64,000 nucleotides of DNA from Rubrivivax sp. (GTDB lineage: Bacteria; Pseudomonadota; Gammaproteobacteria; Burkholderiales; Burkholderiaceae_C), in contig JAXMEV010000013.1 of assembly GCA_046348125.1 (NCBI GenBank), forward strand, positions 23,127-87,126. The letters are read 5' to 3'. Shown in pieces: positions 1 through 64,000 of the stretch. The notes under the pieces were generated by a model. It was given only the letters and a program-made list of their open reading frames with translations. It did no database searches and was not told where the DNA came from. Position numbers and translations under genes: made by a program. Within the stretch, counting starts at the first letter, position 1, and the number at the start of each line of letters is the position of its first letter.

Positions 1-338
1 ACCTCGAGCTCGCTGCCGGCGCCCAGGCGCAGCGTGGTCGAGCCGGCCTGCAGTTCGGCGCGGCCGTCGCTGGCGGTGGACAGGCGGTCGCCTCCCAGCA
101 AGGGCCGGTTGCGCTCGGCCGCGACCCAGCGGCCGGCGTCGGCATCGAACCAGTAGACGCTGCCGTACAGCGCGCCGATGCGCCCCACCCGGCCCGGCGG
201 GTCGTCCTGCGCCGCAGCCGGTGGCGCCAGCGCGCCGAGCAGCACCAAGCACAGCAGCACCCCCAGCGCCGCCCCGACCATCTGGCCGGCGACCGCAGAC
301 CCCGAGCGCCACGCGAACCAGTCCGACCGCTGCTTCAT
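1..338 (-). CDS. FecR-like/DUF6600-type exported protein, N-terminal part (runs off window start)
   Basis: Manual translation from ATG at 338: signal-peptide-like hydrophobic stretch then QDDPPGRVGRI...NRPLLGGDRLSTASDGRAELQAGSTTLRLG. Confidence 0.65.
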   Translation of the reverse strand, partial: MKQRSDWFAWRSGSAVAGQMVGAALGVLLCLVLLGALAPPAAAQDDPPGRVGRIGALYGSVYWFDADAGRWVAAERNRPLLGGDRLSTASDGRAELQAGSTTLRLGAGSELE

Positions 339-452
339 GGGTCTTCAACGCCGCATCCTGGAGCGGCGTCGACGGCGCAGCGCGTAAAGGCGTGTTTCGG
401 ATCCGCTCGCGGCGGCATCATCGGCGCTCCAGAGTCCGACCGCAGACCAGCC

Positions 453-683
453 ATGTCCGAATTCGGAACCCTGCTCGTGCGCAAGGAGCCCTCCGAGCCG
501 CGCAGCGCGCGCATCACGCTGAACCGGCCCGAGCGCGAAGCGGCCGCGCTGGCGCTGGCGCGCCGCATCGCCGGCGTGCCGCGCTCGCAGCCGATGATGC
601 ACAAGCTGCTCGTCAACCAGAACCCGGACCCGCTGCGCCTTGTTTGGCCGCGATCAACGCGCGGACATGGCGCGCCGGCAACA
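453..683 (+). pseudogene. Internally deleted crotonase/enoyl-CoA hydratase remnant, in frame with phaC
   Basis: MSEFGTLLV...ARITLNRPER (crotonase N-terminus) joined directly to ALARRIAGVPRSQPMMHKLLVNQ (crotonase C-terminal helices); catalytic core absent. Confidence 0.5.
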
Positions 684-2519
684 ATGGCCGGCGTGAAGAA
701 GACGCCCGCGTCCAGATCCGAGTTGCGCGCCGAGCCTGCCGAGTCCCCGGCAACCGAATCCCCACCGCCCGAGTCCCCGACCCAGAAGCTCGACCGGCTC
801 GTGCACTCGAGCTTCGGGTCCGCCACGGGCGGCCTGTCGCCGGTGTCGCTGGCCCTGGCCTGGGCCGACTGGGCCTGGCACCTCTCGGTCTCGCCCGGCC
901 GGCAGATGGAGCTCGCCGGGCTCGCGGCCAGCCACGGCCGCGAATGGCTGCACGGCATGGCCGGCCGGGCCGAGGCCGAGCCCGCGGGCGATGCCGACGA
1001 CGACCCGCGTTTTCGCCACCCCGACTGGGCGCAGTGGCCCTTCAGCGCGCTGCGCTCGGGCTTCCGCCACGCCGAGGCCTACTGGCGCGAGGCCTCGGTG
1101 ACGCCGGGCATGACGGCGCACCATGCCGAGATGACGCGCTTCTTCGCCAAGCAATGGCTGGCGATGATGGCGCCGGCCAACTGGCTCGCCACCAACCCGG
1201 TGGTGCTGCGCGCGGCCGCCGAATCGGGCGGCGCGAACCTCGCGCAGGGCGCGCTGCACTGGCTGCGCGACGCCAGCGGCCAGAGCGACCCGCTGCCGCC
1301 CGGGCAGCCGCCGCAGTACCGCGTCGGGGTCGACGTCGCCGTCACGCCGGGCAAGGTGGTGCACCGCAACCGCCTGATCGAGCTGATCCGCTACGCGCCG
1401 CAGACGGCCGAGGTATACGCCGCGCCGCTGTTCGTCGTGCCCTCGTGGATCATGAAGTACTACATCCTCGACCTGTCGCCGCACAACTCGATGGTGCGCT
1501 ACCTGGTGAGCCAGGGCCACACGGTGTACATGCTGTCGTGGCGCAATCCCGACGCCGCCGACCACGACCTGTCGATGGACGACTATCTGCGCCTGGGCGT
1601 CTTCGACGCCCTGGCGGCGATCGGTCGCCTGCATGGCCAGCGCAGCCGGCGCGACGGCGCCATGCAGCCGGTGCACGCGATGGGCTACTGCCTGGGCGGC
1701 ACCCTGCTCGCCATCGCCGCCGCCGCCATCGCGCGCAACGGCCGGCGCCACGGCGAGATCCCGCCGCTGCCGCCGCTCGCGTCGATGACGCTGCTGGCGG
1801 CGCAGGCCGACTTCTCCGAGCCCGGCGAACTGGGCCTGTTCATCGACGAGAGCCAGATCGGCTACCTCGACCAGATCACGCGCGGCCAGGGCTACCTGAG
1901 CGGCAGGCAGATGGCCGGCTCGTTCCAGTTCCTGCATTCGCGCGATCTGGTGTGGACGCGCCGCATGCGCGAGTACCTGATGGGCGAGCGCGAGCAGACG
2001 AGCGACCTCATGGCCTGGAACGCCGACACCACGCGCATGCCGGCGCGCATGCACCACGAATACCTGAGCGCGCTGTACTTGCACAACGCGCTGGCCACGA
2101 GCAGCTACCGTGTCGGCGGCCGCCCGGTGTCGCTGGCCGACCTGCGGCTGCCGGTCTTCATGGTCGGCACCGAACGCGACCACGTCTCGCCCTGGCGCTC
2201 GGTGTACAAGCTGCACCACCTGTGCGACGCCGAGATCACCTTCGTGCTCACGGTGGGCGGGCACAACGCCGGCATCGTCTCCGAACCCGGGCACGCCCAG
2301 CGCAGTTACCGCATCGGCACGCGGCCGGCCGAGGGCGCCTGGATCGACGCCGACGAGTGGCTCGCCGCGGCCGCGCGCCACGACGGGAGCTGGTGGCCGG
2401 CCTGGCACGACTGGCTGGCGGCGCGCTCGGGCCCGCTGCAGCGCGCGCCGGTGCTGCCGCGGCAGGCCGTGCTCGGCGATGCGCCGGGCCAGTACGTGCT
2501 GCAGCGCTACCGGGAGTGA
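684..2519 (+). CDS. phaC: Polyhydroxyalkanoate synthase (class I-like)
   Basis: TPGKVV, SWIMKYYILDL, SWRNPD, lipase box GYCLGG, DHVSPW, GGHNAG, GSWW; start trimmed to ATG 684. Confidence 0.9.
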   Translation: MAGVKKTPASRSELRAEPAESPATESPPPESPTQKLDRLVHSSFGSATGGLSPVSLALAWADWAWHLSVSPGRQMELAGLAASHGREWLHGMAGRAEAEPAGDADDDPRFRHPDWAQWPFSALRSGFRHAEAYWREASVTPGMTAHHAEMTRFFAKQWLAMMAPANWLATNPVVLRAAAESGGANLAQGALHWLRDASGQSDPLPPGQPPQYRVGVDVAVTPGKVVHRNRLIELIRYAPQTAEVYAAPLFVVPSWIMKYYILDLSPHNSMVRYLVSQGHTVYMLSWRNPDAADHDLSMDDYLRLGVFDALAAIGRLHGQRSRRDGAMQPVHAMGYCLGGTLLAIAAAAIARNGRRHGEIPPLPPLASMTLLAAQADFSEPGELGLFIDESQIGYLDQITRGQGYLSGRQMAGSFQFLHSRDLVWTRRMREYLMGEREQTSDLMAWNADTTRMPARMHHEYLSALYLHNALATSSYRVGGRPVSLADLRLPVFMVGTERDHVSPWRSVYKLHHLCDAEITFVLTVGGHNAGIVSEPGHAQRSYRIGTRPAEGAWIDADEWLAAAARHDGSWWPAWHDWLAARSGPLQRAPVLPRQAVLGDAPGQYVLQRYRE

Positions 2520-2581
2520 GGGGGGTGAGCGGCCGGCGCGCAGATGGGGAATCGGCGCGCGGCCGGGTTGGCGACGCCCGC

Positions 2582-3385
2582 TCAGCCGGCGCGCCAGGCC
2601 AGCAGGCCGATCTCGACCTCGCAGCAATCCACGAGCCGTTCATCACGCGTGCATGTGCCGAGCAGCGCCTGCAGCCGCGCCAGGTCGGCCTGCACGCCGC
2701 GTACCTCCAGGTGGTCGACCGCATCGCGCAACGCCGCGTCGCGCGTGCGCTGACGCTGCCAGGTCTCGCGCCAGTAACACGGCCACACCCTGTGGCCGCA
2801 CGCACGCAGGCAGGAAGCCGCCAGCGGCACCCCGGCCGGCACGGCCCAGGGCACGCCATGCGCGGCGAAGGCAGCCTCGAGCCAGGGATCGTGCCGCTCG
2901 CGGCCCCAGCCGATGAACAGGCACCAGCCTCGACTGCACGCGCTCATGCGCTCGAAGTCGGCGCTCTCGCGCAGGCTGGGCACCATCTGCGCCGCGACGA
3001 GATCGAAGGCGCAGCGCCAGCCCAGCGCATCGATGTCGACTGCACGCCAATCCGCCTGCACCGCCGCCACCTGGACCGGAGCCAGCGTGCGCGCCAAGCG
3101 CTGCAGCATCGCGGCCGAGACGTCGAGTGCCGTCACCTCGGCGCCGGCCTCGAGCGCGTGCAGCGCCAGCGCGCCGGTGCCCGCACCGATGTCGAGCACG
3201 CGCTGGCCCGGGCGCGGACATGCCGCCTTCGGCCAATGCGCCAGCCGCTGCCGCATGCGCGCGCGCTCGGCCGCCGCCAGCGGATCAGGGTAGTCGGCCG
3301 CGCGCGCGTCCCAGAACGCGGACTGACGCTCGAGCGCGGGTTGTGGCTGGCGCGTCAGCGCGGCAGATGCGTTGGCTGCTGGCAT
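2582..3385 (-). CDS. Class I SAM-dependent methyltransferase
   Basis: FWDARAADY, VLDIGAGTG, VTALDVSAAML, FDLV; start trimmed to ATG 3385. Confidence 0.85.
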   Translation of the reverse strand: MPAANASAALTRQPQPALERQSAFWDARAADYPDPLAAAERARMRQRLAHWPKAACPRPGQRVLDIGAGTGALALHALEAGAEVTALDVSAAMLQRLARTLAPVQVAAVQADWRAVDIDALGWRCAFDLVAAQMVPSLRESADFERMSACSRGWCLFIGWGRERHDPWLEAAFAAHGVPWAVPAGVPLAASCLRACGHRVWPCYWRETWQRQRTRDAALRDAVDHLEVRGVQADLARLQALLGTCTRDERLVDCCEVEIGLLAWRAG

Positions 3386-3703
3386 GGCGGTCTGGACTGG
3401 TGTCGGCGCGGATGCGGTGGCGGCGGCCGGCAGCCGCAGAGGCGGGTATCCCGGCTTCGCTGCGGCCAGCGCCGTCGCGGCTGGCCGCCGCGCGCAAGGG
3501 TGCGCTGCGCGGCGCCGCGAGTGCCAGCCGATGCGGTCGGTCGGCCCGAATGCACCACTTCGATGATGGGGCGCAATCGGCAGCCGCACCCGCACCCGGG
3601 GTTCGCCGCGTCCCCAACTGCGGGCCTCGTATCATACGTTTCATTATTCTTTCTTACGCGCAGGTCCGACGTCGCACCAGCGCCGTCGTAAAGGAGCGCA
3701 CCG

Positions 3704-5284
3704 ATGCCGCCGTTCCGTACCCCCTTCGCCGCCCTCGTCGCCGCGCTCGCGCTCGCCGCTGTCGCGTTGCTGGCCACGCCGGCGGCGGCCGCCGAGTCGC
3801 GCGGCGGGACGGCCGTCGTCGCGGTGACGGGCGATCCGGGCCATCTCAACCCGGCGATCTCGACCGCCGGCCCGCTGCACGCGGTCGCCGACTCGATGTT
3901 CAACGGGCTCGTCGCGCTCGACCGCGACGGCCAGCCGCAACCCGATCTGGCGCGCTCGTGGCGCGTCGCGCCCGACGGCCGGAGCGTCACCTTCGAGCTC
4001 GTGCCCGGCGTACGCTGGCACGACGGCAAGCCCTTCAGCTCGGCCGACGTGAAGTTCAGCTTCGAGGAGCTGCTGCTGCGGCTGCATGCGCGCGCGCGCG
4101 CCGGGCTCGCGCCGGTGCTCGAGGCGATCGAGACGCCCGACGCGAACACGGTCGTGTTCCGGCTGCGGCGCGCCCATCCGGCGCTGCTGCGCCAGCTCGA
4201 CGTCATCGAAGCGCCGATCCTGCCGCGCCATCTCTACGCCGGCACCGATCCGAACCGCAATCCGGCCAACCTCGAGCCGGTGGGCACCGGACCGTTCCGC
4301 TTCGCGAGCTACCGGCGCGACGAACAGGTGGTCCTGGTGCGCAACCCCGATTACTTCAAGCCGGGCCTGCCGCGGCTGGACCGGCTCGTGTTCCGCATCC
4401 TGCCCAACGCCAACACGCAGGTCGCGGCGCTGCTGGCCGGCGAGGTGGACATGCTGCAGCGCATCTCGGCGCTCGATCTGCGGCGGCTCCAGGGGCAACC
4501 GGTGACGGTGGTCGACACACGCGCGGCCGCGGGCGGCGCCAACTGCGTGATGACGCTCGCGTTCAACCTCGAGCGGCCGCGCACCGGTGATCTGCGCGTG
4601 CGCCAGGCCTTCGCGCACGCGATCGACCGCGCCCAGTTGCTGCGGCTGGTGGCGTTCGACCAGGGCCGCGTCGCCGCTGCGCCGATCGCCAGCGGCATCG
4701 CCTGGGCGCATCTGCCGGGCGCGCTCGATTCCTGGGTGTACGACCCGGCGCGGGCCAACCGGCTGCTCGACGAGGCCGGCCTGGCGCGCGGCAGCGACGG
4801 CCTGCGCGCCACGTTCGACGTGCTGCATTTCCCCGCGTTCGCCCGCTACACCGAACTGATGCGCGAGCAGCTCGCCGCTGTGGGCATCGGGCTGCGGGTG
4901 CGGTTGCTCGATCCGGCTGCGTTCGTGCCGGCCGTATTCACGCAGCGCGATTTCGACCTTGCGCTCATCTCCTACTGCAACGGCACCGACCCCGAGATCG
5001 GCGTGCGCCGCATGGTGCACTCGGGCGCGATCGGGCCGGTGCCGTTTTCCAATGCCGCGGCGTTGCGCGACGCCGAGGTCGACCGCCTGTTCGACCAGGC
5101 CGGTGCCACCAACGACGTGGCCGCGCGCGGCCAGGCCTACCGTGCGGCGCAGCGGCGCCTGGCCACGCTGCTGCCGTACTGGTGGCTGGTGGAGACGGAC
5201 TTCAGCGCCGCTTGGCGCAACGAGCTGGCCGACTTCGCCCCCTGGAGCAGCCAGTTCGCCGAGACTGCCTGGCGTCGGCGCTGA
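3704..5284 (+). CDS. Peptide/nickel ABC transporter substrate-binding protein (family 5)
   Basis: Signal peptide, PDLARSW, GVRWHDGKPFSSADVKFS, VGTGPF, VRQAFAHAIDR; AAGGAG RBS. Confidence 0.9.
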   Translation: MPPFRTPFAALVAALALAAVALLATPAAAAESRGGTAVVAVTGDPGHLNPAISTAGPLHAVADSMFNGLVALDRDGQPQPDLARSWRVAPDGRSVTFELVPGVRWHDGKPFSSADVKFSFEELLLRLHARARAGLAPVLEAIETPDANTVVFRLRRAHPALLRQLDVIEAPILPRHLYAGTDPNRNPANLEPVGTGPFRFASYRRDEQVVLVRNPDYFKPGLPRLDRLVFRILPNANTQVAALLAGEVDMLQRISALDLRRLQGQPVTVVDTRAAAGGANCVMTLAFNLERPRTGDLRVRQAFAHAIDRAQLLRLVAFDQGRVAAAPIASGIAWAHLPGALDSWVYDPARANRLLDEAGLARGSDGLRATFDVLHFPAFARYTELMREQLAAVGIGLRVRLLDPAAFVPAVFTQRDFDLALISYCNGTDPEIGVRRMVHSGAIGPVPFSNAAALRDAEVDRLFDQAGATNDVAARGQAYRAAQRRLATLLPYWWLVETDFSAAWRNELADFAPWSSQFAETAWRRR

Positions 5285-5382
5285 GGGCCCTTCCTTTCGC
5301 GTGCGGACATGTTGCGTGCGGACATGAATCACGCCCGCTTGGTTCGTCTTCGTCACCGGCACTGAACCCGCCGCGTCGGTGC

Positions 5383-6357
5383 ATGCCGCACGCCCTGCTG
5401 CTGTGGACGCTGCGCCGCCTGCTGCTCGGGCTGGTGGCGGTGTGGTTCGCCGCCAGCCTCGGCTTCGTGCTGGTGCACGCGGCGCCCGGCGGCCCGGCGG
5501 TGGCGCTGGTCGGCGAGCACGCGGCACCCGGCCAGCTCGAGGACGTGACGCGCGCCTGGGGCCTTGATCGCCCGCGCAGCGTGCAGTACGCGCAATGGCT
5601 GGCGCGGCTGGCGCGCGGCGACCTCGGCATTTCGTACCGCGCGCAGGCGCCGGTGGCGACGCTGATCGCCGAGCGCGCACCGGTGACGCTGGCGCTGATG
5701 CTGCCCGCGCTCGTGCTGGCCAGTGCCGCCGGTATCGTGCTCGGCTTGGCCGCCTCGGCGCTGCGCCGCGGCTCGCGCTGGGTGGTCGGGGTGCTGGCCG
5801 GCCTGCACGCGGTGCCGAGCTACGCCATCGCGCAAGTGCTGGTGCTGGTCTTTGCGCTGGGCCTGGGTTGGTTTCCAGTGCAGGGCCTGAGCGACGCGCG
5901 CAGCGAGGCCACCGGCGCCGGACGCTGGCTGCAGATGGCCTGGCGGCTCGCGTTGCCGGTGCTCTCGCTCGCGCTGCTGCAGTCGGCCTTCGTCGCGCTG
6001 CTGGCGCGGGCGCGCGTGGGCGAGGAGATGCGCCAGCCCTATGTCGCCACCGCGCTGGCCAAGGGCCTGAGCCTGGCCCAGGTGCGGCGCCGCCACGCGC
6101 TGCGCAACGCCGCGCTGCCGCTGCTCACCCTGATCGGCTGGCGCTTCGGCGCGATCGTCGGCGGCGCGGCCGTCATCGAGACCCTGTTCGCGCTGCCCGG
6201 CCTCGGGCGGCTGGCGGTGAGCTCGGCGCTGGCCCGCGACATCCCCACGGTGAGCGGCATCGTCATCGTCGCCTGCGCCACCGTGGTGGCGACCAACCTG
6301 CTCGTCGACCTCATGGCCGGCTGGCTCGACCCGCGCGTCGTGCGCGACAGCGCATGA
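5383..6357 (+). CDS. Peptide/nickel ABC transporter permease (DppB-like)
   Basis: GLDRP..QY..WL..L.RGDLGIS, EAA-like YVATALAKGL, HALRNA, IETLFALPGLG, LDPR. Confidence 0.9.
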   Translation: MPHALLLWTLRRLLLGLVAVWFAASLGFVLVHAAPGGPAVALVGEHAAPGQLEDVTRAWGLDRPRSVQYAQWLARLARGDLGISYRAQAPVATLIAERAPVTLALMLPALVLASAAGIVLGLAASALRRGSRWVVGVLAGLHAVPSYAIAQVLVLVFALGLGWFPVQGLSDARSEATGAGRWLQMAWRLALPVLSLALLQSAFVALLARARVGEEMRQPYVATALAKGLSLAQVRRRHALRNAALPLLTLIGWRFGAIVGGAAVIETLFALPGLGRLAVSSALARDIPTVSGIVIVACATVVATNLLVDLMAGWLDPRVVRDSA

Positions 6358-7154
6358 GGTGCCCGGCCCCGAGGCGCGGCGCGCGGGCCTGGGCGGGCTG
6401 GACCCTGGCGCTCGCGGCGCTGCTTGCCGTGCTCACGCTGCCCGATGGGGGTGCGGCGGCCGGCAACGCCGCGCCCTTCATCGCCCCGGGTGCGGTGCAT
6501 CCGCTGGGCACCGACGACCTCGGGCGCGATCTGCTGCGCGAGCTGCTGCGCGGGCTGCGCACCTCGCTCGTCGTCGGGCTCGGCGTGACGGCGCTGGCGC
6601 TGGCGCTGGGCACGGCGGTCGGCCTGGCGGCCGGGCTGGGCCCCGCCTTCGCGGACGAGCTGCTGATGCGCGGCGCCGACATCGTCGCCAGCCTGCCGAC
6701 GCTGGTGGTCGCCATCCTGGTGGCGGCGGTGTTCGGCGGCTCGCTGGCGGCACTCGTGCTGGTGCTGGGGCTGGGCCGATGGCCGCTGGTGGCGCGGCTC
6801 GTGCGCGCCGAAACGGCCGCGCTGCGCGAGCGCGACTTCGTGCTCGCCGCGCGTGCGCTGGGTGCGTCGCGCTGGCGCATCGGCCGCGTGCACCTGCTGC
6901 CGCACGTTCTTACGCCGGCGCTGGCCGCCAGCGGCATCCTGTTCGGCGGCGCGCTCGTCTCGGAAGCGGCGCTGGCCTTCGTCGGCCTGGGCGACCCGGC
7001 CCATGTCAGCCTGGGCCAGCTCGCCGCCAACGGCTTCGCCTTCGTCGTCCACGCGCCCTGGATGTGGATCGCGCCGGTGGCGGCGATCGTCGCGCTGACC
7101 GCGCCGCTGGCCATGCTCGCGGACCGCACGCCGGCGGCCGACACGATGAGCTGA
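6354..7154 (+). CDS. Peptide/nickel ABC transporter permease (DppC-like)
   Basis: HPLGTDDLGRD, RERDFVLAARALGAS, EAALAFVGLG; ATGA overlap with upstream gene. Confidence 0.9.
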   Translation: MRCPAPRRGARAWAGWTLALAALLAVLTLPDGGAAAGNAAPFIAPGAVHPLGTDDLGRDLLRELLRGLRTSLVVGLGVTALALALGTAVGLAAGLGPAFADELLMRGADIVASLPTLVVAILVAAVFGGSLAALVLVLGLGRWPLVARLVRAETAALRERDFVLAARALGASRWRIGRVHLLPHVLTPALAASGILFGGALVSEAALAFVGLGDPAHVSLGQLAANGFAFVVHAPWMWIAPVAAIVALTAPLAMLADRTPAADTMS

Positions 7155-7172
7155 CCGCGCTGCCCCTTCAGT

Positions 7173-7200
7173 CGCGGCTCGAGCACAGTCCCGAGCCGCG
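7173..7200. terminator. GC-rich hairpin between convergent dppC and aroG
   Basis: CGCGGCTCG-N10-CGAGCCGCG 9-bp perfect stem; no clear U-tract. Confidence 0.4.
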
Positions 7201-7228
7201 CCTTCAGCCCAATCCTGAGTCGGCGCGT

Positions 7229-8337
<1,109 letters not shown>

Positions 8338-8341
<4 letters not shown>

Positions 8342-8880
8342 GTCGTCATTTTGCGCGCCGCATCGAGCTCCGGAAAGAGCACGCTCGTGTAGCCGAACTT
8401 CGTCAGATCGGTCATGCGCGTCGGATACAGGCGCCCGCTCAGGTGATCGCACTCGTGCTGCACGACGCGCGCGTGGAAGCCCTCGGCCTCGCGCGCGATC
8501 GGCGTGCCCTCGGCGTCGAAGCCGCGGTAACGGATGCGCGCCCAGCGCGGCACCAGACCGCGCAGGCCGGGCACCGAGAGGCAGCCCTCCCAGCCCTCGA
8601 CCTGTTCGTCGCCCAGCGGCTCGACGACGGGGTTGACGAGCACCGTGGGCGGAACCGGCGGCGCCTCGGGGTAGCGCGCGTTGCGCTCGAAGCCGAAGAT
8701 CACGACCTGAAGGTCGACGCCGATCTGCGGCGCGGCCAGCCCGGCGCCTTCGGCCGCGTGCATGGTGTCGAACAGATCGACCACGAGCGCGCGCAACTCG
8801 GCGCTGCCGAACGCCCGCACCGGCTGCGCCAGGCGCAGCAGCCGCGCGTCACCCATCTTCAGGATCTCGCGCACGCTCAT
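8338..8880 (-). CDS. def: Peptide deformylase
   Basis: [24 protein letters not shown]. Confidence 0.95.
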
Positions 8881-8906
8881 CGTCGTCGACCTCCCGTCGC
8901 CTCTGG

Positions 8907-8954
8907 TTGCCCTGCTGCCCTGCTGCCCTGCTGCGCTTCTGCCCCGCTGGCCTG
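8907..8954. repeat. Degenerate 8-bp tandem repeat (CTGCCCTG x ~6)
   Basis: ttgccctg ctgccctg ctgccctg ctgcgctt ctgccccg ctggcctg in the ligA-def gap. Confidence 0.6.
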
Positions 8955-8958
8955 GCGC

Positions 8959-11617
<2,659 letters not shown>

Positions 11618-11741
11618 GCCGGTGCCGGCGCGGGGCGGTGTTGCACGCTCGTTGCGTGGCACGCACCACGCGCCTCGCGCGCGCGTTGCCCGGCACCGCG
11701 ACCCGCCACGGCGCGGGGCTGCATTTCTGCCGCCCGCGCTC

Positions 11742-12782
11742 CTAGCTGAACAGCCGCCGCGCCGCGGCCGAGCCGGCGGCCAGGCCGATCTTGTCGAGCT
11801 CCTGGTACAGGCGCCCGAGCTCCTGGCCGATGGCGGCGTAGGCATGCAGCGTGACCGGCTGGCCCTGGTCGTCGACCGGTGTCGCGTCGAGGTCGTCGGC
11901 CAGCGTGGTGGCCGCGCGGTGGAAGGCGGGGAAGGCCTCGGCCGCCTGCGGCGTCTGCGGCACGTCGAGCGCGAGCGTGCATTCGCGCACCGCGGCCTCC
12001 TGCGGCTCGTCGGCCAGCGCGGCCTGCGCCGCCACCGAGAGCACCAGCACCGGCGGCTCGCCGTCCTCGGCCGCCGGCAGCACCCAGCGGCCCGGCACGG
12101 CACCGGGCACCAGGCCGATGCGCGCCGCCATCTGCTGCAGGTAGCCCAGCGACCAGGCAACAGAGTTGCTGCGCAGCGTGATCACGAGCTGCGCGTCGAG
12201 CGGGCTCGCGAGGTGGTCGAGCTCGCGCGCACGCGCCACCACCTCGAGCATGTCGGGCGGCTCGGCGCGGGCCCCGATCGCCTCGGCGTAGGCCTCGATC
12301 TTCTGCACGAACTCGGAGTACTCGATCTCGTTGAGCGGCCCGCTGCGGCTGGCCAGCTGCACGCCGGCCTGCAGCTCGCCGCAGCGCTGGCCCGGCGCGA
12401 GCGGCTCCCAGGCGCCGCTGGCGGCGTCCAGACCCTCGACCAGGAAGGACTTGCTGCCGGCGCGCCGCGTCGGCGGCAGGTGCGCGATCGCCGCCTCGGC
12501 ACTGATGGGCGACTCGAGCACGAGCGGCACGATGGCGTCGATCAAGGGATCCAGGCGCGGCGCGCGCGCCGGCGCGGCGCGCGGCGCGGCCAGCGCAGGC
12601 CTCAGCCCGGCATCGTCCGCCCCCGCCATCTGGCCGAGTGCCGGCTCGATGCGCTCGTGCGTACCCGCGCCGCCGGGCGCCGGCTTGCGCGCACCGGCAC
12701 GCCGCGTGCTCCACACCCCGTGCGCGAGCAGCGCCAGCAGCACGGCGGCGCCGAGCAGGGCCAGCGCCGTCGTCAGCGTCAT
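11742..12782 (-). CDS. zipA: Cell division protein ZipA (betaproteobacterial type)
   Basis: N-terminal TM, ERIEP, GVQLASRSGPLNEIEYSEF, LDVPQT, AARRLFS; lies between smc and ligA. Confidence 0.85.
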   Translation of the reverse strand: MTLTTALALLGAAVLLALLAHGVWSTRRAGARKPAPGGAGTHERIEPALGQMAGADDAGLRPALAAPRAAPARAPRLDPLIDAIVPLVLESPISAEAAIAHLPPTRRAGSKSFLVEGLDAASGAWEPLAPGQRCGELQAGVQLASRSGPLNEIEYSEFVQKIEAYAEAIGARAEPPDMLEVVARARELDHLASPLDAQLVITLRSNSVAWSLGYLQQMAARIGLVPGAVPGRWVLPAAEDGEPPVLVLSVAAQAALADEPQEAAVRECTLALDVPQTPQAAEAFPAFHRAATTLADDLDATPVDDQGQPVTLHAYAAIGQELGRLYQELDKIGLAAGSAAARRLFS

Positions 12783-12914
12783 GCGCGCCGCGCCCGCGCG
12801 CTCGGGATCGGAACGTCGGCACGCATCGCGTCGCGCCCGCTCATGCCGCCCCCTGGGCGCTGCGCGCCGTCCCCCCGAGGGGGAATGAGCGCCTTCGGAG
12901 CGGCCGTGCGGCGC

Positions 12915-15900
12915 TCATGCCGCCTCGGCCATCGAGACCGCCTCCTGCATGTCGACGGCGACGATGCGCGAGACGCCCTGCTCCTGCATCGTCACGCCGA
13001 TCAGCTGCTCGGCCATCTCCATCGCGATCTTGTTGTGGCTGATGAAGAGGAACTGCGTACCCTTGCGGCTCATCTCGGTGACGAGGGCGCGGTAGCGCTC
13101 GGTGTTGGCGTCGTCCAGCGGCGCGTCGACCTCGTCGAGCAGGCAGAACGGCGCCGGGTTGAGCATGAAGATCGCGAACACGAGGGCGATCGCGGTGAGC
13201 GCCTTCTCGCCGCCCGACAGCAGGTGGATGGTGCTGTTCTTCTTGCCCGGCGGCTGCGCCATCACCTGCACCCCGGCGTCCAGGATCTCGGCGCCGGTCA
13301 TCACCAGCCGCGCCGTGCCGCCGCCGAACAGCTGCGGGAACATGCGGCCGAAATGCTCGTTGACCTGGCGGAAGGTGCTGGCCAGCAGCTCGCGCGTCTC
13401 GAGATCGATCTTGCGGATCGCGTCCTCGAGCGTCTTGATCGCCTCTTGCAGATCGGCGTTCTGCGCGTCCAGCAGCGTCTTGCGTTCGCGCGCGCTCGTC
13501 AGCTCCTCGAGCGCGGCCAGGTTGACCGCGCCCAGCGCCGTCACTTCACGCTGGATGCGGTCGATCTCGCCTTGCAGACCCTGCAGCCGCACGCCGCCGG
13601 CGGCAATGCCGGCGCCGAGCGCGTCGAGGTCGGCGCCGGCCGCCTGCAACTGCTCGACGTACTGCGCGCCGCCCAGTTGCGCGGCCTGCTGCTCGAGCTG
13701 CAGCGCGCCGATGCGCTCGCGCAGCGGCTCGAGACTGCGTTCGAACGTCATGCGCTGCTCGTCGGCGCCGCGCAGCCGGGCCGCGAGATCGTCGTATTCG
13801 CTGCGCGCGGCGGCCAGCGCCCGCTCGCGCTCGAGCTGCAGCGCCAGCGCCTCCTGCAGCCCGGCCTGCGCGCCGGCGTCGTCGTAGGCGCCGAGCTCGA
13901 GCTCGAGCTGCGCGCCGGCGCTCTGGTTGCCGTCGATCTGCTGCGCGGCGGTCTCGATGCCGCGCTCGAGTTCGGCGCGGCGGCCGGCCAGCGCACGCGC
14001 CTGGAAGCCCGCCTCCTGCGCCTCGCGCTCGAGCGCGCGCTGCTGCGCGCGCGCCTCGGCCAGCGCGCGCTCGGCGCCGAGTACGCCGTCGTCGACCTCG
14101 GCGTGCCGCTGCTGCGCATCGGCCAGCTCGAGGTCGAGCGTCTCGAAGCGCGCCTCGGCCTCGGCGCGGCGCTCGGCCAGCGCCTCGAGCTGCGCGTCGA
14201 GCTCTTCCAGTTCGCCGGCGAGTTGCGCATGGCGTGCGCCGGCGGCGTCGGCCTGCTGCGTCAGGCGCAGCAGCTCGACGTGCAAGGCGTGCGCGCGGTT
14301 CTGGGCCTCGGTCGCCTCGCGCCGCGCCGCGGCCAGACGCTGGCTGGCATCGGTGTAGCCGGCCTCCAGACGCACCGCGGCTGCGCGCGCTTCGTCGGCG
14401 ATCAGCGTCTGCGCGCGCTGCTCGCGCGCCAGGTTCTCGATCTCCTGCGCGCGCGCCAGCATGCCGGCCTGCTCGCTGTCGGGAGCGTAGAAGGCCACCG
14501 CGAACGGACTCACCGCGTGGCCCTCGCGCGTCATGATCACTTCGCCGTGCGTGAGCTGGCCGCGCTGCGCCAGCGCCGCGTCGAGCGAGGGCGCGGTGTA
14601 CACGCCCTCGAGCCAGTCGTTGAGCAGCGCCACGAGCCCGGCGTCGCCCAGGCGCAGCAGCTCCGACAGGCGCGGCAGCGTGCGGTGGGTGTTGGCGATC
14701 GCCGACGCGGGCAGCGCGTAGAAGGCGAGCTTGGCCGGCGGCGCATCGGCGCCGAAGGCGCGCACCGCGTCGAGCCGGCCGACGGCGAGCGCGTTCAGGC
14801 GCTCGCGCAGCGCCGCTTCCAGCGCCGTCTCCCAGCCGCTCTCGATGTGCACCTGGGTCCACAGGCCCTGCAGGCCGGCCAGACCGTGGCGCTCGAGCCA
14901 GGGCTCGAGCTTGCCGCCGGTGCGCACCTTCTCCTGCAGCGCGCGCAGTGCCTCGAGCCGCGCGCCGATGTCGGCGCCACGCGCGGCCTCGCGCGCCGCC
15001 GCCGCCTGCGCCTCGCGCCGCTCGGCGTCGAGCGCCGGCGCCAGCTCGGCGAGCTGCGCCAGGCGCGCGTCGGCCGCGTCGCGCAGCTCGGCTGCGGCAC
15101 GCTCGTCGCCGCGCAACTGCTCGAGCCGCGCGAGGTCGGGTGCGGCCAGCCCTTGCCGCTCGCCGGCCAGGCGCTCGCGCCGCTGCTGCAATGAGCGCAC
15201 CTGCTCGTCGACGCTGCGGCTCTCGGCGGCCAGCACCTGGATCTGCTGCTGCACCTGCGCCACCACGTTGCGCTGGGCGTTGCCGCGGCTCTGCGCGCAA
15301 CGCAGGGCGTCTTCCAGCTCGGGCAGGCGCTCGGCCTGCTCGCCGCTGCGGCCGGCGAGCAGCTCGGCGTGCTCCTCGGCCGCCGCAATCTGCAGGGCGA
15401 TCTGCTCGAGCTCGGCGCGCGCGGCACTCTGGCGCTCGGTCCATTGCGCGTTTTGCGCGCGCAGCTCGAGCAGGCGCTGCTCGGCACGGCGGCGCCCTTC
15501 GACGACGTAGCGGATGCGCTCCTCGAGCCGGCTCACCTCGAGCTGCGCTTCGGCCAGCCGGCCCTGCCTGGCGTGCAGCGCGTCGCTGGCCGCGTAGTGC
15601 GCCTGGCGCAGCGTCTCGAGCTCGGCCTCGACATGGCGCAGCTCGGCCAGCCGCGCTTCGAGCGCCTGCGCCGCCTCGCCTGCCGCCGCGCGCACGCGCT
15701 CTTCCTCGGCGGCCGCGTCGCGCTGCTTGAGGAACCACAGCTGATGCAGCTTGAGCGTGCCCGCCTCCTGCAGCGCGCGGTAGCGCACCGCGACCTCCGC
15801 CTGCTGGTCGAGCTTGTCCAGGTTGGCCTCGAGCTCGCGCAGGATGTCGTCCACGCGCAGCAGGTTCTCGCGCGTGTCCTCGAGCCGCTTCTCGGTCTCG

Positions 15901-16433
15901 CGCCGGCGTTCCTTGTACTTGCTGACGCCGGCGGCCTCCTCGAGAAAGAGGCGCAGCTCCTCCGGCCGGCTCTCGATGATGCGGCTGATCGTGCCCTGGC
16001 CGATGATGGCGTAGGCGCGCGGGCCCAGGCCGGTGCCGAGGAACACGTCCTGCACGTCACGCCGGCGCACCGGCTGGTTGTTGATGAAGTAGCTCGAGCT
16101 GCCGTCGCGCGTGAGCACGCGCTTGACGGCGATCTCGGCGAAGCTGTTCCACTGGCCGCCGGCGCGCGCCAGCGTGTTGTCGAACACCAGCTCGACGCTG
16201 GCGCGGCCGGCGGGCTTGCGGTTGGACGAGCCGTTGAAGATCACGTCCTGCATGCTCTCGCCGCGCAGCTCGCTCGCCTTGCTCTCGCCCAGCACCCAGC
16301 GCACGGCGTCGATGATGTTGCTCTTGCCGCAGCCGTTGGGGCCGACGACGCCCACGCGCTGGCCGGGCAGCTGGAAGGTGGTGGGCTCGGCGAAGGACTT
16401 GAAGCCCGAGAGCTTGATCTGCGAGAGGCGCAT
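12915..16433 (-). CDS. smc: Chromosome segregation protein SMC
   Basis: MRLSQIKLSGFKSF, GPNGCGKSN, coiled coils, LLSGGEK, LDEVDAPLD. Confidence 0.96.
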   Translation of the reverse strand: MRLSQIKLSGFKSFAEPTTFQLPGQRVGVVGPNGCGKSNIIDAVRWVLGESKASELRGESMQDVIFNGSSNRKPAGRASVELVFDNTLARAGGQWNSFAEIAVKRVLTRDGSSSYFINNQPVRRRDVQDVFLGTGLGPRAYAIIGQGTISRIIESRPEELRLFLEEAAGVSKYKERRRETEKRLEDTRENLLRVDDILRELEANLDKLDQQAEVAVRYRALQEAGTLKLHQLWFLKQRDAAAEEERVRAAAGEAAQALEARLAELRHVEAELETLRQAHYAASDALHARQGRLAEAQLEVSRLEERIRYVVEGRRRAEQRLLELRAQNAQWTERQSAARAELEQIALQIAAAEEHAELLAGRSGEQAERLPELEDALRCAQSRGNAQRNVVAQVQQQIQVLAAESRSVDEQVRSLQQRRERLAGERQGLAAPDLARLEQLRGDERAAAELRDAADARLAQLAELAPALDAERREAQAAAAREAARGADIGARLEALRALQEKVRTGGKLEPWLERHGLAGLQGLWTQVHIESGWETALEAALRERLNALAVGRLDAVRAFGADAPPAKLAFYALPASAIANTHRTLPRLSELLRLGDAGLVALLNDWLEGVYTAPSLDAALAQRGQLTHGEVIMTREGHAVSPFAVAFYAPDSEQAGMLARAQEIENLAREQRAQTLIADEARAAAVRLEAGYTDASQRLAAARREATEAQNRAHALHVELLRLTQQADAAGARHAQLAGELEELDAQLEALAERRAEAEARFETLDLELADAQQRHAEVDDGVLGAERALAEARAQQRALEREAQEAGFQARALAGRRAELERGIETAAQQIDGNQSAGAQLELELGAYDDAGAQAGLQEALALQLERERALAAARSEYDDLAARLRGADEQRMTFERSLEPLRERIGALQLEQQAAQLGGAQYVEQLQAAGADLDALGAGIAAGGVRLQGLQGEIDRIQREVTALGAVNLAALEELTSARERKTLLDAQNADLQEAIKTLEDAIRKIDLETRELLASTFRQVNEHFGRMFPQLFGGGTARLVMTGAEILDAGVQVMAQPPGKKNSTIHLLSGGEKALTAIALVFAIFMLNPAPFCLLDEVDAPLDDANTERYRALVTEMSRKGTQFLFISHNKIAMEMAEQLIGVTMQEQGVSRIVAVDMQEAVSMAEAA

Positions 16434-16476
16434 CGAGACGGCGGCGGGGCACGGCGCGGCGCCCCGAGGGCGCACG

Positions 16477-16489
16477 CAAGTGCTTGATT
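16477..16489 (-). promoter_or_regulatory. Putative IHF binding site in the divergent smc/queF promoter
   Basis: Minus strand AATCAAGCACTTG matches WATCAANNNNTTR, next to an AT-rich tract. Confidence 0.45.
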
Positions 16490-16595
16490 TTCTAATGAAA
16501 AATGCGCTCCAACCGGAGCGCCGAGGGCCCTGGATGATAGCATTGCGGTCTTGCCGACCTGCCCCGCCGGGGCGCGCAGCCGCAGCTCCGATCCG

Positions 16596-17084
16596 ATGCC
16601 CCGCACCCCTGCCCGCCCCCCCGCGCGCGACCTTCCCCGCGGCCGCCACCGCGAACGCCCCGCACCCGCGCTGCCGCCCACGGCGCCGAGCAAGGCGCTG
16701 CAGGCGTTCGCCAACCCGGCGCCCGAGCGCGACTACGTCATCCGCTTCGACGTGCCCGAGTTCACCTGCCTGTGCCCGCTCACCGGCCAGCCCGACTTCG
16801 CGCACTTCACGATCGAGTGCGTGCCCGACCGCCTGTGCGTCGAGCTCAAGAGCCTGAAGCTGTACTTCTGGAGCTACCGCAACGAAGGCGCATTCCACGA
16901 GAAGGTCACCAACACGATCTGCGACGACCTCGTGCGCGCCATCGCGCCGCGCTTCGTGCGCGTCCACGCCGACTGGTACGTGCGCGGCGGCATCCGCACC
17001 TTCGTCACGGTGGAACACCGCAAGCGCGGCTGGAAGGCGGCCGCGCCGGTCACGCTGCCGCCGGAGCCGACCGGTGCGCGCTGA
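16596..17084 (+). CDS. queF: NADPH-dependent preQ0 reductase (short, single-domain type)
   Basis: [35 protein letters not shown]. Confidence 0.93.
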
Positions 17085-17541
17085 GGCGGCGCGGGCATCG
17101 GCCGCAACGCCGCCGGCAGCGGACAGCGCGCGGCCGCGCTACCAGAAGTACGCGGTCGACGTGCGCGCCAGCGCGATCGACGGCCTGGGCGTGTTCGCCG
17201 CCGAGCCGGTGCCGGCGGCGGTGAAGATCGGCGAGATCCGCGGCGAGAGCATCAGCGTGGCCGAAGCGCGCGTGCGTGCCACGCGCAGCGCGCGCGTGAT
17301 GATCGTCGAGCTGTCGGCGAGGAAGGCGATCGACTTCAGCCGCAGCAGCGACCCGATGCGCTACACCAACCACAGCTGCCGCCCGAATGCCGAACTGGTG
17401 ATCGCCCACGGCCGCGTCGAGTTCTACGCCCTGGGCGCGATCGCGCCGGGCACGGAGATCACGGTCGACTACGGCGAGACGCACCACGAGGGCCGGCTGC
17501 GCTGCCGCTGCGGTGCACGCGGCTGCCGCGGCGCGCTCTGA
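17074..17541 (+). CDS. SET domain-containing protein-lysine methyltransferase
   Basis: [26 protein letters not shown], post-[13 protein letters not shown]; start uncertain. Confidence 0.88.
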
Positions 17542-17602
17542 ACGGCGCACCCAGGCAGTCGCCCCGGGCGCCGGACGTCGGCCGCTGGGGATAATCGAGC
17601 GC

Positions 17603-18808
17603 ATGAACCCGCTGCTGCAGCGCCTGCATCCCTACCCCTTCGAGCGCTGGCGCGAACTCAGCGCCGACATCGTGCCGCCGGCGCATCTGGCGCCGATCAG
17701 CCTGGGCATCGGCGAGCCGCGCCACGCAACGCCGGCCTTCATCGAGCAGGCGCTGGTGCAGGCGCTGCCGCTGCTGTCGTCGTACCCGGCCACGGCCGGC
17801 GAGCCGGCGCTGCGCGCGGCCTGCGCCGGCTGGCTGCAGCGGCGCTACGGCGTCGCGGTCGACCCGGCGACGCAGCTGCTGCCGGTGAACGGCACGCGCG
17901 AGGCGCTCTTCGCCTTCGCGCAGACGGTGATCGACGCCACGCGCGCCGGCGCCACCGTGCTGTGCCCCAACCCCTTCTACCAGATCTACGAAGGCGCGGC
18001 GCTGCTGGCGGGCGCGGCAACGGCGTTCGTCGCGAGCGACCCGCAGCGCAACTTCGCCGCCGACTGGGCCGGCGTCGACGCCGCGACCTGGCAGCGCACG
18101 CAGCTCGTCTACGTCTGCTCGCCCGGCAACCCCACCGGCGCCGTGATGCCGCTGGCCGAATGGCAGATGCTGTTCGAGCTCTCGGACCGCTACGGCTTCG
18201 TCATCGCCAGCGACGAGTGCTACTCGGAGATCTACTTCGGCGACGAGCCCCCGCTCGGCGCGCTCGAGGCCGCGCGCCGGCTCGGCCGCGACGACTGGCG
18301 CAACCTCGTCGCCTTCACCAGCCTTTCCAAGCGCAGCAACGTGCCGGGTCTGCGTTCGGGCTTCGTCGCGGGTGACGCGCGCCTCATCAAGCCCTTTCTC
18401 CTCTACCGCACCTACCACGGCAGCGCGATGAGCGGCCTCGTGCAGCGCGCCTCGATCGCGGCCTGGAGCGACGAGGCCCATGTCGAGGCCAACCGCGCGC
18501 TGTACCGCGCCAAGTTCGACCAGGTGACGCCGCTGCTGGCGCGCGTGCTCGACGTGAAGCGGCCCGACGCCTCGTTCTACCTCTGGGCCGGCGTGCCTGC
18601 GGGCTGCGGCGGCGACGAGCTCGGCTACGCCCGCGGCCTGCTCGCTCAATACAATGTGACGGTGCTGCCCGGCCGCCTGCTCGCCCGCGAGGTGAACGGC
18701 CGCAACCCGGGCGCCGGCCGCATCCGCATGGCCCTGGTCGCCAGGCCCGAGGAATGCCTGGAGGCCGCCCGGCGCATCGTCGCCTACACCGAGAGCCTGA
18801 AGCCATGA
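17603..18808 (+). CDS. dapC: Succinyldiaminopimelate transaminase
   Basis: [47 protein letters not shown]. Confidence 0.93.
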
Positions 18809-19626
18809 GCAGCCGCCTGCAAGCCGTGATCGACCTCGCCTGGGACAACCGGGCCCAGATCTCGGCGCTGAATGCACCCGAAGTGCGCGACGCGGTCGAG
18901 CAGGTCGTGGCCGACCTCAACGCCGGCCGCCTGCGCGTGGCCGAGCGGCGCGGCGTCGGCGACTGGCAGGTCAACCAATGGGTGAAGAAGGCGGTGCTGC
19001 TGAGCTTCCGGCTCAACGACAACCGGCTGATCCGCGCCGGCGAGCTCGAGTTCTTCGACAAGGTGCGGCCCAAGTTCTCGCAGCTCGACGAGGAGCGCAT
19101 GCGCGCGGCCGGCGTGCGCGTGGTGCCGCCGGCGGTGGCGCGGCGCGGCGCCTACATCGGCCGCAACGTGGTGCTGATGCCGAGCTACGTCAACATCGGC
19201 GCCTACGTCGACGAGGGCACGATGGTCGACACCTGGGCCACCGTCGGCTCGTGCGCTCAGATCGGCAAGAACGTGCATCTGTCGGGCGGCGTGGGCATCG
19301 GCGGCGTGCTCGAGCCTCTGCAGGCCAACCCGACGATCATCGAGGACAACTGCTTCATCGGCGCGCGCAGCGAAGTCGTCGAAGGCGTGATCGTCGAGGA
19401 GAACTCGGTCGTCAGCATGGGCGTGTTCATCGGCCAGAGCACCAAGATCTACGACCGCGCCAGCGGCAGCGTGAGCTACGGCCGGGTGCCTGCCGGCTCG
19501 GTGGTGGTGAGCGGCTCGCTGCCGGCCGCCGACGGCACGCACAGCCTGTACTGCGCCGTCATCGTCAAGAGAGTCGATGCCGGCACGCGCGCCAAGACCA
19601 GCATCAACGAGCTGCTGCGCACCTGA
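18805..19626 (+). CDS. dapD: Tetrahydrodipicolinate N-succinyltransferase
   Basis: [43 protein letters not shown]. Confidence 0.96.
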
Positions 19627-19655
19627 ACCCGAACCGCCCAGGGAGCGAAACCGCG

Positions 19656-20852
19656 ATGTCCGGCAACCTCGAGCGCGTGCTGCGCCTGATGGCGGAGAAG
19701 AACGCCTCCGACGTGTACATGGCGGCCAACACGCCGATCCTCATCAAGATCAACGGCCAGATCCTGCAGCTGTCGGACCAGACGCTGGCGCAGCACCAGA
19801 CGCGCCAGCTGCTGGCCGAGATGCTGACGCCGCAGCAGCTCGAGGAGCTCGACGACACGGGCGAACTCAACGTCGGCATCAGCATGACGCGCGTGGGCAG
19901 CTTCCGGCTCTCGGCGTTCAAGCAGCGCGGCTCGATCGCCGCCGTCATCCGCTGCATCCCGTACCAGATCCCGACGCTCGAGTCGCTCGGGCTGCCCGAG
20001 CTGCTGAGCCGGCTCGTGGTGGAAAAGCGCGGCCTCATCCTGATGGTGGGCGCCACCGGCACCGGCAAGAGCACGACGCTGGCCTCGATGATCGAGTGGC
20101 GCAACCAGCAGATGACGGGCCACATCCTCACGATCGAGGATCCGATCGAGTTCCTGTTCAGCAACAAGAAGAGCATCGTCAACCAGCGCGAGGTCGGGCG
20201 CGACACGCACAGCCTGCAGATCGCGCTCAAGAACGCGCTGCGCCAGGCGCCCGACTGCATCCTGATCGGCGAGATCCGCGACCGCGAGACGATGAGCTCG
20301 GCGCTGTCGTACGCGCTGTCGGGCCACCTCGTGCTGGCCACGCTGCACGCCAACAACAGCTACCACGCGATGGGGCGCATCCTGTCCTTCTACACGCCCG
20401 AGGCGCGGCCGACGCTGCTGTCCGACCTCGCTTCGGGGCTGCGCGCCGTGGTCTCGCAGCGCCTGCTGCGCAGCAACGCCGGCGGCCGCGTGCCGGCGGT
20501 GGAGATCCTGCTCAACACCAAGCTCGTGTCCGAGCTGATCGAGAAGGGCGACCTCTCGGCCATCAAGGAGGCGGTGGAGAACTCGCTGGCCGAGGGCTCG
20601 CAGACCTTCGAGCAGGACATCGCGCGCCTCATCAACGAAGGCGTGGTCTCGCGCGACGAGGGCCTGGCCTACGCCGACAGCCCGACCAACCTGCTGTGGC
20701 GGCTGCAGAACGAGCCGGCGCCGGTGGCGCGCGCGCAGCCCAAGCCGGAGGAGTCGGCCGCGCCCTCGTTCACCGAGATCACGCTCGACGTGCGCCCCGA
20801 CGAACCGCGCCCGGTTGCCGGCGGCCTGCCCTGGCCGAACCTCGAGCCGTGA
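19656..20852 (+). CDS. pilU: PilT/PilU family type IV pilus retraction ATPase
   Basis: [43 protein letters not shown]. Confidence 0.88.
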
Positions 20853-22024
20853 GCGATGCGCTCGCGCTGGCCGAAGCGCTGATCGCCTGCCCTTCGGTGA
20901 CGCCGGCCGACGGCGGCGCGCACGCGCTGCTGGCCGCCCGGCTGGCGGCAGCGGGCTTCGCCTGCGAGCACCTCGACGCCGGGCCCGAGCCCGCCGACCC
21001 GGCCACGCGCGTGCACAACCTCTGGGCCGCGCACGCGGGCGCGCAGCCCGGACCGACGCTGCTGCTGCTCGGCCACACCGACGTCGTGCCGCCCGGCCCG
21101 CGCGCGGCCTGGACGAGCGACCCCTTCGTGCCGACGCGGCGCGACGCGCGCCTGTACGGCCGCGGCGCCGCCGACATGAAGACCGCAGTAGCCGCGATGG
21201 TGGTGGCGGCCGAACAGTACGTCGCCGCGCGGCCCGCTCACGCCGGCCGCGTGGCGCTGCTCTTCACCAGCGACGAGGAAGGTCCGGCGCTGCACGGCGT
21301 GCGCCACGCGGTCGAGGTGCTGCGCGCACGCGGCGAGCGGCTCGACGCCTGCATCGTCGGCGAGCCGACCTCGGTCCAGCGTCTGGGCGACACCGTCAAG
21401 AACGGCCGCCGCGGATCGCTCTCGGGCCGGCTCGTCGTGCTGGGTCTGCAGGGCCATGTCGCCTACCCGCAGCAGGCGCGCAACCCGGTGCACGAGGCGG
21501 CGCCCGCCATCGCCGAGCTCGTCGCCGCACGCTGGGACGAGGGCAACGAGCATTTCCCGCCCACCAGCTTCCAGATCAGCAACGTGCACGCCGGCACCGG
21601 GGCGCTGAACGTCATTGCGGGCGAGCTGGTGCTGGACTTCAACTTCCGCTTCAGCCCCGAGTCCACCCCCGAAGCGCTGCAGCAGCGCGTCGGCGCGATC
21701 CTGGCGCGCCACGGCCTGCACCATCGCCTCGAATGGACGCTGGGCGGCGAACCGTTCCTTACCCGGCCCGGGCGCCTGAGCGCCGCGCTCGGCGCAGCCA
21801 TCCGCGCCGAGTGCGGCATCGAGCCGCAGCTGTCGACCAGCGGCGGCACCAGCGACGGCCGCTTCGTCGCCCGCATCTGCCCCGAGGTGATGGAGTTCGG
21901 CGTCCTCAACGCCAGCATCCACCAGGTCGACGAATGGGTCGACCTGGGCGCCATCGAGCCGCTCGTGCGCGTGTACCGCGGCGTGCTCGAGCGGCTGCTC
22001 GGCCGAGAGCCCGTGAAGACATGA
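20849..22024 (+). CDS. dapE: Succinyl-diaminopimelate desuccinylase
   Basis: [47 protein letters not shown]; GTG start overlapping pilU stop. Confidence 0.95.
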
Positions 22025-22072
22025 ATCACGCCCGCGCTTCACATCTTCACTGGGCCTGAGCGGCCGACGACC

Positions 22073-22956
22073 ATGACGCTGGCCGAGCTCGTCGCGCAGA
22101 TGGCCGCGCGCCTGCAGGCAGCCGGCGTCGCCTTCGGCCACGGCACCGACAACGCCTACGACGAAGCGGCCTGGCTGGTGCAGTGGCGCCTGGGCCTGGC
22201 GCTCGACGCGCTCGCGCACGAGGGCGAGCGCCCGATCGCCGCCGCCGACGAGGCGGCCGCACGCGCGCTCGTCGAGGAGCGCATCGCGACGCGCCGGCCC
22301 GCGGCCTACCTCACCGGCGAGGCCTGGCTGCACGGCGTGCCCTTCTTCGTCGACGCGCGCGCGATCGTGCCGCGCTCGCTCGTCGCCGAGCCGCTGCTGG
22401 ACGGCACGCTCGACGCCTGGCTCGTGCACGAGCCCGCGCGCGTGCTCGACCTGTGCTGCGGCAACGGCAGCCTGGCGGTGCTGGCGGCGCGGCACTGGCC
22501 GCAGGCGGCCCTGGTCGCCGCCGACCTCAGCGGCGAGGCGCTCGCGGTGGCGGCGCACAACGTCGCGCGCCACGGGCTCGGTGCGCGCATCGTGCTGCGC
22601 CAGGGCGACGGCCTGGGCGCACTGGAGCCCGGCGACGGCCCGTTCGACCTCGTGCTGTGCAACCCGCCCTATGTCGACACGGCGTCGCTGGCGGCGCTGC
22701 CGCCCGAGTACCGCGCCGAGCCGGCGCTGGCGCTGGCCGGCGGTGCCGACGGCCTGGACTTCGTGCGCCCGCTGCTGGCCGCGATCGCGCCCTGGCTCGC
22801 GCCGCAGGGTCTGCTGGTGCTCGAGATCGGGCATCAGCGCAGCGCGTTCGACGCCGCCTTCGCGCGCCTCGAGCCGGTCTGGCTGCCCACCAGCGCGGGC
22901 GACGACAGCGTGCTGCTGCTCACGCGCGACGCGCTCGCCGGCGTCGCAGGCCGCGC

Positions 22957-22960
<4 letters not shown>
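22073..22960 (+). CDS. prmB: 50S ribosomal protein L3 N5-glutamine methyltransferase
   Basis: FGHGTDNAYDEAAWL, PAAYLTGEAWL, IVPRS, NPPY. Confidence 0.93.
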
Positions 22961-25029
<2,069 letters not shown>

Positions 25030-25141
25030 ACGCGCGCACGCAGCGCGCACGCCTGGGCTCTCGAGGAACGCAGGACCGCTCGCCGGCTTCATGTTCCCCC
25101 ATGCGGGGCGCGCGCGGCGGGCGCACGGCCCTGACGGCCCT

Positions 25142-25221
25142 CTCAAGCAAATGTGGCTCTGCCACTTTGCTTGACCCCCACGGGGGGCGGGCTGGGCGCA
25201 GCCCGGCCCTGGGGGCGCTCA
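25142..25221 (-). repeat. ~78-bp palindromic REP/MITE-like element, copy A
   Basis: Reverse complement of the 27362-27440 copy with one mismatch; starts at the asparaginase TGA. Confidence 0.9.
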
Positions 25222-26181
25222 GGAGCGCCGCCGGCGCCGGGGCGTGCTGCGCTCGTGCAGCAGATCGAGCAGCAGCTCGATGCGCGCCTGCGGCGGCGTG
25301 AGCGTGCCGTACGAGGGCAGCGCGTCGGCCGGCGCGCCGACCACCCCGCCCAGTTGGCAGCGCGAGGCACGGCGCACGCGCACGCCGGCGGCCTCGGCGC
25401 GGCGCGCCGCGGCCAGCAGTTCGGCGTGCACGCTGCCGTTGCCGGTGCCGGCGATCACGATGCCCGCCGCGCCGGCGCCGACCAATGCATCGACGAGCGC
25501 GCCGCGCGCGCCGGCGTGGCTGGTCACGAGGTCCACCGCCGGCCAATGCGCGGCGTCGGGCCAGGAGCGCGCTGCCGCCCGGTGCAGCGCCACCTCCGGC
25601 CAGGCGCGCAAGAGGCGCAGCCGCCCTTCCTCGAGCACACCGAGCGGCCCGGCGTCGCCGCCGCTGAAGGCGTCGAGTCGATAACCGTGCACTTTGCGCA
25701 CATCGGCGCCGCACCAAAGCCGGCCGCCGAACGCGACGACCACGCCGCGCGCGCCCTCGGTGCCGGCCACCGTCACCGCGTCGAGCAGGTTCTGCGGGCC
25801 GTCGGGCGCGAGCGCCGTCGCCGGACGCATTGCCGCCGTCAGCACCACCGGCTTGGGCGCGCGCAGCGTGCGGTGCAGGAAGTAGGCGGTCTCCTCCAGC
25901 GTGTCGGTGCCATGCGTGACGACGATGCCGCGCACCTGCGGCCGGCGCAGCAGCCGGGTCAGGCGCTGGCGCAGGCGGCACCAGGTGGCGTAGTCCATGT
26001 CCGAGCTGTCCAGGCGCGCCAGCGACTCGTACTGCAGCGGCAGTTCCGCCAGCACCGGCACGGCCGCGGCCAGCGTCTCGGGCCCGAGCGCTCCGGCCAC
26101 ATAGCCGACATGATCGGTGGCGCGCGCCGCCACGCCGGCAATCGTGCCTCCGGTGCCGACGACGACGATGGTGCGTTGCAT
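25219..26181 (-). CDS. L-asparaginase
   Basis: GTGGTIAG, THGTDTLEETAYFL, AMRP, DGPQNL, GTGNG. Confidence 0.92.
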   Translation of the reverse strand: MQRTIVVVGTGGTIAGVAARATDHVGYVAGALGPETLAAAVPVLAELPLQYESLARLDSSDMDYATWCRLRQRLTRLLRRPQVRGIVVTHGTDTLEETAYFLHRTLRAPKPVVLTAAMRPATALAPDGPQNLLDAVTVAGTEGARGVVVAFGGRLWCGADVRKVHGYRLDAFSGGDAGPLGVLEEGRLRLLRAWPEVALHRAAARSWPDAAHWPAVDLVTSHAGARGALVDALVGAGAAGIVIAGTGNGSVHAELLAAARRAEAAGVRVRRASRCQLGGVVGAPADALPSYGTLTPPQARIELLLDLLHERSTPRRRRRS

Positions 26182-26192
26182 TGGCGCGCTCT

Positions 26193-26227
26193 CTGGATGA
26201 AAATACAGCCACTGGATGGACAACCAG
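26193..26227. promoter_or_regulatory. Two tandem LexA (SOS) boxes
   Basis: CTGGATGAAAATACAG (26193-26208) and CTGGATGGACAACCAG (26212-26227), both CTG-N10-CAG, upstream of lexA. Confidence 0.85.
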
Positions 26228-26260
26228 CCCGCGCGGCCTTCGCCGCAGGCAAGCCTAGCG

Positions 26261-26950
26261 ATGGACGATAGCCTCAAGCTCACCGAGCGCCAGCAGCAGA
26301 TCCTCGATCTCGTACAGAGCACGATCGTGCGCACCGGCGCGCCGCCCACGCGCGCCGAGATCGCGGCCGAGCTGGGTTTTCGCTCGCCCAACGCGGCCGA
26401 GGAGCACTTGCAGGCGCTGGCGCGCAAGGGCGTGCTCGAGCTGGTGGGAGGCACGGCGCGCGGCATCCGCCTGAAGTCCGACACGCTGCGCGCGCTCAAT
26501 GCCGCGCGCCTGTCGCAGTACGGCAAGCAGTACAGCCTGCCGCTGCCGGGCATCGCGCAGCTCACGCTGCCGCTGGTGGGGCGCGTCGCCGCCGGCAGCC
26601 CGATCCTCGCGCAGGAGCACATCGACGCCACCTACACCGTCGAAGCGACGCTGTTCCAGCGCCGGCCCGACTACCTGCTCAAGGTGCGCGGCATGAGCAT
26701 GCGCGACGCCGGCATCCTCGACGGCGACCTGCTCGCCGTGAAGAAGGCGGCCGAGGCGAAGAACGGCCAGATCGTCGTCGCGCGCCTGGGCGACGAAGTC
26801 ACCGTCAAGCGGCTGCGGCGCACGCGCCAGGGCATCGACCTGATCCCCGAGAACCCGGACTTCGAGATCATCCACGTCGCGCCCGACGCGGCCGACTTCC
26901 AGCTCGAGGGCGTCGCCGTCGGCCTCGTGCGCAACACGATGCTGACCTGA
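26261..26950 (+). CDS. lexA: SOS repressor LexA
   Basis: [28 protein letters not shown] cleavage site, GMSM, EVTVKR. Confidence 0.96.
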
Positions 26951-27285
26951 TGGACAGGCCCGCCCGCCGCGCGCAGCGCCGGCCCGCCGCGATGAAGTCG
27001 CCCAAGGCCCGCACGGCCGCCGAATGCGAGCGGCTCGAGCAGTTGCCCAACGTCGGTCCGGCGCTGGCCGCCGACCTGCGTCTGCTCGGCATCGCGCATC
27101 CGCGCGAGCTGGCCGGGCGCGACGCCTTCGCGCTGTACCGCGCCCTGTGCCGGGCCAGCGGCCGGCGGCAGGATCCCTGCGTGCTCGACACCTTCCTCGC
27201 CGTCACCGACTTCATGTCCGGCGCCGCGCCCCGGCCCTGGTGGGCCTACACGCCGCAGCGCAAGCTGCAGTACCGCGATCTGTGA
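26950..27285 (+). CDS. Helix-hairpin-helix protein (Cdd1/mitomycin-resistance-like)
   Basis: LEQLPNVGPALAADLRLLGI, DPCVLDTF, WWAYT; TGATG coupling to lexA (alternative start 26992). Confidence 0.8.
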   Translation: MDRPARRAQRRPAAMKSPKARTAAECERLEQLPNVGPALAADLRLLGIAHPRELAGRDAFALYRALCRASGRRQDPCVLDTFLAVTDFMSGAAPRPWWAYTPQRKLQYRDL

Positions 27286-27440
27286 GCGCCCCCAGGGCCG
27301 GGCTGCGCCCAGCCCGCCCCCCGTGGGGGTCAAGCAAAGTGGCGGAGCCACATTTGCGTGAGAGCGCCCCCAGGGCCGGGCTGCGCCCAGCCCGCCCCCC
27401 GTGGGGGTCAAGCAAAGTGGCGGAGCCACATTTGCTTGAG
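27284..27440 (+). repeat. Two tandem copies (B, C) of the ~78-bp palindromic element
   Basis: GAGCGCCCCCAGGGCCGGGCTGCGCCCAGCCCGCCCCCCGTGGGGGTCAAGCAAAGTGGCGGAGCCACATTTGC at 27284 and 27362. Confidence 0.92.
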
Positions 27441-27630
27441 CGCGGGCACTGCTCGCGCACGCGCACGCAGAGCGCGGGTTTGCCCTTAGCCCGCATCGCG
27501 CCGAAGGCATCGCGCGCCGGCCCGGCAACGATTTGCGCGCTCATCCCGGCGCTTCTCGTGCATTCGTCCGCTGGCGCGCTGCGCCACGATTGCGCTCAGG
27601 TTCGGACCCCCGTGTCCGATATCACGGACC

Positions 27631-28050
27631 ATGAAGTCGCTCGCCCTGCTCCACCGCAACGCGCGCCGCTCGACGCTCGGCGACGCGAGCAGCCTGCGCA
27701 TGGAAGTGCGGCCGCCCTCGCTGTGCCACGCGCCCGACAGCACCTGGCAGCGCATCATGTTCTGGCTGCTTGCGCCGGCGCCGTACGAGGCGGCGCCGCC
27801 GCTCGGGCGCCTGCCCTCGGTGCGCACGGATTTCATGGCGACGATCGCCGATATCGACGGCAGCGGCGCCGACGCGCTGCGCCAGCGCATCGACGCCAGC
27901 GGCTCGCTGCGCGACCTGTGGCACCTGCGCTCGGAGCTCTACCGCATCATCGGCCTGGCACACGCGCAGGCCGAGGCCGACCGCCGCCTGGCGCTGCTGG
28001 CGCGCCACTTCCCCACGCGCGCGCCGCGCTCGCAGCTCGCGCCGCTCTGA
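27631..28050 (+). CDS. Hypothetical protein
   Basis: ORF with GC-typical codons; LRQRIDASGSLRDLWHLR motif; ends QLAPL. Confidence 0.7.
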   Translation: MKSLALLHRNARRSTLGDASSLRMEVRPPSLCHAPDSTWQRIMFWLLAPAPYEAAPPLGRLPSVRTDFMATIADIDGSGADALRQRIDASGSLRDLWHLRSELYRIIGLAHAQAEADRRLALLARHFPTRAPRSQLAPL

Positions 28051-28066
28051 TCCTGACCCGAACGCG

Positions 28067-28390
28067 ATGCAGCAGATCCAACCTCGCCATTTCACGCCCG
28101 GCGCCGGCCTGGCTGCCGATCGGCGCGAGCGCATCGCCGCGCGTCGCGCCTTCGTCGGCCTGAAGCTGGCCTTCCTCGAGGCGCTGGCCGCCCTGCGCGG
28201 CCCCGAGGCGCAGTGGCTGCGCGCGCATGTCCTCGGCGCCGAGGAAACGATCGATCTGTGGCTGCTGCGCGCGCCGATGTTCGACGCGTTGGCCGCACCC
28301 GAGCACCGGCCGCTGCGGCGGGCGCTGCGCCGCGCGCTCGAGACGGTCTATCCCGACACCCAGCCCGCCAGCGCGTTCGCGCCGCTGTAG
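28067..28390 (+). CDS. Hypothetical protein, probable distant paralog of the upstream gene
   Basis: LRAHVLGAEETIDLWLLR motif; ends AFAPL. Confidence 0.65.
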   Translation: MQQIQPRHFTPGAGLAADRRERIAARRAFVGLKLAFLEALAALRGPEAQWLRAHVLGAEETIDLWLLRAPMFDALAAPEHRPLRRALRRALETVYPDTQPASAFAPL

Positions 28391-28463
28391 CTCCGGGCGG
28401 GGTGGCGCGCCTGCGCCGGCGCCACGCGCGCACCTCGACGCTGCGCGCCCGCGCGCCTCGACG

Positions 28464-29006
28464 CTACGCCCGCACGCGCGCCTTGAACGTGCGCATGAAC
28501 TTCTCGACCTTGGGCGCGACGACGAAGGCGCAGTAGCCCTGCTCGGGGTGGTTCACGTAGTAGTGCTGGTGGTAGTCCTCGGCGCGCCAGTAGTTCGACT
28601 CGGGTGCGAGCTCGGTCACGACGCGCCCGCCGTGCGCCGCGTTCGCCTGCGCGCAGACGGCGCGCACCACCGCCTCCTGCGCCGGCGCATGCCAGTAGAT
28701 GCCGCTGCGGTACTGGGTGCCGACGTCGCTGCCCTGCCGATCCCTGGACGTCGGGTCGTGGACCGCGAAGAAGATCTCGAGGATCTGCGCCAGCGCGATG
28801 CGCGCCGGATCGAAGCGCAGGCGCACGACCTCGGCGTGGCCGGTGCGGCCGCTGCACACCTGCTCGTAGCTCGGCCGCTCGGCCTGGCCGTTGCTGTAGC
28901 CGCTCTCGACGGCGAGCACGCCGTCGACGCGCTCGAACACCGCTTCCAGGCACCAGAAGCAGCCGCCGGCCAGCGTGACGAGTTCGGACTGCGCATCGGC
29001 ATTCAT
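28464..29006 (-). CDS. msrA: Peptide-methionine (S)-S-oxide reductase
   Basis: [35 protein letters not shown]. Confidence 0.95.
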
Positions 29007-29094
29007 CGGCTTGCTCCTCGGCGCGGCCCCCGGCGCCGCTCGCGCGACGCGGCCCGGGCGACGCGGCGTGTTCCGTACACTTGCGCCGGATTAT

Positions 29095-30306
29095 CCGGAG
29101 ATGCCGCCGATGAAGCCCGCCTTTGCCTGGGATGACCCCTTTCGCCTCGACGAGCAGCTGAGCGAGGACGAACGCGCCGTGCGCGACGCCGCGCGCGCGT
29201 ACTGCCAGGACAAGCTGCAGCCGCGCGTGCTGCTGGCCGCGCGCCACGAGCACTTCGAGCGCGAGATCATGACCGAGATGGGCGCGCTCGGCCTGCTCGG
29301 CAGCACGATCGAGGGCTACGGCTGCGCCGGCCTCAACCATGTCTGCTACGGCCTGGTGGCGCGCGAGGTCGAGCGCGTCGACAGCGGCTACCGCAGCGCG
29401 ATGAGCGTGCAGAGCTCGCTCGTCATGCACCCGATCCACGCCTACGGCAGCCCGGCGCAGCGTCAGAAATACCTGCCCCGCCTGGCCAGCGGCGAGTGGA
29501 TCGGCTGCTTTGGCCTGACCGAGCCCGACCACGGCAGCGACCCGGCCGGCATGACGACGCGCGCGCGGCCGGTCGACGGCGGCTACCGGCTCACGGGCGC
29601 CAAGATGTGGATCACCAACAGCCCGATCGCCGACGTCTTCGTCGTCTGGGCCAAGCTGGCCGATCCCGACGGCAAAGTGGGCGGCCAGGAGAGCATCCAC
29701 GGCTTCATCCTCGACAAGGGCGTGAAGGGCCTCTCGGCGCCCAAGATCGAGGGCAAGATGAGCCTGCGCGCCAGCATCACCGGCGAGATCGTGATGGACG
29801 ACGTGTTCGTGCCGAGCGAGAACCTGCTGCCCGGCGTGAACGGCTTGAAGGGCCCGTTCGGGTGCCTCAACAAGGCGCGCTACGGCATCGCCTGGGGCGC
29901 GCTGGGCGCGGCCGAGTTCTGCTGGCACGCGGCACGCCGCTACACGCTCGAGCGCAAGCAGTTCGGCCGCCCGCTGGCGCAGAACCAGCTCATCCAGAAG
30001 AAGCTCGCCGACATGATGACCGAGATCGCGCTCGGCCTGCAGGGCTGCCTGCGCGTGGGCCGCCTGCTCGACGAAGGCAAGGCGGCGCCGGAGATGATCA
30101 GCCTGGTCAAGCGCAACAGCTGCGGCAAGGCGCTCGACGTGGCGCGCCTGGCGCGCGACATGCACGGCGGCAACGGCATCCACGACGAGTTCCATGTCAT
30201 CCGCCACATGATCAACCTCGAGACGGTGAACACCTACGAGGGCACGCACGACGTGCACGCGCTCATCCTCGGGCGCGCCTGCACCGGGCTGCAGGCGTTC
30301 TTCTGA
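29095..30306 (+). repeat. Left 1.2-kb direct repeat (gcdH) bounding the island
   Basis: About 14 nt differences by eye versus 62569-63780; identity starts at the CCGGAG RBS and ends at the stop codon. Confidence 0.95.
29101..30306 (+). CDS. gcdH: Glutaryl-CoA dehydrogenase, copy 1
   Basis: [58 protein letters not shown]. Confidence 0.93.
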
Positions 30307-30368
30307 TATTCGGCCATCCAGGGCTGCGATCACTCCTCGCCCGACAGCGAGGACGATGCGCCCGCCGA

Positions 30369-31181
30369 TCAGGGCCTTCTGTTGAAGCTGCCCCCGGCCG
30401 CGCTGCGCGCGTGGAAGTAGCCGCTCAGCAGGCCGCCGTCGACGAGCACGGACTCGCCGGTGACGAAGCCGGCGCCTTCGGAGAGCAGGAACAGCACCAC
30501 CTCGGCAACCTCGCCGGGCAGGGCCAGGCGCCCCATCGGCGTGCGCTCGAGCGCGATGCCGTCGCGAAACGCCGCCGGGATGTTGTTGTGGATCATGTCG
30601 GTGCCGGTCAGGCCCGGCGCCACCGCATTGACGCGGATGCCGTGGCCCGAGAGCTCCTGCGCCATCACCTTGGTCAGGCCGAGCAGGCCGGTCTTCGACG
30701 ACACGTAGCCGGCACGGCCTTCCTGGCCGGCATACGCCGAGATCGAGCACAGGTTGACGATCGCCCCCGTGCCGCGCGCGAGCATGTGGCGCGCCGCGGC
30801 CTGCCCGCACAGGAAGGCGCCCTTGAGGTTGGTGTCGATCTGCTCGTCCCAGACCTGCTCGCTCATGTCGACGAAGCGGTCCGGCCGCGAGATGCCTGCA
30901 TTGTTGACGAGGTAGTCGAGCCGGCCGAATTCGGCCAGCACGGCGTCGACCATCGCATGCACCTGCGCGCGCTCGCTGACGGCGGCCGGCACGGCCAGCG
31001 CACGGCCGCCCAGCGCGCGCACCTCGGCCACCACCGGCTCCACCGACTGCGCGCTCTGCCCATTGACGGCCACCGCCACGCCTTCGGCCGCCAGCTGCAG
31101 CACGATCTCGCGCCCGATGCCGCGCGAGCCGCCGGTCACCAGCGCGACGCCGCCCGCCAGTCCATAGCATCTCTTGGCCAC
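30369..31181 (-). CDS. SDR family oxidoreductase (FabG-like)
   Basis: TGGSRGIG, NNAG, YVSSK, NAVAPG; GTG start inferred. Confidence 0.88.
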   Translation of the reverse strand: MAKRCYGLAGGVALVTGGSRGIGREIVLQLAAEGVAVAVNGQSAQSVEPVVAEVRALGGRALAVPAAVSERAQVHAMVDAVLAEFGRLDYLVNNAGISRPDRFVDMSEQVWDEQIDTNLKGAFLCGQAAARHMLARGTGAIVNLCSISAYAGQEGRAGYVSSKTGLLGLTKVMAQELSGHGIRVNAVAPGLTGTDMIHNNIPAAFRDGIALERTPMGRLALPGEVAEVVLFLLSEGAGFVTGESVLVDGGLLSGYFHARSAAGGSFNRRP

Positions 31182-31192
31182 CGCCGCACCCC

Positions 31193-32884
31193 TCACGCCG
31201 CGCGGCGGCTGTCGTAGGTGCCGAACACCTGGCGCAGCACCTCGCAGATCTCGCCCATCGTCGCGTAGGCGCTCACGGCATCGACGACGACGTCCATCAG
31301 GTTGTTGTCGACCGCGGCCGGGCGCTCGGCGGCGGCGCGGATCGCCTGCAGCGCCCGGTCGACCGCGCGCTGATCGCGGCTGGCGCGCAGCTCCTCGACT
31401 TCGCGCCGCCGCATCTGCTCGACGTTGGGGTCGACCCGGTAGTAGCGCCTGGGCTCGCCGCGCTTGTCTTCGGCCATGGTGAAGCGGTTGAGGCCCACCT
31501 TCACCGTGTCGCCGCTGTCGATGCTGCGCTGCAGGGCCAGCGCGTCGCGCGTGATGACGTTCTGCACGTAGCCGGCGGCGATCGCCTGCGGCATGCCGCC
31601 CAGCGCGTCGATGCGCGCGATCTCGTCGACGAAGCGCTTCTCGTACTCCGAGGTCAGCCATTCCACGTAGTACGAGCCGCCGAGCGGATCGACCGTCTTG
31701 GTGATCCCGGTCTCGAAGGCGACGACCTGCTGGCTGCGGATGCCAATCACCTGCGAGGCCTCGCTCGGGATGCCCAGGCACTCGTCCATCGTGCGCAGGC
31801 AGATGTTCTGCGCGCCGGCCAGCGCGCCGACGACGCTGGCGATCGCGCTGCGCGTGATGTTGGTCTCCGGCTGCTGCCGCGTGAGCACCGAGCCGCCGTT
31901 GTGGGCGTAGAGCCGGAACACCTGGCAGCCGGGATCGGTGATGCCGTAGCGCTCCTTCATCAGCCTGGCCCACAGGCGCCGGCAAGCGCGGAACTTGCAG
32001 ATGTCCTCGAAGAACCGGTTGTGGTTGGGCGTCATCAGGAACGAGATCTTGGACGCCACCTTCTCGACCGGCACCCCCATGCGCTTGACCTGGTCCAGGT
32101 AGGCCAGACCGATGGCCAGCGTGAACGCGCCTTCGTGCACCGTGTTGGCGCCGGCCTCGCAGATGTGGTAGCCGCCGACGTTGATCGTCCAGTACTCGGG
32201 CACGTGCGTGGCGCAGTACAGCAGCGTGTCGGCAGCCAGCCGCATGCCGGCGTCGACCGGGAAGATGTAGTTGCCGCGCGCGATGTACTCCTTGAGCACG
32301 TCGTTCTGCATGCCGCCGCGCAGGCGCGACAGGTCGGCGCCTTGCTTGCGTGCCAGCGCCAGATGCATGGCGATGGTCACCACCGCCTGCGCGTTGGACA
32401 CCGAGTAGACGTACACCCGGTCCATCGGGATGCCGTCGAACATGAGCTCCCAGTCGCGCAGCGAGGCGAGGCTGATGCCGACCTTGCCCACTTCGCCGGC
32501 GGCCTGCGCATCGTCGGGGTCGTAGCCGAGCTGCGTCGGCAGGTCGAAGGCGAGGCTGAGCTCGGTCTGGCCGGCGGCCAGCAGGTTCTTGAACAGGACG
32601 TTGGTTTCCTGCGCGCTCGAGAAGCCCGCGTACTGCCCGATGCGCCAGGGCACGTCGCGGTACATCGTCGCCGTGTTGCCGCGCGTGAACGGAAAGCTGC
32701 CTGGGTAGGCGAGGTCGCGCTGGTAGTCGAAGCCCTGCTCGGCGAGGTCGGCCGGCGTGTACACGGGCTTGATGTCGAGCCCGAAGTCGGTGCGCCACTG
32801 GCGCTGCCCGTCGCGCTCGAGTTCGGCGCGGTTGGCTTCGCGCCAGGCCTGCTCGGCCGCCCGGATCTGTTCGATGTCGCTCAT
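31193..32884 (-). CDS. B12-dependent acyl-CoA mutase large subunit 1 (MCM family, no B12 domain)
   Basis: YPGSFPFTRG, QYAGF, AFDLPTQLGYD, QNDVLKEYIARG, GYHICEAGA, DPLGGSYYVE. Confidence 0.92.
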   Translation of the reverse strand: MSDIEQIRAAEQAWREANRAELERDGQRQWRTDFGLDIKPVYTPADLAEQGFDYQRDLAYPGSFPFTRGNTATMYRDVPWRIGQYAGFSSAQETNVLFKNLLAAGQTELSLAFDLPTQLGYDPDDAQAAGEVGKVGISLASLRDWELMFDGIPMDRVYVYSVSNAQAVVTIAMHLALARKQGADLSRLRGGMQNDVLKEYIARGNYIFPVDAGMRLAADTLLYCATHVPEYWTINVGGYHICEAGANTVHEGAFTLAIGLAYLDQVKRMGVPVEKVASKISFLMTPNHNRFFEDICKFRACRRLWARLMKERYGITDPGCQVFRLYAHNGGSVLTRQQPETNITRSAIASVVGALAGAQNICLRTMDECLGIPSEASQVIGIRSQQVVAFETGITKTVDPLGGSYYVEWLTSEYEKRFVDEIARIDALGGMPQAIAAGYVQNVITRDALALQRSIDSGDTVKVGLNRFTMAEDKRGEPRRYYRVDPNVEQMRRREVEELRASRDQRAVDRALQAIRAAAERPAAVDNNLMDVVVDAVSAYATMGEICEVLRQVFGTYDSRRAA

Positions 32885-32888
32885 GTTC

Positions 32889-33323
32889 CTACTCCTTGCG
32901 GCCGGCTGCGCCGGCCAGCGCCGCGTGGCGCCGCTGCGCGGCTTCGCGCACGAACGAAGAGATCTCGTCGAGCGGCGTGCCGCCCTTGAACACGCGCGCC
33001 ACGCCGGCCTCGGCGAGCAGCGGGATGTCCTTGTTCGGGATCACGCCGCCGACGATCAGCGAGACGTCGGCCAGCCCGGCCTCGCGCAGCCGGGCCGCCA
33101 CCTTGGGCACGACCTCCTTGTGCGCGCCGCACAGCGAGCTCAGGCCGACGACGTCGACCTGTTCCTCGACCGCGGCCTGCACGATCTGCTCGACGCTGTT
33201 GTAGTGGCCGAGGTAGATCACCTCCATGCCCGCGTCGCGCAGCGTCTGCGCCACCAGCCGGATGCCGGCCTGGTGTCCGTCCAGGCCGGCCTTGGCCACC
33301 AATACCCTTGCCTTGCGTTGCAT
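32889..33323 (-). CDS. Cobalamin-binding small subunit 1 of acyl-CoA mutase
   Basis: GLDGHQAG (DxHxxG), SSLCGAH, GGVIP. Confidence 0.92.
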   Translation of the reverse strand: MQRKARVLVAKAGLDGHQAGIRLVAQTLRDAGMEVIYLGHYNSVEQIVQAAVEEQVDVVGLSSLCGAHKEVVPKVAARLREAGLADVSLIVGGVIPNKDIPLLAEAGVARVFKGGTPLDEISSFVREAAQRRHAALAGAAGRKE

Positions 33324-33333
33324 GCGCCACTCC

Positions 33334-35016
33334 TCACCAGGGCAGCCGATAGCCGCCGAAGACTGCCTTCATCGCGTCGGCGATCTCGCCGCTCGTCGCG
33401 CCGACGCGCACCGCCTCGATGATCGGGAAGATCATGTTCGCGTCGTCGCCGGCCGGCCGCGCCGCCACCTGCCGCACCTTGTCGAGCGCGGCAGCCAGCG
33501 CCGCCTGGTCGCGCCGCGCCTTGTACGCGCGCAGCGCCGCGATGCGCTCGTCGACCACCGCCGCCGGCGCGGGCAGGTAGAAGTCCTCGCGCTCGGTGGC
33601 CTCCTCGGGCGGGTAGATGTTGAGCCCGAGCGAGAGCTTCTCGCCCGAGGTCACGCGCGCCACGTGCCGCGTGCCGGCCTCGAGGATCTTCTTGGCGGCG
33701 TAGCCGTTCTTGACGGCCTCGATCATGCCGCCCATGGCCTCGATGCGTTCGAGCTCGGCGCGTGCGCGCTGCTCGACCTCGTGCGTCAGCACTTCCACCG
33801 CGTAGGAGCCGCCCAGCGGGTCGACGATGTCGCACACGCCGGTCTCGAACTGCACCAGCTGCACGCTGCGCAAGGCGGTGATGCTGGCCTCTTCGCTGGG
33901 GATGCCCAGCGGCTCGTCGTAGGTCTTGGGCGTGGCCGACTGGATGCCGGCGAAGGCCATCGCCAGGCAGGCGATGGCGCCGCGCGCGACGTTCATGTCG
34001 CGCGAGTCCTTGATCAGGTCGAGGCCGCCGGTGGACACGCGCACCCAGGGCGCCATCGACTCGGGCTTCCTGGCGCCGTACTGGTCGCGCATCAGGCCCG
34101 ACCACAGGCGGCGGGCGGCGCGCCACTTGGCCACTTCGCACAGGAAGTCGCGATGGTTGACGCAGCCGAGGAAGGAGATGCGCGCCGCGACGTCGTCGAT
34201 GTCGTAGCCGCGGGCCAGTGCGGCGCGGATGTAGGCGGTGCCGGTGGCCATGCCGAACGCCAGCTGGTGCGCTTCGTCGCAGGCCGACTCCTCGTACTGC
34301 AGGCAGCACAGGTTGGACACGCGCGCCTTGGGCATGTGGCGGATGCCGAAGGTGATGACGTCGGTGGCCAGCCGCACCGAGGGGTCGGGCGGGTAGATGA
34401 ACTGGCTGTCGGTGAGGAAGCCCTTGATGATGTCGTTCTGGAAGAAGCCCAGCGTGTCGGCCCAGGCGATGCCGCGCCGTTCGGCCAGCACGCACATCAT
34501 CGCCACCCAGACCACGGCGAGCGGGTTGTTCACCCAGGCGACCGAGATCTTGCTGATGTCGATCGACTCGAGCACCGTCTCCAGATCCTCCAGCGTGGAC
34601 AGCGACAGGCCGGTCTTGCCGACGTCGTCGTAGGCGAGCGGGTGGTCGCAGTCGTAGCCCTGGATGGTCGGCAGGTCGAAGGCCAGGTGCAGGGCCTTGC
34701 TGCCCTTGGCCTGCAGGAGCTTGAACAGCGCGTTGGTCTCCTGCGGCGTCGAGAACCCCATGTACTGCGCCGACAGGTAGTGCTCGCCGCGGTACATCGT
34801 CGGCGTGATGCCGCGCGTGAACGGCGCCTCGCCCGGAAAGCCCAGGCTCCTGCCGTACTCGAAGCCGATCTTCTCGAGGTCGAGCGGCGTGTACAGGCGC
34901 TGGTACGGGATGCCCGAATCGGACGTGAACTCGGGCTTGCGCTCGCGCGCGAAGAGTTCCGAGTGCCGCGCCTCCCAGGCGCGCAGTTCGTGGTCGATGT
35001 CCTTCAGGGACGGCAT
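33334..35016 (-). CDS. B12-dependent acyl-CoA mutase large subunit 2 (highly divergent active site)
   Basis: FPGEAPFTRG, QYMGF, AFDLPTIQGYD, QNDIIKG, DEPLGIPSE, DPLGGSYAVE. Confidence 0.9.
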   Translation of the reverse strand: MPSLKDIDHELRAWEARHSELFARERKPEFTSDSGIPYQRLYTPLDLEKIGFEYGRSLGFPGEAPFTRGITPTMYRGEHYLSAQYMGFSTPQETNALFKLLQAKGSKALHLAFDLPTIQGYDCDHPLAYDDVGKTGLSLSTLEDLETVLESIDISKISVAWVNNPLAVVWVAMMCVLAERRGIAWADTLGFFQNDIIKGFLTDSQFIYPPDPSVRLATDVITFGIRHMPKARVSNLCCLQYEESACDEAHQLAFGMATGTAYIRAALARGYDIDDVAARISFLGCVNHRDFLCEVAKWRAARRLWSGLMRDQYGARKPESMAPWVRVSTGGLDLIKDSRDMNVARGAIACLAMAFAGIQSATPKTYDEPLGIPSEEASITALRSVQLVQFETGVCDIVDPLGGSYAVEVLTHEVEQRARAELERIEAMGGMIEAVKNGYAAKKILEAGTRHVARVTSGEKLSLGLNIYPPEEATEREDFYLPAPAAVVDERIAALRAYKARRDQAALAAALDKVRQVAARPAGDDANMIFPIIEAVRVGATSGEIADAMKAVFGGYRLPW

Positions 35017-35056
35017 GAGCGGGCTCCCAGCGGTTGGAGTTGCGGCATGGCTGCGC

Positions 35057-36862
35057 TCAGGCCGTGAAGATCCGTTCCGGATCGAAGAGCCTGAGCGTGG
35101 CCAGTTCGGTCGTTGTGATCGGCTCGTGGCTGGCGAGCGCGGGCGACGCCTCGAAGGCCCAGCCGCACGACGCGGCGGCGTCCTGCAGCCGTTGCTCGCG
35201 CGAGCGCGTCGGGCCGCCCGCGGCCAGGCGCGTGAGCGTGAACGCCGCCTCGGGGGCCGGCCTTTCGAACACGCCCAGCTGCGTCACCAGCGTGCGCACG
35301 CGCTGGCCCGACGTGGTGACGTAGGGCACTGCGTGCACCAGCCGCCTGGGCGACGCCGTGCACAGCGCCAGCAGCTCGCTGGCGCCGTTGCCGAGGTCGT
35401 TGGCGCCGCCCGAACCCACCAGGAAGGAGCCGTCGGCCTGGCGCGTCGAGTTGATGTTGCCCAGGCGGTCGATCTGCCCGGCGCCGATCACGGCCAGGCA
35501 GCGGTTGCCCGCGCCGCCGGCGAGCACGCCGAGCACGCTCATGAAGCCGGCATGCATCTTGTTCGTGAACATGTTGCCGACGCTGAACAGGTACGGGTCG
35601 CCCAGGCGCGGAACGTAGCCGAAGAAGCCGGCCTCGGCCATCAGCTCGACGTCGACGCCTTCGGCCTGCAGCGTGGAGACGGCCAGCCAGGCCGCGAGAT
35701 TGGCGACGCCGGCTCCGGCGAGCACCGTCGTGTGGCCGCCCTCGCGCACCCTGCGCGCGATCTCGCGCGCGGCGAGGATGATCATCGTCTCGGCTTCGGT
35801 GCCCTGCGCCTGGCGCGCCAGCGTCGGCAGCCTGGCGTCGAGCGCGGCGCGCCAGGCGCGTGCATCGAAGGCCGCGCGCAAGGCGTCGACGCGCTCGGCA
35901 CCCAGCCGCTCGACGTAGGCGGCATGGTCGGCGCAGCCCAGCACCCAGCGGCCGATCCACTCGTCCAGCGCGGCGTCGCTGCGCGTCGCCTCCTTGAATT
36001 CGCGCCGGAACGCGTAGTCCTCGCCGTAGCCGGCCTCGCCAGGGAGGCCGAAGTTCGTCATCGGTTGCGGATGCGCGCCCAGCGGCGCCACCGACACGCT
36101 GCGCACCCGGTGCGCCGGGATGCGCACCAGATGCGCGTGCCGACGGATGAATTCCGACGACACCAGCTTCTCGACGGTGAGCAGCACGCCGCCGGCGCTG
36201 GCGAAGGCGCCCCAGGCTTCCTCGCCGTAGGGCCCGAGCACGATGGCGTTGCCGCCGGCGTCGGCGGCATAGGCGTGGATCACGGCCAGGTCCGGGCGCA
36301 GGGCCTGCAGCACGCCCACGCGCCGCTCGTCTTCGGCGAACGGGTCGCCGACCTCGCGATAGCCGTTGGCCGGCGTCGCCAGCCCGGTGCCGGTGATCGA
36401 TCGCGTGGGCATGAAGGGCAGGCCCATGGCACCGGCCATCAGGCGCGTGGTGATCGTGAGGTTCGTGATCTCCTCGAGCGTGATGCGCCCCGCGGCCAGG
36501 GCGTCGCGGAACACCCGGTTGGGCCCCGGCATGGGATAGGTGTTGCCGGCGTAGGCGGCCGTCACCCGGTTCACCAGCCGCCCATGGACCATGATCAGGC
36601 CGGCCTCCAGGACGCCGGCGGTGATCAGATGGAACCGCGGGTCGGCGCCCCGGAAGCGCCGGATGATCTCGAAGGCCGCCGCATGCGCGCGCGCGTGTCC
36701 GAAGCCCATGTACAGGCTCATGCCCGGGCGCACGAGTGCGGCCACCGCCGAGGCGAGCGGCATCACCTTGCCGTGCCCGTCTTCTGGCGCCGGCAGCGCC
36801 TCGTGGCGGCGCACGACCGCATCGAAGACCGGCTGGGGGATCGAGTCCGTTGCTGCTGCCAT
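35057..36862 (-). CDS. Fused alpha/beta CoA-transferase (glutaconate CoA-transferase-like)
   Basis: AGAMGLPFMPTRS, ALRPDLAVIHA, GAHP (alpha part); MAEAG, GAGQIDRLGNINST, GSGGAND (beta part). Confidence 0.85.
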   Translation of the reverse strand: MAAATDSIPQPVFDAVVRRHEALPAPEDGHGKVMPLASAVAALVRPGMSLYMGFGHARAHAAAFEIIRRFRGADPRFHLITAGVLEAGLIMVHGRLVNRVTAAYAGNTYPMPGPNRVFRDALAAGRITLEEITNLTITTRLMAGAMGLPFMPTRSITGTGLATPANGYREVGDPFAEDERRVGVLQALRPDLAVIHAYAADAGGNAIVLGPYGEEAWGAFASAGGVLLTVEKLVSSEFIRRHAHLVRIPAHRVRSVSVAPLGAHPQPMTNFGLPGEAGYGEDYAFRREFKEATRSDAALDEWIGRWVLGCADHAAYVERLGAERVDALRAAFDARAWRAALDARLPTLARQAQGTEAETMIILAAREIARRVREGGHTTVLAGAGVANLAAWLAVSTLQAEGVDVELMAEAGFFGYVPRLGDPYLFSVGNMFTNKMHAGFMSVLGVLAGGAGNRCLAVIGAGQIDRLGNINSTRQADGSFLVGSGGANDLGNGASELLALCTASPRRLVHAVPYVTTSGQRVRTLVTQLGVFERPAPEAAFTLTRLAAGGPTRSREQRLQDAAASCGWAFEASPALASHEPITTTELATLRLFDPERIFTA

Positions 36863-36922
36863 GGCGCGATTTCGGGATGACTGTCTCGACTGCCGTGCGA
36901 GTCCGATCGTTGCCCGCCGCCT

Positions 36923-37888
36923 TCAGCCGCCCGCGCCAGCCGCTGCAGCGGGGCGGATGACCTCGGCCGCCGCCTGGCTGGCGGCGGTGTACGGGTCGAC
37001 GCGCCGGCTCGCCAGCGATTCGACGAGCTCGCCGTAGCCGGCCGACGCCTGCAGGCGCGCCATGCCCTGCTCGAACAGGTGCTCGCGCAGCAGCGCGCAG
37101 AAGCGGTCGTGCACGCGTTGCCGCTGCATCCGCTGCCAGCCGTCGTGCTGCTGCAACCGCGCCCGGTGGCGCTCGATCGCCGCCAACAGTTCGTCGATGC
37201 CCTTGCCGCGCGTCGCTTCGGTCTTCAGGACTTCGGGCGCCACCGCCCCGGCCTTCGGTGCGCGCAGGTGCAGCATGGCCTCGAGATCGCGCACCACCAG
37301 GTCGGCGCCCGGCAGGTCGGCCTTGTTGACGACGAAGACGGACGCAATTTCCAGGATCCCCGCCTTGATGGCCTGGATGTCGTCGCCGAGCCCGGGCACC
37401 TGCACGACGAGCGTGGTGTGCGCGAGGCGCACGATGTCGAGCTCGTCCTGGCCGACGCCGACCGTCTCGACGATGACGATGTCCTTGCCCATCGCGTCCA
37501 TCACGTCGACGACGTCGCCCGACGAGCGCGACAGGCCGCCCATGTGGCCGCGCGTGGCCAGGCTGCGCACGAACACGCCGGGATCGCCGGCATGCGGCTG
37601 CATGCGCACGCGGTCGCCGAGGATGGCGCCGCCGGAAAACGGGCTCGAAGGATCGATCGCGACCACGCCGACGCTGCGCCCACGCGCCCGAAACGCCCCG
37701 ACCAGCTGGCTGGTCAGGCACGACTTGCCCGCCCCCGGCGAGCCGGTGATGCCGATCACGTGCGCGCGCCCGGTGTGCGGATAGAGCCGGCGCAGCAGTT
37801 CGCGCGCCTCGGCGATCTCGTCGTCGAGATCGCGCATCAGGCGGGCCGCGGGACCGACCTCGCCGCGCAGGATGGCCGAGACGTCCAC
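36923..37888 (-). CDS. meaB: Mutase-associated GTPase chaperone MeaB
   Basis: GITGSPGAGKS, DPSSPFSGGAILGDRVRM, ETVGVGQ, QAIKAG, NKAD; GTG start inferred. Confidence 0.93.
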   Translation of the reverse strand: MDVSAILRGEVGPAARLMRDLDDEIAEARELLRRLYPHTGRAHVIGITGSPGAGKSCLTSQLVGAFRARGRSVGVVAIDPSSPFSGGAILGDRVRMQPHAGDPGVFVRSLATRGHMGGLSRSSGDVVDVMDAMGKDIVIVETVGVGQDELDIVRLAHTTLVVQVPGLGDDIQAIKAGILEIASVFVVNKADLPGADLVVRDLEAMLHLRAPKAGAVAPEVLKTEATRGKGIDELLAAIERHRARLQQHDGWQRMQRQRVHDRFCALLREHLFEQGMARLQASAGYGELVESLASRRVDPYTAASQAAAEVIRPAAAAGAGG

Positions 37889-37890
37889 GC

Positions 37891-38304
37891 CTAGGGCCTC
37901 ACGAAGTGGTAGGACACGCGGCCGCCGGGCAGGGCTCGGGGCTCCACGCGCAGCGCCATGCCGATCGTCGGGCCGCCGGCGGCGACCTCGGCCGCCAGTT
38001 GGCCGAACACCCGGATGCCGGCGGGGAACTCGACCACCGCCAGCGTGTAGGGCACTTCGTTCTCGAAGCCCGCGGGGCCATAGGCCACGGTGGTGTGGGT
38101 CAGCAGGCGACCGGGGCCCTCGATCGGCTCCCAGGCGAAGGCCTCGCTGCCGCAGCACGGGCAGCCGCTGCGCGGCGGGAAGGCCAGCTTGCCGCAGCCC
38201 GTGCAGCGCGTGGCCATCACGCGGCCCTCGGCGAGGTGGGTCGCGAAGGCCGCCACCTGCGTGTGCGCAACGAAGCTCCGGATGCCGAAGTCGGCGAAGT
38301 TCAT
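37891..38304 (-). CDS. DUF35 Zn-ribbon/OB-fold protein (thiolase partner)
   Basis: RCTGCG..FPPRSGCPCC zinc ribbon then OB fold; ATGA-coupled to the thiolase. Confidence 0.88.
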   Translation of the reverse strand: MNFADFGIRSFVAHTQVAAFATHLAEGRVMATRCTGCGKLAFPPRSGCPCCGSEAFAWEPIEGPGRLLTHTTVAYGPAGFENEVPYTLAVVEFPAGIRVFGQLAAEVAAGGPTIGMALRVEPRALPGGRVSYHFVRP

Positions 38305-39464
38305 GGCCCGTCGCTCCCGAGGATGGTGACGAAGGCATAGATGCCCGGCCCACCCAGGTTGTGCACGAGGCCGATGCGCGCGCCCTCGACCTGGGTGACG
38401 CCCCCTTCGCCGCGCAGCTGGCGCGTGACGGTGCGCAGCTGGCTCAGGCCGGTGGCGCCCACCGGATGCCCCTTGCCGAGCAGTCCGCCGTCGACGTTGA
38501 CCGGAATGCGCCCGCCCAGGCGCGTGTCGCCGGCGCGCAGCAGCGCGACGCCGCCGCCGGCCGGCGCGAAGCCGAGATCCTCGTAGGCGATGATCTCGCT
38601 GATCGTGAAGCAGTCGTGGACGCAGGCGAGGTCGATGTCCTCGGCGCCGACGCCGGCCATGCGGTAGGCCTGCTGCGCGGCGCTGCGGGCGCTGCCGAGC
38701 GACGTGAAGGAGGGACGGTTCGATAGCGTGGCCGAGTCGCTGGCGGCGCCCAGCCCCAGGATCCACACCGGACGATCGCCCAGCCGCCGCGCGGCCTCGC
38801 GCCCGGCGACGATCAGCACCACCGCGCCGTCGGCGTTGGCGCAGCAGTCGAGCATCCTGAGCGGGCTGACCACCGACGCCGACGCCAGCACCTCGTCCAC
38901 CGTGAAGGGCTTGCGGTAGGCCGCCTTGTCGTTGCTCACCGCATAGAGCGAGTTCTTCGCGCGCACTTCGGCCAGATCGGCCTCGCGGGTGCCGTAGGCC
39001 GCCATGTGGGCCTGCGCGAACAGCGCGAAGCCGGCCGGCTGCGTGAGCCCGAAGGGCGACTCCCACATGACGTCGCCGCTGCGGCCCATGCGTTCGGCGA
39101 CCTCGGCCGAAGACAGGTCCGACAGCTTCTGGAAGCCCACCACCGCGACCACTTCGTGCAGCCCCGAGCGGATGAGGCCATAGGCGGTGCGCAGGCCGCT
39201 CGAGCCCGACGAGCACAGCGATTCGACGTTGAACGTCGGCCTGCCGGACAGCCCCAGGCTTTCGGCCACGACGCCGGCCGGGCTGCGCTGGCGGTCGTAT
39301 TCCGAGGCCGAGCAGACCACCAGCGCGTCGATCGCGGCGCCGAGCGCGGCGCGCTCGTGCACCGCCTCGCGAAACGCCGAGAAGCACAGCTCGCCGATCG
39401 AGGCGCCGCTGCGACGCACGAACGGCGTCTGACCGGCGGCGACGATAGCGACTTCCTTTTCCAT
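38301..39464 (-). CDS. Thiolase, SCP2/SCP-x type
   Basis: ESLCSSG (nucleophile Cys), HDCF, GGLLGKGHPVGATG, HNLGG. Confidence 0.9.
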   Translation of the reverse strand: MEKEVAIVAAGQTPFVRRSGASIGELCFSAFREAVHERAALGAAIDALVVCSASEYDRQRSPAGVVAESLGLSGRPTFNVESLCSSGSSGLRTAYGLIRSGLHEVVAVVGFQKLSDLSSAEVAERMGRSGDVMWESPFGLTQPAGFALFAQAHMAAYGTREADLAEVRAKNSLYAVSNDKAAYRKPFTVDEVLASASVVSPLRMLDCCANADGAVVLIVAGREAARRLGDRPVWILGLGAASDSATLSNRPSFTSLGSARSAAQQAYRMAGVGAEDIDLACVHDCFTISEIIAYEDLGFAPAGGGVALLRAGDTRLGGRIPVNVDGGLLGKGHPVGATGLSQLRTVTRQLRGEGGVTQVEGARIGLVHNLGGPGIYAFVTILGSDGP

Positions 39465-39479
39465 GCAGTGGCCTCCTGC

Positions 39480-40370
39480 TCAGCCGGGCAGCTCGGCGAC
39501 GCCCGTGCGCGCGCCGGCCCGGTCGTAGACATACCAGCCGCAGCCGCTCTTGCGGCCCAGCTGGCCGGCCTGCACCTTGCGACGCAGCAGCTCGGGCGGC
39601 CGGAATTTCTCTTCGCCCGTTTCAGCGTAGAGCGCCGCGAGCGCATTGAAGCCCGTGTCGAGACCGACCATGTCGGCCGTCTCGAACGGCCCCATCGGGC
39701 GGCCGAAGCCCAGGCGCATCGCCTTGTCGATGTCGGGCACCGACGCCACCCCGGACTCCACCAGCCGGATGGCCTCGACGTTGCTCGGCAGGTTGATGCG
39801 GTTGAACACGAAGCCCGCGACGTCCTTGTGCACGTGGATGACTTCCTTGCCCAGCGAGCGCACGAAGGCCACCGCGCGCTCGAACGCCGCCTCCGTGGTG
39901 GCCGCGCTGCGGATCACCTCGGCCACCGGCATCAGCGGCACCGGGCTCGTGAAATGCATGCCCAGGCAGCGCTCGGGGCAGGAGGTCGCGGCGGCGATCT
40001 TGCCGATCGGGATCGTCGAGGTGTTGCTCGCCAGGATCGCCGTCGGCCGCGCCAGCCGCTCGAGCGCACGGAAGATCCCCTGCTTGACCTGCAGTTCCTC
40101 GACCACGGTCTCGATGCAGATGTCGCCGCCGGCGCATTGCTCGAGGTCGAGCACCGGCGTGATGCGTGCCAGCACCGCTTCGGACGCGTCGGCAATGCGG
40201 CCCTTGGCATGCAGCTTGGCGGCGGACTCGGCGGTGTTCTTCATGGCCCGCTCGAGCTCCGCTGCGTTCAGGCCCCACAGCCTGACGCGATAGCCGGCCT
40301 GCGCCGCGCATTGGGCGATGCCCTGGCCCATCAGCCCGGCACCGACGACGACCACCAAGTCGGTGTTCAT
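39480..40370 (-). CDS. 3-hydroxyacyl-CoA dehydrogenase
   Basis: GAGLMGQGIA, SNTS, GMHF, GFVFNR, PMGPFETADMVGLD, LGRKSG. Confidence 0.92.
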   Translation of the reverse strand: MNTDLVVVVGAGLMGQGIAQCAAQAGYRVRLWGLNAAELERAMKNTAESAAKLHAKGRIADASEAVLARITPVLDLEQCAGGDICIETVVEELQVKQGIFRALERLARPTAILASNTSTIPIGKIAAATSCPERCLGMHFTSPVPLMPVAEVIRSAATTEAAFERAVAFVRSLGKEVIHVHKDVAGFVFNRINLPSNVEAIRLVESGVASVPDIDKAMRLGFGRPMGPFETADMVGLDTGFNALAALYAETGEEKFRPPELLRRKVQAGQLGRKSGCGWYVYDRAGARTGVAELPG

Positions 40371-42004
40371 CCGCCCTCCTGCGTCACGCGCTTGAAGATC
40401 TCCGCCTCGAGCCGCTTGCGGTCGACCTTGCCGTTGTGCAGCAAGGGCAGCTCGGCGACGTTCTCCACGCGCTCGGGAATCTTGTACTTGGCGAAGCCGC
40501 GGCCGACCAGGTACTCGAAGCAGTCGGACACGCTCATCGTCTGTCCCGCCGCCGGCACGACGAAGGCGCAGACGCGCTCGCCGAACACCGGATCGGGCAT
40601 CTTGACGACCGCGATCTCGCGGATCTTCGGGTGCCCGACCAGCGCCTCTTCCACTTCGGTGGGGCTGATGTTCTGGCCGCCGCGGATGATGATGTTCTTT
40701 TTGCGCCCGACGATGCGCAGATAGCCCTCGGCATCGAGCACGCCCAGGTCGCCCGAGCGGAACCAGCCGTCGGCTCCGAACGAATGATTGCCGTCGCCCC
40801 ACAGGCCGACCGCGCAGTTGGGGCCGCGGTAGACGACCTCGCCGACCTCGCCGGCGGCCAGTGCCGCGCCGTCGTCGTCGGCGATCTTCAGCTCCATGCC
40901 CGCGCACGCCTTGCCCACCGTGTTGAAGACGCGCTCGGCCGGGTCGTCGTACAGGGTGTGGACTGGCGTGCCGCCGTCCAGCGCGCCGTAGGCTTCCATC
41001 AGGCGGCAGCCGAACTTGCGCGCGAACTCGGCCGCCGCCTCGGCGGCGAGCGGTGCGCCGGCGTGGTAGAAGAGGCGCAGCGAGGAAAGATCGAACTCGC
41101 CCAGGCGGGCGCTGTTCATCATCTTGATCATGTGCGTGGGCACGCCGACCGCGACCGTGACGCGCTCGCGCTCGATCAGTTCGAGCGCGGCGTCGGGGTC
41201 GAAGCGCTCGAGCAGCACGTTGCGGCAGCCCGCGATCAGCGAGGCCACGGTGGCCACCGAATAGCCCGTGCCCTGGATCACCGGCGCCACGCCGAGCACG
41301 ACGTCGTCGGGGCGCAGGCGGGCGCGCTCGACGATGTGGTGGCCGAGCGTGAGGAACACGTTGGGCGTGCGCAGCACGAACTTGGGCTTGCCGGTGCTGC
41401 CCGAGGTCGACATCAGGATGTCGATGTCGTTGGCGCTCGGATGGAAGGACAGCAGGTGGCCCGGGGCATGCCGGGTCTCGATCGGATCGGCCAGCATGTC
41501 CTCGAGACAGGCGGCAGCGTCGAACCGGCCGGCGATCGACACCCAATGCGCGACGAAGGGCAGCCGCGCGCGCAGGCCGCGCGCCATTTCGGTGTAGTCG
41601 AAGCCGCTGAAGTGCGCGCAGAAGAAGAAGGCCTTGGCGCCGGTGTCGGTGAGCGCGACCTCGACCTCATGCTCGCGCGCCGTGTAGGCCAGCGGCACCG
41701 GGATGGCGCCGATGCGCGCGCAGGCGAACCGGATGTAGAAGAACTCGACCCAGTTGGGCGTCTGCATGCCGACGCGGTCGCCCGGCCGGATGCCCATCGC
41801 GAGCATGGCCAGCGCGACGCGCTCGGTGGCGCGCTTGAGTTCGGCGAAGCTCACGCGCCGGCGCGCGTCCGAAGCCGCCGTCCGCTCGGGCGTATACGCG
41901 GCGTGGTGGTCGAGATGATCGGCCAGCGTCATGCGGCCCCAGTAGCCGGCCGCGGTGTAGCGGTCGATCATCTCCTGCGTCAGCAGCGAAGGAATCGGCG
42001 TCAT
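40367..42004 (-). CDS. AMP-forming acyl-CoA synthetase (cyclohexanecarboxylate-CoA ligase-like)
   Basis: STSGSTGKPK, YGALD, WFRSGDLG, GRKKNIIIRGG, NGKVDR. Confidence 0.9.
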   Translation of the reverse strand: MTPIPSLLTQEMIDRYTAAGYWGRMTLADHLDHHAAYTPERTAASDARRRVSFAELKRATERVALAMLAMGIRPGDRVGMQTPNWVEFFYIRFACARIGAIPVPLAYTAREHEVEVALTDTGAKAFFFCAHFSGFDYTEMARGLRARLPFVAHWVSIAGRFDAAACLEDMLADPIETRHAPGHLLSFHPSANDIDILMSTSGSTGKPKFVLRTPNVFLTLGHHIVERARLRPDDVVLGVAPVIQGTGYSVATVASLIAGCRNVLLERFDPDAALELIERERVTVAVGVPTHMIKMMNSARLGEFDLSSLRLFYHAGAPLAAEAAAEFARKFGCRLMEAYGALDGGTPVHTLYDDPAERVFNTVGKACAGMELKIADDDGAALAAGEVGEVVYRGPNCAVGLWGDGNHSFGADGWFRSGDLGVLDAEGYLRIVGRKKNIIIRGGQNISPTEVEEALVGHPKIREIAVVKMPDPVFGERVCAFVVPAAGQTMSVSDCFEYLVGRGFAKYKIPERVENVAELPLLHNGKVDRKRLEAEIFKRVTQEGG

Positions 42005-42017
42005 GGCGTCTCGGGCT

Positions 42018-42866
42018 TCAGAATCTGAAGGCGGCACGTGCGGCGCCTTCGAGCAGCTGCGACCTGGCGTCGGGTCTTAGCCCCAGCTGCTCTATCTGCT
42101 CGAGCGAGCCGGGCCAGTCGAGCACCGGAAAGTCGGAGCCGTACATCACCTTGCCGATGCCGCGCCGGGTGTTGAGAAAGGACACCAGCTCGGGCTTCCA
42201 GTAGCGCGGCGCATGCGCGGTGGTGGCGATGTACACGTTGGGGTGCTTCCACGCCACCGCGATCAGCTCCTCCACCCAGGGCCAGCCGGTGTGGGCGCAG
42301 ACGATCCGCAGATCGGGGAAGTCGAGCGCGATCGTGTCGACCAGCATCGGGCGGCCGCACTCGCTGGGCATGGCCTCGGCCGAGTGGCCGATCTGCATCA
42401 CGACCGGCACGTCGAGCTCGGCGCACTTGGCGTAGAAGGGGTAGTAACGGCGATGGTCGACCGGCAGCTCGAAGCCGTAGGGGTGGAGATGGGCGCCGAC
42501 GAAGCCCAGCTCGCGCACCGCGCGCTCGAGCTCGCGCACGCCGGACATGCGCGTGAACGGGTCGATGCCGAACAGCCCGTGCAGCCGCGTCGGGTGCGCG
42601 CGCAGCAGCGCATGGATCTCGTCGGCGCCGAACGACCACTGCATGCGCTGATGGACGAAGGAGCGGATCTGCAGCGCCGGGATCAGCACCTTGTCGATGC
42701 CGTGCCGGTCCATGTCGGCGACGAAGGCGTCGGGGCTGCGGCCGCGCACGCGCTCGGTCAGGCCCCACCACTCGGTCACCTTGCGCTGCTCCTCGTCGTC
42801 GATGTAGCAGCGCCTCATCATCTCGGGCGAGTAGGGCTGATGCCAGATGTCGATCGTTCCGGCCAT
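42018..42866 (-). CDS. Amidohydrolase-2 family protein
   Basis: GFVGAHLHP, YPFYAKCAELDVPV, AHTGWPW, HPNVY, KVMYGSDFP. Confidence 0.88.
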   Translation of the reverse strand: MAGTIDIWHQPYSPEMMRRCYIDDEEQRKVTEWWGLTERVRGRSPDAFVADMDRHGIDKVLIPALQIRSFVHQRMQWSFGADEIHALLRAHPTRLHGLFGIDPFTRMSGVRELERAVRELGFVGAHLHPYGFELPVDHRRYYPFYAKCAELDVPVVMQIGHSAEAMPSECGRPMLVDTIALDFPDLRIVCAHTGWPWVEELIAVAWKHPNVYIATTAHAPRYWKPELVSFLNTRRGIGKVMYGSDFPVLDWPGSLEQIEQLGLRPDARSQLLEGAARAAFRF

Positions 42867-42874
42867 GACCCACC

Positions 42875-43288
42875 TCACCGGCGCGCGCCGAGCTCGGCGA
42901 TGAGGCGCACCGTTTCCGCCAGCGGCACGTCCTGCTCGAAGACGTGGGCCGCGCCGAGCGCCTCGAGTGCCCGCCGGTCCTCCTCCTCGGGGATGAAGCC
43001 GCCGGCGACCACCTTCTTGTCGCCGGCGCCGCGGGCGCGCAGCTCCTGGATCAGCTCGGGCACCAGCGTCATGTGGGCGCCGGAGAGGATGCTGACGCCG
43101 ACCACGTCGACGTCCTCCTGCACCGCGGTCTCGGCGACGTGCGCGACGCGCTGATGCAGGCCGGTGTAGATGACCTCCATGCCGGCATCCTTGAGCGCCT
43201 CGGCGAGGATCTTGATGCCGCGGTCGTGGCCGTCGAGGCCGACCTTGCCCAGCAGCACGCGCATCGTGCGCCTGGCGTTCGTGCTCAT
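42875..43288 (-). CDS. Cobalamin-binding small subunit 2 of acyl-CoA mutase
   Basis: GLDGHDRG, GMEVIYTG, SILSGAH, GGFIP; AAGGAG RBS. Confidence 0.92.
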   Translation of the reverse strand: MSTNARRTMRVLLGKVGLDGHDRGIKILAEALKDAGMEVIYTGLHQRVAHVAETAVQEDVDVVGVSILSGAHMTLVPELIQELRARGAGDKKVVAGGFIPEEEDRRALEALGAAHVFEQDVPLAETVRLIAELGARR

Positions 43289-43332
43289 ATCGAACTCCTT
43301 GACCGCTTGTTGTGTCCGCGCCCGGCCGCCCG

Positions 43333-44091
43333 TCAGCGGGGCACGTAGTTGGTGACGCTCCAGCCGCCGTCGACGACCAGCGTGTGGCCGTTGACGAAGG
43401 CGGCCTCGTCGGAGCACAGGAACCACACCGCGTTGGCGATGTCCTGCGGCCGACCGAGCCGCACGAAGGGCGTGGGCTCGGCCACGAGCCGGCGGTAGTA
43501 GGCGTCGTGGCTCAGGCGCTCCTGCGACAGCTGGGTCGGCACGACCCCCGGAGCGACGGCGTTGATGCGGATGCCGCGCGGCCCGTAGTCGGCGGCCATC
43601 TGGCGCGTCAGGCCGATCAGCGCCGCCTTGCTGGCCGCGTACGGCGCCGAGCCCGGATTGCCGAGGATGCCGAAGATCGATGCCACGTGCACGATCGCGC
43701 CGCGCTCGGGTTCGAGCCTGGGCAGCACGGCGCGCGAATAGCGGAACGCCGCGCGCAGGTTGACGTCGAGGAAGCGGTCCCATTCCGCGTCGCTGGTCTG
43801 GTCGGCCGGCTTGGCGTTGCCGATGCCGGCGTTGTTCACCAACCAGTCGACGCGACCGAAGGCGTCGAGCGCCGCGGCCAGCGCGTCCGCCGGCGCGCTC
43901 GGCGCCGTGATGTCCTGTGCCAGCGTGCGCACGCGCTCCGGCTGCCCGCTGGATGCACGGGCCTCCTCCAGCTCGTCGGCCTTCTGGTCGCAGGCCAGCA
44001 CCCGGGCGCCCGCACGCACGAAGCGCTGCAGCGTCGCGCGCCCGATGCCCTGCGCGGCACCGGTGATGATGGCCACTCCGCTCGTCTGCAC
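43333..44091 (-). CDS. SDR family oxidoreductase
   Basis: TGAAQGIG, NNAG, YAASK, NAVAPG; GTG start with GGAG RBS. Confidence 0.9.
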   Translation of the reverse strand: MQTSGVAIITGAAQGIGRATLQRFVRAGARVLACDQKADELEEARASSGQPERVRTLAQDITAPSAPADALAAALDAFGRVDWLVNNAGIGNAKPADQTSDAEWDRFLDVNLRAAFRYSRAVLPRLEPERGAIVHVASIFGILGNPGSAPYAASKAALIGLTRQMAADYGPRGIRINAVAPGVVPTQLSQERLSHDAYYRRLVAEPTPFVRLGRPQDIANAVWFLCSDEAAFVNGHTLVVDGGWSVTNYVPR

Positions 44092-44265
44092 TCGATCTCC
44101 AGTCCGGGCTCGCGCCTTCAAATGCAAGCACCCCGACGCCACCCGATCGTTGCCCCATCAGCCCGCAGCGCCGTATGCGATATCTGGCTCATACGCGAAC
44201 TGCATGTACACATGTATAGCCGCTTTCTGCCAAGTGACGACGAACAACGGGGCAAGTAGGGCGAG

Positions 44266-44277
44266 TATGTATACATA
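44266..44277. promoter_or_regulatory. Palindromic operator TATGTATACATA (putative GntR site)
   Basis: Perfect 12-bp palindrome upstream of the mutase operon. Confidence 0.65.
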
Positions 44278-44464
44278 TCTGGGTCGCGTCAAGCAGTCCG
44301 CAGCAGTCGACACGACATCATGGGTGGCGCCGCTGCCGGCCCGACCCGGACCAAGTCGCCGGCAGCGACTGCCCCCGCCGGATACGCTGCGCGGCGATGG
44401 GCGATGCGGCCGCTGCCGATGGAAGCGGATTCGGGCCCCGGACGCGCGACGACGTGCGAGCCAC

Positions 44465-45268
44465 TCACGGCGCCGTCGGCCAGTACTTGGTCTCGCTGAA
44501 GCCGCCATCGACGGCAAGCGTCTGGCCCGTGATGAAGGAGGCGTCGTCCGAACACAGGAACGCCACGGCCGCGGCAACCTCCTCGGGCGTACCGGTGCGC
44601 CCGAGCGGCGTCCCGCCGAGTACGGAGGCCTTGAACCATTCGTTGGACGCCAGGCGCTGGGCCGTCAGGGGCGTCGCGATGGCACCGGGTGCCACCGCGT
44701 TGACGCGCAGACCGCGCACGCCGTAGTCGGCAGCCATCTGGCGTGTCAGCCCGATCACGGCAGCCTTGCTGGCGGCATAGGGCGCACAGTTCTGGAATCC
44801 GCGCAGGCCGTTCACCGAGGCGATGTTCACGATCGCCGCGTGACGCGGCGCCGCCGCCTCCAGGAAGGCCCTGCTCAAGCGCATCAGCGCGCGCACGTTG
44901 ATGCTCAGGTAGCGATCGATGTCGGCGTCGCTGCTGGCGTGCAGTGGCTTGGCGTCACCGACCCCGGCGTTGTTGACCAGCAGCTCGGGCGCACCGAAGC
45001 TCGACCGGCAGCGCTCGACGATGCGCTGTGGTGCCGCGTCGTCGGCCAGGTCGACATCCAGCAACTCCAGACGATCCCGGTCAATGGGCGCACACGACTG
45101 CCGCGTTTGTTGCAGTCCGGTCGCGTCGCGGTCGGTCGCAAGCACGCGCGCGCCTTCGGCCAGCAGGCGCAATGCGATGGCTTGCCCGATGCCCGAGGCC
45201 GCTCCGGTGACGATTGCGTTTCGCTCGGCCAGGCGCTTGGCACCCGGTTGTCCGACGTTGCGCGTCAT
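44465..45268 (-). CDS. SDR family oxidoreductase (paralog of 43333-44091)
   Basis: TGAASGIG, NNAG, YAASKAAVIGLTRQMAADYG. Confidence 0.88.
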   Translation of the reverse strand: MTRNVGQPGAKRLAERNAIVTGAASGIGQAIALRLLAEGARVLATDRDATGLQQTRQSCAPIDRDRLELLDVDLADDAAPQRIVERCRSSFGAPELLVNNAGVGDAKPLHASSDADIDRYLSINVRALMRLSRAFLEAAAPRHAAIVNIASVNGLRGFQNCAPYAASKAAVIGLTRQMAADYGVRGLRVNAVAPGAIATPLTAQRLASNEWFKASVLGGTPLGRTGTPEEVAAAVAFLCSDDASFITGQTLAVDGGFSETKYWPTAP

Positions 45269-45524
45269 GGCCAGCGCCTCCGGTTGCGCACAGCACAGAC
45301 TCCAACCCAGGCCCAGAGAGGCGGAGCGGCGGCAACACCGCCGCGGCTCGAAGGGAACCCGGGGCGCATCGGCGGGCAACGCCGCTCGGCCTGAATCGCA
45401 TTCGCGAACTTCACCATGGATACATGCTTACGAAGCGGAAGACCGATTCTTGATTGACAGGACGGGTATCGTATAGGCGTTTTCCCTGAATCACAGGCTG
45501 CCGTGGACACATAGACTTCACTCT

Positions 45525-45534
45525 GTGTATACAC
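45525..45534. promoter_or_regulatory. Palindromic operator GTGTATACAC (putative GntR site)
   Basis: Perfect palindrome in a divergent promoter; a related CATGGATACATG lies at 45415-45426. Confidence 0.65.
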
Positions 45535-45644
45535 GATGAGCGTGGCTGCGGCGACTGAGGCTGTTTTTTCGCGCCTCGCCCACGGGCCGTACACCTGATT
45601 CACTCGCAACGCCACGCCGGCCTTGTCCGGCTCACGGAGAGACG

Positions 45645-46880
45645 ATGAAGACCAAGCACCTCTGGATTGCTGCTGCGGTAGCCGCGCTCGGGACGCCGGC
45701 TCATTCGGAGCCGCTGAAGATCGCCATGATCGAGGCCCTCTCGGGGCCGGCGGCACAGACCGGCATTGCCTTCACCGAGGGCATGCGCTACGGCGTCGAG
45801 AAGATGAACCAGGCCGGCGGCTTCAACGGCGCCAAGGTGCAGCTGCTCGAGTACGACAACCAGGGCGGGCCCACCGGCGCCGCCGACAAGCTGAAGACCG
45901 CGATTGCCGACGGTGCGCGCGTCGTCTCGTCTGCCTCGTCCTCGGCCGTCGCGGCGCAGCTCAGCGACGACATCCGAAAGTACAACCTGCGCAACCCGGG
46001 CAAGGAGATCATCTATCTGAACGTCGGCTCCGAGGCCTACGAGCTCACGGCGGAGAAGTGCCACTTCTGGTTCTTCCGCATGTCGACCAACCCCTACATC
46101 CGCATCAGCGCGCTGGTACAGGTGATGAAGGACACCGGCGTGCTCGGCGACAAGGTCTACTCGATCAACCAGAACTACTCGTACGGCAAGGACCACGAAC
46201 AAGCTCAGGCGGCGGCCGTCGCCAAGGCCGGCGCCAAGGTCGTCGAGTCGGTTCTGCACGACACCAACAAGATCCAGGACTTCTCGCCCTACGTGGCGAA
46301 GATCAAGGCCTCCGGCGCGCAGACCGTGCTCAGCGGCAACTGGGCCAACGACATCATCCTGCTGCTCAAGGCAGCCGGCGACGCCGGCCTGAAGGTGCGC
46401 TTCGGCAACACCTCGCTCGACACCCCGGGCACGCTCGGCAACGCAGGCAATGCCGCGCTGGGCGCGTACCTGGTGAAGATCTACAACCTGGAAGCCGGCG
46501 GCGACAAGGGCAAGGCCTTCATCGAGGACTTCAAGGCGAAGATCGGCCACTACCCCTACTCCGAGGAGCCGACCGCCGCGTTCGCGATGGGACACCTGGG
46601 AGCGGCGCTGAAGTCGCTGGACTTCAAGGGCGGCAACATCGACGCCGTCAAGCTTGCCGTCGCCTTGGAGAACACCACCTGGGAGTCGCCAATCGGAGCC
46701 TGGTCGGTGCGCAAGGAAGACCACCAGGCCATGCTGCCGATCACGGTCAGCGAGGTGAGCAAGAACGCGCGCTTCAAAGTCGACGGCACCGACATGGGTT
46801 TTCGCCTGCTGAAGGTGGTGTCGGCCCAGGACGCAGCGGTGCCGGTGGCCAAGAGCTGCACGATCAAGCGTCCCGAGTGA
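45645..46880 (+). CDS. Liv-type ABC transporter substrate-binding protein
   Basis: Signal peptide, ALSGP, DFSPYVAKIKASGA, GNW.ND, DHQA. Confidence 0.9.
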   Translation: MKTKHLWIAAAVAALGTPAHSEPLKIAMIEALSGPAAQTGIAFTEGMRYGVEKMNQAGGFNGAKVQLLEYDNQGGPTGAADKLKTAIADGARVVSSASSSAVAAQLSDDIRKYNLRNPGKEIIYLNVGSEAYELTAEKCHFWFFRMSTNPYIRISALVQVMKDTGVLGDKVYSINQNYSYGKDHEQAQAAAVAKAGAKVVESVLHDTNKIQDFSPYVAKIKASGAQTVLSGNWANDIILLLKAAGDAGLKVRFGNTSLDTPGTLGNAGNAALGAYLVKIYNLEAGGDKGKAFIEDFKAKIGHYPYSEEPTAAFAMGHLGAALKSLDFKGGNIDAVKLAVALENTTWESPIGAWSVRKEDHQAMLPITVSEVSKNARFKVDGTDMGFRLLKVVSAQDAAVPVAKSCTIKRPE

Positions 46881-47089
46881 TCGGCACGGGGTCGGAGGCC
46901 CCCGTGCGGCACGAGCGCGCGGGGCCGGCAGGGCCCGCCCCGGCCGTTGGTCCGGCGTTCGACGTCTCGAGCGACGGTGTCGGCGCCGGCTTGCCGGCCA
47001 AACGATGGGCGGCCCCGGCAGCCGCGCCGTCGTCGCCTTGCCGAATCGCCCGTGCCCCTCGTGAGCGTCCGCCGGTGTGAGGTCTGCGC

Positions 47090-48031
47090 GTGGAGTTCTT
47101 CAGCGTCTCGTTGCTCAACGGCCTGATCTACGGCCTCATCCTGTTTGCCGTATCGGCCGGCCTGACGCTGATCTTCGGCATGATGGGCGTCATCAACTTC
47201 GCCCATGCGTCGTTCTACATGCTGGGCGCCTACCTGGCCTACTCCCTGGGCGGCGTGTTCGGCTTCTGGTGGGCGATCGTGCTCGCGCCGCTGGCTGTCG
47301 GCGTGATCGGCATGGGCGTCGAGCGCTACATGCTGCGCCGCGTGCACGCGCACGGGCACGCCCACGAACTGCTTCTGACCTTCGGCCTGGCCTTCGTCTT
47401 CGAAGAGCTGATGAAGATGCTGTATGGCAACTACGCCGTCAACTACCGCCCGCCGGCGCAGCTGCAGTTTCCCGTCTTCTCGCTGTTCAGCACCGAGTTC
47501 CAGTTCTACCGGATCTTCGTCGGTCTCACCGCGCTGCTGATGTTCGCCATCCTGTTCTGCCTGCTGCGCTACACGCGGGTGGGCATCGTCGTGCGCGCGG
47601 CCGTCAGGCTGCCGAAGATGGTCGGCGCGCTCGGGCACAACGTGCCGGCGGTCTTCATGGGCGTGTTCGGGCTCGGGGCCTGGATGGCCGGGCTGGCCGG
47701 CGCCGTCGGCGGCGCGCTGCTCACGACCAACCCCAACATGGCGCTCGAGCTCGGCGTGATCGTGTTCGTCGTCGTCGTCGTCGGTGGTCTGGGCTCGCTC
47801 GAAGGCGCCCTCATCGCCTCGCTGATGATCGGTGTGCTGACTTCGTTCTCGGTCGGTCTCGATTTCTCGATCGCCGACATGCTGGCCTGGGTCGGCCTGC
47901 GCGAGCAGGCGGCGGCCATGGGCGACTTCATGACCGTCAAGCTGTCCACCTATTCGGCGGCCATCCCGGTGCTGCTGATGCTGATCGTCCTGCTCGTCCG
48001 CCCGGCGGGCCTCATGGGCGAGCGCAATTGA
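47090..48031 (+). CDS. Liv-type ABC permease (LivH-like)
   Basis: GLTLIFGMMGVINFAH, VVVVGGLGS, RPAGLMG. Confidence 0.9.
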   Translation: MEFFSVSLLNGLIYGLILFAVSAGLTLIFGMMGVINFAHASFYMLGAYLAYSLGGVFGFWWAIVLAPLAVGVIGMGVERYMLRRVHAHGHAHELLLTFGLAFVFEELMKMLYGNYAVNYRPPAQLQFPVFSLFSTEFQFYRIFVGLTALLMFAILFCLLRYTRVGIVVRAAVRLPKMVGALGHNVPAVFMGVFGLGAWMAGLAGAVGGALLTTNPNMALELGVIVFVVVVVGGLGSLEGALIASLMIGVLTSFSVGLDFSIADMLAWVGLREQAAAMGDFMTVKLSTYSAAIPVLLMLIVLLVRPAGLMGERN

Positions 48032-48043
48032 CGTCATGACGAC

Positions 48044-49303
48044 ATGAGTCCCACCAAGACCAAGGCGGCCCTGAGCTACACCGGACTGCTGGTCCTGCTG
48101 CTGGCCCTGCCCGCCTGGCTGGCTCCGCACTGGGTCGGCGCGATGTCCTCGATGCTGGTCGCGGCGCTGTTCGCGCTCGCCTTCAGCTTGCTGATGGGCC
48201 AGGGCGGCATGCTGTCCTTCGGCCATGGCGCCTACTTCGCGATCGGCTGCTTCGCCACGGTGCACGGCATGCACGCTGCCGAGACGGGCGCGTGGAACCT
48301 GCCCACGCCCCTGCTGCCGCTGGTGGGCGGCGCGGCAGGCCTGGCCGCCGGCGCCGTCGCCGGCTTCTTCGCGACCCTGCGCAGCGGCGTCTACTTCTCG
48401 ATGGTCACGCTGGCGATCGCCGAGCTGCTGCACACGGTCGCTCCGAACATCCAGCGCGTCTTCGGCGGCGAGACCGGCATTTCGTCCATGCGCCAGCCCT
48501 GGGCCGGCATCGGCTTCGGCTCCGAGCGCGAGGTCTACTACCTGGTGCTCGCCTGGTTCGTGCTCAGCGTGCTGGCGATGTACGCCTACACGCGCACCAG
48601 TTTCGGCCGGCTCACCGTCGCGCTGCGCGAGAACGAGCGTCGCGTGGCCTTTCTCGGCTTCAACGTGCACCGTACGAAGAACCTCGTGTTCTCCGTCTCG
48701 TGCATGTTCGCCGGCATCGCCGGCGGGCTGCTGGCGCTGACGACGGAAAGCGCCAACTACCTGCTCTTCGGCATGAGCTATTCGGCCAACGTGGTGCTGT
48801 TCAGCTACATCGGCGGCATCGGCACCTTCATCGGGCCGGCGGTCGGCGCGGCGACGATGACGCTGTTCGGCTTCGCCGTTTCCGACCTGACGCGCCAGTG
48901 GCTGCTGTACCAGGGGCTGATCTTCGTCGTCGTCATGATGTACGCGCCGGCCGGTCTGGTCGACCTCGTCGCGCGATCGATGCGCGGCCTCGTCCGCCAC
49001 GAGGGTCGATCGGCTGCCGAGCGGCTGCTGATGCTGCTGACGGTGGCCGTGATCGGGGCCGCGACGGTCTTCCTGTGCGAACTGGCCGGCCGGGTGTTGT
49101 CGCGTGACTATCAGGCCGCGCGGATGCGCAGCGGCAGCTGGGAGCCCGTCACGCTGTTCTGGCAGCAGTGGCAGCCGGATCGACTCGCGACCTGGCTGCT
49201 GCCGGCGGCGGCACTCGCCATCGCTGCCGCCTTCATCGTCCATCGGGTGCGGCCGATCAGGCCGCGCCTGCAGTCCGTGCCGCTGCAGGGGTCCGGAGCA
49301 TGA
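48044..49303 (+). CDS. Liv-type ABC permease (LivM-like)
   Basis: GQGGMLSFGH, YFSMVTLA, ALRENE, GGIGTFIGP. Confidence 0.9.
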   Translation: MSPTKTKAALSYTGLLVLLLALPAWLAPHWVGAMSSMLVAALFALAFSLLMGQGGMLSFGHGAYFAIGCFATVHGMHAAETGAWNLPTPLLPLVGGAAGLAAGAVAGFFATLRSGVYFSMVTLAIAELLHTVAPNIQRVFGGETGISSMRQPWAGIGFGSEREVYYLVLAWFVLSVLAMYAYTRTSFGRLTVALRENERRVAFLGFNVHRTKNLVFSVSCMFAGIAGGLLALTTESANYLLFGMSYSANVVLFSYIGGIGTFIGPAVGAATMTLFGFAVSDLTRQWLLYQGLIFVVVMMYAPAGLVDLVARSMRGLVRHEGRSAAERLLMLLTVAVIGAATVFLCELAGRVLSRDYQAARMRSGSWEPVTLFWQQWQPDRLATWLLPAAALAIAAAFIVHRVRPIRPRLQSVPLQGSGA

Positions 49304-50049
49304 GCGGCCGCATCGCCATCCGCAAGCTGCGCAAGAACTTCGGCGGCACCGAGATCATTCGCGATCTGAGCCTCGAGGTGGCAGCCGGCGAGCGGCACGC
49401 GATCATCGGTCCGAACGGAGCCGGCAAGTCGACCCTGTTCCACCTCGTCACCGGGCTGTTGCAGCCCAGCGGCGGCAGCATCGAGCTCAACGGCGAGGAG
49501 ATCGCCGGGCTGCCGCCGCACACGATCAACCGCAAGGGCCTGTGCCGCTCGTTCCAGATCACGAGCATCTTTCCGCGCATGACGGTGTTCGACAACCTGT
49601 GCGTCGCGACCATGGCCCGGCACGGCGACCGCTTCGGCCTGTTCCGGCTCGCGCGGCGCGCACGCGGCGTCGACGAGGACGCCGAGGAACTGCTCGAGCT
49701 GTGCCGATTGAAGTCGGTGCGCGACGCGCGTGCCGGCGATCTGACCTATTCGGAGCAGCGCGCGCTCGAGATCGCGATGGCCCTCGGGCCGGGGGGAGAC
49801 GTCATCCTGCTCGACGAGCCCACGGCCGGCATGTCGGCCGACGAGTCGCGCTACATCGTCGAGCTGGTGCGCCGGGTCACGCAGGGCAAGACGCTGATGG
49901 TGATCGAGCACGACATGGACGTCGTGTTTTCGCTCGCCGACCGCATCTCCGTCCTCGTCTACGGCCAGATCATCGCCACCGGCGAACCGCAGGCGATCCG
50001 CGACAACGCGGCCGTCCAGGAGGCCTACCTCGGCGAGGCGCACGCATGA
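49300..50049 (+). CDS. Liv-type ABC ATPase (LivG-like)
   Basis: GPNGAGKST, LLDEPTAG, IEHDM, EAYLG. Confidence 0.92.
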   Translation: MSGRIAIRKLRKNFGGTEIIRDLSLEVAAGERHAIIGPNGAGKSTLFHLVTGLLQPSGGSIELNGEEIAGLPPHTINRKGLCRSFQITSIFPRMTVFDNLCVATMARHGDRFGLFRLARRARGVDEDAEELLELCRLKSVRDARAGDLTYSEQRALEIAMALGPGGDVILLDEPTAGMSADESRYIVELVRRVTQGKTLMVIEHDMDVVFSLADRISVLVYGQIIATGEPQAIRDNAAVQEAYLGEAHA

Positions 50050-50756
50050 GCCTGCTCCAAGTCGCCGAACTGCACGCGCACTACGACAAGATCCACGTCC
50101 TCGCGGGCGTGAACCTGCGCATCGACGACAACGAGATCGTGAGCGTCCTCGGACGCAACGGCTCCGGCCGCTCGACGATGCTCAAGTCGCTGATCGGGCT
50201 GGTGCCGCCCACGGCAGGGTCGGTGCGGCTGGCGGGACGTGAGCTGGTCGGCCTGCTGCCCCACCGCATCGCCAAGGCGGGCCTGGGCTACGTGCCCGAA
50301 GAGCGACTGATCTTCCCCAATCTCACGGTGCAGGAAAACCTCGAGATCGGTCTGCAGCCGGCCGCCGGCGGCCGGCGGCCGTGGGCGATCGGGCAGATGT
50401 ACGAGTTCTTTCCGCGCCTGCTGGAGCGTCGCGGCACGAAGGCGGGCAACCTCTCCGGCGGCGAGCAGCAGATGCTCACGCTGTGCCGTTCGCTGCTGGG
50501 CAATCCGAGCGTGCTGATGATCGACGAGCCGACGGAGGGGCTGGCGCCGAAGATCGTCCGGCAACTGGTCGACGTCATGCTGGAGATCAACCGCAGGGGC
50601 GTGGCGATCGTGCTCGTCGAGCAGAAGATGACCGTCGCGCTGCAGGTGGCGCACCGCTGCCTGATCATGGGCCGCGGGCAGATCGTCTTCGAAGGCACGC
50701 CGCAGCAGCTGCGCGAGGATGCCTCCGTCCGGCGCAACTGGCTCGAGGTGGCGTGA
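50046..50756 (+). CDS. Liv-type ABC ATPase (LivF-like)
   Basis: GRNGSGRST, VPEER, LSGGEQQML, DEPTEGLAP. Confidence 0.9.
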   Translation: MSLLQVAELHAHYDKIHVLAGVNLRIDDNEIVSVLGRNGSGRSTMLKSLIGLVPPTAGSVRLAGRELVGLLPHRIAKAGLGYVPEERLIFPNLTVQENLEIGLQPAAGGRRPWAIGQMYEFFPRLLERRGTKAGNLSGGEQQMLTLCRSLLGNPSVLMIDEPTEGLAPKIVRQLVDVMLEINRRGVAIVLVEQKMTVALQVAHRCLIMGRGQIVFEGTPQQLREDASVRRNWLEVA

Positions 50757-50778
50757 GAGCCCGTGACGACTTCAATCC

Positions 50779-51609
50779 ATGGCGTCGACTTCCGAGATGG
50801 GCATGCACGAGATCGACTTTCCCCGACCGCTCCCGAGCGGCCCGCGGCTCGCCGACAAGGTCGCCGTCGTGACCGGCGGCGCTTCGGGCTTCGGGGCGGC
50901 GATCGCCAGCCGTTTCGCGCGCGAGGGCGCCCGCGTCGTGGTCGCCGATCTCGCGGGCCCGGCCGGCGAGGCACTGGCCGCGCACCTGCGCTCCGAAGGC
51001 CTGCAGGCCCTGGCCTGCCGGGTCGACGTTGCAGACGGCACCTCGATGCAACGGCTGGTCGAATTCGCGACCGCGTCCTTCGGCGGGCTCGACGTCTTCG
51101 TGAACAACGCCGGCATCGCGCAGCGCTACGTGCCCTGCCACACCGTCACCGAGGCCGAGTACGACCGCCTGTTCGACGTCAACATGAAGTCCCTCTACTG
51201 GTGCGCGGTGAAGGCGGTGCCGGTGATGGCGGCACGCGGCGGCGTCATCCTCAGCACGACCTCGATCTCGGCCATCCGTCCGCGGCCGGACATCGCCTGG
51301 TACTGCGCCTCCAAGGGCGCGGCGGTGGCGGCCACCAAGGCGCTGGCACTCGAGCTGGCACCCAAGCGCATCCGCGTCAATTGCCTGGCGCCGGTGGCCG
51401 CCGACACGCCGCTGCTCGCCGCGGCGCTGAGCTCCTACGGCGACGAGCGCGAGCAGGCGCGGCTGCGCGAAGGCTTCGCCGCCAACATCCCTCTCGGGCG
51501 CCTGTGCGATGTGCAGGACATGGCCAGCGCCGCCCTCTTCCTGGCCTCCGACGAGGCCGCATTCCTCACCGGCGTCTGCCTGGAAGTGGACGGAGGAAGA
51601 AGCATCTGA
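50779..51609 (+). CDS. SDR family oxidoreductase
   Basis: TGGASGFG, NNAG, WYCASKG, EVDGGRSI. Confidence 0.9.
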   Translation: MASTSEMGMHEIDFPRPLPSGPRLADKVAVVTGGASGFGAAIASRFAREGARVVVADLAGPAGEALAAHLRSEGLQALACRVDVADGTSMQRLVEFATASFGGLDVFVNNAGIAQRYVPCHTVTEAEYDRLFDVNMKSLYWCAVKAVPVMAARGGVILSTTSISAIRPRPDIAWYCASKGAAVAATKALALELAPKRIRVNCLAPVAADTPLLAAALSSYGDEREQARLREGFAANIPLGRLCDVQDMASAALFLASDEAAFLTGVCLEVDGGRSI

Positions 51610-51625
51610 AGACGGACCGCCGACC

Positions 51626-52849
51626 ATGAGCCAAGCCCCCGCATCCCGCGCCGCAGCATGGCTGATGCAGCCGCTGCGGCTGCGCGAAGTCACGCTGCGC
51701 AACCGCGTCGCCATCTCGCCGATGTGTACCTACGCGGCCGCCGTGGGCATGGCCAACGACTTCCACCTCGTGCACCTGGGGCGCTTCGCGATCGGCGGCG
51801 CCGGACTGGTGTTCGTCGAAGTCACGGCGGTGCAGGCCGAGGGCCGCACCTCGCACGGCGACCTCGGGCTCTGGAACGACGGACAGGTCGCCCCGCTGGC
51901 GCGCGTCGCCGGCTTCCTGCGCGAGCAGGGCGCGACGCCCGGCATCCAGATCGGACACGCCGGACGCAGGGCCAGCGCGCAGCGGCCGTTCCAGGGCGGC
52001 GGCCCGATCGGCGAGCGCGACATCGCGCGCGGCGAACCGCCCTGGCAGACGATCTCCGCCAGTGCCGTGCCGTTCGGCCCCGGCTGGATGCCGCCGCGCG
52101 CGATGACGTTGTCCGATCTCGCGCAGCTGCGGCGCGACTTCGCGGCCGCAGCCGAGCGCGCCGGCCGCGCCGGCTTCCAGCTGCTCGAGATCCACGCCGC
52201 ACACGGCTATCTGCTGCACAGCTTCCTGTCGCCGCACACCAACCGGCGCCGCGACGCCTACGGCGGCGGCCTCGCCAACCGCATGCGCCTGCTGCTCGAG
52301 GTCATCGAGGCGGTGCGCGAGCGCTGGCCGTCGTCGCTGCCGCTGTCGGTGCGGATCTCGTCGGTCGACGACCTCGAAGGCGGCTGGAGCATCGAAGACT
52401 CGGTCACGCTCGCGCACGAGATGAAGCGGCGCGGCGTCGACCTCGTCGACTGCTCGTCCGGCGGCATCGCCGGCTCGCCCACCGCTTCGACCGTGCCGCG
52501 CGACTACGGCTTTCAGCTGCCATACGCCGAACGCGTGCGACGCGACGCCGCAATCGCCACCATCGCCGTCGGGCTCATCGTCGACCCTCGGCAGGCCGAG
52601 GCCGCGCTGCAGGCCGGCCAGGCCGACTTGATCGCCATCGCCCGCCAGGCGTTGCAGGAACCGAACTGGGCGCTCCAGGCGGCCGTCGCGCTCGGCACCG
52701 ATGCGCCGCCGGCGCAGCGCTTCGACTCGTGGCCCGAATGCTTCGGCTGGTGGCTGGCGCGCCGGGCCGTCGTGCTCGAGCGCCTGGGCTCCTGGCAGGC
52801 GCCCTCCGCGCAGCCTGGACACGACTCCGGCACGCCCGGCAGCGACTGA
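51626..52849 (+). CDS. NADH:flavin oxidoreductase (old yellow enzyme, YqjM/XenA-like)
   Basis: LRNRVAISPMCTY, QIGHAGRRAS, IHAAHGYLLHSFLSP, YGG..NR. Confidence 0.9.
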   Translation: MSQAPASRAAAWLMQPLRLREVTLRNRVAISPMCTYAAAVGMANDFHLVHLGRFAIGGAGLVFVEVTAVQAEGRTSHGDLGLWNDGQVAPLARVAGFLREQGATPGIQIGHAGRRASAQRPFQGGGPIGERDIARGEPPWQTISASAVPFGPGWMPPRAMTLSDLAQLRRDFAAAAERAGRAGFQLLEIHAAHGYLLHSFLSPHTNRRRDAYGGGLANRMRLLLEVIEAVRERWPSSLPLSVRISSVDDLEGGWSIEDSVTLAHEMKRRGVDLVDCSSGGIAGSPTASTVPRDYGFQLPYAERVRRDAAIATIAVGLIVDPRQAEAALQAGQADLIAIARQALQEPNWALQAAVALGTDAPPAQRFDSWPECFGWWLARRAVVLERLGSWQAPSAQPGHDSGTPGSD

Positions 52850-52850
52850 A

Positions 52851-52876
52851 GCGGCTGCGCCCGAGGGCGCAGCCGC
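52851..52876. terminator. Perfect hairpin between convergent OYE and GntR genes
   Basis: GCGGCTGCGCC-CGAG-GGCGCAGCCGC 11-bp stem. Confidence 0.6.
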
Positions 52877-52879
52877 GCC

Positions 52880-53599
52880 TCAGGCACCGACCGCGGCAAG
52901 CTTCGCCGGCCTGACGCGGCGCGTGCTGGCGTCCTCGCCAAGCAGATTCTGGTAGTTGGCTCGGAAGATGATGCCCGAGTAGTACACATGCTCGCGCATC
53001 AACTCCTCCGCCCGCCCGCTGTCGCGCGCCAGCACGGCCTCGACGATGCGGTGGTGGTCGCCGTGCGAGCGCAGGATGGTCGGGTGATCGTCCCAGAGAA
53101 TGATGCGGTCCGACGCGAACGGGATGTTCTGCGCCTGCTCGGCGAAGCGCGTCACCCAGCGGTTGCCCGAAGCCTCGATCAGCGTGTTGTGGACAGCCAC
53201 GTTCATCTCCTGGTAGGGCGCGTGGTCCTCGGGCCGCAACTTGCCGCAGGCCAGGATGCGGTCGCCCTCCGCGAGGTTCGCCTTCAGGCTGCGCGTCTGC
53301 GCCTCCGTGAGCCCGCGGATCGCCGCACTTCGGCAGGCCAGGCCTTCCAGCACCGACCTGACCTCGTAGGCGGCGACGATGTCGTCGATGTCGAAGCTGC
53401 GCACGACATAGCCGCGCTTGGGTTGATGGTTGATCAGCCCTTCGTTGGCCAGCGTGGCGAGCGCCGCGCGCACCGGTGTGCGCGACACGCCCAGCTGCTC
53501 GGCGAGCGGCACCTCCTCGAGACGCGCGTTGGGACGCACCTGTCCATGCAGGATCCAGTCGCGCAATTGCTCGGTCACGCTCTGGGCGAGTGTCTGCAT
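52880..53599 (-). CDS. GntR family regulator (FadR/VanR-like, FCD domain)
   Basis: wHTH LAEQLGVSRTPVRAAL, R.VLEG, H..L...SGN, HHRIVEA, MREH. Confidence 0.92.
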   Translation of the reverse strand: MQTLAQSVTEQLRDWILHGQVRPNARLEEVPLAEQLGVSRTPVRAALATLANEGLINHQPKRGYVVRSFDIDDIVAAYEVRSVLEGLACRSAAIRGLTEAQTRSLKANLAEGDRILACGKLRPEDHAPYQEMNVAVHNTLIEASGNRWVTRFAEQAQNIPFASDRIILWDDHPTILRSHGDHHRIVEAVLARDSGRAEELMREHVYYSGIIFRANYQNLLGEDASTRRVRPAKLAAVGA

Positions 53600-53715
53600 G
53601 GTCTGCGCGTCAAAGTGGCGGCAGACAAGTATACGTAGCTGTCAAGCTCAAGTATCCATATCGACGGCGCTGTCTGGGGAAAACTAGGGAAAGCCCTATT
53701 CCAGTGACCGTCACA

Positions 53716-53723
53716 TGTATACA
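53716..53723. promoter_or_regulatory. TGTATACA operator in the GntR/SDR divergent promoter
   Basis: CATGTATACACA; a second GTATAC core at 53629-53634. Confidence 0.6.
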
Positions 53724-53756
53724 CACTGCCGCCATTCCGTCTCCGGCGACCACGAG

Positions 53757-54617
53757 ATGAACTACGACAACAGGGCAACGGCCGAGCACGGTTGCGGCGG
53801 CGGCTGGCTCGGCTTCGAGGACCGGCTGTGCGTGGTCACCGGCGCCGGCGGCGGTATCGGCGCCGAAATCGCCAGCCAGTTGATCGAGGTCGGCGCGCGC
53901 GTCGCCCTGCTCGACCGCAACGAGGAGGCCGTGACCAAGGTGGCGGCTGGCCTGGCCGGCGGCGCCGGGCGAGCGATGGCGATCCACTGCGACGTGACGA
54001 GCGCGCAGAGCATCGAGGCCGCCGCCGCGCAGGTTCAGGCCGCCTGGGGACCGGCCGCCGTGCTGGTGAACAACGCCGCCTCGCTGTATGCCGATGCGCT
54101 GATGGACATCCAGCTCGAGAGCTGGAACCAGCTGCTGGCCGTCAACCTCACCGGCTATCTGCTGTGCGCGCAGGCCTTCGGCCGCCAGATGATCGCGCAC
54201 GGCAGCGGCTGCATGGTGCACGTGGCCTCAATCGCGGCCACGGTGCCGCAACCGTACAGCGGCGCCTACAGCGTCAGCAAAGCCGGCGTCAAGATGCTCT
54301 CGCAGTTGCTGGCAGTGGAGCTCGGCGAACACGGGGTGCGCAGCAACGTGGTCAGCCCGGCGATGATCCGCACGCCGATGAGCGAAGGCATCTACGAGGA
54401 TTCGGACGTGCTTCGCTACCGCGAGCAGATCGTCCCCGCGCGGCGCATCAGCACGCCGAGCGACATCGCCGGCGCCGTGCTGTTCCTGGCCAGTGACCGC
54501 GCCAGCTACATCAGCGGCCAGGAGATCCTGGTCGACGGCGGTCTGGCGCAGGCCTGGTTGAACCTGATCCCGCGTCCCGGCTTCCGCAAGCAGGACCTGG
54601 CCGCCTCCGGCGGCTGA
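53757..54617 (+). CDS. SDR family oxidoreductase
   Basis: TGAGGGIG, NNAA, YSVSK, VDGG. Confidence 0.9.
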   Translation: MNYDNRATAEHGCGGGWLGFEDRLCVVTGAGGGIGAEIASQLIEVGARVALLDRNEEAVTKVAAGLAGGAGRAMAIHCDVTSAQSIEAAAAQVQAAWGPAAVLVNNAASLYADALMDIQLESWNQLLAVNLTGYLLCAQAFGRQMIAHGSGCMVHVASIAATVPQPYSGAYSVSKAGVKMLSQLLAVELGEHGVRSNVVSPAMIRTPMSEGIYEDSDVLRYREQIVPARRISTPSDIAGAVLFLASDRASYISGQEILVDGGLAQAWLNLIPRPGFRKQDLAASGG

Positions 54618-54672
54618 GACTCGCTGCCTCGGCGCCATCCCTTTCCAGCCCGCACCCTCACCGGAGAGAACC

Positions 54673-55884
54673 ATGAAGCATGCGAAGTCAATCGTGCTGG
54701 CCGTCGGCGCCGGCGTCCTCGCCTTCGGCGCCTGGGCGCAGGGCGAACCCGGGGTCACCGACACGTCGATCAAGATCGGCCTGTTCAGCCCGCTGTCGGG
54801 CAGCGCCATGGCCTACGGCTTCGACGTCGTGAACGCGGCCAAGATGTATTACGACAAGGTCAACAAGGACGGCGGCGTCCACGGCCGCAAGATCGAGCTG
54901 GTGGTCGAGGACGATCGCTGCAACGCCAACGACCTGCTCGCCGCGATCAAGAAGCTCACCGAGCAGGACAAGGTGTTCATGCTCAACGGCGGCTCGTGCT
55001 CGGCGGCCGTCGTGGCCGCGCGCGAATACGTCGAGCGCTCGCAGATCCCCTTCCTGATGCTCAACGCCTCGGGCGACGGCGTGCTGTACCCGCCCTCGAA
55101 GTACATCTACGGCGCGTTCTCGATCTCGCAGTATGCCGTCGGCGGATCGATGGTCCAGTTCGCGGCCGAGCACTTCAAGGCCAAGAGCATCGGCTACATC
55201 AACCACGACGACGCCTACGGCTCGTGGAACCTGACGGCGGCACAGTTCCAGGCCAAGAAGGTGGGCGTCGGCCTGCAGGTGCAGTCGGTCAACCCGAACA
55301 TCACCGACGTGACGGCGCCGATGCTGAAGATCCGCGCCGCCAATCCCGACGTGCTGCTGATCACGACCTACGCGCGCCCGGTGGGACTGCTGGTGAAGAA
55401 GGCGCACGAGCTGGGCTGGACCAAGCCGATCGTCATCGCGGTCAACGGCACCGCCGACCTCAAGCAACTGGTCGAGAACGTCGGCACCAAGGACGCATTC
55501 AAGAACGTGTACCTACAGGAAGTCATGCTCGACGTGCCCGGCGGCGCCAAGCTCAAGTGGGTGTACGACATGTACAAGTCCTACTACCCCGAGCTCGCCG
55601 CCAAGCCCGGGCATCCGCAGACCTACATGCCCTACGGCATCCCGTCGGCGATGACGGTGGTCAACGCCCTCAAGGCCGCCGGGCCGCAGCTCACGCGCGA
55701 GAAGTTCCTCAAGGCGGTGTCGCAGACCAACTTCGACTCCAAGGTGATGGCTGGCCCGATCGTGCTGACCGAGACCGACCACGCCGCGCAGAAGGCGGCG
55801 ATCTACCTGAAGTTCGACGGCGACACGACGAGCGCGCTGCCGGGCACCTTCGCCAGTGCCTGGAAGTACGAGGCGGGCAAGTAG
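54673..55884 (+). CDS. Liv-type ABC transporter substrate-binding protein
   Basis: Signal peptide, GVTDTSIKIG, PLSG, GGVHGRKIELVVEDD. Confidence 0.9.
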   Translation: MKHAKSIVLAVGAGVLAFGAWAQGEPGVTDTSIKIGLFSPLSGSAMAYGFDVVNAAKMYYDKVNKDGGVHGRKIELVVEDDRCNANDLLAAIKKLTEQDKVFMLNGGSCSAAVVAAREYVERSQIPFLMLNASGDGVLYPPSKYIYGAFSISQYAVGGSMVQFAAEHFKAKSIGYINHDDAYGSWNLTAAQFQAKKVGVGLQVQSVNPNITDVTAPMLKIRAANPDVLLITTYARPVGLLVKKAHELGWTKPIVIAVNGTADLKQLVENVGTKDAFKNVYLQEVMLDVPGGAKLKWVYDMYKSYYPELAAKPGHPQTYMPYGIPSAMTVVNALKAAGPQLTREKFLKAVSQTNFDSKVMAGPIVLTETDHAAQKAAIYLKFDGDTTSALPGTFASAWKYEAGK

Positions 55885-55957
55885 GGCACGCCCTCAGCAA
55901 GTCACTCCGGGGGCCGGCGCGCGCGCTCGCAGCCGCCGCGCTCCGGCTCCACGCATC

Positions 55958-56860
55958 ATGACCCTCGCCGACATCTGGTTGTTCCTGCAGCAGGGCCTCG
56001 CGTCCGGCCTCGTCACGGGCAGCGTCTACGCACTGCTGGCGCTGGCCATCGTCGCGATCTTCAAGACGACCGACGTGCCGAACTTCGCCCAGGGCGAGAT
56101 GTTCATGGTCGCCGGCTACGTGGCGATGAGCCTGCTGCTGCTCACCGGGCTGCCGTACGCACTGGTGATCCCGCTCACGCTCGTGGCGACGACGGCCGGC
56201 AGCGCGCTGTTCCAGCGCATCGTGATGGAGCGCGTGACGTCGTCGCGCGGCGTGGGCGTCCAGCTGGTGATCACCACCCTGGGCCTGGCCTACGTCCTCA
56301 AAGGCGCGGTGCGGCAGACCGGCCTGGGCGACGCGCCGCGCTCGCTGCCCTCGCTCGTCTCGAGCGATGCCGTCCAGATCGGCGAGGCGACGCTGACCCG
56401 GCTCGACCTGGCCATCTTCGTGGTGGCGGTGGTGGTGATGGCTCTCATCTACCTGATGTTCACCTACACCCGCATCGGCAAGGCGATGCGCGCGGTCGGC
56501 ATGAACCCGCGCGGAGCCCAGATCGTCGGCATCCGGCTGTCGCGCATCCGCATGCTGGTGTGGGCGATGTCGGGCCTGATCTCGGCCGTGGCGGCCCTGC
56601 TGATCACGCCCAAGGTACTGATCACGCCCGACATCGCGCACATCGCCATCCTGGCGTTCGCCGCCGCCATCGTCGGCGGCTTCACCAGCCTGCCGGGTGC
56701 GGTGCTGGGCGGCTTCGTCATCGGCGTGGTGGAGAACATGGTCGGCCTCTTCATCTCGACCAACGCGATCGTGGTGGCGCCCTTCCTGGCCATCCTGATC
56801 ACCCTCGTCGTGCGGCCGCAGGGGCTGCTGGGCGGCAAGGTGCAGGTGAAGAAGGTATGA
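55958..56860 (+). CDS. Liv-type ABC permease (LivH-like)
   Basis: NFAQGE, TRIGKAMRA, GGFTSLPGA, RPQGLLG. Confidence 0.9.
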   Translation: MTLADIWLFLQQGLASGLVTGSVYALLALAIVAIFKTTDVPNFAQGEMFMVAGYVAMSLLLLTGLPYALVIPLTLVATTAGSALFQRIVMERVTSSRGVGVQLVITTLGLAYVLKGAVRQTGLGDAPRSLPSLVSSDAVQIGEATLTRLDLAIFVVAVVVMALIYLMFTYTRIGKAMRAVGMNPRGAQIVGIRLSRIRMLVWAMSGLISAVAALLITPKVLITPDIAHIAILAFAAAIVGGFTSLPGAVLGGFVIGVVENMVGLFISTNAIVVAPFLAILITLVVRPQGLLGGKVQVKKV

Positions 56861-57771
56861 GAAAGCTCGGCTTCGACCTGCCAGCCCTGCTCGTGCTGCT
56901 GGCCGTGCTGTGCGTGCTGCCGTTCACGGCCACCGGCTACGTGCTGTACGTGGTGAACCTGTTGATGGTCTTCGTGGTGCTCGCGCTGGGCATGCACGTC
57001 GTCATCGGCGAGGCCGGCCAGTTCGCGCTGTCGCACACGGCGTTCTACGGCATCGGCATCTACACGGCCGGATTGCTCAACAACCACTTCCACCCGCCTT
57101 TCGTGCTGTCGATCGCCGCCGGCGGCCTGCTCGCGGCGCTGCTGGGCTACGTGATCGGACTGCTCGCGCTGCGCATGCGCGACATCTACCTGGCGCTGGC
57201 CACCTTCGCCTTCGGCGAGGCGATGCAGTGGGTGTTCCTCAACTGGGAGCAGGTGACGGGCGGCTCCAACGGCATGCGCATGCAGCCGGCGGAGCTGCTC
57301 GGGCTCAAGCTCACGAACGACATCCAGGCCTATCCGATCGTGATCGGTCTGACGGCGCTCATGCTGTGGGCCACGGTGCTGTTGTCGCGCTCGCAGTTCG
57401 GCTCCGCGATGCGCGCCGTGCGCGAAAGCGATGTCGCCGCCACCGCGATGGGCGTGAACGCCCGTGCCGCCAAGCAGTGGGCGTTCGCGATCTCGGCCGC
57501 CTTTGCCGGCGTCGCCGGCGGCATGTACACGCTTTTCGTTTCCTTCATCCACCCGGAGAGCCTAGGCTTCCAGACCACGATCCTGGTGCTGACGATGATC
57601 GTGGTCGGCGGCATCGGTTCGATCCGCGGCGCCGTCGCCGGAGCGATCGTGTTCGGCGTCATCTCGGAACTGCTGCGCCAGACGCTGTCGATCCAGGAAA
57701 TCATCTATGGCGCCATCCTCATGGGCTTCATGATGTTCAGGCCGCGCGGCCTGTTCGCGGGGCGCGCATGA
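56857..57771 (+). CDS. Liv-type ABC permease (LivM-like)
   Basis: AGQFALSH, YLALAT, TGGSNG, AVRES, VGGIGS. Confidence 0.9.
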   Translation: MRKLGFDLPALLVLLAVLCVLPFTATGYVLYVVNLLMVFVVLALGMHVVIGEAGQFALSHTAFYGIGIYTAGLLNNHFHPPFVLSIAAGGLLAALLGYVIGLLALRMRDIYLALATFAFGEAMQWVFLNWEQVTGGSNGMRMQPAELLGLKLTNDIQAYPIVIGLTALMLWATVLLSRSQFGSAMRAVRESDVAATAMGVNARAAKQWAFAISAAFAGVAGGMYTLFVSFIHPESLGFQTTILVLTMIVVGGIGSIRGAVAGAIVFGVISELLRQTLSIQEIIYGAILMGFMMFRPRGLFAGRA

Positions 57772-58529
57772 CGGCGCCCCTGCTCGAGGTGCGCGGCATC
57801 ACCGTCACGTTCGGCGGCCTGACGGCCGTCGACGACCTGTCGTTCCAGGTTCGTAAAGGCACCGTGCACGCCCTCATCGGACCGAACGGCGCCGGCAAGT
57901 CGACGGTCTTCAACTGCATCTCGCGCTACTACCGCCCGGCGCGGGGCAGCATCTTGCTGGACGGACAGGACATCCTCGGCATCCGGGGCGACCGCATGGC
58001 GCGGCTGGGCGTGGCACGCACCTTCCAGAATCTCGAGCTGTTCGCGGAGCTGAGCGTGTACGAGAACGTCCTGCTCGGCTGCTACGCGCACAGCGCCAGC
58101 ACCATCGCACGCCTGCTGCGCCGCCCCGACGCGCGGACCCGCGAACTGGTCGACGGCCTGATCGAGCGCGTGGGCCTCGCCAAGGAGCGCGAGACGCGGG
58201 CGCGCGAGCTCGACTTCGGGCGCCAGAAGCTGCTCGAGCTGGCGCGCGCGCTCGCCCTCAGGCCGCGCCTGCTCCTGCTCGACGAGCCGGCGGCGGGCCT
58301 GCGCAACCGCGACATCGAGAGCCTCGACCGCCTGCTCAGCGAGCTGGCGAGCCGCGACGGCATCACGGTGCTGCTGGTCGAACACGTGATGCAGCTGGTG
58401 ATGTCGATCTCGCACCGAATCACCGTCATGTCGTTCGGGCAGAAGATCGCCGAAGGCACGCCGCAAGAGGTCAGCCGGGACCCTGCCGTGATCGAGGCCT
58501 ACCTGGGCAAGGGAGCGGCCGGTGCCTGA
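57768..58529 (+). CDS. Liv-type ABC ATPase (LivG-like)
   Basis: GPNGAGKST, ARTFQN, LLDEPAAG, EAYLG. Confidence 0.92.
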   Translation: MTAPLLEVRGITVTFGGLTAVDDLSFQVRKGTVHALIGPNGAGKSTVFNCISRYYRPARGSILLDGQDILGIRGDRMARLGVARTFQNLELFAELSVYENVLLGCYAHSASTIARLLRRPDARTRELVDGLIERVGLAKERETRARELDFGRQKLLELARALALRPRLLLLDEPAAGLRNRDIESLDRLLSELASRDGITVLLVEHVMQLVMSISHRITVMSFGQKIAEGTPQEVSRDPAVIEAYLGKGAAGA

Positions 58530-59244
58530 GACCCCGCTGCTCCAGGTGCGCGGCGTGAGCGCCTTCTACGGCGCGATCCAGGCGCTGCACGACGTCTCGC
58601 TGGAAGTGCCGCAGGGCTCGATCGTGGCGCTGCTGGGCAGCAACGGCGCGGGCAAGAGCACGACGCTCAACGCCATCTCGCGGCTGATCGAGGCTTCGGG
58701 CGGCGACATCGCCTTCGATGGCCGCTCGATCCGGCGGCTGCACTCCGACCAGATCGTGCGGCGCGGCCTGGTGCAGGTGCCCGAGGGTCGGCAGGTCTTC
58801 AAGGACATGAGCGTGCGCGAGAACCTCGAGCTCGGCGCCTTCCTGCGCCGCGGCCGGCGCGAAGTGGCGGAGGATTTCGAGCGCGTGTGCGCGATGTTCC
58901 CGCGTCTCGCGGAGCGCGCCGAGCAGCGCGCCTCCACGCTGTCCGGCGGCGAGCAGCAGATGCTGGCCATCGCGCGCGCGCTGATGGCGCGGCCGCGCAT
59001 GATCCTGCTCGACGAGCCCTCGATGGGCCTGTCGCCGCTGCTCGTCGAGCAGATCTTCGAGAGCATCCGGCGCCTGAACCGCGAGCAGGGGCTGACGATC
59101 CTGCTGGTGGAACAGGACGTCCGGCTGGCGTTGCAGGTCTCGAGCTACGCCTACATCCTCGAGAACGGGGAGATCGGCCTGCACGGCCCGTCGGGCGAGC
59201 TCGCCAACGATCCGGCCGTGCGACGCGCCTACCTCGGGATGTGA
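58522..59244 (+). CDS. Liv-type ABC ATPase (LivF-like)
   Basis: GSNGAGKST, VPEGR, LSGGEQQML, DEPSMGL. Confidence 0.92.
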   Translation: MPETPLLQVRGVSAFYGAIQALHDVSLEVPQGSIVALLGSNGAGKSTTLNAISRLIEASGGDIAFDGRSIRRLHSDQIVRRGLVQVPEGRQVFKDMSVRENLELGAFLRRGRREVAEDFERVCAMFPRLAERAEQRASTLSGGEQQMLAIARALMARPRMILLDEPSMGLSPLLVEQIFESIRRLNREQGLTILLVEQDVRLALQVSSYAYILENGEIGLHGPSGELANDPAVRRAYLGM

Positions 59245-59247
59245 GAC

Positions 59248-59982
59248 ATGGTCGCAGGCGGATCGATGGCATTGGTCACGGGCGGCGCCAGCGGCATGGG
59301 TCTGGCGACCGTCGAACGCTTGGCGCGCGACGGCTTCACGGTCGTTCTGGTCGATCGCGACGAGGCGCCGGCCCGACGCGAATCGAACCGGCTGCAGGCG
59401 CTGGGCCTGGAGGTGCAGACACGGGTCGTCGACCTCACCGACGAGGCGGCCGTGCGCCGCATGGTGCAGGAGCTGGCGCCGATCGCGGCGCTGGTGAACA
59501 ACGCCGGCGTGTTCGACGAACGGCGGTTCATGGACGTCAGAAACGACGACTTCCGGCGCGTCTACGAGATCAACCTGATCGCCGCCGCGACGCTGACGCA
59601 GGAGGTCGCGCGGCGCATGCCCGACGGCGGCCGCATCGTGAACATCGCGTCACGCGCCTATCTCGGCGCGCGCAACCATCCGCACTACGTCGCGTCCAAG
59701 GCGGCACTGGTGGGCTACACGCGCGCCAGCGCCATGGAGCTCGCGCCGCGCGGCATCCTGGTCAACGCCATCGCGCCGGGGCTGATCGATACGCCGCTGC
59801 TGCGCACGCTGTCTGCCGATCGGCTGGCCGCGCAGCTGGCCTTGCAGCCCACCGGCACGATGGGCCGACCGGAGGACATCGCCCACGCCGTGTCCTTTCT
59901 CGTCTCGCCGCGCACGGGCTTCATCACCGGACAGGTGCTGTTCGTCGACGGCGGCAAGTCGCTCGGCGGCTCGGGCGCGTGA
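59248..59982 (+). CDS. SDR family oxidoreductase
   Basis: TGGASGMG, NNAG, YVASK, NAIAPG. Confidence 0.9.
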   Translation: MVAGGSMALVTGGASGMGLATVERLARDGFTVVLVDRDEAPARRESNRLQALGLEVQTRVVDLTDEAAVRRMVQELAPIAALVNNAGVFDERRFMDVRNDDFRRVYEINLIAAATLTQEVARRMPDGGRIVNIASRAYLGARNHPHYVASKAALVGYTRASAMELAPRGILVNAIAPGLIDTPLLRTLSADRLAAQLALQPTGTMGRPEDIAHAVSFLVSPRTGFITGQVLFVDGGKSLGGSGA

Positions 59983-60009
59983 GGCAAGCTGCCGTGGCGC
60001 GGCCGCCGC

Positions 60010-60528
60010 TCAGTCGCTCGGCCTGCCCACCGTCACCCGGGAAGGCGGCCGTTGCGCCTCGCGCAGGATCTGCCGCGCCTCTTCGCTGCCGTCGAGCAGG
60101 CGGTTGGTGCGCTTCATGACGCGCCATCCCTCGCCCTCGAAGCGCCGCAGGTCCCAGCGCGAGGCGATCAGGCGCACCAGCACGAAGCGGCCGTCCTCGC
60201 GCGCGTACAGGGTGCCGTAATGGGTGGCGGTGGCGCGGTCGCCCTCGATCACGACGTGCGCCGGCGTGCCGGCGTGCGCCGAGCCCTGCCGCACGAGCTG
60301 CCGGTGGAAGTCGGTCTCGTAGACCTGCCGCATGCGCTCGTGGCCCTCGTAGCGGTCGATGCCGCCGACGTCGTAGACGCAGTCCTCGTGCCAGGCGCCC
60401 AGGATCTCGTCGACGTTGCAGCTGTCGGCCGCCGGGCCGTAGGCGGCGATCAACTGCTGGATCTCGAGGTGATCCTCGAGGCGGCGCAGCCGCTGCTCCA
60501 GCGTCAGCGCTTCGGGTGTCAGCTTCAT
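60010..60528 (-). CDS. NTF2/SnoaL-like domain protein
   Basis: LEQRLRRLED..EI.QL..Y...D, H.....V.IEGDRA, W....R pattern. Confidence 0.8.
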   Translation of the reverse strand: MKLTPEALTLEQRLRRLEDHLEIQQLIAAYGPAADSCNVDEILGAWHEDCVYDVGGIDRYEGHERMRQVYETDFHRQLVRQGSAHAGTPAHVVIEGDRATATHYGTLYAREDGRFVLVRLIASRWDLRRFEGEGWRVMKRTNRLLDGSEEARQILREAQRPPSRVTVGRPSD

Positions 60529-60572
60529 CGTGGGCCTCGGCTATATCGCATCACGTCACGGACGCAGGGCAT

Positions 60573-60584
60573 TGTGTATACACA
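60573..60584. promoter_or_regulatory. Palindromic operator TGTGTATACACA (putative GntR site)
   Basis: Perfect 12-bp palindrome in the SnoaL/racemase divergent promoter. Confidence 0.65.
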
Positions 60585-60758
60585 CCGATGCCGCCGTGCC
60601 CGGGGATTACCCGTTGCGAACGCCGGCCTGGCAACGCGAACCGGAGGGCATGTGTACGTGATGCGGCATCGCGAGGGCCTGTCCGCCTGCGTCGCGCCGC
60701 TGGCCGGCGCCGCGACCGGTTCATCCCGTCGCTGATGCGCGGCTCCCGGGTCCGACTC

Positions 60759-61562
60759 ATGGCATTGCGCATCTGGTTCCAGTCGACGGTCGAGATCGCC
60801 AGCTATCACAGCTACCGGCAGGCGCTCGAGGCCCAGTTCGTGCTCGCGGCGCCCGAAGTCGAGGTGGCGCTGCACGGCGTGCCCGAGGGCACCTGGGGCG
60901 GCCTGTCACCGAGCCAGGTCATGCACGCGCCCTACGCCAACCACAAGATCCTCAGCGACGTGCTGTTCGAGCAGCTGCGTCGCGCCGAGCGCGAGGGCTT
61001 CGACGCCTTCGTGCTGGGCTCGTTCACCGAGCCGTGGCTGCGCGAGCTGCGCTCGCTCACCGACCTGCCCGTCGTCTCCACCGCCGAGGCCGCGGTGCAC
61101 GTGGCCTGTTCGGTGGCGCACCAGTTCGCCCTCGTCACGATGAACGTGGAGAACGAGTGGTTCCAGCGCGTCAACATGCAGGCGCGCCGTCTGGATGGCC
61201 GCATCAGCGGCATCTACGTCGTGCGGCCCGAGGCCACCGAGCGCGAGATCGACTCCCTGTTCACCGATCCCTCGGCCTATCTGGCGCGCTTTGCCGAGGT
61301 GGCGCGCAGCGCGATTGCCCAATGCGCCGATGCCATCATCCCCTCCGAGGGCCTGGTGGCCACGGTGGTGGCGCGCAGCGGCCTGAAGGAAATCGACGGC
61401 GTGCCGATCGTCGATCCGATCGCCGCGGCCGTCCTCTATGCCGAGATGCTCGCCAAGCTGCACCGGCGCACCGGCCTCAGACCGGGGCGCCGCTGGCACT
61501 ACGCCAAGCCGACCGCCGCCGTGCAGGCCTTCATCGACGGCAAGCGCCGCGGCATCGGCTGA
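60759..61562 (+). CDS. Asp/Glu/hydantoin racemase family protein 1
   Basis: MALRIWFQS, AEREGFDAFVLGSFTEP, ELRSL.D.PVVS, DGVPIVD. Confidence 0.8.
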   Translation: MALRIWFQSTVEIASYHSYRQALEAQFVLAAPEVEVALHGVPEGTWGGLSPSQVMHAPYANHKILSDVLFEQLRRAEREGFDAFVLGSFTEPWLRELRSLTDLPVVSTAEAAVHVACSVAHQFALVTMNVENEWFQRVNMQARRLDGRISGIYVVRPEATEREIDSLFTDPSAYLARFAEVARSAIAQCADAIIPSEGLVATVVARSGLKEIDGVPIVDPIAAAVLYAEMLAKLHRRTGLRPGRRWHYAKPTAAVQAFIDGKRRGIG

Positions 61563-61627
61563 CGCCGCCTGCCGCCTGACTCTGCCCATCCGCCCCGCCC
61601 ATCTGCCCTGCCCACGAAGGCAAGCCC

Positions 61628-62413
61628 ATGAAGATCTGGTACCAGTCGACGCTCAACTTCGCACACCACCCGAACTACGAGAAGGCCCTCGCGGCGCACT
61701 TCGAGCGCGTCGCCGGGCCCGACACCGAGGTCGTCCTGAACGGCCGCAAGACGGCCTTCGGCAGTGCGCTCGGCACGCACGACGTGATCGGCTCGCCGAT
61801 CATGTACCACGCGATCGTGGCGCCGGCCTTCGTCGAGTCCGTGCTGGCCGCGGAGCAGGCGGGCGCAGACGCGTTCGTGGTGGCCTCGTTCAGCGAGCCC
61901 ATCCTCCCCGAGCTGCGTTCGCTGGCCGGCATCCCGGTGGTGTCGATGCCGGAGGCCTGTTTCATGGCGGCGGCGATGAGCGCACCGCGCGTCGGCTTCG
62001 TCACCCTCAACCGGCTGGTCATCCCCTACATCGAGAAGTCGATCGCCCTGCACAAGTGGAAGGAGCGCGTGAGCGGCGTCCACCTCATCCAGGGCGAGGT
62101 CTCGGAGGCCGAGCTCGACACCAAGTTCGCGGACCCCGGCCCCTATCTCGATCGCCTCGTCGCCGGCGCACGCGAGGCCATCGCCGCCGGTGCGCAGGTG
62201 GTGATTCCCGCCGAGGGCGTGCTGGGCGTCATGGCGGCCGAGAACGGCCTGCGCGAGGTCGACGGCGTCCCCGTCATCGACGCCATCGGCACGCCGATCC
62301 TGGTGGCCGAACTCGCGGTCGCGCTGCGCCAGCGCACCGGGGTCGCACAGAGCCGGGCCGCCTACCGGGCGCCGAGCGCCGCGGCGCGCGCGCTTCTCGT
62401 CCCCGGTCGCTGA
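61628..62413 (+). CDS. Asp/Glu/hydantoin racemase family protein 2
   Basis: MKIWYQS, AEQAGADAFVVASFSEP, ELRSL..IPVVS, DGVPVID. Confidence 0.8.
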   Translation: MKIWYQSTLNFAHHPNYEKALAAHFERVAGPDTEVVLNGRKTAFGSALGTHDVIGSPIMYHAIVAPAFVESVLAAEQAGADAFVVASFSEPILPELRSLAGIPVVSMPEACFMAAAMSAPRVGFVTLNRLVIPYIEKSIALHKWKERVSGVHLIQGEVSEAELDTKFADPGPYLDRLVAGAREAIAAGAQVVIPAEGVLGVMAAENGLREVDGVPVIDAIGTPILVAELAVALRQRTGVAQSRAAYRAPSAAARALLVPGR

Positions 62414-62568
62414 CGCGGTCGCGCAGTGCTTGCACACGATCCGGGGGGTGGGATGAACGTACGGCAGCGTGATGGGTCAGGCGGCCGAATCGTGGTTCAT
62501 CGCAGCAGTCCTGGGCGGCACGCTGCCGGTGCGTGTGCACGCCATTACATACACTCGCAACGCTTTGC

Positions 62569-63780
62569 CCGGAGATGCCGCCGATGAAGCCCGCCTTTGC
62601 CTGGGATGACCCCTTTCGCCTCGACGAGCAGCTGAGCGAGGACGAACGCGCCGTGCGCGACGCCGCGCGCGCGTACTGCCAGGACAAGCTGCAGCCGCGC
62701 GTGCTGCTGGCCGCGCGCCACGAGCACTTCGAGCGCGAGATCATGACCGAGATGGGCGCGCTCGGCCTGCTCGGCAGCACGATCGAGGGCTACGGCTGCG
62801 CCGGCCTCAACCATGTCTGCTACGGCCTGGTCGCGCGCGAGGTCGAGCGCGTCGACAGCGGCTACCGCAGCGCGATGAGCGTGCAGAGCTCGCTCGTCAT
62901 GCACCCGATCCACGCCTACGGCAGCCCGGCGCAGCGTCAGAAATACCTGCCCCGCCTGGCCAGCGGCGAGTGGATCGGCTGCTTTGGCCTGACCGAGCCC
63001 GACCACGGCAGCGACCCGGCCGGCATGACGACGCGCGCGCGGCCGGTCGACGGCGGCTACCGGCTCACGGGCGCCAAGATGTGGATCACCAACAGCCCGA
63101 TCGCCGACGTCTTCGTCGTCTGGGCCAAGCTGGCCGACCCCGACGGCAAGGTGGGCGGCCAGGAGAGCATCCACGGCTTCATCCTCGACAAGGGCATGAA
63201 GGGCCTCGCGGCGCCCAAGATCGAGGGCAAGATGAGCCTGCGCGCCAGCATCACCGGCGAGATCGTGATGGACGACGTGTTCGTTCCGGCCGAGAACCTG
63301 CTGCCCGGCGTCAACGGCCTCAAGGGCCCGTTCGGCTGCCTGAACAAGGCGCGCTACGGCATCGCCTGGGGCGCGCTGGGCGCGGCCGAGTTCTGCTGGC
63401 ACGCGGCACGCCGCTACACGCTCGAGCGCAAGCAGTTCGGCCGCCCGCTGGCGCAGAACCAGCTCATCCAGAAGAAGCTCGCCGACATGATGACCGAGAT
63501 CGCGCTCGGCCTGCAGGGCTGCCTGCGCGTGGGCCGCCTGCTCGACGAAGGCAAGGCGGCGCCGGAGATGATCAGCCTGGTCAAGCGCAACAGCTGCGGC
63601 AAGGCGCTCGACGTGGCGCGCCTGGCGCGCGACATGCACGGCGGCAACGGCATCCACGACGAGTTCCACGTCATCCGCCACATGATCAACCTCGAGACGG
63701 TGAACACCTACGAGGGCACGCACGACGTGCACGCGCTCATCCTCGGGCGCGCCTGCACCGGGCTGCAGGCGTTCTTCTGA
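62569..63780 (+). repeat. Right 1.2-kb direct repeat (gcdH) bounding the island
   Basis: Near-identical to 29095-30306, same orientation, offset 33474 bp. Confidence 0.95.
62575..63780 (+). CDS. gcdH: Glutaryl-CoA dehydrogenase, copy 2
   Basis: Same protein as 29101-30306 except three residues (V/M, S/A, S/A). Confidence 0.93.
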
Positions 63781-63814
63781 TTCGCCCGACGCCGCCGGCA
63801 GCCAGCGCACCACG

Positions 63815-64000
63815 ATGAACGAGCTGCTGCTGTGGCTGGGCGTCGACGCCTGGCGCCCCATCGCGAGCGCGCTGCTGCTGCCGCCGGTGCCGTTCCTGCT
63901 GGCGGTGCTGGTGGGCGCGCGGCTGCTGTTTCGCCGCCGCCTGCTCGGCTGGACGCTGATCGTCCTCGCCTGCCTGGGCCTGTGGTTCGGCAGCACCGAC
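63815..64000 (+). CDS. Membrane protein, probable YdcF/DUF218 family, N-terminal part (runs off window end)
   Basis: MNELLLWLGVDAWRPIASALLLPPVPFLL... two hydrophobic segments; only ~60 aa visible. Confidence 0.5.
   Translation, partial: MNELLLWLGVDAWRPIASALLLPPVPFLLAVLVGARLLFRRRLLGWTLIVLACLGLWFGSTD

Follow-up and report, generated by a model that had tools for sequence, protein, structure and literature searches.

What would two divergent B12-dependent acyl-CoA mutases do within a single operon of Rubrivivax sp.? In the window (the whole 64,000-nucleotide stretch analysed), ORF calls and profile matches bore out the original prediction: all 14 ORFs of the run are on the minus strand, in the order and with the families then given (Table 1); the gaps between ORFs are -4 to 60 bp. 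An additional SDR lies 373 bp upstream of the run, making the unit larger than first reported. The run (30369..44091) makes up one arm of an island of 32.3 kb (30308-62568) that sits within a gcdH duplication, the two bordering gcdH copies being 98.8% identical (14 differences in 1213 bp). A pathway role for gcdH was rejected, because the nearest relative carries the island elsewhere and has an intact msrA-gcdH-ydcF site. Beyond the operon, the island contains ABC importers, racemase-like genes and a GntR regulator; HAAT importer 2 was found in all four relatives read widely, and structure comparison gave no informative solved match for the HAAT binding protein or the racemase-like proteins. 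The TGTATACA box occurs four times in the island (at 44268, 45526, 53716 and 60575) and also adjoins the iaa regulator of the same host; it is likely the operator of the GntR/FadR regulator. The operon is likely the enzymatic core of a mobile catabolic island, which is itself probably co-regulated. Among RNA-library runs, 13 of the 18 rows holding the region are on record as RNA, but we make no claim of expression because these are contigs only, with flat depth and intergenic DNA spanned.

Table 1. Features of the island and its borders
Feature	Coordinates	Strand	Remarks
Left gcdH copy (direct repeat at island border)	29095..30307	+	
SDR2, 3-oxoacyl-reductase-type SDR	30369..31181	-	
Mut1, mutase large subunit	31193..32884	-	Tyr85, Gln193, Arg203, Tyr239, His240, Glu243, Glu368 kept (feature-table numbering)
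B12b, second cobalamin-binding small subunit	32889..33323	-	PF02310/TIGR00640; lineage-specific DGHQAG
Mut2, mutase large subunit	33334..35016	-	Tyr85, Gln193, Glu243, Glu368 kept; new: Asp203, Leu239, Gln240, His110, Trp324, Arg326, Lys364 (feature-table numbering)
Fused GctA/GctB-like family I CoA-transferase	35057..36862	-	Catalytic Glu in 12/12 copies
MeaB G-protein chaperone	36923..37888	-	TIGR00750, 324 bits, above cut-off
DUF35/ChsH2 zinc-ribbon OB-fold thiolase partner	37891..38304	-	
SCP2/BbsB-type thiolase	38301..39464	-	Cys84, HDCF and GHP motifs invariant in 6/6 copies
3-Hydroxyacyl-CoA dehydrogenase, HBD type (3HCDH)	39480..40370	-	
Acyl-CoA ligase (AMP-binding)	40367..42004	-	
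Amidohydro_2 TIM-barrel protein, candidate decarboxylase/hydratase	42018..42866	-	PF04909; DIWHQ instead of canonical HxH
B12a, cobalamin-binding small subunit	42875..43288	-	PF02310/TIGR00640; intact K-x4-DGHDRG
SDR1, short-chain dehydrogenase, first gene of the operon	43333..44091	-	
TGTATACA palindrome upstream of operon, candidate GntR/FadR operator	44268..44275	.	
SDR0, paralogue of SDR1	44465..45268	-	49%
HAAT-family ABC importer 1, five genes	45645..50756	+	Common to two betaproteobacterial copies
SDR3 and NADH:flavin oxidoreductase (OYE family)	50779..52849	+	
GntR/FCD regulator	52880..53599	-	
SDR4, HAAT-family ABC importer 2, SDR5	53757..59982	+	
SnoaL_4 domain protein	60010..60528	-	
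Two Asp/Glu/hydantoin racemase-family genes	60762..62413	+	Two catalytic Cys replaced by Ser and Glu
Right gcdH copy	62569..63781	+	

The island is rare, yet common to distantly related uncultured bacteria. Parts of the cluster are present in 12 loci from beta- and alphaproteobacterial, Thermodesulfobacteriota and Gemmatimonadaceae bins, and in none of 400 genomes of the host's family. Mut2-B12b-Mut1 is contiguous in all eight loci that reach Mut1, and SDR2 directly follows Mut1 in the six related loci extending that far. Plasmid searches returned no orthologue, the best values being 44.5% (Mut1), 49% (amidohydrolase) and 40% (transferase), and atlas searches gave family-level matches only.

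Mut1 and Mut2 share 38-39% identity and match PF01642/TIGR00641 with 548 and 469 bits (cut-off 303.8). Both small subunits carry DxHxxG (DGHDRG and DGHQAG), which, with MeaB, marks a split AdoCbl mutase system; B12a and B12b, 44-45% identical, form separate lineages, with Lys-Asp-His kept in both. Phylogeny, set beforehand as the test of the predicted divergence, upheld it: neither large subunit groups within a characterised-type clade or matches one in its pocket residues, and both lie in an uncharacterised mutase radiation (100/98-99 support) that excludes the MCM-, HCM-, IcmF-, PCM-, ECM- and IaaH-like references. They are not sisters (AU p 6e-51). The Mut1 orthologue clade holds 24 full-length clusters at 66-97% identity (next 54%) and that of Mut2 holds 21 at 69-95% (next 45%). 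With methylmalonyl-CoA mutase (MCM) defined by Tyr89, Arg207 and His244 with a Ser/Thr tunnel and by placement in the MCM clade, neither protein belongs to it (13/28 MCM pocket columns matched by Mut1 and 11/28 by Mut2; NF006944 far under cut-off). Both have Tyr at position 89, where isobutyryl-CoA mutase presumably has Phe89 (with Gln207), and score 168-190 bits against 1500 for NF045497, which separates them from ICM/IcmF. Pivalyl-CoA mutase (PCM), which removes a quaternary carbon, shares with them fold, cofactor and MeaB chaperone, as does IcmF/isobutyryl-CoA mutase; its signature we take to be Leu89/Asn207, and the host Leu/Asn enzyme, a PCM-like reference assigned by signature and not by assay, forms a separate clade. 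The host PCM-like and IcmF genes lie elsewhere and are 28-34% identical; the former is near carboxylase and acyl-CoA dehydrogenase genes. An ECM identity, which would call for a fused B12 domain and placement in the ECM clade, is opposed by the split (large and small subunit) form of both mutases and by the ECM-like row L055, a long branch assigned by motif, which lies outside the Mut1/Mut2 radiation. The HcmAB structure (PDB 4R3U) is the best solved match for both large subunits; however, neither joins the HcmA clade (35-37% identity) or has its Ile90, Asp117 and Gln208, the equivalents being Tyr, Ala and Arg or Asp.

The idea that the cluster varies a known pathway and merely adds redundant isoenzymes (indoleacetate, 2-hydroxyisobutyrate, pivalate and ketone activation being the candidates) is highly improbable. 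Among characterised-type lineages IaaH is the nearest (sister, 87-90% bootstrap; the IaaH-like enzyme is 45% identical to Mut1, with a different pocket). According to the available part of the report on Aromatoleum aromaticum (PMC8360864), the iaa pathway uses a ligase (IaaB), an intramolecular CoA-transferase (IaaL) and a mutase (IaaGH, phenylsuccinyl/benzylmalonyl-CoA mutase) together, alongside IaaF. Both clusters have a split MCM-family mutase with Tyr89/Arg207 (Mut1 in the island), ligase and CoA-transferase, thiolase, a HAAT binding protein and a GntR regulator. As far as that source describes it, iaa has one mutase, a family III transferase, a decarboxylating acyl-CoA dehydrogenase, a fused hydratase, a hydantoinase and a Mo-hydroxylase, whereas the island has two mutases, a family I transferase and an amidohydrolase, and no IaaF, IaaCE, IaaIJK, IaaL or IaaP genes, hydantoinase, Mo-hydroxylase, family III transferase or ThDP enzyme. 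AU tests reject Mut1+IaaH (p 0.011), as well as Mut1+MCM, Mut2+HcmA and Mut2+PCM-like (p below 1e-50). The expectation that the cluster would not be syntenic with a characterised pathway also stood: the same genome has a complete iaa cluster on another contig (C12) and an hcm cluster, both apart from the island, and the unit is conserved across phyla. In the accessible part of its description (PMC7176365), the HcmAB/Hcl/MeaH system likewise has split subunits, a ligase and a MeaB-type chaperone, and passes the mutase product directly to a 3-hydroxyacyl-CoA dehydrogenase and thiolase, but with a single mutase. The ketone-activation cluster of Desulfococcus biacutus and Desulfosarcina cetonica likewise has a split B12 mutase and MeaB, and an SDR there oxidises the resulting 3-hydroxyacyl-CoA; it is set apart, by description in the portion of PMC7888143 available and not by sequence, in having one mutase and a ThDP enzyme at its centre.

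The pockets of the two mutases differ in charge at position 207. Residue roles are those we take to hold for the family, with the Y89F and H244A mutants known to us from PDB titles. Mut1 retains the carboxylate pair Tyr89/Arg207 in a remodelled CoA tunnel. In Mut2 the equivalents of Arg207, Tyr243 and His244 are lost and Asp207, Leu243 and Gln244 are invariant, while Glu247, Glu370, Gln197 and Tyr89 remain. His244 is present in 263 of 352 aligned sequences, and Mut2, lacking it and Tyr243, could have low activity or none. Mut1 and Mut2 might then be parts of a single heteromer, Mut2 having a structural or regulatory role like that of MutA, the inactive subunit of propionibacterial MCM. The mut1 and mut2 genes are never further apart than B12b, whose loop is changed to DGHQAG, but we consider such a heteromer quite improbable. 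The replaced residues of Mut2 are invariant in 22/22 sequences, and a sister at 49% identity also has Asp207, Gln244, Trp326 and Arg328. Non-MCM pocket columns are invariant in 12/17 cases against 124/328 elsewhere for Mut2 (p 0.01) and in 10/15 against 82/317 for Mut1 (p 0.0015), both p values being overstated because the sequences are related. In six of six pairwise comparisons (0.05-0.20) the dN/dS of Mut2 is no higher than that of Mut1. Mut2 scores 469 bits with TIGR00641 against 124 with the inactive-subunit model TIGR00642, two intact B12 domains are maintained, and its predicted model (pLDDT 92, as for Mut1) has a TM of 0.94 to active HcmA against about 0.7 to inactive MCM beta subunits. 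Given the invariant Asp207, Leu243 and Gln244 and the low dN/dS, Mut2 is likely to be catalytically active. A complex prediction of Mut2 with both small subunits scored 0.10 and is given no weight in either direction. A plugged CoA tunnel was not supported in a crude test of summed mid-layer side-chain volumes (914 and 986, references 888-953); with the volume of the tunnel and three basic residues more or less preserved, CoA binding by the predicted mutases is plausible.

Profile searches place the ligase nearest to aryl-acid adenylases and cyclohexanecarboxylate-CoA ligase, under every cut-off. LMAEAG of the CoA-transferase aligns with the catalytic Glu of the GctB and AtoA beta subunits, as in family I (GctAB type); an IpdAB-like ring hydrolase was rejected because this Glu is retained. 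The amidohydrolase has DIWHQ or DVWHQ in 9/9 copies in place of HxH on strand 1, which we take to be the metal-binding motif of Amidohydrolase-2 decarboxylases and hydratases; since HxH is absent, it is pathway logic that suggests a decarboxylase role. Among solved structures it is closest to an uncharacterised protein (E 4e-26); hydratases and decarboxylases follow only at E 1e-9 to 1e-5. An adjacency of mutase and amidohydrolase genes in haloarchaea was discarded, the mutase there being ICM-like. Neither an acyl-CoA dehydrogenase nor a crotonase gene is found in the island, and 17 of 18 related stretches also lack both; in the remaining one, the gene is about 17 kb outside the island. This argues against the ordinary beta-oxidation of a de-branched alkyl chain that had been proposed, and favours a substrate already carrying a 3-oxygen. 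The host has 27 acyl-CoA dehydrogenase matches, so missing steps could come from there. The host also has bcrB, boxB, narG and a PduO-type adenosyltransferase; searches of its genome, which is 84% complete, did not find cobS or cobA/btuR, a result that does not establish their absence. An aromatic end product is not established, since class I benzoyl-CoA reductase is above cut-off in only two of five other carriers.

On balance, we think it probable, by a modest degree, that Mut1 rearranges a carboxylated acyl-CoA and Mut2 a polar non-carboxylated one, leading to a 3-hydroxyacyl-CoA for the dehydrogenase and thiolase. We infer these reactions, together with the order of the mutases, the subunit pairing and the substrate, beside the observed gene content, conservation, phylogeny, pocket residues and DNA box. 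The ABC importer or importers would bring in an organic acid, bulky and probably cyclic, for activation by the ligase, and two independent AdoCbl mutases would act on chemically different intermediates. The glutaconate-type CoA-transferase would direct CoA to the correct one of the two carboxyls in a dicarboxylic intermediate, like IaaL with phenylsuccinate, and Mut1, with its Tyr89/Arg207 pair, would convert substituted succinyl-type and malonyl-type thioesters into one another. The amidohydrolase-fold protein may then take off the freed carboxyl or add water without oxidation, replacing the missing acyl-CoA dehydrogenase. Mut2, with Asp at 207, would rearrange a non-carboxylated thioester bearing a hydroxyl or amino group; HBD or SDR2 would oxidise the 3-hydroxyacyl-CoA product, and the thiolase-DUF35 pair would cleave it, giving acetyl-CoA and, for host pathways, a shorter acyl-CoA. 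Among the points against this scheme, relatives of the amidohydrolase adjoin acyl-CoA dehydrogenases in other clusters, and in locus L005 the stretch from ligase to MeaB has no HBD, thiolase or DUF35. Substituted malates, atrolactate-type acids, terpenoid diacids, succinimides and 1-hydroxy-cyclohexanecarboxylates were weighed as substrates and are indistinguishable.

The presence of two candidate 3-hydroxyacyl-CoA oxidising enzymes of different folds raises a parallel arrangement, in which both mutases would act on stereoisomers, regioisomers or close analogues from one substrate class and feed an (S)-specific HBD and an (R)-specific SDR2. In related loci, racemase-family genes accompany the cluster, which would suit such an arrangement. 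From what is available of the two reports, one Bacillus has both stereo-forms of 2-hydroxyisobutyryl-CoA mutase (PMC7176365), and in the acetone cluster of Desulfosarcina the gene after the mutase is an SDR (PMC7888143). The cluster is split into two divergent modules in L005, L007 and L008; however, both large subunits stay in one module, and Arg against Asp at 207 is a charge reversal that fits different functional groups better than mirror images. We regard parallel action as unlikely. Returning to sequential rearrangements, Asp for Arg207, Gln for His244 and the rebuilt CoA tunnel prompt a bolder and unlikely reading: Mut2 might be a radical mutase with new chemistry (ring expansion or contraction, for example) on an amino-, hydroxy- or ring-bearing thioester, would with Mut1 make up the first catabolic pathway of two sequential AdoCbl rearrangements, and would mark a large unexplored radiation.

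To our knowledge, very few acyl-CoA mutase reactions have been described. Rational pocket engineering of these enzymes failed, according to the parts available of PMC11599936 and PMC2847961; the island offers two natural subfamilies whose pockets are fixed and very different. They come packaged with ligase, transferase, chaperone, importer, regulator and operator box, making substrate discovery directly testable. If the two mutases do act in tandem, they would add two radical rearrangements, together with a route for a branched or cyclic acid that needs no oxygen and serves uncultured bacteria, sludge dwellers among them.

The operon consists of 14 ORFs, all on the minus strand and spaced by -4 to 60 bp. 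Their order is as originally described, and each of the protein names proposed with it was borne out by family scans. The large subunits Mut1 and Mut2 are 38-39% identical to each other, and both miss the cut-offs of the MCM and IcmF equivalog models. Their predicted folds are confident (mean pLDDT 92); in a fold search run with the Mut2 model only, the TM was 0.94 with HcmA and about 0.7 with inactive MCM beta chains. The 4.0-Mb host genome has genes for seven large subunits of the MCM family (MCM, IcmF, HcmA, IaaH-like, PCM-like, Mut1 and Mut2, on contigs C4, C6, C8, C12 and C13); cobS was not found in it.

Features of the window discussed in the text
Feature	Position	Strand	Remark
Mut1 large subunit	31193-32884	minus	TIGR00641 passed
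Mut2 large subunit	33334-35016	minus	TIGR00641 passed
gcdH, first copy	29095-30307		
gcdH, second copy	62569-63781		
Two hydantoin-racemase-family proteins	60762-62413		
GC-rich intergenic repeat	25096-25221 and 27281-27444		about 80 bp, REP-like
lexA-like gene and small ORF	26216-27285		named from translations

Tree references came from the host genome (MCM, IcmF, the hcm cluster, the complete iaa cluster and a Leu/Asn PCM-like enzyme) and were assigned by signature and gene context; RcmA and the Desulfococcus mutase are not among the tree sequences. Two LG+G4 trees, built from 36 and 33 rows chosen among 352 aligned sequences plus 9 added, place Mut1 and Mut2 within one radiation of unnamed sequences (support 100/98 and 100/99). 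The IaaH-like proteins are probably sister to it (90/99 and 87/87); one ECM-like row falls outside. FastTree with 115 rows gives the same radiation, again with IaaH outside. AU tests reject Mut1 with IaaH (p 0.011) and Mut1 with MCM, Mut2 with HcmA, and Mut2 with the PCM-like enzyme (all below 1e-50). The two large subunits, predicted to be divergent, lie outside the MCM-, HcmA-, PCM-like and IaaH-like references. A sister grouping of Mut1 and Mut2 is also rejected (p 6e-51); the pair was therefore recruited from two subfamilies rather than duplicated in place. The surrounding radiation of unnamed large subunits (proteins P0023-P0230) is wide, with at least 10 distinct pocket signatures; one member, at locus L023, lies with a ligase, an acyl-CoA dehydrogenase, a PrpD-like protein and a crotonase.

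Pocket positions are given in P. shermanii numbering, and the roles of the residues are those usually ascribed to them in the family. Mut1 retains Tyr89, Gln197, Arg207, Tyr243, His244, Glu247 and Glu370, a set that suggests a free carboxylate on the substrate; the Mut1 tunnel is changed at Arg87Gly/Ala, Ser164Tyr, Asn236Trp, His328Tyr, Gln330His and Asn366Arg. Mut2 retains Tyr89, Gln197, Glu247 and Glu370 and carries Arg207Asp, Tyr243Leu, His244Gln, Ser114His, Thr195Phe, Asn236Arg, Arg326Trp, His328Arg and Asn366Lys, each invariant in 21/21 orthologues. As His244 is lost, Mut2 could be an inactive partner, which we regard as improbable. Changed pocket columns are, in both clades, invariant more often than changed columns elsewhere, dN/dS of Mut2 is equal to or below that of Mut1 in 6/6 comparisons (with dS approaching saturation in distant pairs), and Lys-Asp-His is kept in two distinct small-subunit lineages. 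Together these favour two working mutases over one with a dead partner.

Mut2 orthologues were found at 8 genome loci and at least 4 metagenome loci; two of all these loci, L001 and L009, are near-identical. The hosts that carry a name are Rubrivivax, Ramlibacter, other Betaproteobacteria, Rhodospirillales, and bins of Thermodesulfobacteriota and Gemmatimonadaceae. A search of 400 further genomes from the host's family gave no match at E 1e-125. Two modules persist despite shuffling of gene order: CoA-transferase-Mut2-B12b-Mut1-SDR2 and B12a-amidohydrolase-ligase-(HBD-thiolase-DUF35)-MeaB, where B12a and B12b are the small subunits, SDR2 a 3-oxoacyl-reductase-type SDR and HBD the 3-hydroxyacyl-CoA dehydrogenase. 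The four relatives read over wider stretches all have importer 2, the second HAAT-type ABC importer of the island, and a nearby GntR gene; three have racemase-family genes.

The island holds 32 genes in 32.3 kb between the gcdH copies, which differ at 14 positions: the operon, two HAAT-type ABC importers, four more SDRs, OYE, GntR, a SnoaL protein and two racemase-family proteins. In the latter, Ser and Glu replace both catalytic cysteines, as in the Rhodospirillales copy; other copies retain one or both. The GntR gene lies at 52880-53599, and a binding-protein gene at 54673-55884. The GC content of the island is 0.696 (genome 0.723). The order msrA-gcdH-ydcF is uninterrupted in 9/21 gcdH loci checked, including 8 of the 12 closest same-genus loci; among the nine is a relative carrying the island elsewhere. 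In four runs of one study, which may include the source sample, one contig spans the left junction, and contigs from two of the runs show about 2x depth over gcdH. The duplicated stretch comprises the entire gcdH gene and its ribosome-binding site, and no integrase was seen with the island there, which suggests entry by homologous recombination. The palindrome TGTATACA, which we take to be a FadR/GntR-class box, has four copies in the island (0.00 expected), all at putative promoter regions, and six in the 4.0-Mb genome; it is also present in 9/12 related loci and 3/6 extensions. Elsewhere in the window, a lexA-like gene has immediately behind it a small ORF whose product presumably resembles helix-hairpin-helix (Cdd1/TfoX-like) proteins, and the intergenic repeat has 37 BLAST hits over 12 contigs.

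The ligase is closest to aryl-acid adenylases and cyclohexanecarboxylate-CoA ligase, the CoA-transferase is a fused GctAB-like enzyme with the catalytic Glu present, and the thiolase motifs are intact. In the proposed pathway, which is the most economical reading, Mut1 would perform one carboxylate-bound rearrangement, followed by a non-oxidative decarboxylation or hydration; Mut2 would then rearrange a polar thioester without carboxylate, giving a 3-hydroxyacyl-CoA on which HBD or SDR2 and the thiolase would act. We lean slightly towards this tandem scheme as a whole. Against it count an amidohydrolase without HxH whose nearest solved relative is uncharacterised, the absence of the HBD-thiolase block from the related locus L005, and gaps that host enzymes could fill. 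That Mut1 and Mut2 instead handle isomers in parallel seems unlikely. Searches with acyl-CoA dehydrogenase (27) and crotonase (28) proteins of the host as well as seeds, in which both positive controls were detected, matched only the HBD gene in the island, through the HBD domain of fused queries, and nothing in 17/18 related stretches.

In the iaa pathway, too, a ligase acts together with a mutase and an intramolecular CoA-transferase; the malonyl-type thioester that results goes to a dehydrogenase that decarboxylates it (PMC8360864). In contrast, the island has neither such a dehydrogenase nor any hydratase, and the place next to the ligase is consistently taken by an Amidohydro_2 protein; it is very doubtful that the operon encodes a known pathway. 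The host itself has a complete iaa cluster (L013 and L014, G000:C12:18000-52000), whose GntR gene adjoins a copy of the palindrome. At L015 (G000:C8:28000-42000), an hcmB-ligase-meaH-hcmA cluster is directly followed by a ThDP enzyme and may combine, in a single operon, a mutase route and a lyase route for 2-hydroxyisobutyrate.

Judged by its genes (bcrB, boxB, narG and a PduO-type adenosyltransferase), the host is a nitrate-reducing aromatic degrader; among five other carriers, only two pass the bcrB cut-off and two have boxB. No two-large, two-small-subunit mutase cluster was found described in the open literature searched, as far as its text was accessible. The feature is real and conserved and matches none of the described pathways compared, and the original prediction of an undescribed operon with two divergent mutases stands; that they act one after the other and remove a quaternary carbon is a hypothesis. 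Jost 2015 reportedly predicts unassigned mutase classes, which may bear on the novelty of the pair. On sequence grounds, Mut1 and Mut2 represent two uncharacterised mutase subfamilies, one with an unusual active site.

Follow-up and report, generated by a model that had tools for sequence, protein, structure and literature searches.

Few B12-dependent acyl-CoA mutases have been characterized, and positions 89 and 207 (P. shermanii numbering, used throughout) serve as the guide to their specificity, setting the substrate as Tyr/Arg in methylmalonyl-CoA mutase (MCM), Phe/Gln in isobutyryl-CoA mutase (ICM), and Ile/Gln in 2-hydroxyisobutyryl-CoA mutase (HCM). Ethylmalonyl-CoA mutase (Ecm) keeps Arg207, which the protein described here (L2) is missing, and in MCM Tyr243 and His244 assist the migration of the acyl group and help to control the radical. 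The 2-HIBA cluster, which has the same core as the cluster surrounding L2 (ligase, mutase, auxiliary protein, 3-hydroxybutyryl-CoA dehydrogenase, and thiolase), employs a mutase that is reported to use a CoA ester (PMC13188929), and glutamate mutase is described as a split-subunit B12 carbon-skeleton mutase that works on a free acid (PMC8473912). The relation of glutamate mutase (1CB7, 6H9E) to L2 is one of functional analogy and not of family membership (12–13% identity, Z ~24).

Within a 64,000-nucleotide stretch of a Rubrivivax sp. genome (hereafter the window), an open reading frame on the minus strand (33334..35016) encodes L2, a protein of 560 residues without internal stops that belongs to the MCM large-subunit family by both profile (466.8 bits against PF01642, cut-off 22.1; 469.5 bits against TIGR00641, cut-off 303.8) and fold. 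An AlphaFold2 model built on a 148-sequence alignment (mean pLDDT 95.2) supersedes one built on 22 L2 sequences, in which the barrel was unreliable (mean pLDDT 64.3); because other family members dominate the larger alignment, the model is biased toward the MCM/HcmA fold and says little about the activity of L2. The top fold match is the large subunit of HCM, HcmA (4R3U; TM 0.94, Z 53.9, rmsd 1.4, 548 residues aligned, 35% identity), which is also the best sequence match (E 2.3e-107). HcmA/HcmB, which works with MeaH, and L2 are alike in their split large and small subunits, their G-protein chaperone, their ligase, dehydrogenase, and thiolase neighbors and their lack of Arg207; however, HcmA has Ile89, Asp116, Gln207, Tyr243, His244, and 11/13 tunnel residues where L2 has Tyr, Ala (position 116 being read from the 4R3U alignment), Asp, Leu, Gln, and 4/13, and L2, unlike HcmA/HcmB, is accompanied by a second large and a second small subunit. 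MCM alpha subunits (P. shermanii 1REQ_A, human 2XIJ, and M. tuberculosis 6OXC_A) also share the fold of L2 (Z 45–53), but L2 keeps Tyr89 of their signature without Arg207, Tyr243–His244, Gln330, or Asn366, and its B12 subunit is separate. Isobutyryl-CoA mutase (IcmF; 4XC6) resembles L2 in lacking Arg207, and the same radical chemistry is expected of both, whereas the ICM-type proteins compared here combine Phe89/Gln207 with a canonical tunnel and L2 combines Tyr89/Asp207 with a rebuilt one; the score of L2 against the IcmF model NF045497 (167.9 bits) is below the cut-off of 1500. L2 fails the signatures of MCM, HCM, ICM, and the MCM beta subunit, as well as the tunnel feature of acyl-CoA mutases, and its own signature matches no solved member.

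To assign residues, 1REQ_A was aligned to L1, the second large subunit of the locus, and the numbering was then transferred to L2 by way of the L1/L2 alignment, in which the barrel has no gaps; direct alignments of L2 to human MCM, M. tuberculosis MCM, and HcmA run without gaps through the active-site motifs and give the same reading. On barrel strand 1, the residues from Ala83 (equivalent to Arg87) to Tyr85 (Tyr89) are encoded at 34762..34770 (minus strand, as are all residues here), Asp203 takes the position of Arg207 (34408..34410), and Leu239–Gln240 take those of Tyr243–His244 (34297..34302). These are the substitutions proposed in the preliminary description of this DNA, which had Tyr89 kept, Arg87 lost, Asp at 207, and Leu/Gln at 243/244, and the alignments bear it out on each position, with neither Arg nor Gln at 207 and no His at 244. 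Further changes comprise Arg82Glu, Thr85Leu, Ser114His (His110, a tunnel position; 34687..34689), Thr195Phe (Phe191, likewise in the tunnel; 34444..34446), Asn236Arg, Arg326Trp and His328Arg (Trp324 and Arg326 of strand 7; 34039..34047), Gln330Ser, Ser335Asp, and Asn366Lys, the last opening a segment from Lys364 to Glu368 (Glu370; 33913..33927). Tyr89, Gly91, Phe117, Gln197, Glu247, Gly333, Asp369, and Glu370 (present in 371/376 homologues) are kept.

A homologue search in which the best 7998 candidates were scored returned 21 full-length L2 proteins at 69–95% identity and one fragment, after which identity falls to 45% or less. Across all 22 orthologues, Asp207, Leu243, Gln244, His114, Phe195, Trp326, Arg328, Asp335, and Lys366 are invariant, as are Gly91, Phe117, Glu247, Gly333, and Glu370, to which we assign presumed roles on the cobalamin/adenosyl side. 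Assembly error as the source of the odd residues is rejected on this invariance and on a public-run contig, possibly from the same organism or sample, that spans 33691–35402 with 0 differing letters; alignment error is rejected on the gap-free motif alignments and the same invariance. Among the aligned homologues, 273/376 have Arg at position 207, 26 have Asp, and 20 have Gln, and 23 of the 26 Asp207 proteins are the L2 clade together with P0227. The latter, the only sister sequence from a deeper Asp207 search, is ~50% identical to L2 and shares Asp207, Gln244, Trp326, and Arg328 with it but has Ile89 and Cys366. Named carriers of L2 include Rubrivivax, Ramlibacter, Rhodospirillales, Thermodesulfobacteriota, and Gemmatimonadaceae MAGs, a patchy distribution, with L2 found in 0/60 relatives of the source genome at E 1e-150. 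In a tree of 38 hand-picked rows (quick search, midpoint root) from which the trait columns were removed, 25/26 rebuilt-tunnel rows form one branch (SH-aLRT 95), with L1 in a sub-branch that keeps Arg207 and L2 in another that lacks it (support 99 each). A recent L1/L2 duplication is disfavored by these separate sub-branches and by the 39% identity of the two proteins.

L2 lies in a single minus-strand run that reads SDR, SDR, S2, amidohydrolase-2, ligase, 3-hydroxyacyl-CoA dehydrogenase, thiolase, OB-fold partner, MeaB, CoA-transferase, L2, S1, L1, SDR. Beside L2 are a fused family I CoA-transferase closest to glutaconate CoA-transferase 1POI (35057..36862) and S1, a B12-binding small subunit with the DxHxxG motif (32889..33323); L1 (31193..32884) and an SDR (30369..31181) follow. 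On the other side of the CoA-transferase are the G-protein chaperone MeaB (36923..37888; TIGR00750 324 bits, cut-off 240.75), an OB-fold/zinc-ribbon partner (37891..38304), an SCP2/archaeal-type thiolase (38301..39464), a 3-hydroxyacyl-CoA dehydrogenase (39480..40370), an AMP-forming ligase whose nearest solved relatives are aryl-carboxylate AMP ligases (40367..42037), an amidohydrolase-2 protein with family-level matches only (42018..42878), S2 (42875..43288), and two further SDRs (43333..44142 and 44465..45379). In 10 of 12 related loci (L008 and L016 being nearly the same), the gene immediately before L2 is that of the CoA-transferase; where the sequence reaches far enough, S1 follows L2 in 9/9, L1 comes next in 8/8, and the SDR after L1 is present in 6/6. 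The S2–amidohydrolase–ligase block varies in place but is found nearby.

The two separate small subunits that the preliminary description had reported are both real, each carrying DxHxxG: S2 has the canonical motif and is 45% identical to S1, in which Gln-Ala replaces the usual Asp-Arg after the motif His (9/9). Both are on the mutase contig in 5/5 genomes checked, and one genome (G063) has exactly three large-domain and three B12-domain matches. Gene order in two loci (L010 and L013), which runs L2–S1 and L1–SDR–S2, hints at L2/S1 and L1/S2 pairs. The source genome also encodes a separate canonical MCM (L001), an HCM-like mutase, and IcmF (L007). A scan of 38 window ORFs (30369–62413) yielded no crotonase or acyl-CoA dehydrogenase family other than two glutaryl-CoA dehydrogenase-like copies in the flanks. 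The scanned ORFs of the cluster contained neither an aminotransferase nor an ammonia-lyase family, so that a hydroxyl or keto substrate suits the context better than an amine; for want of an aminotransferase among these ORFs, we rank an amino-acid substrate for L2 low.

The feature that most sets L2 apart may be its tunnel and not the loss of Arg207. We take a set of positions that includes Thr85, Arg87, Ser114, Ser164, Thr166, Thr195, Arg326, and His328 to contact pantetheine or CoA in MCM, and computed their conservation; the AlphaFold2 model places the corresponding positions of L2 within the eight strands of the barrel or at their ends. Of 13 such residues in MCM, the L2 consensus keeps 4 and L1 keeps 3, compared with 10–13 in canonical clusters. 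Likewise, over 14 inward strand positions, 99 canonical-signature proteins (mostly MCM-type kin) keep 9–14 MCM residues, with a side-chain volume sum of 1616 ± 27 Å3 (maximum 1722), whereas L2 orthologues keep 2–4 and sum to 1849–1898 Å3 and L1 orthologues keep 2–3 and sum to 1870–1977 Å3; these values, counted over the 337/376 rows that have no gap, are sums and not tunnel geometry. When 465/479 proteins were grouped into 13 clusters of three or more (3 canonical-tunnel, 10 rebuilt), tunnel identity between canonical clusters was 0.85 at an overall identity of 0.49 (three pairs only), although these clusters cover several active-site signatures, and between rebuilt clusters it was 0.24 at an overall identity of 0.47 (45 pairs). 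Within rebuilt clusters the tunnel consensus frequency is 0.85–1.00, and Gly91, Glu247, Gly333, Asp369, and Glu370 are kept in 13/13 clusters. A shared cosubstrate should fix the tunnel positions; since the rebuilt clusters differ from one another, these positions behave like specificity residues across the L1/L2 branch.

Conservation among L2 orthologues follows the same division, on our assumed assignment of which positions touch CoA and which cobalamin. Acyl-CoA contacts are invariant at 8/13 positions, no more than background (p 0.36), and the five variable sites (75, 85, 87, 283, and 285) are distal CoA contacts, whereas the cobalamin-contact set is invariant at 11/12 positions and the barrel interior at 19/23 against a background of 217/411 (Fisher p 0.005 and 0.002, respectively, both descriptive only, as kin are not independent). 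The Arg of MCM at position 82 is an invariant Glu in L2. At the same time L2 retains Arg/Lys283, Gln361, and Ser362 and has the invariant new residues Arg236 and Arg328, which could hold the CoA phosphates in another manner. L1 keeps Tyr89, Arg207, Tyr243, and His244 and has Arg366. A search of 401 + 401 genomes for L1-type genes without L2 gave no match beyond the seed genomes and one further genome (G188), whose rebuilt-tunnel relative is 52% identical to L1. Within the 35 kb examined, that enzyme consists of a single large and a single small subunit, and its neighbors include a crotonase, a ligase (46% identical to the cluster ligase), a UbiD decarboxylase, and an Old Yellow Enzyme. We note that the tunnel is rebuilt in L1 as well as in L2, an observation absent from the preliminary description, in which a CoA ester was assumed.

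We propose, with a probability of about 0.45, that L2, together with one small subunit, is catalytically active and uses adenosylcobalamin radical chemistry to isomerize a polar carbonyl compound that is free and not bound to CoA. In such an enzyme, the small-subunit His would bind cobalt, Glu370 and Tyr89 would help Co–C homolysis, and the adenosyl radical would abstract hydrogen from a substrate whose carbonyl (acyl) group, held by Gln197/Gln244, would migrate 1,2. His114, Phe195, Leu85, and Trp326 would take up the room used by pantetheine in MCM, a free carboxylate would have its binding partners in Arg328 and Lys366, and a hydroxyl or NH group would be held by Asp207 at the carboxylate site of MCM; from its acidic character, Asp207 plausibly suits an amino- or hydroxyl-bearing substrate. 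L1, given its Tyr89/Arg207/His244, would carry out the corresponding rearrangement on an oxo-compound that bears a carboxylate, for example a 4-oxo acid. The product would next pass through the SDR, the ligase, the 3-hydroxyacyl-CoA dehydrogenase, and the thiolase for reduction, activation, and cleavage, an order of steps that would account for the absent crotonase and acyl-CoA dehydrogenase families. More tentatively, L2 and L1 may come from a large branch of the MCM fold, so far unstudied, in which CoA was given up and the former pantetheine tunnel now serves as a pocket that sets specificity, both enzymes catalyzing B12-dependent 1,2-acyl shifts on free ketones or oxo-acids, with the charge of the carboxylate site reversed in L2. 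Several observations stand against a CoA-free reaction: we know of no precedent for one in the MCM family and a literature search found none, the cluster is full of CoA enzymes, and the ligase of G188 is again beside a rebuilt-tunnel mutase; moreover, an Asp207–Lys366 pairing could plug the active site.

The conserved neighbors of L2 (ligase, CoA-transferase, 3-hydroxyacyl-CoA dehydrogenase, and thiolase) would be at home with an acyl-CoA mutase of new specificity, which, as in HCM, would convert a polar or hydroxylated branched acyl-CoA to a 3-hydroxyacyl-CoA, with Asp207 binding the polar group and CoA threading a remodeled tunnel. The missing crotonase and acyl-CoA dehydrogenase match the HCM layout as reported (PMC13188929) and are explained as well in this way as by a CoA-free reaction, HcmA is the closest solved relative in sequence and fold, and the retained Gln197, Arg/Lys283, Gln361, and Ser362 and the new basic Arg236 and Arg328 also favor a CoA ester. 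We nevertheless regard such an enzyme, although it is the main rival reading, as rather unlikely, given that HcmA and the canonical clusters hold to the MCM tunnel despite varied signatures and L2 does not, and that tunnel positions vary between the rebuilt subfamilies instead of being fixed. A further reading departs from carbon-skeleton chemistry altogether and has L2 move or eliminate a hydroxyl or amino group in the manner of diol dehydratase or ethanolamine ammonia-lyase, with Asp207 as acid/base. The replacement of His244 and Tyr243 amid retained homolysis residues and the many SDRs of the cluster are in keeping with it; the characterized sequence relatives found are all carbon-skeleton mutases, Gln197 is kept, and residue 244 is still a hydrogen-bond donor, and we consider it very improbable.

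Whether L2 catalyzes any reaction is a separate matter, for the preliminary description had offered two alternatives, a new specificity or a noncatalytic partner like MCM beta. The latter would make L2 the silent half of a heterodimer with L1, its new polar residues forming internal salt bridges that plug the barrel, and Asp207/Lys366 and Arg328/Asp335 could indeed pair in this manner. L1 follows L2 and S1 wherever the locus reaches, and the losses of L2 include Arg207, Tyr243, and His244 together; in human MCM, the Arg207 equivalent is reported as essential, with no detectable activity in R228Q (PMC10356863). MCM betas (1REQ_B, 6OXC_B) have a homologous barrel, are also without Arg207 and His244, and are each beside a paralogue that keeps them, yet L2 is much closer to the alpha subunit than to beta (E 3.9e-83 vs. 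4.5e-26; TM 0.93 vs. 0.71, with betas at 0.66–0.71 overall) and scores only 123.5 bits against the beta model TIGR00642 (cut-off 617.25). MCM betas lose Tyr89, Gln197, Glu247, and Glu370 and diverge fast, whereas L2 does neither: in two alphaproteobacterial alpha/beta pairs (the beta label being backed for one of the two), alpha–alpha identity is 81% and beta–beta identity 43%, and both betas are without Tyr89, Gly91, Phe117, Gln197, Glu247, and Glu370, all six of which L2 has. The dN/dS of L2 (0.046–0.199, rough NG86 estimates) is no higher than that of L1 in 6/6 pairs. Unconstrained drift, which the preliminary description would have taken as a sign of an inactive subunit, is refuted by the complete conservation of Asp207 and the other odd residues. 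The presence of two conserved small subunits that keep the motif His and the single large and small subunits of the related enzyme in G188 also argue against a silent partner, which we judge improbable. The invariant signature favors the other alternative, new specificity, and we think it very probable from these conserved sequence features that L2 is catalytically active. Complex prediction of L2 with S1 and S2 scored 0.20 (mark 0.32) and is counted neither for nor against a pairing.

No published description of the L2 subfamily was found in the literature searched, a weak negative given that most subscription papers are outside its coverage. As several bacterial classes carry the subfamily within a defined catabolic cluster, its function is directly testable. 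If L2 works without CoA, the label methylmalonyl-CoA mutase is wrong for a whole branch of database proteins, and B12 radical chemistry reaches free ketones or oxo-acids, with a bearing on biodegradation and biocatalysis. Acyl shifts on such compounds would add a new class of reaction to the chemistry of B12 enzymes and would provide wastewater bacteria with a new degradation route for 4-oxo or quaternary-carbon compounds; were the substrate cyclic, the reaction would be a biological counterpart of the Dowd–Beckwith ring expansion/contraction. A cyclic substrate is hinted at by analogy, from the neighbors of the G188 enzyme and from the amidohydrolase-2 family, one protein of which is described as a ring-cleaving beta-diketone hydrolase (PMC11780191) and is likened to the cluster protein by family only.

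Among the listed public runs that contain the stretch, 13/21 are recorded as RNA, and contigs of four runs span the cluster and its flanks alike. Farther along the window, on the plus strand, are two hydantoin-racemase-like genes (60516..62413) assigned by family-level matches only, relatives of which also occur in five of the other loci (L011, L013, L018, L049, and L057).

The two mutase large subunits L1 and L2 lie in a catabolic region of about 32 kb that has at each flank a copy of a glutaryl-CoA dehydrogenase-like gene (window 29095-30307 and 62569-63781); the two copies lie in direct orientation and are 98.8% alike over 1213 bases. The GC content of this region (0.66-0.73) is below that of most of the window's upstream part and, taken together with the flanking direct copies, suggests that the region is an island inserted at the glutaryl-CoA dehydrogenase-like gene, or else that the duplication reflects an assembly repeat. 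At another locus (L012), the cluster directly adjoins a serine recombinase and a RepB partition gene of plasmid type (L012:147-2172), suggesting that it may be mobile there.

The putative island also holds an Old Yellow Enzyme, a GntR regulator and a SnoaL-like gene (window 51509-53599 and 60010-60528), the first of which recurs at locus L011 and the second at L017. Two hydantoin-racemase-like proteins (window 60516-62413; L011:210-1001) have Ser and Glu at the family's usual catalytic-cysteine positions; relatives in L013 and L018 retain both cysteines, and that in L049 retains one.

The two B12-binding small subunits of the cluster differ directly after the cobalt-binding His, where the usual Asp-Arg stands in seven of seven orthologues of S2 but is replaced by Gln-Ala in nine of nine of S1 (window 32889-33323). 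The Gln-Ala of S1 is possibly co-adapted to one of the large subunits.

The longest contig listed is 56155 bases for each of the homologues P0376, P0014 and P0137, and hence a single contig may carry a third large subunit, with Val207 and from the sister group of L2, beside an L1/L2 pair. In genome G188, a single rebuilt-tunnel mutase occurs with a crotonase, a small subunit, a related ligase, a UbiD decarboxylase and an Old Yellow Enzyme (L055:7253-16594), a gene complement that would represent a second, different pathway for the rebuilt-tunnel branch.

Two more non-canonical large subunits are encoded elsewhere in the genome from which the window comes (L005, G000:C4:315598-317142; L003, G000:C12:29629-31173). 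One has Leu89 and Gln243; the other has Tyr89/Arg207, but its pocket is altered (Ile328, Gly330, Cys366). Both retain most tunnel residues. A very divergent large subunit in another genome (L050, G062:C13, about 5900-7500) lacks Tyr89, Gln197 and Glu370 and adjoins its own B12 subunit.

An intergenic stretch of the window (27281-27436) also holds a REP-like tandem pair of 78-nt repeats that are 97% alike, and what seems to be a copy in inverted orientation lies near 25184 (about 25150-25230).
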